A stretch of DNA of 64,000 nt from Eledone cirrhosa (lineage: Eukaryota). The notes under the pieces are model-generated. The model saw nothing but the letters and a program-made list of their open reading frames with translations, searched no databases and was not told the DNA's origin. The position numbers and the translations under genes are program-made. The stretch lies in NCBI GenBank assembly GCA_964016885.1, contig OZ024751.1:49538001-49602000 (forward strand). The letters are read 5' to 3'. How positions within the stretch are numbered: position 1 is the first letter of the stretch; every line of letters begins with the position of its first letter. Of this stretch, positions 1-64,000 are shown in pieces.

Positions 1-297
1 GGAAGGGGTAGCTAAACCTGCCAGTAGGAGAAAGGGGGAGAGGGGGTGGAGTAGACCCATTCATGCGTTGGTAGTGGCAGCTACAGCTGGGTGTGAGGTC
101 AAAGAGGATACTGGGAGGGGGAGGGGGGAAAGAGGTCGAAACGGTAAGTAGAACAATGAAAGGTAAAACTGTAAAAGGTACTGAGAGAGAAAAAAAAACA
201 TATAAGCAAAATCTTGTTACTAAGACTTAAGTCTCTCGCTATTGCTAGGCTGAAGAAATACATAAATAAATAAATAAACAGATAAGTGAATAAAAGA
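1..297 (-). repeat. Inverted arm of PLE copy 1 (copy of 3' UTR 2512-2807)
   Basis: GGAAGGGGTAGCTAAACCTGCC at 1 is the reverse complement of GGCAGGTTTAGCTACCCCTTCC ending 2807. The match continues, with few differences, to TAAAAGA at 291-297. Confidence 0.93.
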
Positions 298-298
298 C

Positions 299-1723
299 AC
301 TAGATTTATCCAGTTCGACATAGAGAGCTACTATGCTTCAATCACCTTACCGCTACTTACTGCCGCCTTGGACTTCGCCGAAGCACTTGTGCCCATCACC
401 GACCAGGAAAGAAAAATCATCCTCCACGCCAGGAAGACAGTCTTACTCTTTGACAACTCCAAATGGATAAAAAGAGCTCCTGACTCACCCTTCGACGTCA
501 GCATGGGCGCGACGGATTCGGCTGAGGTCACAGATCTTATAGGATTATTCCTTATAGCCAAACTCACCGATATGTTTCCTGCTTTCGGTGGTGGATTGTA
601 CCGTGATGATGGGCTCCTTACCCTTAATGGGTACAACCCCAGTAGTACAGATCGGGTCCGTAAACAATTAATCAGCTTCTTCCGCGACTGGGGATTTAAA
701 ATAACCCTACAAACGTCCCTGACCCGAGTTAATTTCCTGGACGTTACCCTCGATCTCAATAATGACCTGTACTACCCATACAGGAAACCCAATGACAACC
801 TGCACTACATCCACCGCCGATCTAACCATCCCAGGAACATCACCAACAACCTGGTCAAAAACATCTCCCTCCGTATATCCCGTTTGTCAGCTAATGAGAA
901 GATATTCGATGAACATGCGCCTTACTACAACCAGGCCCTCAAGCGGAGTGGTTTCCGGGAGGAAATATCCTACTGTCCAGCTCCCATTAGCGGAACCAGC
1001 AGGCGACACCGCCGCTCACGCAATGTAACATGGTTCAATCCTCCCCACAACGCTGAGGTGACAACTCCCATCGGGAATATTTTCTTTAGGCTCATTGAAA
1101 AACACTTCCCACCACAACACCGCTACCACAACATAATTAACAAAAATACCATCAAACTCTCTTACAGCACTACACCTAACTTCGCAGAAAAAATCGTCTC
1201 CTCCAACAACAAAAAACTCAACCCCGATGGAAGAAAAAACCTAAATAGTAGTAGAGACCCGACCAGGAGGTGCAACTGTCCTGATAGATCCAGTTGCCCC
1301 CTCGACAACAAATGCAGAGACCGTAATGTGATCTACCAGTGCAACGTGAGCACGGACACCTCCAACAAAGCTTATATAGGATTAACCGCATGCGACTTCA
1401 AGACCCGGCTATACCAACACAGACATACCTTCCGAAACCCGGCCCGGCGTCACGCCACTACACTTTCGGGCCACATATGGGACCTCAAGGACAACAACAT
1501 CAACTACGATCTCACTTGGAAATTACTGTCCAGAGCCAACTCTTACACGGGAGGACGCCGTCCGTGCAATTTATGCTCGGAGGAAACATTACAAATGCTG
1601 TTTTCGACGGACCAACTCCTAAACAAGAAAGATGAACTGGTTACTGCATGTAAACACCGATTACGTAGGACTTACCTCGCCCTCAAACCCCATAATGACC
1701 CGGGGGGTAGCCTAGGGCTATAA
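299..1723 (+). CDS. PLE reverse transcriptase / GIY-YIG endonuclease, N-terminally truncated (Hydra-clade-like)
   Basis: The frame is open upstream of the listed TTG start: TRFIQFDIESYYASI (RT motif A), DVSMGATDSAEV (B'), LYRDDGL (C), NFLDV, thumb WFNPP, linker CNCPDRSSCPLDNKC, GIY-YIG VIY..YIGLT..FKTRLYQH..LSGH..CNLC..LN..CKH. Confidence 0.93.
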   Translation, partial: TRFIQFDIESYYASITLPLLTAALDFAEALVPITDQERKIILHARKTVLLFDNSKWIKRAPDSPFDVSMGATDSAEVTDLIGLFLIAKLTDMFPAFGGGLYRDDGLLTLNGYNPSSTDRVRKQLISFFRDWGFKITLQTSLTRVNFLDVTLDLNNDLYYPYRKPNDNLHYIHRRSNHPRNITNNLVKNISLRISRLSANEKIFDEHAPYYNQALKRSGFREEISYCPAPISGTSRRHRRSRNVTWFNPPHNAEVTTPIGNIFFRLIEKHFPPQHRYHNIINKNTIKLSYSTTPNFAEKIVSSNNKKLNPDGRKNLNSSRDPTRRCNCPDRSSCPLDNKCRDRNVIYQCNVSTDTSNKAYIGLTACDFKTRLYQHRHTFRNPARRHATTLSGHIWDLKDNNINYDLTWKLLSRANSYTGGRRPCNLCSEETLQMLFSTDQLLNKKDELVTACKHRLRRTYLALKPHNDPGGSLGL

Positions 1724-2891
1724 CACCCCACTTGCCTATTTTGTAATGGGTAACCCCTGCTTGCCTATGGAGACGGAAGATCTTCTTTTACATTCTTTTA
1801 TCGCTTCCTCTATATTTCCTTCTTCCCCCCATCCCTCCCTAGTCCTTCTACCCCAGTTCCCTTTCTTTGTCGTCGTCTCTTTCTCGCCCACCCGAGGTAG
1901 CCCATCGGTCCCTTGTAGCTTCAGCACCCCAACCCCCTCCCCTATTCTATGATAGATGTGGCTAACTCCGCTTTTTATAGCAGAGGTGTTAGACTTCGGA
2001 TACTCGCCCCCTTCTCCGTACGCTGTCCCCTTTTTCCGTGCCTTCTATATTTCTTAGTGGCATCTTTGCTTTAATTTCTCGTTTATCCAGTATCTCTTTT
2101 TTCTTTTTCCCCTTTTTTTCGGGGGGGGGGGTTCCTGTATTAATTTTCCGTTCTTTAATTTTTCGTTCTTTACTTTTACTTCGTACGATCTTTCATGTAG
2201 CTTGTATAAGACCTTTTGTTTCGTGGCGGTACCCTTAGAGTTAGCACCAGTATTTTTTTGCGGGACACTGAATTATATTCTCGTACTAGTTTACTTTCTT
2301 GCACTGTGTGGTTGCTGGCCCTGTGTTTGGGGTAGTCTCTTTAGTATTCAGGCCCCCCTTTTGTTGACCCGTCACCGTACGATACACGCACTTATACCTC
2401 GTTTAAGGGTCCCTTTATTTCCGTCCCACCTAGTTTCTTTCTATTATTATCATTTATTTTTTTATTCTACATTATATATATATATATATTTTTTTAAATG
2501 TTTGTATCTATTCTTTTATTCACTTATTTGTTTATTTATTTATTTATGTATTTCTTCAGCCTAGCAATAGCGAGAGACTTAAGTCTTAGTAACCAGATTT
2601 TGCTTATATGTTTTTTTTTCTCTCTCAGTACCTTTTACAGTTTTACCTTTCATTGTTCTACTTACCGTTTCGACCTCTTCCCCCTCCCCCTCCCCAGTAT
2701 CCTCTTTGACCTCACACCCAGCTGTAGCTGGCACTACCAAAGCATGAATGGGTCTACTCCACCCCCTCTCCCCCTTTCTCCTACTGGCAGGTTTAGCTAC
2801 CCCTTCCCCCACCAAGTTGCCATCACAGATTTACTACTAACTTGTGATGTGACCAATCCTGGTGATTATCTCTTTGACCATATATGGAATT

Positions 2892-2986
2892 ACCCCTTGA
2901 TAAGTTCGGCTATTTAAATACCAGAATTAATTTTTCATTCAGTACAGAATTAGCCGTCGAAACGGCTTGAGCTCAGCCGTCGGGGT
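2892..2986 (+). ncRNA. Type I hammerhead ribozyme, U3-A8 core variant
   Basis: Stem I ACCCC/GGGGT; core TTGATAA; stem II G..CGGCTA/TAGCCG..C with a long loop; GAAA; stem III CGGCT/AGCCG; GUC triplet with predicted cleavage after 2981. Confidence 0.7.
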
Positions 2987-2996
2987 CTTACTTGTT

Positions 2997-3057
<61 letters not shown>

Positions 3058-3155
3058 CCAGTTTAACTCATTGCTTTATTACAGTTTTCGATATATTTCT
3101 TTCATCTCGGAAGTAGTCATAAGTATGTCTTTTGCTTATTAACATGCATATGTAT

Positions 3156-3253
<98 letters not shown>

Positions 3254-3272
3254 ATATAAATATAAATATATA

Positions 3273-3712
3273 TATATTGTTATACTTTCGGAGGGTCATG
3301 TTGCCAGTAAGAAACACACGCACCAGTTGCTTTCACTTCAATTTATTAAAAATTAAATTTATAAATTTATTAATTTATAAATTCCCGGTTGGTTGGTTGG
3401 TTCCACAACCAGCCGATTGTTCATATATTGTCAAAGTTCTTTCGTCACACATAAACAAAGAAAAGAATCCCCAGTCACTGAAGAGGTCACAGAATGTGTG
3501 ACAAAAGAACTTTGACAATATATAAACCATCGTCTGGTTGTGGAACCAACCAACCGGAAATTTATAAATTTAATTTATAATAAATTGAAGTGAAAGCGAC
3601 TGGTGCGTGTGTTTCTTATTGGCAACAAGACCCTCCCAAAGTATAACAATATCGGTTTCAACACACGTTTTCAAATAAAGAATCTTGCTAAACAAATTCA
3701 GAAACGAAATAT
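3273..3712. mobile_element. Palindromic PLE-end insertion in (TA)n; right arm has an extra ~60-nt tail
   Basis: 3273-3452 is roughly the reverse complement of 3494-3651. Flanked by (TA)n on both sides. A related copy lies at 63517-63962. Confidence 0.75.
3474..3516 (+). ncRNA. Minimal type I hammerhead (GAAA mutated to AAAA in this arm)
   Basis: GTCA CTGAAGA G GTCACA gaatg TGTGAC AAAA GAAC TT TGAC. The inverted arm (3429-3452) preserves TGTGACGAAAGAACTTTGAC. Confidence 0.65.
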
Positions 3713-3714
3713 AT

Positions 3715-3770
<56 letters not shown>

Positions 3771-3825
3771 AAATATATATATATATATAAATATATATGT
3801 ATATATAAATATATATATATTTATG

Positions 3826-3856
<31 letters not shown>

Positions 3857-3877
3857 GAATATATAAATATATATATG

Positions 3878-3911
<34 letters not shown>

Positions 3912-4408
3912 TATGGTGTCAGAGTTTTGAATATTCCACAACCTGTCTCGTATGGTCTGCATATCATTTAACTCTGAGAAATACCGCCATATACACGTAG
4001 CCATCACTATTTCGCTATTTGTTAAATTGACTTATGGAAAACATGATGTTACTCGTAACATGTATTTACATACACACAAGTGTATACATACACACACACG
4101 CATACACACACACACACATGCACTCACACCCACTCACACACACTCACACACACACACACATACACACACATACACACACGTACACACACATACACACACA
4201 CACATACACACACATACACACACATACACACACATACACACACATATACACATACACACACACACATACACACACCCATACACACATATACACAGACATA
4301 CACACACATACACACACACATACACACACATAAATTGACTTATGGAAAACATGATGCAACTCATTACATGTATTTACATACACACACACAAGTGTATACA
4401 TACACACT

Positions 4409-4456
<48 letters not shown>

Positions 4457-4506
4457 GTAACGGGTATAAATTGAAGTTGTAGACGCAGTATAGCAGATAC
4501 GAATCG

Positions 4507-4552
<46 letters not shown>

Positions 4553-4906
4553 AATCGCACACACATATATGTGTATGAGTATACATCAAAGCACTTTAGG
4601 ACAAAACTACTTGTAATTTTCGAATGAAGGAGAGAGTTAATTGAAAATAATTCAAGATAGTGCAGTTGCAGTTCAGAGACGTTGATGTAACAATTAGAAC
4701 ATTATGGACATCTATAGGTATGATGTCTAACATATGTATTCAGTCAGACACCTAGCTGTTGACGCAACAAGATCTCTTTTTATGTAATGAGACGTGAATC
4801 TCAGAGAATAATTTGACACATTTGCTTAAAGAGCGTCTATGCTAAAGCATGAAAGGCGACAATAAGTTGGCTGCTATTTGAAAATAGCATAACTAAAGAT
4901 GAATTA

Positions 4907-5076
4907 CCGTATTTCCCGGCGCCGAAGATGCTTCGTCCTCGATGACGCACCATAATTTTGACAATCAAAAATTTGAAAAAAAAATAATGAACAACCTCCG
5001 GCCTCCAGGACGCATGGTAGACATTTTAGACATATTTTAGGAAAAAAAGTAACGTCTTCAACGCCGGGAAATACGG
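4907..5076. mobile_element. Tc1/mariner (pogo/Tc2-like) MITE
   Basis: TIRs CCGTATTTCCCGGCG / CGCCGGGAAATACGG with TA on both sides (4905-4906, 5077-5078). Confidence 0.85.
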
Positions 5077-5174
5077 TAACTTCACATCCATGCTTACGAC
5101 TCCACCATTCAATCTATTTGAAGATAATATTAGATAGAAAAACAACAATGATGATGATGATATTATTAATAATA

Positions 5175-5553
5175 ATTGTTTCTACTTTTGGCAGAAGGCC
5201 AGCAATTAACCAGTACATTACTGGTACTTTATTTTATCGATCCCGTAAGGATGAAAGGCAAAGTTAACCTCGGCTTGATTTGAACTCAGATCGTAAAGGG
5301 ACGTAACTACGCTGGAAAGCATGACCGACCCTCTACCGATACTGCCAATTTCCCTTTCTCATATAGGCACAAGACCAAACATTTTCGGGGAGGGGAAAGT
5401 CGAATAAATCGACCCCAGTGCGTGACTGGTACTTTTATTTTATCTACCCCGTAAGGATGAAAGGCGACGTTAACCACGGCGGAATTTGAACTCTGATCAT
5501 AAAGGGCCGTAACTCTATGCTCGACGCCCTACCGATACTGCAAATCCACTGTC
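5175..5553 (-). mobile_element. Two adjacent tRNA-derived SINE copies (5175-5352, 5355-5553)
   Basis: Reverse complement shows Pol III box A (TGGCAGTATCGG) and box B (GAGTTCAAAT), plus the shared body TTTGCCTTTCATCCTTACGGGGTCGATAAAATAAAGTACCAG. Confidence 0.85.
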
Positions 5554-6023
5554 TTAACATCTATCATAATAATAATTATGATTACGTAATTGAACACAAT
5601 TGTAACCATATTCCAATAGTTATGATAATGTGAAATGACGTACAATAGAAAATCGAGAAGAATAAACAGTTAACCATGAGGTATGATGGAAAGAAATTGG
5701 TAATAGTTCACGGATTATATAATACGCACACAAAACGACACTCACACACACACAAACGTACACACACGCACACACACACACACACGCACACATACACACA
5801 CACACCCACGCACACACATACACACATCTCATACACACACATATACACACACACAAACATAAATATGTATGTTTTTACGAATGCAATCATACGTATAAAA
5901 ATGTATATAAACACATTTATATATACATATATATATATAAATATGTGTGTGTGTGTGTATATATGTCTATATATATATACATATATATATGTATATGTAT
6001 ATATATATATGTAAGTATGTATG

Positions 6024-6263
6024 TATACGTACATACATATATGTATACAGACGTACAGTAGCATGCATATATATAAATATATATATACATATATACATAC
6101 AGGTACACATACATATATGCACATATCAGTTTAGCGGACGCTTATTATAACGCCGCTTTGTTCGTGTGTACCTGTATGTATATATCTATATATATATATG
6201 TATGTATATATATATATATATGCATGCTACTGTGCGTCTGTATACATATATGTATGTACGTAT
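6024..6263. repeat. Imperfect inverted repeat built from microsatellite-like sequence
   Basis: ATACGTACATACATATATGTATACAGACG..AGTAGCATGCAT..CAGGTACAC (~6024-6108) mirrors ~6165-6263, around a GC-richer central hairpin GCGG..CCGC. Confidence 0.6.
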
Positions 6264-6291
6264 TTCATTTTATTTCAACTTATATATATAT

Positions 6292-6608
<317 letters not shown>

Positions 6609-7057
6609 CACATATATATATATACATACATATATATATATATATTTAAAGCGCTCATATGTGAGAGTCAGAGAACAGTAAAGACTGAATGGGATCGTAG
6701 AAAGAGAGTAACAACAGTAACAATAAAAACAACAACAATAACAACAACAACAACAATAATAGTAACAACAACAGTAATAAATACAACACCAATGCGATTA
6801 AACCTCATAAATATTAATCTAAATACTAATAATTTAAAAAAAAAAAAGATAGCAATGACATAAATAATAAGGAAAATGTTTTCTACTCTCTCGCCTTATT
6901 TATATTATTAATAGTTTTAGTAGTAAACAAAAATAATAAAATAGATACCACCATTGACCGATCTATGGAATATTAAATGAAATTCTTTATTTTGTGGAAC
7001 CTCAAATACATATCGGAAAGAGAAATAGAAAAATAGTCATAAAAATACTGAAGGGAA

Positions 7058-7163
<106 letters not shown>

Positions 7164-7259
7164 TGTGCGTGAGTGTGAGTGTGTCGTCTGTACGTGTATT
7201 TGTATATGGTTGTTTATGTTTGTAGGTGTAAGCGTGTATGGGTGTGTGTGTGTTTGTTC

Positions 7260-7297
<38 letters not shown>

Positions 7298-7393
7298 ATA
7301 TACATATACATATACATATATATATATATATAAATATATATATATGTGTATATATATATATTCATACATACATATATATATATATATACATAC

Positions 7394-7424
<31 letters not shown>

Positions 7425-7488
7425 AGTGGGTGTGTATATGGTGTATATGTTTGTAAGTACACACACACACAAACGCACACGCGCACAT

Positions 7489-7541
<53 letters not shown>

Positions 7542-7854
7542 AAACTATTGAATTCAATCAATATTTTATTTCCCTTCTATACAAATACTTTACGCATAAA
7601 GAATTCTACTGGTGTGATTTTTTCTCTCCAAAAACTGACAGTATCTCAGGCTATATATCCACCATATTTATATAGACTTGTTGAAATGAAACACTTCTAT
7701 TATCTCAGACATCTGTCTTTCTATCTATCTTTCTATTATCTTTCTTTCATTATTTAGCCTCCTTATACTCACACACATTCTGTATATCATATCCTATCAT
7801 CCTCTCCATTGGGTGAGACACATTAACTAACTCATAGACTTATATATATATATA

Positions 7855-8082
7855 TATTAAATTAACAGATTAAAGTTTAAGCAAAGAATCGCTGCTTTCA
7901 CCCTTAAAGGGATCTTCTGGAGTTTCAGAAGATCCCGTTAAGAGTGAAAGCAGCGATTCTTTGCTTCAACTTTAATCTGTTATTTTAATAAATATTTGCT
8001 CTACGGTTCTTATATATTTGATATATATTTATCCCTACCGAGCCCTGTTTGGATTTTAGTCTTCAAATTTACAATTATTACT
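7855..8082. mobile_element. Palindromic PLE-end insertion (family D) with right-arm tail
   Basis: 7855-7920 mirrors 7925-7990; tail 7991-8082. Same family at 31278-31473 and 33468-33670, with fragments at ~10760-10818 and ~52656-52695. Confidence 0.8.
7921..7971 (+). ncRNA. Hammerhead-like motif with CAGAAGA core (slightly decayed copy)
   Basis: AGTTT CAGAAGA TCCCGTTAAGAGT GAAA GCA..TGC TT CAACT. A cleaner copy is at 33600-33650. Confidence 0.55.
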
Positions 8083-8084
8083 AT

Positions 8085-8119
<35 letters not shown>

Positions 8120-8347
8120 CAATATTAAATAAATGGAAACTATATTTATAAAACCATATTTATTTCATTATATATATTTCGGGGATATCATATATCCCCG
8201 AAATATATATAATGAAATAAATATGGTTTTATAAATATAGTTTCCATTTATTTAATATTGTAAATATACTCCAAATATTTGTCGAGTGCTTTTATATCAG
8301 TTATAAATATTTACTAGTTGTAACCCAACAATTTTAAATATAACTTT

Positions 8348-8350
<3 letters not shown>
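8120..8350. mobile_element. Palindromic PLE-end insertion (family C), truncated inside the hammerhead, with right-arm tail
   Basis: Centre CGGGGATAT..ATATCCCCG; arms contain only the 3' half of the ribozyme (GAAA TATATA TA ATGAAATA); tail 8262-8350. Same family at 30771-31234 and 35248-35466. Confidence 0.75.
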
Positions 8351-8402
<52 letters not shown>

Positions 8403-8408
<6 letters not shown>

Positions 8409-8608
8409 CAGAGTTGACATTGCACTCAGTGCTCCTGTGTGAGCCCCTATATGGACACACTGGAAGAGTAAGACCAAGGTTAACGTATGTTGATGCCCTA
8501 AGGACAGACACTGGTCTGTTGGAGACGTATGGCATGGCAGCGATAATGAGGGACAGAGAGCGCTGGAGAGAACTCGTCCATGGATCTCAGGAATTTTACC
8601 TGCCCTAG
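8403..8608 (+). mobile_element. RTE-clade LINE 3' fragment
   Basis: HPELTLHSVLLCEPLYGHTGRVRPRLTYVDAL..MRDRERWR, then stop, then (TA)n. Homologous to 8895-9325. Confidence 0.8.
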
Positions 8609-8626
8609 ATATATATATATATATAT

Positions 8627-8821
8627 ATTTGTGTATAGTGGGAGCTATGGTGCTTCCGTAGGCGGTATGCTAAAATTAGCACTCGATATCCATCAGAGTA
8701 GAGTGTAGATATTATAAAGAAAACGAAAATTCAGTGATGCATCTGGACTTAGTTTATTTCGTGTTACATTTGTAACTCGAAATAAACTAAGTCCAGATGC
8801 ATCACTGACTTTTCGTTTTCT

Positions 8822-8830
<9 letters not shown>
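8627..8830. mobile_element. Palindromic insertion (family H) with left-arm tail
   Basis: 8709-8769 mirrors 8773-8831 around GTTACATTTGTAAC. The tail on the minus strand has CACTC...GAGTG. (TA)n on both sides. Confidence 0.65.
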
Positions 8831-8890
<60 letters not shown>

Positions 8891-8894
8891 TATT

Positions 8895-9325
8895 CTAAGG
8901 CGGGTAAAATTCCCTAGATCCATGAGCGAGTTCTCTCCAGCAGTCTCTGTCCCTCATTATCGTTGCCATGTCCTGCGTCTCCAACAGACCAGTGTCTGTC
9001 CTTAGGACATCAACATACGTTAACATTGGTCTTCCTCTTCTAGTGTGTCCATGTAGGGGCTCCCAAAGGAGCACTGAGTGCAATGTCAACTCTGGATGTC
9101 GGTGAGCATGTCCAGCTAGCCCCAGTCTCTTCTGTATCAATTTTGAGTTGACTTTTGGGATGCTCCCATACAGCTCTGAGTTTTTCATCCTCAGTGTATA
9201 CTGATTAATGTTCAGAGCCATCCTCGGCATTCTCGTGTAGCACCCATCCACCATTTGAGTGAGTTTCTTGGTCAGTGTCCAAGTCTCAGACCCATACAGC
9301 AGCACAGACTCCACTACAGCAGTAA
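8895..9325 (-). mobile_element. RTE-clade LINE ORF2 C-terminal fragment
   Basis: ESVLLYGSETWTLTKK..DGCYTRMPRMALNI..RLGLAGHAHRH..RGRPMLTYVDVL..MRDRDCWR, typical of the RTE/RTE-X post-RT region. Confidence 0.85.
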
Positions 9326-9352
9326 GGTATTGTCAGCCATTGAAAAGAAAAG

Positions 9353-9400
<48 letters not shown>

Positions 9401-9682
9401 GTTATCAGGCAAATATATATACATATTCATCAAACTTGGATTCACACGTAATTGTTTGGTAATGTAATTCATTAAATAATAGATATTTATTCAGAATGTT
9501 GTGTATTTTAGTCTATTTAAGATATGAGATAATACAAGACACATCACTAGACTAAACAGCAGGCCATCATAATGTTAAAATAAGCTACTGAGCAAACTAG
9601 TCTTCCGTAAAATAAAATGTTCCTGAAACACACTAGCTTTTTGCCACGTTAAATATTGAACACTACAAAATACCATATATAG

Positions 9683-9800
<118 letters not shown>

Positions 9801-10073
9801 ATATATGTATATATATCTATATATATCTCTATATATATGTATATATATACGTATATATATGTATATATATATATATATATATATAATAATAAAAGGCATT
9901 CCAACTTTGTCTGATTTACTCGTTTTATTTACAATCCTTTAAAATTTATAATGGTATTAGAATGAAATAGTATGGTAGAATATTAAATGTTAAGTGTTAA
10001 TTGAACAAGTACATTCATGCTTTCGCAATCTTCAGGTTCATATTGTGTGGTGACAGTCAAGTTTGCAATTTTC

Positions 10074-10129
<56 letters not shown>

Positions 10130-10132
<3 letters not shown>

Positions 10133-10742
10133 GTAAAATAACTGAGTAAAGGACTCGCGTACAATCCTGAAATTAAATGAACTCAAAGGAAACAGGTCAC
10201 TTTAAAATACAATATAGGAAACTGGTCACTTTAAAATACAATATATAGAGGGGAAAACACAGGAGAGAATGTTTTCCTTTACAGGAATTCCAAACTACCA
10301 GCGTGAAGAGAATATAAGCTAATAGAGGCATAGGAAAAACATTAAAATTAAAAGTATAAATTAAAATGAGAAACCAATCTCTTACCTAAATCACACATGT
10401 ACAATCTCACCAAGAGATTGTTTGGCCATTTTAGTGGGTTCCAGTTTGGCCTTGTGGGTCATCAGCATGTTGGAGAGACCGATATTGTCCGCATGACTAG
10501 AGAGAAATAACTATAGTAAACCACCTGTAGCACGTGTCGATATAAGGGAAATATGTGCGCGAGGCAGTGAGCGGTGGCATAAACAGAACAAGCTGCTAGA
10601 GATGGCAGCTTATACCGTTCAATTTATGGTGCCGACAGCAGAGAGAATGCAAAGAGCAAATATCAATTAAAATAACGGAGCAAAGGATTCGCGTATAATC
10701 CTGTAATTAAATGAGCTCAAAGGAAAGAGTTTTCCCCTCTAT
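10130..10742 (-). mobile_element. Decayed PLE-end-like element with ~65-bp direct repeats and a hammerhead-like motif
   Basis: AAAATAACTGAGTAAAGGACTCGCGTACAATCCTG (10135) recurs as AAAATAACGGAGCAAAGGATTCGCGTATAATCCTG (~10670). Flanked by (TA)n. Confidence 0.5.
10395..10470 (-). ncRNA. Hammerhead-like motif with a damaged or altered core
   Basis: Minus strand: ACATG CTGATGA cccacaa GGCCA..TGGCC AAA CAATCTC ttggt GAGATTG TA CATGT. Stems I and III are perfect, but G12 is missing and there is a 7-nt insert after A9. Confidence 0.55.
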
Positions 10743-10942
10743 AATATATATATATTCATTCAAATAACAGATTAAAGTTTAAGCAAAGAATCGCTGCTTT
10801 CACCCTTCATGGGATCTTATATATATGTATGTATGTATGTATGTATACCCACTGAATACGCAAGTGTGGTCTTTTTTCATTTTCTCGAGGTCCTTCCTCT
10901 TATGACCCTTTACTTTCTAGTTATCTTCTATTTCTAACCCTA

Positions 10943-10978
10943 TCATCTGATAGAGGAATAATGTCCGAAACGTTAAGA
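10943..10978 (+). ncRNA. Degenerate minimal hammerhead-like motif
   Basis: CTGATAGA GGA ataatg TCC GAAA CG TT AAGA; stem I is imperfect. Confidence 0.4.
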
Positions 10979-11093
10979 CCTTTTTCTGCTATTTCACGCG
11001 TAAAAATGATATATTTCTACCAGATACTCTAGGTTTTTTCGTTTTTTTTTTGTTATTTCTGTTTACTCTTTACACACATATACACACACACTA

Positions 11094-11125
<32 letters not shown>

Positions 11126-11416
11126 GAGGGTATGTGCGTATGTGTGTATTCATGTTACAATGTGTGTTTGTGTAGGCCTGTGAACCCAGGTGTGCAAGTG
11201 TTTATCTCAATGAACAAGGCAATAATGTATGCGGGTTATCTTAATAGGTATTTTATAACATTCCGTTTCCGAGATCAAATCCATCAATGAGTAATTCTAA
11301 ATTCCATCCTTCCGGGGTCGGGAACTGATGCATAATTAAACACTATTAACATAGATGATAAGAAGACAATCAATAATGTGTTCCAGAAAGATCTACCTAT
11401 CTAGTATCAAAGAATA

Positions 11417-11543
<127 letters not shown>

Positions 11544-11658
11544 GCACAGACACATATATGTGTGGGCGGGCCTAGTAACTCTATGTGTGAGTAACCAAAT
11601 GATATACATTCCTATATGTTCATGTTTAGTATATATATATATTATATTATATATATAA

Positions 11659-11696
<38 letters not shown>

Positions 11697-11813
11697 TGTA
11701 TATATATATACATACATATACATATATATGTATAGATATCGATATATATGTATATATGTATGTATATATATATATATGCATATGATATATATATATGTGA
11801 TTATATATGTATG

Positions 11814-11908
<95 letters not shown>

Positions 11909-11915
11909 GTATATA

Positions 11916-11977
<62 letters not shown>

Positions 11978-11991
11978 CATACATACATACA

Positions 11992-12027
<36 letters not shown>

Positions 12028-12370
12028 TATTTATATATATATCAACAAATGTTTTTAACAGAGGGAGTGCTAGGTAAATGGTTGAATAGCAAAAACACTT
12101 AGTGTCAGAGAGAATGGCTATTTAACTATTTTAGTGCCATTGTTTTACTCAGTTCAGTTCAATTGATTATCCTATCGTTTATCTTCAAAAGAAAAAGCAT
12201 TTCCTATTTGGACAATCTCGTCTTTCATAGAAAGTCGTTGATGTTTGTAGCTAATCTTATCTAGTATCTTCAAAAATCAATTTATTTTATAATGAAATTT
12301 ATTCATGGCGTGTGCTCTCGTACATACATATATATATGCACAAACACACACATACACACACACACACACT

Positions 12371-12411
<41 letters not shown>

Positions 12412-12591
12412 CCACACGTATACTCTCAAACACAAACACTCATTCATAAACACTCGCAAATAGAGACAGATACATATTTATGTACATAACAACGTTGAGC
12501 GCAGCGTAGAGTGTACCGAAACTGTACTTACCTATTATGCACTGTTGTATATATATATATATATATACATGTATGTATATGTATCTATATA

Positions 12592-12793
<202 letters not shown>

Positions 12794-12794
12794 C

Positions 12795-12838
<44 letters not shown>

Positions 12839-12839
12839 C

Positions 12840-12925
<86 letters not shown>

Positions 12926-13340
12926 TATATATAAATATATATTTATTTGTGTATGAGTGTCTGTGTTTGTACGTTTACACGTTAGTGTAGTTATCGTGTG
13001 TCTGTGTATGTGTGTGTGTGAGTGTTTACATATATGTGTACGTATATATACATTGTTTTCTACCGATATTTTATATTCCTAATTTCTAAGATATTATCAA
13101 CGTTATTATATGAAAATAATTTAGCTACAACTGTCCTTCTCGTATATCAAGAATTCATGAGCTTTCGATACAGGAAATTAATGTACAAAAGTGAAAAATA
13201 CTATTGTAGCAGAAGTATGGGTAATATACAGCCGGATACAGGAATTAACATACACACACGTGTGGATACATATGTGTATATATATGTATATATATATACA
13301 TGCAGCGTTAATGAGCCTGTAGCCTTTTCTATATATTTAA

Positions 13341-13384
<44 letters not shown>

Positions 13385-13400
13385 ATGTATATATATATTG

Positions 13401-13455
<55 letters not shown>

Positions 13456-13693
13456 GTATATGTATGTATATATATCTTAAATATATATATATAAAAATAT
13501 TGTATAAATACATATATGTATATTATATGAATATGTATATATATGCATATATATATATATTTATATATATACAATATATATATATACATTATATATGTAT
13601 TATATATATTTATATATATTTATATATTATATATGCATACATATATAAACATATATGTATGCATACACACACGCATATATATACACAATTATA

Positions 13694-13763
<70 letters not shown>

Positions 13764-14759
13764 TATATATATACATATGCATTTATTTGTATGTGTGCGT
13801 GCATGCGAACCTATATGTGTGTGTGTGTGTGAATACATAAAAAGTGGAAAGAAAAAAATCGCATTGAAATTTTTTTAAATAAATACACATCTTGTCTGTA
13901 AAGAATTAAACACTTATGTCAACATGTTCGTATCATTTAGAGAATGAATAAAAATAGTTACGTTACTGTTTAATTTATTCAATATTTTGAACATTAAAAT
14001 ATGTATGCATTGAAGAAGAAAAGAAGTTAATATGCTAGACAATAATTAATACCAAATTGCATATTTTGGCAATAGGATATATAGAACATGGGATATACTT
14101 TGGTCTAATCGAATGCTTCGCCAATGAAGCGGTCGATTGTTCGATTTCTAATTTTTAATTTTAATTTTTTTTCAATAAAATATCTATGATTGAGAGAGAG
14201 AGAAAGAGCAGTGGGCTCTTTATCTCCTCTTAATCTAATAGGTTCTTTTCAGGGTCAATTTATATCCGGCGTGCCCTTCCCCGCCATGTCTTAACACAAT
14301 CGATTTCTTCAAGAGAAAAACAAAAGAAAGTTATAATGAAAGAAAACCCCGAACATGAATGAGAGAGATAGAAGAAGAATCGATTCTATTTTGTAGAAGA
14401 TAGACCCTTCATTGTCGAGCCTGCATTTTCAGAAGACTCATCCTACTACTATTTTCCATATGTCCCCTACATCTATCTGATACCCAACGATAGTGATGAC
14501 CCATATTCTTTACTGATAATATTTCAAAGAACTCATATTATATCTTCAAAGTCGGATCTTGTATCTATGTTCTATTAACCGGATATTAGAATTAATGCCT
14601 CACCCATTCCAAGTGGTACTCGTCTCTTACTTATTCACCAGTTATCTAAGAAACATTGCTTACTGGTTCACAATCACATTAATTCCCACGATATTCAGTT
14701 CATTTGATGCAGAGTTAGATGAATCAGATTATTCAGAGAAATTAATTTCATTATAAAAG

Positions 14760-15000
14760 AGGATACGGTGTAAATTTTATATTATGTCTGTTGAATAATT
14801 AAATATGTTTGTTATCTCTCTGGGTGTGTTTATTGTTAACGAAGGAAAAGTGATTTTGCGCGCAGGTTATGATGTTCTTCTTCATATGTGGGTTAAACCA
14901 TGTCTTAGAAGTTTTGGTGTCGTTGTTTTCAGTAGATGAATTATTGTGTTAGTGGATTTGAAGTGGTTCTTGGTGGATGTTTGTTTGTAATTGTCATCGT
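14760..15000 (-). pseudogene. Old PLE RT-thumb relic
   Basis: Minus-strand translation gives KTWFNPHMKKNI and FNRHNIKF, matching WFNPP/WFTPP and INKNTIKLSY/FNRNVVKISY of the intact PLE ORFs; frameshifted. Confidence 0.5.
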
Positions 15001-15054
15001 ATGAGAGCATACATACATATTCGTTCAGTTATAATAATCATTATTTTCATAATA

Positions 15055-15790
15055 GGGCGATGAATTGGCAGTATCGGTAGAGGGTCGGACGCAATGCTTT
15101 GACGCATAGGGTTACGGCCCTTGCCATTCTGAGTTCAAATCTCGCCGATGTTAACTTTGCCTTTCATCCTTACGGGGTCGATAAAATAAAGTACCAGTAA
15201 TGTACTGGGTAATTGCTAGCCTTGTGCCAAAAGTAGAAACAATTATTTTAATAATAGGGCGGTGGATTGGCAGTATCGGTGGAGGGTCGGACGCCATGCT
15301 TTCCGGCAGAGCTACGTCCCTTTTCGGTCTGAATCCAAATCCTGTCGAGGTTAACTTTGCCTTTCATCCTTACGGGGTCGATAAAACAAAGTACCAGTAA
15401 TGCACTAGGATATTTGCTGGCCTTGTGCCTAAAGTAGAAACAATTAGTTTTTATAATAACATGTGTTAGATAGTTGGGATTTAGAGAGAATCTATAATTG
15501 TTTCTACTTTTGGCACAAGGCCAGCAATTATCCCAGTGCATTACTGGTACTTTATTTTATCGACCCCGTAAGGATGAAAGACAAAGTTAACCTCGGCGGG
15601 ATTTGAACTCAGACCATAAAGGGCCGTAACTCTTTGCTGTAAAGCATGGCGTCCGACCTTCTACCGATACTGCCAATCCAATATATAATTGTTTCTAATT
15701 TTGGCACATGGCCAGCAATGACTCAGTGCATTACTGGTACTTTATTTTATCGACCCCGTAAGGATGAAAGGCAAAGTTAACCACGGCGAT
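15055..15790. mobile_element. Cluster of four tRNA-SINE copies: + 15055-15243, + 15257-15444, - 15497-15680, - 15687-15790
   Basis: Box A TGGCAGTATCGG, box B GAGTTCAAATC, 3' end CCTTGTGCCAAAAGTAGAAACAAT. Two tandem copies face two inverted ones. Confidence 0.88.
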
Positions 15791-16162
15791 AATGGTTGGC
15801 TGTTAGGTATCATAAAATTGTCTAAAATCCTTAATATAAATTCACTTTCTTCCACGAAATTTGCATATATATCGTTTATGTCTTAATATTTTCCATTCAC
15901 ATCTTTGCAAGAATTCGACCAATCGTCATTTAGTTTTGTAACACTGCACCTTATCATCTGAACCAATTATATTTCGTGCTTCCTTTTTTAAGCTTTCTTC
16001 GGTGTATTTGTTATTTCTCTTTGAAATTATTCGTTTCTTTCTTTTGGTAATTTCTTTCTTCATTAATTAGTATCGGTCTATCTATTTGTCTGCCTACTTC
16101 ATTCTTTTGATACCAAATACACTTATGCACACACACACATTCACAAATATGTATATACATAC

Positions 16163-16221
<59 letters not shown>

Positions 16222-16250
16222 TATATATATTATATATATTTATATGTTTA

Positions 16251-16316
<66 letters not shown>

Positions 16317-16393
16317 TAAACATTCATATATATGCCCACACAAACACACGCGCACACATAAATTCGTCTATAAATATACACACATACACACAC

Positions 16394-16460
<67 letters not shown>

Positions 16461-17577
16461 ATCGGAGAGGGAAAAAAACAGGTTGATTGGAAATATCAAA
16501 GATTAATCAGACAATAAAAAAAAATATGAAAATACAAATTAAATGAACTGAAGAACAATATTAGAAATAGAAAATAAAGCAACATTAATATAAAGTTCTG
16601 AGACTGACTAAACAATCGCTTCTTCATATTCTACCAACCCTAATTCTCTGTGATCTCCAGTCAAAAATGTCACACTGATTCTCTATTCTCCAATTTTCTT
16701 TGTAATTCCATCGCGCTGTGTGTACATCACGAATGTTTGTTAAGGCGCGGTGATTGATAATATTTCAGAACATTACCTAATATTTGGCTATAAAACTGTG
16801 GCCTTTGCCTTGCACACCAGGATGGTTTTATCTCCCTTTTTTTTTGTTTGCCTAATTTAATTAATCAGTGAATTATAAATTAACGGTTAATGAGTTTAAT
16901 GCAAATTATATTGTAAATATTATTCATTTGTAATGTTACGACCACCCAATATATTTTTAGAAAGTAGAATATCTTTCATGAAAAACAAGGCAATACTCCA
17001 CTGTAACTACATCTTCGGTAAATAAAGTTGACGCTGGGAACAACTTGAACAAAATATGGTTAAGTATTTCCCCCGATACTATATCGATTGAGCCAATCAA
17101 CCTTTTCCTTTTAATGTAAATATTATTGGATATTGTAAGTGCCACAATCTGTAAGTAACAGTAACTATGTCTGGCCTTGCGATAGTAATAGCCATTGATG
17201 TATAAATTGTGTGTCCTTGTTGTGATAGTAATAGCAACTATATATCCCAAAAATCGCATCCTACTGTCTCATGTAAAAACATATAAAAAATTAACACTTT
17301 TAATTTGGAGATAATCATTAAAAACCACAACAGAAAACAGGGACACGGTCTGCTGAAATGATTCAGTCCCGGTATGGACGCCATATTGTGGTATTTACGT
17401 AGCTCGATTGTAGACAGTGGACATATCGTTCTTTCTCTTTTATTGTTGTCAGTGTTGTTTTACCGAACGTAGCTCAGCTGTAACAGAGTAAATATATGAC
17501 CAGGTGTATCACAGTATCACATCCATTATCACCCTGTCTTGCTTATGTTACAATATAATCAAGTCTGAATTATTCTG

Positions 17578-17608
<31 letters not shown>

Positions 17609-17939
17609 GTGTGGCACGTTCACAGCTGAAGATAGCATGCTGCACATACATAAATATATACATACACGCAACCCCGACAGACACACACGCGATATATGTG
17701 ATTGATGCCTTGTTTTTGTTATCTCCCCTGCACATGCATTGCACACACACACACTCGATGTTTATCCTATGTCGTGAGTAATGCGAAGGTTTGTTATGCC
17801 CTTGTGTCAATAAAGAAAGCATTGTACTCATTACCGTTGATGTTATTGTGATAGTTGTTATTGTTATTAATATTTCATGATTATTGTTATTATTATTATT
17901 GTAATTATTATTACTATTAAACGTTTTCTTTTCTTGCAG

Positions 17940-18018
17940 GTCAATATACTCAACAAATTCTGTCAAACAACTAAAGATTATTGTGAACCCCTTAAAGTAG
18001 GTGCTCCTGGTACACCAG
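17940..18018 (+). CDS. Internal exon of a collagen-domain gene (start of the collagen segment; colmedin/gliomedin-like)
   Basis: Polypyrimidine tract + TTGCAG acceptor and G/GTAAGT donor; 79 bp, phase 0 to phase 1; translates VNILNKFCQTTKDYCEPLKVGAPGTP(G). Confidence 0.8.
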
Positions 18019-18199
18019 GTAAGTCATGCCAGATAACATAGAACACAAGACATCTAACAATTTCACGAACCCACCATCTAGGTTTAGTATTTTCTGTAAG
18101 TTTCACTTGAAATAGTAAACTATAATCAAGATAAATGTCGGTGCCACAGCATGGCCTCAGCCTGTCGACTGGAACACATAATAAAGTGATAGTCTAAAT

Positions 18200-18488
18200 C
18201 AGTCATGGGTAACCTGCGGCCCGCGAAGCTTTCTGAATAGCTCACCTAAGTCACCTAAGTGAAATCTTTCTGATTTCTTTACCCCAACTTTTCGGCCGTA
18301 ATTTATCTTTCTATCATTTTTACGACCGAAGAAAACAACGTGTACGAATTCTGAAGAAACAAATCAAAACAACCTGAGTTACCCCCCATTTTTAATGTGG
18401 GCGCGAATGTAAATTAGCGTTTGCCTCCCGCCTGATGATGAGCCATATCTCATGCGGCCCACTTTTCGAAAAACGTTGCCCATGCCTG
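18200..18488. mobile_element. hAT (Charlie-like) MITE
   Basis: TIRs CAGTCATGGGTAACC / CGTTGCCCATGCCTG, subterminal GCGGCCC motifs, 8-bp TSD GTCTAAAT / GTGTAAAT (1 mismatch). Confidence 0.8.
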
Positions 18489-19502
18489 GTGTAAATAAAA
18501 CAAGGCACTTCATATGAGGAAGCTACAAAATCGTTGCTTCTTGCAACACAAAATCTCTAGTTAAGGGGACCATGGATTATTTGGTGTAGTTTACCTTTAG
18601 ATATAGATGCAAGGATCCCCTCTCTCATTCTATCTCTATCTTTTACTGTCTCCCTCTCTTTCTCTCCCTCTCTATATCTCCCTCTCTTTATCATCCTCTC
18701 TTTCTCTCTCTCTCCCCTCTCCCTGTCTCTCTTTGTCTCTCCCTCTTAACAGTTAACAGAGATTTCTTCAACAGAAGGGAGATGTGTTTCCTATTACAAA
18801 TATGGAATGATGCTCTATTAATGTCACTCTTTCACAACATTTATCTTCACAGTTCTCCATTTTACGTCATTGAAAAATAGCATGTGCAATTTTTTATTGT
18901 AGAATTTACAACTTACGGGATGTCAGCTTTCTTAACAACTTCAATTACTTATGTGAATGTACAAGAATTGGTATCTGAACGTGTGTGAATGTGTGTGTAT
19001 GTGTGTATATGTAGGTGCATATGTTTGAACATATGTATAAATATGTGATTATAAAATTGTATACGAATTCGTGTACTTCTATGTGTGTGTATGTGGGGGT
19101 TTCGCTATGTATTGTGTTTTCTCTGTGTGTGTACATGTATGTGTCTGAATATGTGTGTATATAATTCTCCAATTGCTTTATGTATGTTCTTTATGTATGC
19201 AAATATGTATGCATGTATGTTTGTATGGTTTATGTATGTTTGTATATATGTATACATGTGTATCTATATATATACATTTCTACTCTACTGACAGTATATA
19301 TTTGCATCGTGTGTGTGTTTAGCATGTATATGTGCTTCTTTATATATGTTTCTATGGCATACATACACAATATAAAAATATATTGTCAGGAGACATTTAT
19401 ATATATATAAATATCTCCTGACAGTATATATTTATATTGTGTATGTGTTTAGCATATATATGTGCTTATCTATGTATGTTTGTATATCTGTATACATGTG
19501 TA

Positions 19503-19585
<83 letters not shown>

Positions 19586-21673
19586 AATGTCTACTGACAG
19601 TATATATTTGTATTGTGTGTGAGTGTGTGTGCGTGTGTTTAACATTTATATGTACTTGTTTATGTATGTTTGTCTTTGTTAAAGTGCTGGATTGCTAGCA
19701 TTTAGTTATTTATTGTATGACCGGAAAAGACGAAACATAAAGAACATAGTAGATATATCCACTGGACAAGTTTCAATGGCACACGACACATCCAACTTAG
19801 ATTCTTGCATATCGAATCTATGTTGTTTGCATCATTGCAGGAAGAAGTGTGTGGATTGCTCTAGTTTATATATCAGGGGGAAGATTGGCAAAAAAGCTTA
19901 AATCCCCAAACATAACCTTCCCGAGTAGTAAACTTAATCAGTCACCAAATTTAACATTATCCCTGGCACTTTGCTGGTTGTAAGAGTTTCTAATCTGTTG
20001 CAATCATTCGGGTCAAGTCCTTCATCTTCTCCACAACTCTTGGATGCTACTGAAAAGAGTCATCGTACTTTGTGGTGGTTGTGGTGGTGGTGGTGGTAGC
20101 AGTAGTTGTTGTTTAGATACTTGTAAACCTTGGCGTTGGTGTAAAGGTCCTTAGTAGGATTTTTTAACACCAATCGGTTTCTATTTCTGGTAGATAGCAT
20201 GACCATGCACAGTTTATCTCTGCTTTCGGATATAACGATGTGATGGTTACTGTTGTCTTTCTAACAGGTCAGAATTGATCGAACAGACTTATTGTCACAT
20301 GATTTCTAATACGTGACAACGCCGTCTTTTTTATATATGAAGGATGTGATTTGAACAAAACTTTTCTAGCTATATTAAGTAGGGTGAGGCGCAACCGTGT
20401 ACATTATTAACGGCAAGCCATTCAAATTTAAATTTTTACAAACAACCATTTTATTGTTGCGTCACGTTCATGCATACTTGTATTTTAGTTTTGTTTAATT
20501 GGTTAGAGATAAGCTGTTTAGTATTACTCATATATTTATAAATCCCCGAGAATAATATGGAATGAACAAGTCTGTCATCTAAACATTCATGGCTCAGACG
20601 TGTTACATAGATTTATAATCAGGGGTATACATAGTATATGTTTGTTATCACGCGTGTAGACCATTGTTTATGAGATTATTTGAGGATAATGTATATTGTA
20701 AAGAGGTGGGCAAGTGTGTAGACGGATACTTTAATTAGTAGTGTACCTGTTCATTGAATTAGTTCGTCAATCTTCTATGTCTCTTAACATTAATCAATAC
20801 CTTTCCATGATTTTCTCCGGAACTCAAACAAAAACAATGTACACCGTATTTATGTAATTAATAATAATATTCATGTCGTCTAATCTTTTAATTCATTTAG
20901 CAATTACATGACTAGTTCCTTGTATCAGACACGAAACAGGTTGCTTTGTTAATCACCATGTATTTCATTCTTGCATCTGTTTAATAATTTCTCGTTGTTA
21001 ATCCGAAGATTCATATTAGTACGGTGTACACGAATTAGTGAATAGTTTGTCAAATGTGTTTCTCTCGTTTACAATTTGGTGTGTGTTGCGTGGCGTATAT
21101 TCTTTATCTTTTATTCATTGTTTAGTCAGAGACAACTGAAAGCCTCCATGAAACCGATCCTGGCTGGGCGATGGGTGGACATTACCATTTATCGTACAGC
21201 TTTTAAGCATATGAGAGGGTTGGTTATTGTTTCGTATTGCTAAATATTAATGCGTTCGTTAATGAAGAAAGCATATTATAGCATGTCACATCACGTCCAC
21301 ACTACACATTACGATTCCACACCGCACGAGAGAGCTTCTAACGTGGTTAATAGTTATGCTACAATTAGAGGTCCAATCACTCTGAAATCAAACCCGAGCA
21401 TCTTAAAGAAAATCGCAAGAAGCTATTAGTTAAATCAGTATAAAACCTCCCGGGGGTACGATAGATCTAATCAGATGCCAGTTAATCAGATCTAAACATC
21501 AGCTTAACAATAACAATACACTGAATCAAAACATACTGAAACATAGCTCTGTATATCAGCCAAACAACAATATAACACACAACATCGCACTATATTACAC
21601 CACACCGTACTGAATCGCAACATACCACAGCACTCGATGTTGGTTTATACCAAATCCCACCATACTAATTAAT

Positions 21674-21890
21674 GGTTTCTTTTTATTGGCACAAGGCCAG
21701 CAGTTTTCGGGGAGGGGAAAGTCGATTAAATCGACGCCAGTGCGTGACTGGTACTTTATTTTATCGACCCCGTAAGGATTAAAGGCAAACTTAACCTTGG
21801 CGGGATTTGAACTCAGAATGGAAAGGGCCGTAACTCTATGCTGCAAAGATTGGCGCCCGGCCCTCTACCGATACTGCTAATCCACCGCCC
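21674..21890 (-). mobile_element. tRNA-derived SINE
   Basis: Same family as the 15055 cluster (TTATCGACCCCGTAAGGAT, GGATTTGAACTCAG, CCGATACTG). Confidence 0.88.
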
Positions 21891-22289
21891 TTACTAATTA
21901 ATACCACAACATACTACCATACTAATTAATACCACAACAACATGCCCTTATACACTACACTAAACCAACATCATGGTATATCATTATTGTACACAACAGT
22001 AAATAAAACGGCAACATAGCAAACTATATACCAATAAACCACACTGCACCATATTGCAGTTAACAGCACTATATTAGGCCACATATCAGGCCACACTAAA
22101 CAGTGCTGCTCCTCACCACACCACACTATACTCCGCTAAGCACACCACGGCAAGCCATATTGTATACAATGCAACCCACTACATTATTCCCCACTACACG
22201 AGGCCACGGCAATCCCCATCACGCTACACCACACTACACAACTCACAATATTCTCCTCTACACGATGTCACGCTAAGCCGCATCATGCC

Positions 22290-25200
22290 ACACTATACCA
22301 CACTAAACAGTGCCTCACCACACCACACTACACTCCACTCCACTACACCATCTCACGCTAAGCCACATCACCCCACATCACGCCACACCACACTACACTA
22401 CACCACACTAAACAGTGCCTCACCACACCACACTACACTCCACTCCACTACACCATCTCACGCTAAGCCACATCACCCCACATCACGCCACACCACACTA
22501 CACTACACCACACTAAACAGTGCCGCACCACACCACACTACACTCCACTCCACTACTCCATGTCACGCTAAGCCACATCACCCCACATCACGCCACACCA
22601 CACTACACTACACCACACTAAACAGTGCCGCACCACACCACACTACACTCCACTCCACTACACCATCTCACGCTAAGCCACATCACCCCACATCACGCCA
22701 CACCACACTACACTACACCACACTAAACAGTGCCGCACCACACCACACTACACTCCACTTCACTACACCATCTCACGCTAAGCCACATCACCCCACATCA
22801 CGCCACACCACACTACACTACACCACACTAAACAGTGCCGCACCACACCACACTACACTCCACTCCACTACTCCATGTCACGCTAAGCCACATCACCCCA
22901 CATCACGCCACACCACACTACACTACACCACTCTAAACAGTGCCTCACCACACCACACTACACTCCACTCCACTACACCATCTCACGCTAAGCCACATCA
23001 CCCCACATCACGCCACACCACACTACACTACACCACACTAAACAGTGCCGCACCACACTACACTCCACTCCACTACACCATGTCACGCTAAGCCACATCA
23101 CCCCACATCACGCCACACCACACTACACTACACCACTCTAAACAGTGCCGCACCACACCACACTACACTCCACTCCACTACACCATCTCACGCTAAGCCA
23201 CATCACCCCACATCACGCCACACCACACTACACTACACCACTCTAAACAGTGCCGCACCACACCACACTACACTCCACTCCACTACTCCATGTCACGCTA
23301 AGCCACATCACCCCACATCACGCCACACCACACTACACTACACCACTCTAAACAGTGCCGCACCACACCACACTACACTCCACTCCACTACTCCATGTCA
23401 CGCTAAGCCACATCACCCCACATCACGCCACACCACACTACACTACACCACTCTAAACAGTGCCGCACCACACTACACTCCACTCCACTACACCATGTCA
23501 CGCTAAGCCACATCACCCCACATCACGCCACACCACACTACACTACACCACTCTAAACAGTGCCGCACCACACCACACTACACTCCACTCCACTACACCA
23601 TCTCACGCTAAGCCACATCACCCCACATCACGCCACACCACACTACACTACACCACTCTAAACAGTGCCGCACCACACCACACTACACTCCACTTCACTA
23701 CACCATCTCACGCTAAGCCACATCACCCCACATCACGCCACACCACACTACACTACACCACTCTAAACAGTGCCGCACCACACCACACTACACTCCACTC
23801 CACTACACCATCTCACGCTAAGCCACATCACCCCACATCACGCCACACCACACTACACTACACCACTCTAAACAGTGCCGCACCACACCACACTACACTC
23901 CACTTCACTACACCATCTCACGCTAAGCCACATCACCCCACATCAAGCCACACCACACTACACTACACCACTCTAAACAGTGCCTCACCACACCACACTA
24001 CACTCCACTCCACTACACCATCTCACGCTAAGCCACATCACCCCACACCACGCCACACCACACTACACTACACCACACTAAACAGTGCCGCACCACACCA
24101 CACTACACTCCACTCCACTACACCATGTCACGCTAAGCCACATCACCCCACATCACGCCACACCACACTACACTACACCACACCACACCACACTACACTA
24201 CACTATACTACACTATACTACATATGACACGGCAAACCACGTTGCACCACACTACACCACACTAGACAGTACCACTCCACACCACAACAAACCTCACCAC
24301 ACCACCCAACACTACACCACACTACACAGCACCATACCACACCACACTTCACTACACTACACTACACTACACCACACTACACAGTACCACACCACACCAC
24401 ACTATACCACACTAAACAGTACCACACCACACTACACCACACTAAACAGTGCGACACCACACTACACCATACTACACCACACCACTCTATACTACACTAT
24501 ATTCACACATGACACGGCAAGCCGCATTGCAGCACACTACACCACACTACACCACACCACTCTACACAGTACCACACCACACTACACCACACTACACCAA
24601 ACTACACCACACCACACTACACCACACCACACTAGACCACACCACACCGCATTACACCACACCCTACCTCACTACAGCACACTAAACAGTACCACACCAC
24701 ACCACACCACACCGCACCACTCTACACAATACTACACCATACTACACGAAACAGCAAGCCACATTGCAGCACAATACACCCCACTAAACATTACCACGCA
24801 ACACCACACCACACCACACCACACTACAACATACTACACCACACCACTCTACACTACACTATACTACACTATACTACATATGACACGGCAAACCACGTTG
24901 CAGCACACTGCACCATACTAGACAGTACCACGCCACACCACACTACACCACACTACACCACACTACACCACACCGCACTACACCATGTCACGCTAAGCCA
25001 CATCACCCCACATCACGCCACACCACACTACACTACACCACTCTAAACAGTGCCGCACCACACCACACTACACTCCACTTCACTACACCATCTCACGCTA
25101 AGCCACATCACCCCACATCACGCCACACCACACTACACTACACCACTCTAAACAGTGCCGCACCACACCACACTACACTCCACTCCACTACACCATGTCA

Positions 25201-28200
25201 CGCTAAGCCACATCACCCCACATCACGCCACACCACACTACACTACACCACACTAAACAGTGCCGCACCACACCACACTACACTCCACTTCACTACACCA
25301 TCTCACGCTAAGCCACATCACCCCACATCACGCCACACCACACTACACTACACCACTCTAAACAGTGCCGCACCACACCACACTACACTCCACTCCACTA
25401 CTCCATGTCACGCTAAGCCACATCACCCCACATCACGCCACACCACACTACACTACACCACACTAAACAGTGCCGCACCACACCACACTACACTCCACTT
25501 CACTACTCCATGTCACGCTAAGCCACATCACCCCACATCACGCCACACCACACTACACTACACCACACTAAACAGTGCCGCACCACACCACACTACACTC
25601 CACTCCACTACTCCATGTCACGCTAAGCCACATCACCCCACATCACGCCACACCACACTACACTACACCACACTAAACAGTGCCGCACCACACCACACTA
25701 CACTCCACTTCACTACTCCATGTCACGCTAAGCCACATCACCCCACATCACGCCACACCACACTACACTACACCACTCTAAACAGTGCCGCACCACACCA
25801 CACTACACTCCACTTCACTACTCCATGTCACGCTAAGCCACATCACCCCACATCACGCCACACCACACTACACTACACCACACTAAACAGTGCCGCACCA
25901 CACCACACTACACTCCACTCCACTACTCCATGTCACGCTAAGCCACATCACCCCACATCACGCCACACCACACTACACTACACCACTCTAAACAGTGCCT
26001 CACCACACCACACTACACTCCACTCCACTACACCATCTCACGCTAAGCCACATCACCCCACATCACGCCACACCACACTACACTACACCACACTAAACAG
26101 TGCCGCACCACACCACACTACACTCCACTCCACTACACCATGTCACGCTAAGCCACATCACCCCACATCACGCCACACCACACTACACTACACCACACCA
26201 CACCACACTACACTACACTATACTACACTATACTACATATGACACGGCAAACCACGTTGCACCACACTACACCACACTAGACAGTACCACTCCACACCAC
26301 AACAAACCTCACCACACCACCCAACACTACACCACACTACACAGCACCATACCACACCACACTTCACTACACTACACTACACTACACCACACTACACAGT
26401 ACCACACCACACCACACTATACCACACTAAACAGTACCACACCACACTACACCACACTAAACAGTGCGACACCACACTACACCATACTACACCACACCAC
26501 TCTATACTACACTATATTCACACATGACACGGCAAGCCGCATTGCACCACACTACACCACACTACACCACACCACTCTACACAGTACCACACCACACTAC
26601 ACCACACTACACCAAACTACACCACACCACACTACACCACACCACACTAGACCACACCACACCACATTACACCACACCCTACCTCACTACAGCACACTAA
26701 ACAGTACCACACCACACCACACCACACCGCACCACTCTACACAATACTACACCATACTACACGAAACAGCAAGCCACATTGCAGCACAATACACCCCACT
26801 AAACATTACCACGCAACACCACACCACACCACACTACAACATACTACACCACACCACTCTACACTACACTATACTACACTATACTACATATGACACGGCA
26901 AACCACGTTGCAGCACACTACACCATACTAGACAGTACCACGCCACACCACACTACACCACACTACACCACACTACACCACACCGCACTACACCACACTA
27001 CACCACACCGAACCACACCACACTACACCACACCACACTACACCACACTACACTACACCACACTACACCACACTAAACAATACCATACCACACTACACCA
27101 CACTACACTACACCACACTACACCACACTAAACAATACCATACCACACTACACCACACTACACTACACCACACTACACCACACTACACTACACCACACTA
27201 AACAGTGCCGCACCACACTACACTCCACTCCACTACACCATGTCACGCTAAGCCACATCACCCCACATCACGCCACACCACACTACACTACACCACTCTA
27301 AACAGTGCCGCACCACACCACACTACACTCCACTCCACTACTCCATGTCACGCTAAGCCACATCACCCCACATCACGCCACACCACACTACACTACACCA
27401 CTCTAAACAGTGCCGCACCACACCACACTACACTCCACTCCACTACACCATGTCACGCTAAGCCACATCACCCCACATCACGCCACACCACACTACACTA
27501 CACCACTCTAAACAGTGCCGCACCACACCACACTACACTCCACTCCACTACACCATGTCACGCTAAGCCACATCACCCCACATCACGCCACACCACACTA
27601 CACTACACCACTCTAAACAGTGCCGCACCACACCACACTACACTCCACTCCACTACTCCATGTCACGCTAAGCCACATCACCCCACATCACGCCACACCA
27701 CACTACACTACACCACTCTAAACAGTGCCGCACCACACCACACTACACTCCACTTCACTACACCATCTCACGCTAAGCCACATCACCCCACATCACGCCA
27801 CACCACACTACACTACACCACACTAAACAGTGCCGCACCACACCACACTACACTCCACTCCACTACTCCATGTCACGCTAAGCCACATCACCCCACATCA
27901 CGCCACACCACACTACACTACACCACTCTAAACAGTGCCGCACCACACCACACTACACTCCACTCCACTACTCCATGTCACGCTAAGCCACATCACCCCA
28001 CATCACGCCACACCACACTACACTACACCACGCTAAACAGTGCCGCACCACACCACACTACACTCCACTCCACTACTCCATGTCACGCTAAGCCACATCA
28101 CCCCACATCACGCCACACCACACTACACTACACCACACTAAACAGTGCCGCACCACACCACACTACACTCCACTCCACTACTCCATGTCACGCTAAGCCA

Positions 28201-30230
28201 CATCACCCCACATCACGCCACACCACACTACACTACACCACTCTAAACAGTGCCTCACCACACCACACTACACTCCACTCCACTACACCATCTCACGCTA
28301 AGCCACATCACCCCATATCACGCCACACCACACTACACTACACCACACTAAACAGTGCCGCACCACACCACACTACACTCCACTCCACTACACCATCTCA
28401 CGCTAAGCCACATCACCCCATATCACGCCACACCACACTACACTACACCACACTAAACAGTGCCGCACCACACCACACTACACTCCACTCCACTACACCA
28501 TCTCACGCTAAGCCACATCACCCCATATCACGCCACACCACACTACACTACACCACACTAAACAGTGCCTCACCACACCACACTACACTCCACTCCACTA
28601 CACCATGTCACGCTAAGCCACATCACCCCACATCACGCCACACCACACTACACTACACCACACCACACCACACTACACTACACTATACTACACTATACTA
28701 CATATGACACGGCAAACCACGTTGCACCACACTACACCACACTAGACAGTACCACTCCACACCACAACAAACCTCACCACACCACCCAACACTACACCAC
28801 ACTACACAGCACCATACCACACCACACTTCACTACACTACACTACACTGCACCACACTACACAGTACCACACCACACCACACTATACCACACTAAACAGT
28901 ACCACACCACACTACACCACACTAAACAGTGCGACACCACACTACACCATACTACACCACACCACTCTATACTACACTATATTCACACATGACACGGCAA
29001 GCTGCATTGCAGCACACTACACCACACTACACCACACCACTCTACACAGTACCACACCACACTACACCACACTACACCAAACTACACCACACCACACTAC
29101 ACCACACCACACTAGACCACACCACATTACACCACACCCTACCTCACTACAGCACACTAAACAGTACCACACCACACCACACCACACCACACCGCACCAC
29201 TCTACACAATACTACACCATACTACACAAAACAGCAAGCCACATTGCAGCACAATACACCCCACTAAACATTACCACGCAACACCACACCACACCACACC
29301 ACACTACAACATACTACACCACACCACTCTACACTACACTATACTACACTATACTACATATGACACGGCAAACCACGTTGCAGCACACTACACCATACTA
29401 GACAGTACCACGCCACACCACACTACACCACACTACACCACACTACACCACACCGCACTACACCACACTACACCACACCGAACCACACCACACTACACCA
29501 CACCACACTACACCACACTACACTACACCACACTACACCACACTAAACAATACCATACCACACTACACCACACTACACTACACCACACTACACCACACTA
29601 AACAATACCACACCACACTACACCACACTACACTACACCACACTACACCACACTAAACAATACCATACCACACTACACCACACTACACCACACCACACTA
29701 CACCACACTAAACAATACCACACCACACTACACCACACTACACTACACCACACTACACCACACTAAACAATACCATACCACACTACACCACACTACACTA
29801 CACCACACTACACCACACTAAACAATACTATACCACACTACACCACACTACACTACACCACACTACACCACACTAAACAATACCACACCACACTACACCA
29901 CACTACACTACACCACACTACACCACACTAAACAATACCATACCACACTACACCACACTACACCACACCACACTACACCACACTAAACAATACCACACCA
30001 CACTACACCACACTACACTACACCACACTACACCACACTAAACAATACCATACCACACTACACCACACTACACTACACCACAGTACACCACACTAAACAA
30101 TACCATACCACACTACACCACACTACACCACACCACACTACACCACACTAAACAATACCACACCACACTACACCACACTACACCACACCACACTACAACA
30201 TACTACACTATACTACACTATACTACATAT
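22290..30230. repeat. ~8-kb satellite built from CACCA/CACTA pentamers: 105-bp unit, ~800-bp interspersed block (3 copies), terminal 55-bp unit
   Basis: The line at 22321 recurs at 22741 (4 x 105 bp). The block with GACACGGCAAACCACGTTGC recurs at offsets of 2015 and 2465 bp. CACTAAACAA recurs every 55 bp from 29541. Confidence 0.95.
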
Positions 30231-30598
30231 GACCCGGCAGACCACATTGCAGTATAATAGACAATACCACATGACAATTCTCCTTATATCTCACCTTACT
30301 TCCACAGAAACATCTGATACCAAACAAAGAATGTTAACAGAGATACCAAACACGTTCAGAAGATACATTAATGCCATAACAAACGGCTTTTACAAGATTA
30401 CCTCTACTTTTATTTCGATTTTATTCTATATTATTCTATATGCACTTTACTTATTCACTTATTTAGTATTATTATTTTTATTATTATTATTGTTATTATT
30501 TATATGATTTCGTTTAAACGAATATTGCGAGTTTTTGCACTGTGCAGATTTATATAATGAAGGAGAGTGTGAGAGAGATAACGAGAATGAGAGGGAGG

Positions 30599-30686
<88 letters not shown>

Positions 30687-30770
30687 GAGAAACAGATGTG
30701 GTTATACGTGTCTATGTAGTGAATATGTACTTATGTATATATATATGTATATATATATATATATATATAT

Positions 30771-31231
30771 ACGATATTAAGAAATGGAAACTATATTTAT
30801 AAAACCATATTTATTTCATTATACATATTTCAAGGACACCAAGTTAAATTATGGTGTGCTTTCATCAGATAAAATATAATATAGAGCAGTTTTATGAATA
30901 AATATTGACATACCCTTAAAGAATGCAACCATTACTGTTGGAAGCTCCAGCATAGTGGGGTTATAACTTTAGTTATACTATTATGTAAATTAGTATTGGA
31001 TATTTTTAAATAAGCCGTTGGGTTACGGAGAAAGAGAATGAGAGAGAGAGAGAGAAGAACAAGAGAGAGAGAAAAATAGAGATTGAAATATGTATAATGA
31101 AATAAATATGGTTTTATAAATATAGTTTCCATTTGTTAATATCGTATTTTTACTCCAATTATTTGTTGAGTGCTTTATATCAGTTATAAAAATATTTGCT
31201 TGTTGTATCCCAACAATTTAAATAGAACTTT

Positions 31232-31234
<3 letters not shown>
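30771..31234. mobile_element. Palindromic PLE-end insertion (family C) with right-arm tail
   Basis: 30771-30833 mirrors 31082-31146; tail TACTCC..GAGTGC to 31234; (TA)n flanks. Confidence 0.8.
30812..30876 (-). ncRNA. Type I hammerhead ribozyme (AUA triplet, palindromic stem III)
   Basis: Minus strand: TATTTTAT CTGATGA AAG c ACACCA..TGGTGT c CTT GAAA TATGTA TA ATGAAATA. Confidence 0.8.
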
Positions 31235-31277
<43 letters not shown>

Positions 31278-31278
<1 letters not shown>

Positions 31279-31473
31279 TTATTAAAATAACAGATTAAAG
31301 TGTAAGCAAAGAATCGCTGCTTTCACCCCTAACGGTGAAAGCAGCGATTCTATGTTTAAACTTTAATCTGTTATTTTAATAAATATTTGCTCTACGATTC
31401 TTATATATTTGATATATATTTATCCTTATCGAGCCCTCTTTGGATTTTAGTCTTCAAATATATTATTAATACT
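31278..31473. mobile_element. Palindromic PLE-end insertion (family D) with right-arm tail
   Basis: Arms mirror around TTTCACCCCTAACGGTGAAA; tail is homologous to 7991-8082. Confidence 0.8.
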
Positions 31474-31477
31474 ATAT

Positions 31478-31570
<93 letters not shown>

Positions 31571-31589
31571 GAGAGAGAGAGAGAGATAG

Positions 31590-31632
<43 letters not shown>

Positions 31633-32033
31633 GATAGATATATTTCTTTATTATCCACAAAATATAATGTAAACAATTATAACAATCAAAATCTCCAATA
31701 GGGGGAGACGCCATAAATGGCTTCTTTAATACCCCGTCGATAGAACAACCCTCAACTTCAGGAGCGTGTTGTGCAAGTGCTCCTTTCTTCCTTTTGCTCT
31801 CTTCTTCAACCTACAGGTTTATATTCAGAGAAGGCCCAATCACTCGGACCATTTTTGCCACATTCACTCACCTTTCACTAAATTTACTGGGATGCAGTAC
31901 CTCTCTCTCCATTCTGATTCTCCTTCTAAATTGGTATCTAAAGAAGGGAATGAGTTGTTGTTCGGAGAGAAAGGTATCTGTCCTCAGTCCTCTCAATCTC
32001 GTCCACCATAGCTACTATACAGAGGAAAACCGC

Positions 32034-32086
<53 letters not shown>

Positions 32087-32484
32087 CAGAGAGAGAGAGA
32101 GAAAGAGGGAGAGAGAGAGAGAGGTAAACGTAAACATGTGCAAACACACTTCTTTGAATGTACGTACAATGGAAGGAAGAATGTCTGTGTTTATGTTTCT
32201 GGTTATGTTTGTTGTGTGTATGTATCAGTGTCTCTTGTGACATATGGGCATCTGTCTGTGTGTGATAGTGTACAGGACAAGATCCCTCGTTTTTAAAACA
32301 CCAGGAACACGACTGGATTTCCTTTATTAACTGGGAATAATAAATACTACACATACGCACATACATACAATTAGTTATGTATATACGTATATACATATAT
32401 ATGTATATATATATATTTATATATATGTGTGTGTCTGTGTGTGTGTGTGCGTGTGTGTGCGTGTGTGTGCGTGTATGCATGTGT

Positions 32485-32563
<79 letters not shown>

Positions 32564-32566
32564 TAT

Positions 32567-32742
32567 AGGAGAATGTATGACCCCAACGGCAGAGCTCAAG
32601 GCGTTTCGACGGTTATTTCAGAAATATCTTGCTCTCTGACGTCGGGGTCATACTTTTTCCTATTACCCACTCTACTATCCTAAGTATTGAGTACTCTGGT
32701 GCGTTATGGTCCATCTAGTACCTTACCACAACTCCTCCGTTA
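32567..32742. mobile_element. Palindromic PLE-end insertion related to the PLE copy 1 3' end (family A), with right-arm tail
   Basis: TAGGAGAATGTATGACCCC..GGGGTCATACTTTTTCCTA, then tail TTACCCACTC..GAGTACTCTGGTGCGTTATGGTCC..CGTT; (TA)n flanks. Confidence 0.8.
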
Positions 32743-33334
32743 TATATATATATATATATATATATAAAGTAAGTCAATAGAATCATTAGATAAAATATAT
32801 ACAGTATTTCTTCTCCCAATCAGCATAAATCAACCACAAAAAAAACATTTAAACGAGTCTATAAGTTTAAAATATACTTATGAAGAATAAATAGATAAAT
32901 GATATAGCCTTTTATCCGCGACACACAGCTACAGAAAATTTACCTAGTAATTCTGATAGCCTGTAGAAATTGACTAGACATACAGTTAACCATACATAAT
33001 TAGGTACACAATCAAAGTTAGAAGGAAAAATGTACATAAACATACCAAAATCATCAGAATATCTCTACCCTCAGGGGTTTCATTCACTTTTTGGATATAT
33101 CCAGGAGATAAACTCAATTGGTCAAAGATTTTTCTTACATGATCCCCGCCAGAAACGAATTCAAAATGGCTAAGAATCGTCACGTGGCTGGTGGTCAAGG
33201 CTGAAATCTTGTGATTGGTGCCTGTCGGCGAGTAGGCTAGTTACTAGAAAGTGTAGCCCAATACTGCCTAAAGTTTTACTCAACCTTACGGGAGCATATA
33301 AAATTTAAATATATATATATACGTATATATATAC

Positions 33335-33374
<40 letters not shown>

Positions 33375-33386
33375 GTATATATATAC

Positions 33387-33454
<68 letters not shown>

Positions 33455-33467
33455 GTATATATATATA

Positions 33468-33670
33468 GTAATAATAATAAATTTGAAGACTAAAAACCAA
33501 AGAGGGCTCGATAAGGATATCGTCTTCTTGTCTTCCTCCGGTTGCAACGTTTTTTGAAATATTTACTTCTGTGTTAACAGATAACAGATTGACTTTCTTA
33601 GTTTCAGAAGATCCCGTTAAGGGTGAAAGCAGCGATTCTTTGCTTAAACTTTAATCTGTTATTTTAATAA
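33468..33670. mobile_element. PLE-end insertion (family D): inverted distal tail joined to a tail-less hammerhead arm
   Basis: 33468-33520 is the reverse complement of the distal tail seen at 8035-8082; the + arm ends at TTAATA (33670). Confidence 0.75.
33600..33650 (+). ncRNA. Type I hammerhead fold with CAGAAGA (U4A) core
   Basis: AGTTT CAGAAGA T CCC gttaa GGG T GAAA GCA..TGC TT AAACT. Stem I extends distally (ATAACAGATTGA / TTAATCTGTTAT). Confidence 0.65.
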
Positions 33671-33681
33671 ATATATATATA

Positions 33682-33777
<96 letters not shown>

Positions 33778-33849
33778 GTTGAGAAGGTAACACACCAGAG
33801 AGAGATATATAGTGCATTATCAATAATACAGGGAAAAATTATATTATAT

Positions 33850-33896
<47 letters not shown>

Positions 33897-34500
33897 TATA
33901 TATATGTATATATAAGTATTTATCTATGTATGTAATGCAGGTATGTGCATATGAATGTGTATATGTATGTACGTATGTATGTGTGTATGTATATGTGTGT
34001 GTGTGTGTGAATGAATATGTGTGTATGTATGTAGACAGAAAGAAAGCAATACAAAGGGGAAGAATCACAACAATTGAAAAGTTTGAAAAGAAAAATCAAA
34101 ATAGAAATACAAAAAATAAAAATAAATAACAAAAATAACAATAGCAAGAATGACAAGATAAAAGAAAAAAGAATGGTGGAATTTTTGAAAGGCATTTAGA
34201 TTGCGGAAGGAGAGCATTCAAAGTCAGAAAGACATGCTTAGTGAATTAGTTTAAGATGAAAGCTCTTTAAAACATAACAGAATTGGCTGCTCATTCTTCT
34301 GTTTAAGACAACTTTCAATAAGGCTAATAATAATAATCAGATCGTATTTTCTTGAATTTGCTAGAATAATCGGATAGAGCCAGCGTGCGATGTTGTATTG
34401 GAATGTTTTTCTAAAGATATTTTAGAAAAGTGTTTAAAAGTGAATGCTATGAATTCTATACGTATGTGCATATGTATAAATTTATACATTTTCTATATAA

Positions 34501-34589
<89 letters not shown>

Positions 34590-34610
34590 GGTGAGTGTGT
34601 GTGTATGTTA

Positions 34611-34660
<50 letters not shown>

Positions 34661-34910
34661 GTATATACGTATAGAATACATACCATTTCCTTTTAAATAC
34701 GTTATATATATATATATATATAAATATATATATATATAGAGAGAGAGAGAGGGAGATGGATAGATATATAGATATATATGTGTGTATATATATATATTTA
34801 TTTATGTTTATATGTATAAGTGTATGTGTGTGTATGTTAGTATATATATATATATATATATATATAAATGCAAATACGTATAGAATACATACCATTTACT
34901 TTTAAATACG

Positions 34911-34978
<68 letters not shown>

Positions 34979-34981
34979 TAT

Positions 34982-35222
<241 letters not shown>

Positions 35223-35247
35223 TAGATAGATAGATATATGTGTGTAT

Positions 35248-35570
<323 letters not shown>

Positions 35571-35900
35571 GTGTGTATTCTCACATAGATACGTAGATAT
35601 AGACAAGCAATCAATATTATATCTGAATATATGTGTGTATGTGTGTATGCATGTTATTTTAAATGTGTATCTGTTGTGACTGCTGTGTGTGTGTTGTGAT
35701 GTATCTATATTAAACAATCATATTATTATGGTTTTCATAATATATTTTGTTTATTCTTCTAATACACGGTTTAGTTTCCTTCTTTTTCTCCTTCTTTGTT
35801 TATGTTTCCTTTATTTCGGGTGAGGATAATGAAGGCAAATTCTTCATCGCCAAAAACATTCATTCAGGCACGTGTGTGTATATATATATTACATATATTC

Positions 35901-35964
<64 letters not shown>

Positions 35965-36001
35965 ATATATAAATATATATATATATACATATGTATGTAT
36001 G

Positions 36002-36062
<61 letters not shown>

Positions 36063-36111
36063 ATATATACATTTGTTTATGTGTGTGTATATGTATGTAT
36101 ATATGTATATA

Positions 36112-36201
<90 letters not shown>

Positions 36202-36293
36202 CATATATTTATATATTTATGTGTGTGTATGTGTATGTAGATATATACATATATATTCATAAGTGTGTATGTATATATACAATATATATATAA

Positions 36294-36378
<85 letters not shown>

Positions 36379-36625
36379 TATATGTCTTTTGTATATAATC
36401 AGACACACACATACACATATATATATAGAGAGACATACATATTATTTATTTATGTATATATATATATATATATTATTTACTTAAACATATACACATTAAA
36501 CACACATACACATACATATACATAGACTTACAGATAAACAATAATGGAAAAACAGATATGAGAATGTGTTCATAATGTTGAAAAAGCAACTTACGCAGAG
36601 ACACGTAGAGAGTAGGCACAATATC

Positions 36626-36661
<36 letters not shown>

Positions 36662-36728
36662 CACGTATCTATATATCTATCTACCTGTCTAACTATCTAT
36701 CTAATATATATATATATATTTGTATGTA

Positions 36729-36770
<42 letters not shown>

Positions 36771-36858
36771 GGAAACATTTGAACAGGGACAAAACAGAGA
36801 GGCAGTACAATAAATGTTTATTAATTTCACGCTCAGGAGAGTGGGGGGTAGGTGGGGG

Positions 36859-36890
36859 ACGACGTTTCGGGCATAAGCCCTTCCTCAGGT
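36859..36890 (-). ncRNA. Minimal PLE-type hammerhead in a PLE-end fragment (~36768-36990)
   Basis: Minus strand: AC CTGAGGA A GGGC ttat GCCC GAAA CG TC GT; stem I is only 2 bp. Confidence 0.65.
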
Positions 36891-36996
36891 GAGAAGTGTG
36901 TGGGAACAGAGTTCAAAAGGTGTGTAGGGGAGTGGTGGAGAGACATATAGCGAAAGGAAACGGTGCGAATGAAAAAAACAAGTAAAGATAAAAAAT

Positions 36997-37046
<50 letters not shown>

Positions 37047-37151
37047 TGTATATATTAGATAGATAGATAGACAGGACTAGAACTGTTTCATTCGTGTGAA
37101 ATCATCAGGAAGCTCTGATCAGCTTATATATATATGTGTGTATATATATAT

Positions 37152-37339
37152 ATTGTTTCTACTTTTGGCACAAGGCCAGCAATTACCCAGTACATTACTG
37201 GTACTTTATTTTTTCGACCCCGTAAGGCTGAAAAGCAAAGTTGACCTCGGTGGGATTTGAACACAGATCAAAAAGGGACATAACTATGCTGCAAAGCATG
37301 GCGTCCAACCCTCTACCGATACTGCCAATTCACCGCCCC
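37152..37339 (-). mobile_element. tRNA-derived SINE
   Basis: ATTGTTTCTACTTTTGGCACAAGG..CCGATACTGCCAATTCACCGCCCC, flanked by TGTGTATATATATATAT on both sides (possible TSD). Confidence 0.88.
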
Positions 37340-37367
37340 TGTGTATATATATATATATAAGCTGATC

Positions 37368-37422
37368 AGAGCTTCCTGATGATTTCTCACGAATGAAACA
37401 GTTCTAGTCCTGTAGAAGCTCT
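37368..37422 (+). ncRNA. Type I hammerhead ribozyme (GUA triplet)
   Basis: AGAGCTTC CTGATGA T TTC tcac GAA T GAAA CAG ttctagtc CTG TA GAAGCTCT: 8-bp stem I, U-U at 10.1/11.1. Confidence 0.82.
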
Positions 37423-37517
37423 TCTATGTTAAAACATTTATACTCTGCTATTTATTGAGTACCTTACTTACTGTGGTTATCTCCGATTCAACCCGGAATA
37501 ACTTTTATATATATATT

Positions 37518-37570
<53 letters not shown>

Positions 37571-37582
37571 TATATATATACG

Positions 37583-37648
<66 letters not shown>

Positions 37649-37662
37649 CATATGTGTGTATG

Positions 37663-37710
<48 letters not shown>

Positions 37711-38522
37711 CATGGACACCACAACTGTATGTCTTGTTGAAGATAATGCCTTTCTATCCGACGTATTCTTAACAACGCCTGTATGATTTATGCGTGGGTG
37801 TATATTCCTGTGTGTATGTTTATGTATGCATGTATGTATGTATCCATGTATGTATGTTTATATATATGCAAGCGTGTGTGCCTGTACGTACGTATATACG
37901 TATGTATGAATATAAAATGTATGTGCGTGTATGTATGTAAGCATATATGAAGGTACGTACTTATATATGTATACGTGTATATGTACGGAAATATGTGTGC
38001 AAGTGATTGACTTTCTGAGTATTTCGCAGTTTTATCGGTTTATACCACTTCACAATACACGGATTGGAAAATAGCAAGATGTGTCTGTCTGTATGTCTGT
38101 CAGTCTGTCACTCTATCTGACTGTTTGTGCATATGCGTTTATTATATTCTCTCGTTCCATTAGAAAGCAAATCTGCATATGCATACTCACCTCCACTCTC
38201 AGTGTTAAATCTTCATCTAAATATCTATTAAAGACGTTTTATCTGTAAGGTTCTCTCACAAATAACATAAGTACTTAATCTCTTCCGTGCAAATAAACTA
38301 ACATACGCTGCTCAGAATATAAGATTTATATCTTTACTGAATTTAGAAGCTTGTGCTCAATTAAACAAAGAAAACATAACACATTTATGACCCACTGCTG
38401 TATTGTATGTATTCTTTAAACTATATCCCCAAATAATAAACACCAGGAAGTCATGGACAGGAAGTAGCATTAATGGGCATAAAGACTTATAGATATATAT
38501 ATACATATATATATATATATAC

Positions 38523-38935
38523 ATGGTGGCTGCCAACTCGTTTTCGAGTACGGCCACTACTTTATATCCATGTAGGAGAACCTCTACCGATGCGCTGAAA
38601 GAGTGTGACTTTTTAGTCCAGCCTGCGACATGAAAACTCTGGTACAAACACTACACTTGTGACAATTATTGACACATAGTGCTGGGCCCATGGTACCATG
38701 TGACGACAAGTGTAGAGAGATCTCCAGATATAAAGCAATGCCTGTGCCGTGAAGCATTTATAGTGAGCAAAGGCACTGCACAAAGCCAGTCCCACTCTCT
38801 TAACCAAGATGATATTTACCAAAAAGAAGAACAAGTCAACATCATTGGATAAAATCAGGGTTGCAGGTGTTATATCAGAGTTTTCCTTCTCCTAGAATTC
38901 TGCCTTGACAAAGGCTAAGGGGTCATCTCTCCCGG
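38523..38935 (-). mobile_element. 5'-truncated copy of a short RTE-derived non-autonomous retroelement
   Basis: Reverse complement of ~48668-49078. Confidence 0.75.
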
Positions 38936-39081
38936 ATATATATATATACATACATACATACATACATACATACACACACATATATATATATATATATATA
39001 GTGTTTGGGAATATTTCTGGAAAACACAAAGGACACTCGTTTTTTAGTAACCACAGCGTACCTTGTCCTTTCTAAATGTAT

Positions 39082-39117
<36 letters not shown>

Positions 39118-39146
39118 ATTATGTAATAAACAACATAAGGCAATTA

Positions 39147-39206
39147 TTCCATTTACCAGTGGTTTCTTAAAAGCAAAAGGTTTTGCTTTCAATCCTCAGA
39201 ATGAAA
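39147..39206 (-). ncRNA. Type I hammerhead ribozyme (mirror of 46051-46110)
   Basis: Exact reverse complement of 46051-46110. Confidence 0.85.
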
Positions 39207-39419
39207 AATCCTGGTTTGTTTATTGAATATGGATTCTAAAAACGAAAATGCAATCTATATGAAAGTGAGGCTGGAAAAGGGAGAAGGAAAGGAAAAATAA
39301 AATAAAATAAAACTACACATGCAAACACACACAAAAAAACCCAAAAGTATACTTACACACACACACATATATACACATATAATTTGCACGCATACACATA
39401 TACACATACACATACATAT

Positions 39420-39466
<47 letters not shown>

Positions 39467-39635
39467 TATACACACACATACATACACATATATATATATA
39501 AAGAGCGTACACCTACACACACATACACATATATATACACACATATACACATACATATATTCATACATACACACGCACACACACACACACACATATATAC
39601 ACACACACACTCATATATATACACATGTACATATC

Positions 39636-39671
<36 letters not shown>

Positions 39672-39700
39672 CACATACATATACACACATATACACATAT

Positions 39701-39736
<36 letters not shown>

Positions 39737-40126
39737 GTGTGTACAAGCCTACACATACACACACACATATATATACACACACATATACATACATTCACAC
39801 AAACATACAACGTACATACATACACATACATGAATGCACTCCACTACATATTAACACACGCAAATAAATATAAGAAAAAAATATATAAATAATATTAACA
39901 AATATTTGACAGCGATACATGCCCCAGCTAACAGGACAGACACGCGTGGTAAGTAATACAAGCGCATATACATACGTTCGAAATAGTAAACACATACACA
40001 CACTCTCACACATAAATATACATATACAAATACATAAACACGTACATACACATACATACGCAAACACGTACACGTATACAATATAAACACACACATGTAT
40101 ATGTAATTATATACACACACACACAC

Positions 40127-40167
<41 letters not shown>

Positions 40168-40450
40168 CAAAAATATAAAAATATAAACGCACACACACAT
40201 ATAAATACGTAAACACACATATACATACATAGCTAAACAATTATACACATGCAAATACGTATATATCAAAAGAACGCACAACCAAATACAAACACACACA
40301 CATATATACACACACACACACACCCACACACAAACCCACACATACATAAAAATAAATAAAAACACACGCAACATATACATACATACACGTACATATACAT
40401 ATATACATATATACATATACATATATATATATACACATATATATACACAA

Positions 40451-40482
<32 letters not shown>

Positions 40483-40624
40483 ACGTACACATACACACAT
40501 GCATACACATACACACACACATATACATGTGTGTATGTGTAAAGCTCAGTATTAGATAAGACAAATGAACCTTACATAAACGTATATATAGTAGTAAAGT
40601 AATAAAGCCATACAAGGCAATTAA

Positions 40625-40682
40625 TCCATTCACCAGAGGTTTCTTAAAAGCAAAAAAAGTTTCCTTCAATCTTCAGAATGAA
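40625..40682 (-). ncRNA. Hammerhead, GUG-triplet copy (mirror of 44569-44626)
   Basis: Exact reverse complement of 44569-44626. Confidence 0.7.
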
Positions 40683-41073
40683 ATATACAAATATATACAC
40701 ACATACAGACACGCACACACACATATATATATATACATATATATATACATGTACATATATATATATATATATATATACAAACATATATACATACACACAT
40801 ATACACACACATACATATACATACATACATACACATATATATACATACACAAACATATACGTACACATATACATATATACACACAAAAATACATACACAT
40901 ACACATAGGTATGTGAAGGGCAAAACAAAAAGAATATATGGGGTGGGGGGCCTAGAGGAGGTAAAAATATAAAGGGAGGTAAGGGAGAAAAAAATATTTT
41001 TTAAATACAAGAGTACAGAAGGTAGAAGCAGCAAAATAAAAGCCGTAGCAAAAGTAAAGAGCAGAGAAGGAGT

Positions 41074-42297
41074 TCAAGGCGGTTGATTTATCGTAGGAGT
41101 GTCAATCCAGTTACAGATCAGATGCGATTTCAGATGAGGACAGCATCTGAAGATCTCAGTCTTAGAGTTAAGGCAAGCGGAAGTGTCTCTCAAGTTTAGC
41201 AAAATCCTATACTTTTCTGTGGTACACAAAGAACAATTCTTTGTGCCCCTTTGGTACTCCCTCGAATGGTCTAATATAGACCAATCAATAGAGTACGGGA
41301 TATTACTATCCTTGAGATCCCATACCTTACTTGCGAGGGCCGTTGATGTTCGTTTATCTGAGTGTTTAAAAGAAGCGACATGTGAGTAAAATCTGGTTTT
41401 AAACCTGTCCTGGGTCATACCGACATATCGCTCGCTTCTGGCTGGCTGGTTGTTGATAACTGGCGTTATTTTAGCCTCATAAACGACAGATTTTGTTTTA
41501 CATTTACCCTGCAATGGGCATTCATCCGGCTTCCTGCAACTGCATCCTGGATTTATCCTCGTACGGTTTGAACTGGTGATTTTGGATTTCATGGATGGAC
41601 AACAAGAGTAGCTAATCTTAACTACATTCCTATTAAAAATCTTATAATATCTATGAATAGGAGGAAAATGTTTGTCTAATAGTTCAAGGAATTTCCTTCC
41701 TACATTAGTTTTGACATTTAGAGAGAAGGGGGGTGTGAACCAAATAATCTTCCTTTTCCTGTTATTATGGTTAGTTTTAGGGGGGGGAATAGGTAAATAA
41801 GAAATATTTTCTGTAAAACCGCTGTTCTTAAGGGCTTTATTATAATAAGGGGCGGCTTTATTAAAAATGTCTATAGACGAAGATAAAGTAGAAATCCTAC
41901 GGCTAATGTTAGGAATAAGATTATTAAAAACTATAGGGGGATGGCAAGACTCTTTGTGTATATACCTAAGATTTTCATTAGGTTTATGATAGGGTTTAAA
42001 AGAGGCAGTAAGTAGATCAAGATTAATATCAAGAAAGTTAGCATTAGTAAGGTTCGTATCTATAGTAATTTTAAGGTTAAGATTAGCAAAAGTACTAATT
42101 AAATCTTTACGGAATTTATCAAGATTATGGCCATTGGTGGTATGAGAAACTGCTAATCCGTCATCACGGTATAAACCGATATTATGGGACGGAAATTTCT
42201 CTTTGAGTGTGTGGAGAAGGAATAATCCTACTAAGTCGCACACATCCGCACTGTCATAAGAACCCATTGCAACATCGAAAGAGTTTTCAGGGTTTGA
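41074..42297 (-). CDS. Inverted, more heavily 5'-truncated copy of the PLE copy 2 ORF
   Basis: Translation is identical to the C-terminal ~407 aa of 42300-44177. Confidence 0.85.
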   Translation of the reverse strand, partial: SNPENSFDVAMGSYDSADVCDLVGLFLLHTLKEKFPSHNIGLYRDDGLAVSHTTNGHNLDKFRKDLISTFANLNLKITIDTNLTNANFLDINLDLLTASFKPYHKPNENLRYIHKESCHPPIVFNNLIPNISRRISTLSSSIDIFNKAAPYYNKALKNSGFTENISYLPIPPPKTNHNNRKRKIIWFTPPFSLNVKTNVGRKFLELLDKHFPPIHRYYKIFNRNVVKISYSCCPSMKSKITSSNRTRINPGCSCRKPDECPLQGKCKTKSVVYEAKITPVINNQPARSERYVGMTQDRFKTRFYSHVASFKHSDKRTSTALASKVWDLKDSNIPYSIDWSILDHSREYQRGTKNCSLCTTEKYRILLNLRDTSACLNSKTEIFRCCPHLKSHLICNWIDTPTINQPP

Positions 42298-42299
42298 CT

Positions 42300-44177
42300 G
42301 AAAAGTACAATAATAACTTTCAAACTAAACTTTCTCACGATATCTCTAATTTTAGAAATTCTACAAACACTTTTGTTCTTTCTGATAAAACCAAAAACCT
42401 CTTTGAAGTTAATAGTAATTTGTATAACCAACTTTTAACTAATAGTATTACCAATAAATATCAATTAACTAATAATAATAGCTACAATACTATCAATAAA
42501 GAAGCTAAAGAACTAGCTAGTTCTTTACAAATAGATAACCGGATTGAAAGCTTAGCTAAGCGTAAAGCATATATTACCCTTAAAGACCATAAATTGGACT
42601 TTACTAATCGACCTAGTTGTAGACTGATTAACCCGGCTAAATCCGAGGTTGGCCTTGCTAGTAAGAAAATCTTAAGAAAAATAATTATCCAAATTAGAAC
42701 TAACACTGTCCTTTCACAGTGGCTAAATACTTCCTCTGTTATTTCTTGGTTCAATAATATACAAGGTAAAAATAAGTGTAGATTTACGCAATTTGATATT
42801 GTCGATTTTTACCCTTCTATTACCGTTTCCTTATTAACTAAAGCCTTAGATTTTGCAAGACCCTTCATTAATATCTCCAAATTAGAAGAGGACATTATCT
42901 TTCATGCCAGAAAAACTTTACTTTTTACTAATGATAAGATTTGGGTTAAAAAGTCAAACCCTGAAAACTCTTTCGATGTTGCAATGGGTTCTTATGACAG
43001 TGCGGATGTGTGCGACTTAGTAGGATTATTCCTTCTCCACACACTCAAAGAGAAATTTCCGTCCCATAATATCGGTTTATACCGTGATGACGGATTAGCA
43101 GTTTCTCATACCACCAATGGCCATAATCTTGATAAATTCCGTAAAGATTTAATTAGTACTTTTGCTAATCTTAACCTTAAAATTACTATAGATACGAACC
43201 TTACTAATGCTAACTTTCTTGATATTAATCTTGATCTACTTACTGCCTCTTTTAAACCCTATCATAAACCTAATGAAAATCTTAGGTATATACACAAAGA
43301 GTCTTGCCATCCCCCTATAGTTTTTAATAATCTTATTCCTAACATTAGCCGTAGGATTTCTACTTTATCTTCGTCTATAGACATTTTTAATAAAGCCGCC
43401 CCTTATTATAATAAAGCCCTTAAGAACAGCGGTTTTACAGAAAATATTTCTTATTTACCTATTCCCCCCCCTAAAACTAACCATAATAACAGGAAAAGGA
43501 AGATTATTTGGTTCACACCCCCCTTCTCTCTAAATGTCAAAACTAATGTAGGAAGGAAATTCCTTGAACTATTAGACAAACATTTTCCTCCTATTCATAG
43601 ATATTATAAGATTTTTAATAGGAATGTAGTTAAGATTAGCTACTCTTGCTGTCCATCCATGAAATCCAAAATCACCAGTTCAAACCGTACGAGGATAAAT
43701 CCAGGATGCAGTTGCAGGAAGCCGGATGAATGCCCATTGCAGGGTAAATGTAAAACAAAATCTGTCGTTTATGAGGCTAAAATAACGCCAGTTATCAACA
43801 ACCAGCCAGCCAGAAGCGAGCGATATGTCGGTATGACCCAGGACAGGTTTAAAACCAGATTTTACTCACATGTCGCTTCTTTTAAACACTCAGATAAACG
43901 AACATCAACGGCCCTCGCAAGTAAGGTATGGGATCTCAAGGATAGTAATATCCCGTACTCTATTGATTGGTCTATATTAGACCATTCGAGGGAGTACCAA
44001 AGGGGCACAAAGAATTGTTCTTTGTGTACCACAGAAAAGTATAGGATTTTGCTAAACTTGAGAGACACTTCCGCTTGCCTTAACTCTAAGACTGAGATCT
44101 TCAGATGCTGTCCTCATCTGAAATCGCATCTGATCTGTAACTGGATTGACACTCCTACGATAAATCAACCGCCTTGA
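42300..44177 (+). CDS. PLE reverse transcriptase / GIY-YIG endonuclease, N-terminally truncated (Hydra-clade-like)
   Basis: SDKTKNL, YITLKDHK, CRLINPAKSE, QFDIVDFYPSI (A), DVAMGSYDSADV (B'), LYRDDGL (C), CSCRKPDECPLQGKC linker, VVY..YVGMT..FKTRFYSH..CSLC..CPH. The first 31 aa of the listed ORF (42207-42299) come from the inverted arm. Confidence 0.93.
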   Translation, partial: EKYNNNFQTKLSHDISNFRNSTNTFVLSDKTKNLFEVNSNLYNQLLTNSITNKYQLTNNNSYNTINKEAKELASSLQIDNRIESLAKRKAYITLKDHKLDFTNRPSCRLINPAKSEVGLASKKILRKIIIQIRTNTVLSQWLNTSSVISWFNNIQGKNKCRFTQFDIVDFYPSITVSLLTKALDFARPFINISKLEEDIIFHARKTLLFTNDKIWVKKSNPENSFDVAMGSYDSADVCDLVGLFLLHTLKEKFPSHNIGLYRDDGLAVSHTTNGHNLDKFRKDLISTFANLNLKITIDTNLTNANFLDINLDLLTASFKPYHKPNENLRYIHKESCHPPIVFNNLIPNISRRISTLSSSIDIFNKAAPYYNKALKNSGFTENISYLPIPPPKTNHNNRKRKIIWFTPPFSLNVKTNVGRKFLELLDKHFPPIHRYYKIFNRNVVKISYSCCPSMKSKITSSNRTRINPGCSCRKPDECPLQGKCKTKSVVYEAKITPVINNQPARSERYVGMTQDRFKTRFYSHVASFKHSDKRTSTALASKVWDLKDSNIPYSIDWSILDHSREYQRGTKNCSLCTTEKYRILLNLRDTSACLNSKTEIFRCCPHLKSHLICNWIDTPTINQPP

Positions 44178-44568
44178 ACTCCTTCTCTGCTCTTTACTTT
44201 TGCTACGGCTTTTATTTTGCTGCTTCTACCTTCTGTACTCTTGTATTTAAAAAATATTTTTTTCTCCCTTACCTCCCTTTATATTTTTACCTCCTCTAGG
44301 CCCCCCACCCCATATATTCTTTTTGTTTTGCCCTTCACATACCTATGTGTATGTGTATGTATTTTTGTGTGTATATATGTATATGTGTACGTATATGTTT
44401 GTGTATGTATATATATGTGTATGTATGTATGTATATGTATGTGTGTGTATATGTGTGTATGTATATATGTTTGTATATATATATATATATATATATGTAC
44501 ATGTATATATATATGTATATATATATATGTGTGTGTGCGTGTCTGTATGTGTGTATATATTTGTATAT

Positions 44569-44626
44569 TTCATTCTGAAGATTGAAGGAAACTTTTTTTG
44601 CTTTTAAGAAACCTCTGGTGAATGGA
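44569..44626 (+). ncRNA. Type I hammerhead with GUG triplet (probably weak or inactive)
   Basis: TTCATT CTGAAGA TTGAAGG..CTTTTAA GAAA CC tct GG TG AATGGA. Confidence 0.7.
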
Positions 44627-44768
44627 TTAATTGCCTTGTATGGCTTTATTACTTTACTACTATATATACGTTTATGTAAGGTTCATTTGTCTTATCTAAT
44701 ACTGAGCTTTACACATACACACATGTATATGTGTGTGTGTATGTGTATGCATGTGTGTATGTGTACGT

Positions 44769-44800
<32 letters not shown>

Positions 44801-45083
44801 TTGTGTATATATATGTGTATATATATATATGTATATGTATATATGTATATATGTATATGTACGTGTATGTATGTATATGTTGCGTGTGTTTTTATTTATT
44901 TTTATGTATGTGTGGGTTTGTGTGTGGGTGTGTGTGTGTGTGTATATATGTGTGTGTGTTTGTATTTGGTTGTGCGTTCTTTTGATATATACGTATTTGC
45001 ATGTGTATAATTGTTTAGCTATGTATGTATATGTGTGTTTACGTATTTATATGTGTGTGTGCGTTTATATTTTTATATTTTTG

Positions 45084-45124
<41 letters not shown>

Positions 45125-45520
45125 GTGTGTGTGTGTGTATATAATTACATATACATGTGTGTGTTTATATTGTATACGTGTACGTGTTTGCGTATGTATG
45201 TGTATGTACGTGTTTATGTATTTGTATATGTATATTTATGTGTGAGAGTGTGTGTATGTGTTTACTATTTCGAACGTATGTATATGCGCTTATGTGTGTA
45301 TTACTTACCACGCGTGTCTGTCCTGTTAGCTGGGGCATGTATCGCTGTCAAATATTTGTTAATATTATTTATATATTTTTTTCTTATATTTATTTGCGTG
45401 TGTTAATATGTAGTGGAGTGCATTCATGTATGTGTATGTATGTACGTTGTATGTTTGTGTGAATGTATGTATATGTGTGTGTATATATATGTGTGTGTGT
45501 ATGTGTAGGCTTGTACACAC

Positions 45521-45556
<36 letters not shown>

Positions 45557-45585
45557 ATATGTGTATATGTGTGTATATGTATGTG

Positions 45586-45621
<36 letters not shown>

Positions 45622-45790
45622 GATATGTACATGTGTATATATATGAGTGTGTGTGTGTATATATGTGTGTGTGTGTGTGTGCGTGTGTATGTATGAATAT
45701 ATGTATGTGTATATGTGTGTATATATATGTGTATGTGTGTGTAGGTGTACGCTCTTTATATATATATATGTGTATGTATGTGTGTGTATA

Positions 45791-45837
<47 letters not shown>

Positions 45838-46050
45838 ATATGTATGTGTATGTGTATATGTGTATGCGTGCAAATTATATGTGTATATATGTGTGTGTGT
45901 GTAAGTATGCTTTTGGGTTTTTTTGTGTGTGTTTGCATGTGTAGTTTTATTTTATTTTATTTTTCCTTTCCTTCTCCCTTTTCCAGCCTCACTTTCATAT
46001 AGATTGCATTTTCGTTTTTAGAATCCATATTCAATAAACAAACCAGGATT

Positions 46051-46110
46051 TTTCATTCTGAGGATTGAAAGCAAAACCTTTTGCTTTTAAGAAACCACTG
46101 GTAAATGGAA
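46051..46110 (+). ncRNA. Type I hammerhead ribozyme (GUA triplet)
   Basis: TTTCATT CTGAGGA TTGAAAGCAAAA cc TTTTGCTTTTAA GAAA CC act GG TA AATGGAA; predicted cleavage after 46103. Confidence 0.87.
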
Positions 46111-46208
46111 TAATTGCCTTATGTTGTTTATTACATAATAATAATAATTAAGCTCTGTTGCTTACATAGAGCACTCTTTTTTCCTGGACTTTTCCGATGG
46201 AATTACTT

Positions 46209-46264
<56 letters not shown>

Positions 46265-46267
<3 letters not shown>

Positions 46268-47198
46268 TTATCTATAAAAGGCAGATTGCTGTTGTTGTTG
46301 TGTGTGTGTGCATGTTCCATGTTTATACATTTGCACAATTTCAAACCGATTCGAAATGGTCTAACTTAGGTCAACGACTATTTATTTCATTCAAACTTAC
46401 CCACAATTACGGAAATAATCGATAAAACTAAATACATGACGCTTTACCCCTCTAATACAATCAGTTTACCTCTCTCTACTCCTTTACCTCTCTCTACTCC
46501 TCTTAAAATTCGATAAAACTACATACATGCTGAAACTTTCTCTGATGTACGATTAAACGTACAAACCTTAAGAATGAGAGAGTGAGAGGGAGAGAGAGAG
46601 AGGGAAGTTTGTTTTTGAGTGTGGAATGGTCAAACATTTATTTACTTCAATGACAAAGAGAACTTATTACATTTCATACGAAACAACAATTATTCAAAAG
46701 CAACAAATAAATTTATTCAACGACAAAAAAAATAGCGATAAATCTTTTTTAAAACATCTATCAACGAACGTGGAAGAAAGAAGTATCAGTTCATTTACTA
46801 TACACAATAATATCCTGTATGAGGTCACTAAACCTGCTAGAAACAGCAGCTAACTCTCACCCATATCACACCACTCCCTACTGTCTTAAATTTAGAAAAC
46901 ACACATTAGACAACCATGCAGAACAACTCCATCGCAGCTCTGTTGTTCAGCTGGCATCGTCTACGCGCGTGTTGCGCAAGTACTGTGAAACAATAAATTT
47001 TAACACTTCTTTGCACAGAGATAATATCCATAGGCTAAACTACAATTGTCACTGCTGGTGCAGCTCCTGCTTCGGCAGTCCAGGTCTGCAATTCGTTCAC
47101 CCAGTGCCTGGCAGACAAAAAAGTGGTGCCATAAAATGGGTGGTGCAACCTAACTTTGGTAACTTACTGACCCCGAGCAACGCCGGGCTTTAATGCTA

Positions 47199-47199
<1 letters not shown>
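46265..47199 (+). mobile_element. Non-autonomous Helitron
   Basis: 3' end hairpin CCCG-agcaacgc-CGGG followed by CTAG|T. 5' A|TC at 46265 (alternatively 46271), followed by TATAAAAG and a GT-rich tract. No TSD. Confidence 0.7.
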
Positions 47200-47237
<38 letters not shown>

Positions 47238-47575
47238 CAAGTATTGCACCAAGACAATTATAAACATCGGCTAGAAAACATATTAGGAATTTACTTGATA
47301 TGTTTCTGTATTATAAATTGTGTACATATGCTGACTACAATATATATCGCTCTATGACATGCGATACTTAAATATTCATCACGCTTCATCAGAAAGTTTA
47401 TAATTGTGGAAGTGACTATTCACTACGCGGTAAAATTTAGGAATGGGATTTTCGTTTAAGAAAATATAAATAAGTCAAAATGACAATAAAAATATAATAT
47501 ACAATAAGTTAGTGTGATAGTAGAGGGAGTTAAGAGAAGATGGAGTGGGGTAAAGAACTTCACACTTACACACAC

Positions 47576-47630
<55 letters not shown>

Positions 47631-47634
<4 letters not shown>

Positions 47635-47765
47635 AGAAGGTATGACCCTGACGACAGAGCAAAGCCGTCGGGGTCATACTTTGTCCTATTACCCACTCTA
47701 CTAGCATAAGTATTGAGTACTCTGGTGCGTTATGGTCCATCTGCTTCTTTACCACAACTCCTTCG

Positions 47766-47767
<2 letters not shown>
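47631..47767. mobile_element. Short palindromic PLE-end insertion (family A) with right-arm tail
   Basis: TAGGAGAAGGTATGACCC..GGGTCATACTTTGTCCTA plus the tail TTACCCACTC..GAGTAC..CGTT. Confidence 0.8.
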
Positions 47768-47846
<79 letters not shown>

Positions 47847-47852
47847 AATACT

Positions 47853-47982
<130 letters not shown>

Positions 47983-48292
47983 ATGTGTGTTTCTGAGTTT
48001 CTATGTTTGTGCCTGTGTTTGTGGGAGTTTATTTATTTCATGGGTTACATATACAGATCAAGGTTTTGAAGAAGGAATAATCCGGTGGACAATAAATAAG
48101 GACAGGTTGATAAGAAAATGTATATGTTATTCGTAGGTAATCATGGTGCTTCTATTTACAACTGATGAAATATTCGTTGTAGTCAAAATGATCTAATGAA
48201 ACTACCAACATTTCAAATGTTTGCTGAACACACAAGCCGAAACCACATGATACTGCAATCGTGATTCTACCAACATATATGTCATTATACTT

Positions 48293-48372
<80 letters not shown>

Positions 48373-48470
48373 CTATACAAACACTCGGCTACACACACAC
48401 ACACATATATATACATGCATACATATTAATGTATATATATATGTATATATGTATACATATATATATATAT

Positions 48471-49078
48471 GTCAGGTCACCAGTTGGTGCTACTGGTAAC
48501 ATGTATCCCAGTACAACCTGTCTCATGGTCGGGTCGTTGGCGACTAAACTGGCAACCCCACCAAGGTTTCTTGGTGAGGAGGGTGACTTTGGACATCCTG
48601 CAGGACTAAAAACAAAACCTGTCAAAGGGCAAAGGAGCTCTTAAGAGTCAATGGCCATCCAAAATCACCGGGAGAGATGACCCCTTAGCCTTTGTCAAGG
48701 CAGAATTCTAGGAGAAGGAAAACTCTGATATAACACCTGCAACCCTGATGGTATCCAATGATGTTGACTTGTTCTTCTTTTTGGTAAATATCATCTTGGT
48801 TAAGAGAGTGGGACTGGCTTTGTGCAGTGCCTTTGCTCACTATAAAAGCTTCACGGCACAGGCATTGCTTTATATCTGGAGATCTCTCTGCACTTGTCGT
48901 CACATGGTACCATGGGCCCAGCACTGTGTCAGTAATTGTCACAAGTGTAGTGTTTGTACCAGAGTTTTCAAGTCGCTGGCTCGACTAAAAAGTCACACTC
49001 GTTCAGCGCATCGGTAGGGGTTCTCCTACATGGATATAAAGTAGTGGCCGTACTCGAAAACGAGTTGGCAGCCACCAT
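48471..49078 (+). mobile_element. ~600-bp RTE-derived non-autonomous retroelement (5' UTR-like head + LINE 3' end with C2H2 finger remnant)
   Basis: 3' part translates CHKCSVCTRVFKSLARLKSHTRSAHR*. Other copies at 38523-38935 and, decayed, ~61510-61790. Inserted in (TA)n. Confidence 0.65.
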
Positions 49079-49097
49079 ATATATATTTATATATATA

Positions 49098-49218
<121 letters not shown>

Positions 49219-49370
49219 GCGAGTGCTTGCGTATTTTCATCACAGTATCCAATTACCTTGATTTTACATTTAAGATATCTATGCAGTAAATCTCTGTCCA
49301 AAGTTTTACAATAGAACGTTTGCTATCAATACATAACCACACACACTTACTATATATGTATTTATGTATA

Positions 49371-49451
<81 letters not shown>

Positions 49452-49611
49452 AGGGGTGTAAAATCTCGTTATTCATACAACGTTAGAGCATTTCTTCAAT
49501 TGGTGTATTTTAAACCAAACAATTTACCATGCCTATGCTTACAGTATCATTATGTAGGAATTAGATGTATATTTATGCATTCAAACCTACCTACGTACAT
49601 ACATTATATAT

Positions 49612-49662
<51 letters not shown>

Positions 49663-50231
49663 TGGACACACACGTAATATATATATATATAAGAATATAT
49701 ATATTATTCCTTATGTAAGATAACCAAATTCTTTAAATTATTTAAGCTAGCCATAATCTGAGATGTATATTATTGTGCATCAATTTATAAATGTATACAT
49801 ACTAGTGTGCATATGTGTGTATATATGAGTTGTTTTGTGCGTGATCATATATCTGTGTTTGCTTGTGTGTTGAAAACCTAGAAATAACGTAACCAGAGCC
49901 AAAATGATACAAATTGATATATAAATTATGTTATTAAGAATATATAAGTTAGTTTTCAGATAAACATATCAAATTTCTGGTGAGATATTATGTACATGAT
50001 ATCTAAATTACCCAGCCATGATCAAACAGATTGTCTCTCTCTATTCCTAGCTTCCTCAAACACACACACATATATATGTGTGAGTGTGTTTGTATATTTT
50101 TGTGTGTGAGTGTGCATGTGATTTCGTATACATCTCTCTACACACGCATATATAGAGAGAGAGTTTTGCTCGTCTCTCCAATGAATATTATTGCTAATAA
50201 CCTTCTACTCGTTTTCTTCTTCTCTTTAAAG

Positions 50232-50312
50232 GTCAGCCTGGCCGACCTGGACGGCAAGGTCAGAAAGGTGACAAGGGTGATTTGGGACAACGTGGACAAC
50301 CTGGCCTTACAG
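50232..50312 (+). CDS. Collagen Gly-X-Y exon (9 triplets) of the same host gene
   Basis: Polypyrimidine tract + TAAAG acceptor and G/GTAAGT donor; 81 bp, phase 1-1; (G)QPGRPGRQGQKGDKGDLGQRGQPGLT(G). Confidence 0.9.
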
Positions 50313-50380
50313 GTAAGTTGGCATTATACACCATTGCACTTAATGTATATTCTACTGCTATTATTATGCAGATCTATCGT

Positions 50381-50462
<82 letters not shown>

Positions 50463-50466
<4 letters not shown>

Positions 50467-50875
50467 AGGTGAGTTTTATTGTAGTACAATAAAGCAATGC
50501 AGATATCGGATAAAAAGCACTCTACAGTTTGTAGGACTGGAGTATACATAATATATAAGATCAAAAGATGGTTAAATGAGTTCCATGTATTTTATTATGC
50601 GCATTTCAAAAACAAATATCATCATGCAATAACATTTGTGTTTTCATCAGATAAAATAGGAGGACATGATATGAAGGTTAAAAACACTTGTGGATAGTGC
50701 AGTTTTAAATCAACATATGTTGATTTAAAACTACACTATCCACAAGTGTTTTTAACCTTCATATCATGTCCTCCTATTTTATCTGATGAAAACACAAATG
50801 TTATTGCATGATGATATTTGTTTTTGAAATGCGCATAATAAAATACATGGAACTCATTTAACCATCTTTTGATCT

Positions 50876-50884
<9 letters not shown>
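50463..50884. mobile_element. Palindromic PLE-end insertion (family F) with left-arm tail and a hammerhead in each arm
   Basis: Near-perfect mirror centred on CAACATATGTTG (~50716); tail 50463-50548; (TA)n flanks. Confidence 0.85.
50775..50845 (+). ncRNA. Type I hammerhead ribozyme (AUA triplet); mirror copy on - strand at 50588-50658
   Basis: TATTTTAT CTGATGA AAA c ACAAATGTTATT gcat GATGATATTTGT t TTT GAAA TGCGCA TA ATAAAATA. Confidence 0.85.
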
Positions 50885-50939
<55 letters not shown>

Positions 50940-51139
50940 GATATATATTGCCTGCTCAATAAAAACAAATAAAATGATAGTTGAATGCTATAAATAAAAG
51001 TTTTAAAATGAGATCAGGTAAAGTAACCCAAGACAGATATGGTTAGATATTTATGTAAAATATTGTTACCCTCCTGGGGTACTTATCCAATATATTCAAC
51101 TATTATGTATGGATAGCAATCTCTATTATATATATATAT

Positions 51140-51322
51140 AGAAAAGCTTCTACAGGACTAGAACTGTTTCATTCGTGAGAAATCATCAGGGGCTTCCTGA
51201 TGATTTCTCACGACTGAAACAGTTCTAGTCCTGTAGAAGCTTTTCTATATTAAAACATTTATACTCTGCTATGTATTGAGTACCTTACTTACTGTGGTTA
51301 CCGCCGATTGAACGCGGAATAA

Positions 51323-51325
<3 letters not shown>
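51140..51325. mobile_element. Palindromic PLE-end insertion (family B) with hammerhead 51192-51240 and right-arm tail
   Basis: 51140-51190 mirrors 51196-51246; GCTTC CTGATGA..GAAA CAG..CTG TA GAAGC; tail TACTC..GAGTA. Confidence 0.82.
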
Positions 51326-51398
<73 letters not shown>

Positions 51399-51402
<4 letters not shown>

Positions 51403-51699
51403 TTAAACAAGATTCAATGAGTACATCAAAGAATGAGTTTTACAGTAGATTGGAAGCACTCTACAGTTAATATTTTCCAGAGATATTAATATTAAAATAC
51501 AAATATTAATAAAATAGATATTCTTTTGATCAATTACATTTTATTATACATATTTCAGAGGTACAACTGTACGTCCTCATCAGACAAAATATATATAATA
51601 TATTATATTTTGTCTGATGAGGACGTACTGTTGTACCTCTGAAATATGTATAATAAAAATTAATTGATCAAAAGAACATCTATTTTATTAATATTTGTA

Positions 51700-51706
<7 letters not shown>
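51399..51706. mobile_element. Palindromic PLE-end insertion (family G) with hammerheads at 51608-51658 (+) and 51539-51589 (-) and left-arm tail
   Basis: TTTTGT CTGATGA GGA c GTAC tgtt GTAC c TCT GAAA TATGTA TA ATAAAA; arms mirror around ~51598. Confidence 0.82.
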
Positions 51707-51733
<27 letters not shown>

Positions 51734-51737
<4 letters not shown>

Positions 51738-51924
51738 AACCAGTAAGACCCCGACAGCTGAGCTCAAGCCGTTTCGACGGCTAATTCAGTCCAGAATTAG
51801 CCGTCGAAACGGCTTGAGCTCAGCTGTCGGGGTCTTACTGGTTCCTATTACCCACTCTACTACCTCAAGTATTGAGTACTTTGGTGCGTTATGGTCCACC
51901 TGGTTCCTTACCACATTTCGTTCG

Positions 51925-51926
<2 letters not shown>
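51734..51926. mobile_element. Palindromic PLE-end insertion (family A) with right-arm tail
   Basis: 51734-51788 mirrors 51794-51847; matches the 3' end of PLE copy 1 (2946-2999); tail 51848-51926. Confidence 0.87.
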
Positions 51927-51956
<30 letters not shown>

Positions 51957-52548
51957 GTATATTTATATATGTGTGTGTGTATATATATATACCAACACAC
52001 ACACATATATATATATATATATACTTATTATATAGTATGTATATATATGCATATGTATATTCATTTAGATATTCGTAGGACAGTGCAGGTCTGGTCTACA
52101 CGATTATTAACCCAGGGAATACATTATTCACTAGATCTTTGTCCAGCCACCTCTTTAGAAGGAAGAGACACGTTTCGATATAGAGATAGACCGCGAGATC
52201 GGCTGTCTATAAACCTGGTTGAGAGAGAGTAACAGAAAAATACACAACAGAAGTATAGAAACGTCACTTTATGCATCGGCCTTGAAACCATATGACACAT
52301 TTGGCATTGGTCACTTTTGAACTCAGAGCGCTGCAAAAATAACGAAATGTTATCAATCAAGCGCTATCAGGTCTTTGCCACTTCGTGGGCGCCATATATA
52401 TAATAAAGTAAATATATATATGAGGAGGGAGCACATGACAAAGACAACGGAGAAAGCAATAGAAAACGAACAGACCCTTTTCAACAGTCGGCCTCTGGAA
52501 AATACTACAGTTTAAGGGAATAAACTTAAATCTGTTCTTATAATAAAT

Positions 52549-52636
<88 letters not shown>

Positions 52637-52692
52637 GCGTGTGTGTATGTGTGGAGCCCTCTTCGGATTTTAGTCTTCACGTTTATTATTAT

Positions 52693-52795
<103 letters not shown>

Positions 52796-53404
52796 TAAAA
52801 AGAGAGAGACAGGGGGGGAAATATGTATGTGTGTAGGTGCGTGTGTGTCATAAAATTTGCTTATTTCCATTCAATTGTTGCATAGCCTTGTTTCAATTTA
52901 TTTCTCCGCCAATTGGCTGGGGAACTTATTAAATAATATGACGCTTGCTTGTTCTGTTGTTTGCTGTTATCATCCTGTATTAAGTCGAAAATATATAGTT
53001 TGGGGATTAAATACGATCAAGTAAAAAATGCACTAATGTTAAACCAGAAAACATTCAAATATCAAAAGAAATAAAAATAATTTTTCCGGCAATCTCGAAA
53101 ATGTAGTAGCTTAAGATGAAAGTAAAATAAAGAAAAAAAAAAACATTGAATAATAATATAAGGAAAAAATAAATATACCATGTTTTATGCTAAATTCAAT
53201 GATTGATTTCATTCTCATATTCATACTCATTCTTATTCTTGTATATAATCTTATTCTTATAAATTTTTCATATTCCTATTGCTATTCTTATAACATATAC
53301 TACTTTATATCTAGTTTTTATTTTACTCCTTTCATTATTTTTATGCTTAAACTCCATGACTTTTTTCGTGTCTTTATTTTTTATTTTAAACTTTATTAAG
53401 ATTT

Positions 53405-53530
<126 letters not shown>

Positions 53531-53536
53531 TGTGTG

Positions 53537-53569
<33 letters not shown>

Positions 53570-53612
53570 GCATATATATGTATATATATATATATATATA
53601 CACATATATATG

Positions 53613-53649
<37 letters not shown>

Positions 53650-55056
53650 TTGTGTGAATGTGTGGATCTGCGCGTGTGTGTGTGTGTGTGTGTACGTCCG
53701 TCTCTGTGCGTGAGTATGTGTGTGTTACTGTGTGTATGTGTATGAGTGTGTATGTGTCTATGTGTGTAAGTGTGTATGTATGTATACCTGCGTGTGTATG
53801 TGTGTGACTGAGTGTGTGTGTATGTATGTGTGTGTTAAATTTATCTAATCCCTATCCGCGCAGTTATTATATTATTCTTGGTGTTATTCATATTCATATT
53901 TCCATTCATATACGTATTCCTATTCTTGAACTCATTCTTATTCTATATTTACAAACAGCTGCATTCTGTATTCATAATTCTTAATCTTGTTCTTATTCAT
54001 ATACATATCCTCATTTATATACAATGTTTTTTTAAATATTCAAATAATTTTTCCTATATGGATGTTTGTACACTGCTTGCTATACATAATATTATTGATA
54101 CGGATTGGCAGTATCGGATGAGCCGCTGATAAATACGATTGCTTCATATATATATATTTGCTTCGTTACATTGTGAGTTCGAATCCTACCAGTTGCAGGT
54201 TTTCTTTTTCATCCATGGAACAATGACCTCGCAAAAATACAACCGACTATTCTAACACTCCCAGAATCTAATCTATGCCTATGTTTGAAATATTCAGTAT
54301 TAGAGTTGTTTTTACATTTTACCTAAAGACATATATTATTGTTGTCTGAAGTGATTTCAGCTTTCTGCAATTATTTGCTTATAATCCATGTCATCGGATT
54401 TGCTCCATTCAACAGGGTTTACATTTTCCAAGTCCATTTTTAGACATAAATGTTATAGAATTGATATATCCATTTTCACGAATATTGTGTTTTCTCTACA
54501 TTGTAAATACTTATTTTTGGTATGAAATTAGAGTAGTGGAGAGTGGATCATAGAACATTAAATAATTTACTGTTGGCCTTCTACGTTCTGATATGAAACA
54601 TTACTCTGTCTGTTTGTTATAGATTTATATCTTCCTGAGATACTGATGCCCTATTTCCCGCAGTTCTCTGCTGCATTATATCCATTCTCTGACTATTGTA
54701 GGATAAGAATAAAAGTCGGGAAAAATATATACACTTAGAGGAAAAGGGAGTCTCATTATCGTGTACCTATATTTTACAAAGTACTTGAAATTTTGAATTT
54801 AGCTCATGGACGGCATTTGCAAAGTAACAGTGGTCAGCGCACCACACGTTTCGGGATCATTAAAGGAGAGCTTCCACCTAACGACAACACACGTAACTGT
54901 TTTCTTTGTACTTATGTGATAATCAATTGGCCTTGCAGATATCTAGAGATATTTAGGTATACAGATACGGAGGACTGGAAAACAAGGTGTGATATATGTA
55001 TAAATACACATATATTTTTTTTAAATGTATATATATATATATATACATATATATAC

Positions 55057-55133
<77 letters not shown>

Positions 55134-55449
55134 TGTGTGTGTGTGTTTCCATTTCTGTTCCTTATACTTTCACCTGTGTAGGACATCTCGTATTTTTCTT
55201 ATTATTTTCTTATCATTTTCTTATATATCTATCTATATATATCTATCTATATCTATATCTATATGTATATAGAGAGAGGGATATATATATAGAGAGAGAG
55301 AGACAGAGAGAGAGTGAGAGAGAGAGAGAGAGCTAGATAGATAATTACAAGACTGACATAGACTGGTACTCAAGTTTCGTTGGCTTCTGGACCCCAAATT
55401 CTCCAGCCTGTCATAGCATACTGAAGATATTTCCACTTAACTTTTACTT

Positions 55450-55627
<178 letters not shown>

Positions 55628-55978
55628 GTCTGTATATATACATACATATGTATATATATATATATATTGGGTGGTCGTTTGCTCGGTTGGTTGGCGGCTT
55701 GGTTAATATGATCGTGACTTATATCGCGTAAGTTTCAAGCTTAAAACTGACGTTAAATATCAACGTACAAACAATTCACACCCAGAGAATCAAATCACTT
55801 TAAAAAAGAGCCACAAATTTTGATTTATCGTTTCACAGACTCCTTTCAGCTAACTCTGGTGTGAATCAAAATTGTCTACTGTCTTCTCTAGGTGAATTAT
55901 TTTTCTAAACATTCAGCAGATTCCACTAATTTCGTGCAATTTCGGAGAATTTCACTAGGTAGAATCATTATATGTTTG

Positions 55979-56082
<104 letters not shown>

Positions 56083-56103
56083 TATATATATATATAGATG
56101 TAT

Positions 56104-56923
<820 letters not shown>

Positions 56924-57514
56924 GGGGGGTGAGAGGGAAAGAGAGAGAGCGTAGACAGAGAGAGAAGGAGGGGAATGAGATTGTGCACTAACTCTAGCAC
57001 ACACACACACACACACACATGCATATATATGCACACACACATATATACACACACACATATACAATGTCTCTATGTGTAACTCTGTGTCAGTGTCTATGTC
57101 TATAACAATGTATGGTCGTCTATGTTTATAAGTGCAATTATTTGTGATAATAAAGAGATATGGCCATGATAAGAAAGATTGAGATTTACACATTTAGTAA
57201 GCGACGAAGTTCAAGAAGAGTGGGAAAGCGAGACAGAGGTGGGAAAAGAAGAAATATGTTCGTTGTCTTATTGACGTTAAGTGATGTTTCCAAAGAGGAA
57301 ATATTTGGTTGTAAGAGTCAACATTGCAGAAAGTAGTGCCAATAGATTTGTACAGAAATATGGAATCTTGAATGCTGCCAAGAAGTGTGTTGGTGCGCGT
57401 GAGATATGTGTGGGAATGTGTGTGTGTGTATAGTTGTGTATATATAATATATATATATATATAACAACTATAAACACAGACATGCCCACACACATACAAA
57501 GGTACATTCTATAG

Positions 57515-57915
57515 TAAAAATGTCACACAATGAGATTGTTGATGGAAATGCCGTCAAAATGTCAACATTAAGAGGTTTTTGAAAGAAATGCTGACAAAAG
57601 TCAACATAAGGAAATTTTTGATAGAAATGCCGTCAATATGTCAACATAATGAGATTTTTATAGAAATTCCGTCAAAATGTCAACATAATGATATTTCTGA
57701 TAGCCATGCCGTCAAAATGTCAACATAATGAGGTTTTCTGTTTTAAATGCCATCAAAATATCAACATAATGACATTTTTTATAGAAATTCCGTCAAAGTG
57801 TCAACATAAGGATTATTTTTGTAGAAATAGCTGTGAAAATGTCAACATAATGAGATTTTTGATAGAAATGCCGTCAAAATGTCAACATAATGAGATTTTT
57901 TTATAGAAATGGTGT
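57515..57915. repeat. Minisatellite, ~39-40-bp unit, ~10 copies
   Basis: Consensus approximately ATAGAAATGCCGTCAAAATGTCAACATAATGAGATTTTT. Confidence 0.9.
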
Positions 57916-58094
57916 TGAAAGAGGAAAGACCTATTTTTGATCGACCTGACTCTGTAATCGAAAGATGGTCAGATATGTTTCCTATGCGATCCCGTCTCAG
58001 AATTCTATACGTGAAGATCTCTCTCTCGCCCTCTCTCTCTCTCTCTCTCTCTCTCGTTCTCGCTCTCTCTCTCTCTTCCTCTTGTGTATATATA

Positions 58095-58151
<57 letters not shown>

Positions 58152-58416
58152 TATACATACATATATATACAAATAACATTTCAGAGAGATTGAATTTCGG
58201 CAGTGGTCAAAAACAAACCGAAACGCAATTTTCGAGATATGCTGCAACCGCTCATCGACTAAAATAAGACCAGAGCAATAAACATAGGTTATAAAGGCCA
58301 AACAAACTGAAAATGGCGGTCATGAAGCTGTTCAGCCACCGAAGACAAATAAACGAAGCAAGCTAAACAGGTCAAATGAAAGAATCGTATGTATATATAT
58401 ATATATATATATATAT

Positions 58417-58463
58417 GAACCAGTAAGACCCCCACCTGGTTCCTTACCACATTTCCTTCGTTA
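58417..58463. mobile_element. Minimal two-ended PLE insertion (family A)
   Basis: GAACCAGTAAGACCCC (inverted tail-less end) fused to ACCTGGTTCCTTACCACATTTCCTTCGTT (distal tail end), within (TA)n. Confidence 0.7.
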
Positions 58464-59021
58464 TATCTATATATATATATATATAACGAAGGAAATATGG
58501 TAAGGAACCAGGTGGACCATAACGCACCAAAGTACTCAATACTTAGGGTAGTAGAGTGGGTAATAGGAACCAGTAAGACCCGACGGCCTAGCTCAAGCCG
58601 TTCTCGACGGCTAATTCTGGACTAAATGAAAATTTATCCTGGTATTTTAAATAGCCGAGCTTCTCAAGGGGTAATTCCATATATGGTCAAAGTGATTGTC
58701 AAAAGTTAGTAAGTAATTCAGTTGATTGCAAATTAGTAGGGGAGATGGTGGCTAAACCTGCCAGTAGGAGAAAAAGGGGGAGGGGGTGGAGTAGAACCCA
58801 ATCCTGCGTTGTAGTGCCAGCTACAGCTGGGCAGGAGGTCAAAGAAGATACTGGGGAGGGGGAGGGGGAGGAAGTCGAAACGGTAGGTAGAACAATGAGG
58901 GGTAAAAAATATATATATGAAAGAAAAAATACTGAGAGTGATGAAAAGCGAATAAGTGTAAAGAAAAAAGAGTATAAAAGCAAGTTCTACGACCTAAGTC
59001 TCTAGCTATTGTTAGGCTAGA

Positions 59022-59056
<35 letters not shown>

Positions 59057-59737
59057 AAGAAAGAAAGAAAGAAATAAAGAAATAACGAAATAAGTAAATA
59101 AACTAGGTGGGACGGATTAGGCAAGGACCCTTTTAAGAGGTATAAGTACGTAAATCATACGGTGACGGGTCAACAAATGGGGCCAAAATACTAAAGAAAC
59201 TACCACGAAATAAATAATAAAGGTTTCTATCCCAGGCACAGGGCAGCAACCACCCAGTGCAGCAAAGTAAACTAGTACGAGATAATAATTCTGAGTCCCC
59301 GAAAAAATATATACTAATGCTAACTCTAAAGGTACCGCCGCGCTACAAAAGATCTTATACAAGCTACATGAAAGTTCGTACGAAGTAAAGGTAGAATACG
59401 GAAAAATAAATTCAGAATCCACCCGGCCCAAAAGAAAAGAGAAGAAAGAAATACTGAAACGAGAAAATAAGGCATAAGTGCCACTAAGAAATATAGAAGG
59501 CACGGAAAATAGGGGGAGCGGTCGGAAAAGGGGCAAGTATCCGGGGTCTAACACAACTGCTATAAAAAGCGGAGTCCGCCAAATCTATCATAGACTAGGG
59601 GAGGGGTGGGGGTACTGAGGCTACAGGGGGCCAAAGCGCAGCCTCGGGTGGGCGAGAAAGACGCCGACAAAGAAGAAGAACTGGGTAGAAGGACTAAGGA
59701 GGGATGTGCGAAGAAGGAAATAAAGGAAGCGATAAAA

Positions 59738-59943
59738 GAATGACCTCTTCAACTGGTCAAGACATTAAATTTAAACCCAGACACAACCGATTCCTACAAA
59801 AACTCCGTAGCAACCTTAACAGAGTATGATAACACCAATGACATCATGGTGCATTCGGATAAAACTGGGAACCTATACTTTGTCAACCCTGACAGATACC
59901 ACACACTGATCAGGAGCAGCCTAAACTCCACCTATAAAAAGGC
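59738..59943 (+). pseudogene. N-terminal PLE RT fragment
   Basis: NDLF..DIMVHSDKTGNLYFVNPDRYHTLIRSSLNSTYKK aligns with FVLSDKTKNLFEVNSNLYNQLLTNSITNKYQ of PLE copy 2; frameshifted upstream. Confidence 0.75.
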
Positions 59944-60996
59944 CTTTATTTCCTTCATCCCCCATCCCTCCTTAGTCCTTCTACCCCAGTTCTTCTTCTT
60001 GTCGGCGTCTTTTCTCGCCCACCCGAGGCTGCCCTTTGGCCCCCTGTAGCCTCAGTACCCCCCACCGCCTCCCTAGTCTATGTTAGATTTGGCGGACTCC
60101 GCTTTTTATAGCAGTTGTGTTAGACCCCCGGATACTTGCCCCCTTTTCCGACGCTCCCCCTATTTTCCGTGCCTTCTATATTTCTTAGTGGGCACTTATG
60201 CCTTATTTTCTCGTTTCAGTATTTCTTTCTTCTCTTTTCTTTTGGGCGGGGTGGATTCTGAATTTATTTTCCGTATTCTACCTTTACTTCGTACGAACTT
60301 TCATGTAGCTTGTATAAGATCTTTGTTACGCGGCGGTACCTTTAGAGTTAGCATTAGTATATATTTTTTTCGGGACTCAGAATTATTATCTCGTACTAGT
60401 TTACTTTGCTGCACTGGGTGGTTGCTGGCCTTGTGCCCGGGATAGAAACCTTTATTATTTATTTCGTGGTAGTTTCTTTAGTATTTTGGCCCCATTTGTT
60501 GACCCGTCACCGTATGATTTACGTACTTATACCTCTTAAAAGGGTCCCTTGCCTATTCCGTCCCACCTAGTTTATTTACTTATTTCGTTATTTCTTTATT
60601 TCTTCTTCTTTCTTTTATTTATTTATTTATTTTATTTATTTATATTATTTATCTAGCCTAACAATAGCTAGAGACTTAGGTCGTAGAACTTGCTTTTATA
60701 CTCTTTTCTCTTTACACTTATTCGCTTTTCATCACTCTCAGTATTTTTTCTTTCATATATATATTTTTACCCCTCATTGTTCTACCTACCGTTTCGACTT
60801 CCTCTCCCTCCCCCTCCCCAGTATCTTCTTTGACCTCCTGCCCAGCTGTAGCTGGCACTACCAACGCAGGATTGGGTCTACTCCACCCCCTCCCCTTTTT
60901 CTCCTACTGGCAGGTTTAGCCACCATCTCCCCTACTAATTTGCAATCACTGAATTACTACTAACTTTTGACAATCACTTTGACCATATATGGAATT

Positions 60997-61090
60997 ACTC
61001 CTTGAGAAGCTCGGCTATTTAAATACCAGGATAAATTTTCATTTAGTCCAGAATTAGCCGTCGAAACGGCTTGAGCTCAGCCGTCGGGGT
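60997..61090 (+). ncRNA. Type I hammerhead, U3-A8 core variant (mirror copy with indels on - strand at 58578-58672)
   Basis: ACTCC TTGAGAA GCTCGGCTA..TAGCCGTC GAAA CGGCT tgagctc AGCCG TC GGGGT. Confidence 0.7.
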
Positions 61091-61356
61091 CTTACTGGTT
61101 CCTATATATATATATATATATATATACGATTAAAAATCTGAAATTTTTCTGGGAGCTCTATAAGTGTAGAGACGTTAATTAATTTAGGGCTTGAGTGAGA
61201 TCGTATCAATTACATAATTGATGCCTTTGAAAGGCGCAAAGGGCAATGGTGTCATTTAAAAAATGATCTAAGATTCCAGAATATTGCATTATTCTTCATA
61301 TACTAGTCTACCTCCCTCTCTCTCTCTTTCTCTCTCACACACATACACACACACAC

Positions 61357-61389
<33 letters not shown>

Positions 61390-61509
61390 TATCTCTTTCA
61401 CTTACCCACTCACTCACTTTCTCCCCCTGCCTGTATATGTATATATATGCAAGTTTGTATGCATGTATGTATGTACGTATGTATGCCTATATATATGTAC
61501 GTATGTATG

Positions 61510-61790
61510 CTGGCAAAGGGTGCAGGAACTCAAGAAAGTCAACGGCCATCCAAATAGTACTGTTTGTTTCACTTGGGAGTGAAAGGCCCCCAGTTGTTGT
61601 CACAACACCTTTCTAGGAGAGGGAAACTCTGAAAAAACACCTTCGGCCTCGGAAGCATCCGATGATGTTGACCAGTTCTCCTTTTCGGGTAGGGTTTTCG
61701 ATGCTCAGAAAGTGGGATAGGTCGAGTGCAAGGCCTTTCTCCACTTAAAAACCTTTCAAAGCACAGACATTGCTTGTTCAGGATATGTTA
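61510..61790 (+). mobile_element. Decayed relative of the 48471-49078 element
   Basis: GGAACTCAAGAAAGTCAACGGCCATCC..TTCTAGGAGAGGGAAAACTCTGA..GATGTTGACC matches 48625-48780 loosely. Confidence 0.5.
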
Positions 61791-61984
61791 CATGTTTGTG
61801 TGACTGGCCATAGCCTAAAAGAGCACCAAACTCTATAACCTAACAAGCGATTGCAGTACTCTTAGCAGAGTTTGCAGCCATCATGCCTCTATGTAAGTAT
61901 GTAAGCGCGCATGTATGTATACCCAATAAAATTAAAACAGGGAGAAAGAATTACCTAGAAAAGTAATCATCATAGACAGATGGG

Positions 61985-62100
61985 TTAATGTGTAGTTTAA
62001 GCTAGGCACACAATCGTGAGTCATGATTTCGATTCACCCAGCAGGCGCCGCGTTGTGTCTCTGGTTACGTCACTTCATTTCACATTGCTCCAACTGTAAT
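61985..62100 (+). mobile_element. Old tRNA-SINE relic (different family)
   Basis: Box B-like GATTTCGATTC followed by GTTGTGTCTCTGGTTACGTCACTTCATTTCAC, resembling the widespread GTGTCCTTG..CACTT SINE core. Confidence 0.35.
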
Positions 62101-62939
62101 TCTCTGTGCCTGTAGGTCTTCACTCGCACTAAATCACCCTGACGTCTACCTTAAAGAGATTAGTGCTTGCATAAACCGGAGCACTCCTCGTCGTAAACGA
62201 CTAATGACCAACAGTAAAATATGAGCCAGTTTGGTGCATTAGTTTATATGTGTATCAGAAACCGTGTCTCCTCGTCTACAATAGCTAACCATATGGTGAT
62301 ATGATAGAAATATCTGGCCATTAAAACTAATACAATGTCGGTGCATTAATATAAACACAACGTAAAATCAAACAACTGTGCTTGTCGCAGGAAGTCATTC
62401 GGTACAAAATATATTAACCAATTTAGATTTGTAATAGTGTTTCGCTAAATTCTTTACTCGTATTACAGTTATATTATTAAGTATCATTCATCTAATGCAT
62501 ACACATTGGATTAAATACATATACACATACAATCACACACAGACATACACACACACAAATACTCACACATAAACACACACAGACACACAGACACGCAAAC
62601 ACATACACAGATACTCAGACACAACACCCAAAAACGCACACACATACACACACACATATATATATATGTTTTTATTTGCGTGTATATATGTATAAATGTG
62701 TAGATATATGTGTATATAAAGACATATATATATACACACACACACATAGAAACACACACACATATACACACGCACATACACACACACACTCACATATATA
62801 TATATATATATTATTATACTGAGCATGTAAATATGTAGATTAGTAAATCTCATATTGGTTATGTCTAGTGAAACAGCTTTTGAAATTAGGTGTTAGTAAT
62901 TTTTATCCTGAATTATATATATATGTCTGTGTGCATGCA

Positions 62940-63045
<106 letters not shown>

Positions 63046-63417
63046 GGTGTGAATGCACCCTGATGTCCTGGATAAATTACATATCAATCAATTCAATGGA
63101 CTTGGAATACATACACTACATCCAGATTTATTGCCACGATAATGCAGAGCAATTTTCATTACAGCCCTAAATGTTATTTGTCTACGAATTGTGAAGTATG
63201 TGTGAAATCTATTCCGGAAATGGACGTATTTTGCAGCCTTTTTATATTTTCTGATATAAATTTTCTCAGACAACAGGGCAGACGATAAAAACCTACTCTT
63301 CCAACAATATCAACAGCAAAACAAATGATATGTACACACAGACTTATATCAACCCTACTTTCCTCACACATATTTTCTCGTAGCAATAAGGGTAATGCTG
63401 AAGTTGTCTTTATTTGA

Positions 63418-63455
<38 letters not shown>

Positions 63456-63516
63456 GTGGGTGTGTCTGTAACTATGTATTAATGTATGAATCTAAGTGTA
63501 TATGTATGTATATATA

Positions 63517-63962
63517 TTTGTTTTGCGAGGTTTTTTAGATGAAATCGTGTGTCGAAACAGATATTGTTATACTTGGGGAGGGTCATATTGTTATAATATT
63601 GCCAGAAATAATAACAGAACACACTCATTGTTTGGTTGGTATTCGCTTCTGTATCTTTTATATCTCCATAGTTAATTCATCCGGCAATCAATGTTTATCA
63701 TTGATTGACCAACGGTCAAAAATCCAGAAAGAAATATATATATATATAGTCTAACAAAGTTCTTTCGTTGCACATCTGCAACATTATCAGTTGTGCTATT
63801 ATGTTTCCTCCTGTTGTATTGTATGTCTACGCCATTTTTATTTTATCTGGAAACAGATAAGATAAAAATGTTGTAGATATATCAACCAAACAGTGAGTGT
63901 GTTCTGTTATTATTTCTGGCAATATTATTACAACAATATGACCCTCCCCAAGTATAACAATA
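63517..63962. mobile_element. Palindromic PLE-end insertion related to 3273-3712, with left-arm tail and a decayed hammerhead (~63753-63796, -)
   Basis: ATATTGTTATACTTGGGGAGGGTCAT (63561) mirrors ATGACCCTCCCCAAGTATAACAATAT (to 63962). Minus strand reads CTGATAA T GTTGCA gatg TGCAAC GAAA GAAC TT. Confidence 0.7.
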
Positions 63963-64000
63963 TGTATATATATATATTTCTATCGATAGTCGATCGACGA

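Follow-up and report, generated by a model that had tools for sequence, protein, structure and literature searches.

A Hydra-clade Penelope-like element with a hammerhead motif near its 3´ end

The window analyzed here, the whole 64,000-nt stretch of Eledone cirrhosa DNA, begins within a retroelement copy (copy 1) that carries a complete type I hammerhead motif at 2892-2986, with core UUGAUAA (a U3-A8 pair), GAAA and GUC (Table 1). By its sequence traits, the carrier is a 5´-truncated Penelope-like element (PLE) of the Hydra clade. Its 477-aa frame covers the last two thirds of a PLE protein, with the reverse transcriptase (RT) motifs FDI..YYAS and YRDD, a CxCX5C linker (CNCPDRSSC, aa 328-336 of the frame), a GIY-YIG domain C-terminal to the RT (VIY at 347, YIG at 362), and CxxC (CNLC, aa 426) and CxH (CKH, aa 454) motifs beside conserved E and N residues; inspection of the translation by eye revealed no CCHH motif. 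We placed the element in the Hydra clade because the linker, the CxxC and CxH motifs, the (TA)n target and the lack of CCHH match the traits listed for that clade in the accessible sections of Craig et al. (PMC8557442). The insertion itself is also Hydra-like, having a (TA)n target, inverted 5´-truncated arms and a tail at one end. A Naiad PLE, suggested by the RT motifs and the (TA)n target, was rejected given that the endonuclease here is C-terminal rather than N-terminal; Naiad elements also have no canonical hammerhead.

The best 120 of 220 homologues were 36-56% identical to the 477-aa protein, and in a quick maximum-likelihood tree of 43 rows the copy 1 protein grouped with three database proteins (SH-aLRT 99), one of them from the octopod Argonauta hians, a single name that makes a cephalopod the likely host. 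No Pfam family was assigned to the frame, no PDB sequence matched it, and no relative of the protein was found in viral contigs. In the region truncated in copy 1, homologues of at least 680 aa carry DK[TS] (60/61), RWK (35/61) or DKG (3/61). Given that only truncated copies are present here, we infer that a 700-aa ORF together with a 1.27-kb 3´ region would exceed 3.3 kb, as against the Hydra trait of less than 3 kb. The hammerhead core lies 1,174 nt past the stop codon in copy 1; in 47 of 48 related loci it lies ~100-550 nt past the end of the protein match.

Table 1. Positions of the PLE copies, hammerhead elements and related features in the window
Feature	Coordinates	Strand	Basis or remark
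Inverted arm of copy 1	1-297	-	Reverse copy of 2512-2807, 97.7% identical; leaves window at left edge
5´-truncated open frame, 477 aa stop to stop	290-1723	+	RT and GIY-YIG motifs
Pyrimidine-rich 3´ untranslated region, ~1.17 kb	1724-2891	+	Sequence
Helix I 5´ strand, ACCCC	2892-2896	+	Pairs with GGGGT 2982-2986
Core box 1, U3 U4 G5 A6 U7 A8 A9	2897-2903	+	Sequence
Helix II domain, 55 nt	2904-2958	+	Sequence, fold, reads
Rival hairpin, 6 bp, CGAA loop, burying G12-A14	2952-2967	+	Prediction
Core box 2, G12 A13 A14 A15.1 (GAAA)	2959-2962	+	Sequence
Helix III, 6 bp (2962-2967/2975-2980), 7-nt loop	2962-2980	+	Fold
C17, predicted cleavage 3´ of base	2981	+	Sequence, hammerhead numbering
Helix I 3´ strand and element end	2982-2998	+	Sequence
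(TA)n insertion target	2999-3056	+	Sequence; begins 18 nt after C17
Mini-insertion, related subfamily, inverted 3´ ends	32566-32741	.	Tail to +98
Mini-insertion, related subfamily, inverted 3´ ends	47634-47767	.	Tail to +98
Mini-insertion, two inverted hammerhead 3´ halves, no core box 1	51734-51926	.	Plus arm tail to +98
Copy 3 minus arm	58486-59726	-	Damaged hammerhead 58672-58578, C17 58582, then 80-nt tail; ends 97 nt after C17
Copy 3 plus arm, 3´ UTR only	59944-61102	+	Intact hammerhead 60997-61090, core 61002, C17 61085
Further hammerhead-like motifs	9999-10045(-), 30868(-), 33595-33653(+), 35367(+), 37073-37118(-), 37376(+), 50650(-), 50783(+), 51150-51190(-), 51187-51243(+), 51583(-), 51614(+)

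The window also holds a second, young Hydra-clade PLE insertion (39111-46146), whose inverted arms are 99.75% alike over 3.2 kb and whose 656-aa frame (42207-44177) is 44% identical to that of copy 1. Each of its arms has two canonical hammerhead-like motifs, CUGAAGA (44565-44628/40623-40686) and CUGAGGA (46048-46111/39146-39209). A dozen further hammerhead-like motifs, which Rfam does not find, nearly all read CUGANGA, the one at 33595 reading CAGAAGA, and mostly lie within short inverted insertions into (TA)n. Long frames are opened at 22038-30270 by short GTG/TAG-rich repeats arrayed over 8 kb; weak Pfam matches there to TDP-43_N and pP_pnuc_1, with no passing stretch, look like composition artefacts.

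Architecture of the copy 1 hammerhead

The first-pass annotation of this DNA had placed a U3-A8 hammerhead at the 3´ terminus of a PLE, and our analysis led to the same structure: the core TTGATAA is read at 2897-2903, loop II, put at ~38 nt, spans 38 nt (2913-2950), and our predicted C17 coincides with the cut expected after 2981. The motif has the three helices around a junction and the open-ended helix I of type I hammerheads, with all of the conserved positions U4 G5 A6 N7 and A9, G12 A13 A14, A15.1-U16.1 and H17, and its Watson-Crick 3-8 pair is U3-A8, as in 3/3 full copies in the window. The G10.1-C11.1 pair (2904/2958) is followed by a small internal loop (2905-2906/2957), in which 2905 is freely variable, and then by a 6-bp helix II (2907-2912/2951-2956) that encloses the variable, partly paired loop II. 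Folding also predicts a distal extension of helix I (2880-2890 with 2994-3003) and an internal loop in distal helix I. Helix III with its loop is nearly palindromic (predicted hairpin -7.1 and homodimer -30.7 kcal/mol). The minimal PLE hammerhead, an obligate dimer with a helix III of 1-2 bp or none, was rejected as a description of the motif on the grounds that helix III here has 6 bp.

The minimum-energy fold of 2892-2986 is the three-way junction (z = -2.24, with equally good shuffles in 4/200), though z falls to -0.77 for the longer piece 2885-2995, so that the fold is not exceptional with 7-9 nt of extra flank. With a descriptor that accepts any Watson-Crick 3-8 pair, the copy 1 motif scored 16; when the window was shuffled 15 times in blocks of 1 kb with dinucleotides preserved, the background per 64 kb was 0.4 hits at a score of at least 11, 0.07 at 13 or more and 0 at 15 or more. 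We regard the copy 1 motif as a genuine and probably functional type I hammerhead.

Other copies in the window

As previously annotated, both arms of copy 3 carry a TTGAGAA box. The plus arm, with core UUGAGAA, has an intact U3-A8 motif. The minus arm, with the same box, has GAGAA in place of GAAA, such that not all conserved hammerhead positions are present, has lost one helix I G, and has two changes at the helix III tip. Thus the previous description of the stems, GAAA and GUC as in place fits copy 1 but not the minus arm of copy 3. Nor is N7 the only position that varies, as had been stated, since the plus arm differs from copy 1 also at 2894, 2905 and 5/38 loop II positions.

Only 2/54 structured positions, N7 and one C-G pair that became U-G, are changed between copy 1 and the copy 3 plus arm. 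Their UTRs differ at 215/1,071 positions with gaps included (120/1,100 substitutions), a rate at which ~6 structured changes would be expected, giving a modest indication of selection on the hammerhead; such conservation could also result from subfamilies exchanging their 3´ ends. Covariation within the family, assessed across eight window pieces, was not significant (156/500 shuffles as high).

Element ends were measured at 18 nt (two cases) or 97-98 nt (four cases) past C17. The arms of the mini-insertion that lacks core box 1 meet at 51784-51797, where loop II naturally contains a 4-letter inverted repeat, the kind of junction that a cDNA end folding back on itself would be expected to leave. 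Beside copy 3, a fragment at 58415-58460 consists of an inverted tail end joined to the element's final 20 nt, and a degenerate tandem repeat with a unit of ~40 nt (57514-57910) lies just to the left of the copy.

U3-A8 is the family norm in public reads

To obtain a family consensus, public reads from 4 of 11 listed runs (X1, X5, X8 and X9) were aligned to 2850-2999 at 80% likeness, a recruitment compatible with more distant CUGANGA subfamilies going uncounted. Among the raw X9 reads, 57/378 had C and the rest U (~85%) at position 3, and contigs of run X1 agreed (C3 18% by depth). Across all 27 variable places in run X5, U3-A8 occurred in two contigs and C3 with A8 in one; the single X8 contig over the core box had U3-A8. 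U3-A8 is thus the norm of the family in three organism labels, and the consensus is not CUGANGA; a CUGANGA consensus is what the first-pass annotation had named as fatal to its proposal.

The variation follows the hammerhead architecture. Among the best 40 of 71 variant rows, none falls at U4, G5, A6, A8, A9, G10.1, C11.1, G12-A15.1, U16.1 or C17, whereas variants occur at the bulged 2905 and at no fewer than 15 of the 38 positions of loop II; two of the four variable helix positions listed keep a G-U pair and the other two form the outermost pair of helix III. All four bases occur at position 7 (G 243, A 50 and C 43 of 382 X9 reads). Conservation across copies, which had been proposed as a check, is therefore seen for U3-A8 as the norm with a free N7, but not for the ~15% of reads with C3, for which no matching G8 was found among the rows listed. 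The A8G share probably is below ~7%, the lowest share listed. Since one X5 contig certainly is C3/A8, there seems to be a minority lineage with a broken C3/A8 pair that spread, which counts against a functional ribozyme.

One alternative is that the motif is a decayed canonical hammerhead in which independent C3U and G8A transitions in dead copies mimic compensation. Both changes are indeed transitions, all window copies are truncated and one arm is visibly damaged. However, U3-A8 is shared by all three full window copies, which belong to two subfamilies ~20% apart in the UTR, and by most X9 reads as well as contigs of three organism labels, and copy 1 retains a frame uninterrupted for 477 codons and arms 97.7% alike, leaving decay very improbable.

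In runs X1 and X9 the 3´ half of the hammerhead was covered ~25-30x as deeply as core box 1, a profile that is partly technical in X9, a reduced-representation library with read ends at AATT words. At 2947-2951, 107 X1 contigs and 1,108 X9 reads diverge upstream of 2951, with a sequence ending GTTCGGATC, which suggests an abundant sister family, absent from the window, whose helix II has an identical base and closes a loop II of 6 nt.

The excess of 3´ halves bears on a second alternative, in which the hairpins are retained to signal to the protein or to direct RT start or template switching, while catalysis is vestigial and the core is present by descent. The three mini-insertions without box 1, the existence of the C3/A8 lineage, and the finding that hammerhead mutants of an anole PLE still insert in vitro (PMC11167929) are in line with this possibility. 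Yet 5´ truncation of a full RNA also predicts short copies, making these uninformative about the template, and the X9 depth profile carries the technical component noted above. In addition, a free N7 with fixed neighbours is a catalytic signature, and the 3-8 pair is Watson-Crick in 48/48 relatives (see below). We consider it unlikely that catalysis is vestigial.

Repeated 3-8 swaps among related elements

A profile of 44 proteins recovered at least 78 metagenome loci (from the best 80 of 267) and 17 genome-contig loci, giving 95 loci that include near-duplicates. Seventy-nine reach the end of the protein; five of these have less than 100 nt beyond it, and the other 74 were scanned. The descriptor detected a hammerhead in 48/74 scanned loci, comprising 45 C3-G8, two G3-C8, one U3-A8 and no mismatched pairs, compared to 3/74 reversed controls with a hit at a score of at least 11. 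When the 26 loci without a hit and two short loci were scanned over their whole length with looser settings, eight more credible motifs emerged, all C3-G8. The G3-C8 loci (L132, at 285, and L190, at 2602) and the U3-A8 locus (L179, at 2103) are on marine metagenome contigs, and their cores are absent from the accessible part of the published Hydra table (PMC8557442). On the protein tree, with 36/48 loci, U3-A8 has two origins (the window and L179) and G3-C8 also has two. The G3-C8 call for L132 comes from the descriptor (score 16).

Across 23 loci the helices covary, with 72 cells changed on both sides and 0/500 shuffles reaching this level; L190 is misaligned in alignments A4 and A5 and was counted as unpaired there. 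The A9-G12 span is 54-55 nt in the window family, versus a median of 18 and a maximum of 36 nt in 62 C3-G8 motifs, and the helix III interior is 17 nt versus a median of 7 and a maximum of 14 nt. Helix II and helix III are thus longer than those of all 62 comparators. Animal-type PLEs with hammerheads were also noted in bacterial assemblies, mostly MAGs (L199-L215), where they most likely represent host contamination.

Enlarged helices hide the motif from searches

A literal CUGANGA box is a search convention. It was used, in CUGANGA-type descriptors, in the Hydra hammerhead searches described in the accessible text of PMC8557442, and was relaxed in what is accessible of PMC3088659 and PMC4209133. 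The previous claim that CUGANGA searches would miss the whole family is true of literal descriptors, but the core alone is not the cause, as Rfam also misses the canonical CUGAGGA hammerhead at 46058. There were no Rfam matches in the 64 kb at the gathering threshold, and at E up to 10 the copy 1 motif and its canonical neighbour gave unrelated chance matches alone. A covariance model from 21 C3-G8 motifs detected the compact U3-A8 motif of L179 (37.4 bits), L190 weakly (14.6 bits) and many other window hammerheads, and missed L132 and copy 1. Because this model finds the compact L179 and misses copy 1, it is the enlarged helices, not the core alone, that conceal the motif.

A 14-letter pattern matched 120 stretches in viral contigs, which we took as chance in GC-rich DNA, and a 24-letter pattern had no matches in metagenome contigs. 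Four short motif words, searched on one strand of the accessible supplement of Craig et al., in which line breaks may hide matches, gave one match, to an unrelated consensus.

A competing fold and the effect of the 3-8 pair

Helices II and III have identical 7-letter 3´ strands (AGCCGUC), making possible the rival hairpin listed in Table 1. For copy 1, the predicted shares are 0.30 (0.297) active and 0.013 rival. For the copy 3 plus arm, they are 0.004 active and 0.81 rival, which likewise counts against a functional ribozyme. Folding at successive transcript lengths, which describes the equilibrium at each length and not kinetics, gave the rival a share of 0.7-0.8 in transcripts ending at 2967-2977 and of 0.02 once 2980 was made.

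These predictions raise the tentative possibility of a two-state ribozyme, in which U3-A8 was selected given that C3-G8 would lock the G/C-rich scaffold in the inactive hairpin; such a switch would put off cutting until reverse transcription is over or the RNA has been refolded by the element's protein. In line with this, putting C3-G8 into copy 1 in silico reduced the active share from 0.297 to 0.001, the log gains from U3-A8 in the two intact window copies (2.35 and 3.58) exceed those of all 62 native C3-G8 hammerheads (median 0.47, maximum 1.97), and the rival dominates at the shorter transcript ends and then yields. This support consists of nearest-neighbour predictions throughout, however, and with the commonest letters at 7 and 2905 (G and A) the gain is just 0.56 versus 0.21, within the control range. 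Many control ratios are also at the floor, U and A are less prone to pairing in general, no gain was seen in L179, the compact relative with U3-A8 (0.22), and the helix duplication possibly is a template-switching by-product. More doubtful again is the fuller version, whereby the off-state of the duplicated strand would shield the RNA until RT passes the cut site, with U3-A8 selected to keep the on-state reachable.

Comparison with known hammerheads

The U3-A8 core swap itself already is known, including in PLE hammerheads, and its novelty, as implied by the first-pass annotation, was overstated. According to the accessible parts of the two papers, natural U3-A8 covariation was reported for several hammerheads in 2011, together with activity of U3-A8 in vitro in other scaffolds (Perreault 2011, PMC3088659, the latter citing its ref. 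32), and ~1,300 U3-A8 hits in Schistosoma PLEs were found with a dedicated descriptor in 2014 (Cervera and de la Peña 2014, PMC4209133). The literature searched, mostly outside subscription journals, yielded no description of U3-A8 in PLEs of the Hydra clade or of cephalopods.

The closest relatives are the Hydra-clade PLE hammerheads (Craig et al. 2021, PMC8557442, File S2), which, in the parts of that source available, share with copy 1 the type I fold, the position near the 3´ end on the sense strand, the palindromic helix III, the (TA)n target and the protein clade. The Hydra rows there have C3-G8 (26/26), a helix III of 3-5 bp with loops of 1-3 nt and a loop II of at most 10 nt, whereas copy 1 has U3-A8, a 6-bp helix III with a 7-nt loop, a 38-nt loop II and a 3´ UTR of 1.17 kb. 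The Schistosoma mansoni Cercyon PLEs share the core swap, the PLE terminal repeat and its family-wide occurrence, but their hammerheads, as described in the accessible text of PMC4209133, are minimal, without helix III, must dimerise, and belong to a different PLE clade and host; copy 1 is predicted to have a full helix III and a monomer-competent fold. Fungal and protist PLE hammerheads are likewise monomer-competent type I motifs with a long helix III (PMC4209133), and a Drosophila virilis variant has a bulge in helix II, recalling the irregular helix II base of copy 1. For both, the accessible text describes no core swap, and the elements are EN-deficient or of the Penelope clade, not Hydra. 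The variants in the accessible portion of Perreault 2011 (PMC3088659) share U3-A8 and include a U13a insertion in GAAA that resembles GAGAA of the damaged arm; the examples named there are from phages and bacteria, not retrotransposons.

In the anole Poseidon element (PAc; Frangieh et al. 2024, PMC11167929), copies pass the cut site and two internal RT start sites define the tail, as the element ends suggest here. PAc differs in having C3-G8, a hammerhead that overlaps the ORF start and a tail of 30-40 nt, compared to ~80 nt and a motif far downstream of the stop in the copy 1 family. Single PAc mutants at 3 or 8 are dead, and the compensatory double mutant is partly rescued. Cleavage requires the element's protein, the main insertion template is uncut RNA, and the hammerhead is dispensable for insertion in vitro (PMC11167929).

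What is new here is a U3-A8 case in the Hydra clade (0/26 in the published rows, and 1/48 related loci, of independent origin), the enlarged monomer-competent shape with a duplicated AGCCGUC and an inactive rival hairpin, and the C3/A8 lineage and repeated 3-8 swaps within the clade.

Discussion

We consider it likely that the motif is, as proposed, a type I Hydra-clade PLE hammerhead in which U-A has replaced C-G as the 3-8 pair and both helix II and helix III have become larger. All conserved hammerhead positions and the three helices are present beyond what shuffles give, N7 is free with neighbours that have no variant among the rows listed, and the 3-8 pair of every hammerhead detected in the related loci is Watson-Crick.

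A transcript through the 3´ UTR would, as a monomer with a long enough helix III, form the three-way junction, a dimer via the palindromic loop being an alternative route. A cut after C2981 could then release units of the element where the RNA is longer or tandem. Because copies end 18 or 97-98 nt past C17, the template appears to have crossed the cut site intact, and since the DNA copies span an intact site, cutting would have to be slow, conditional or reversible. Reverse transcription may begin downstream of the site and copy across it, as in the anole PLE; by analogy, the ends at +18 and +97/98 would match the two-start-site 'tail' model (PMC11167929). The rival fold may be one way to delay cutting, and selection of U3-A8 in a two-state ribozyme would be compatible with this explanation and would say why the swap took place. 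Insertion that does not need the ribozyme in cis would be in line with both the C3/A8 lineage and the surplus of 3´ halves lacking the core.

The published table understates the variety of Hydra-clade hammerheads, in which U3-A8 and G3-C8 each arose twice, independently, and large helices conceal hammerheads from string and profile searches alike. Copies with U3-A8, with C3/A8 and without the core coexist in one abundant family, which bears on the role of hammerheads in PLE transposition, a question posed in PMC11167929 and in the accessible part of PMC8557442, and the monomer-competent motif is easier to assay than minimal dimeric hammerheads. If the two-state switch were true, the family, given recurrent U-A and G-C swaps in the Hydra clade and a C3/A8 lineage expanding within one genome, would be a natural mutational series on whether PLEs need their ribozyme.
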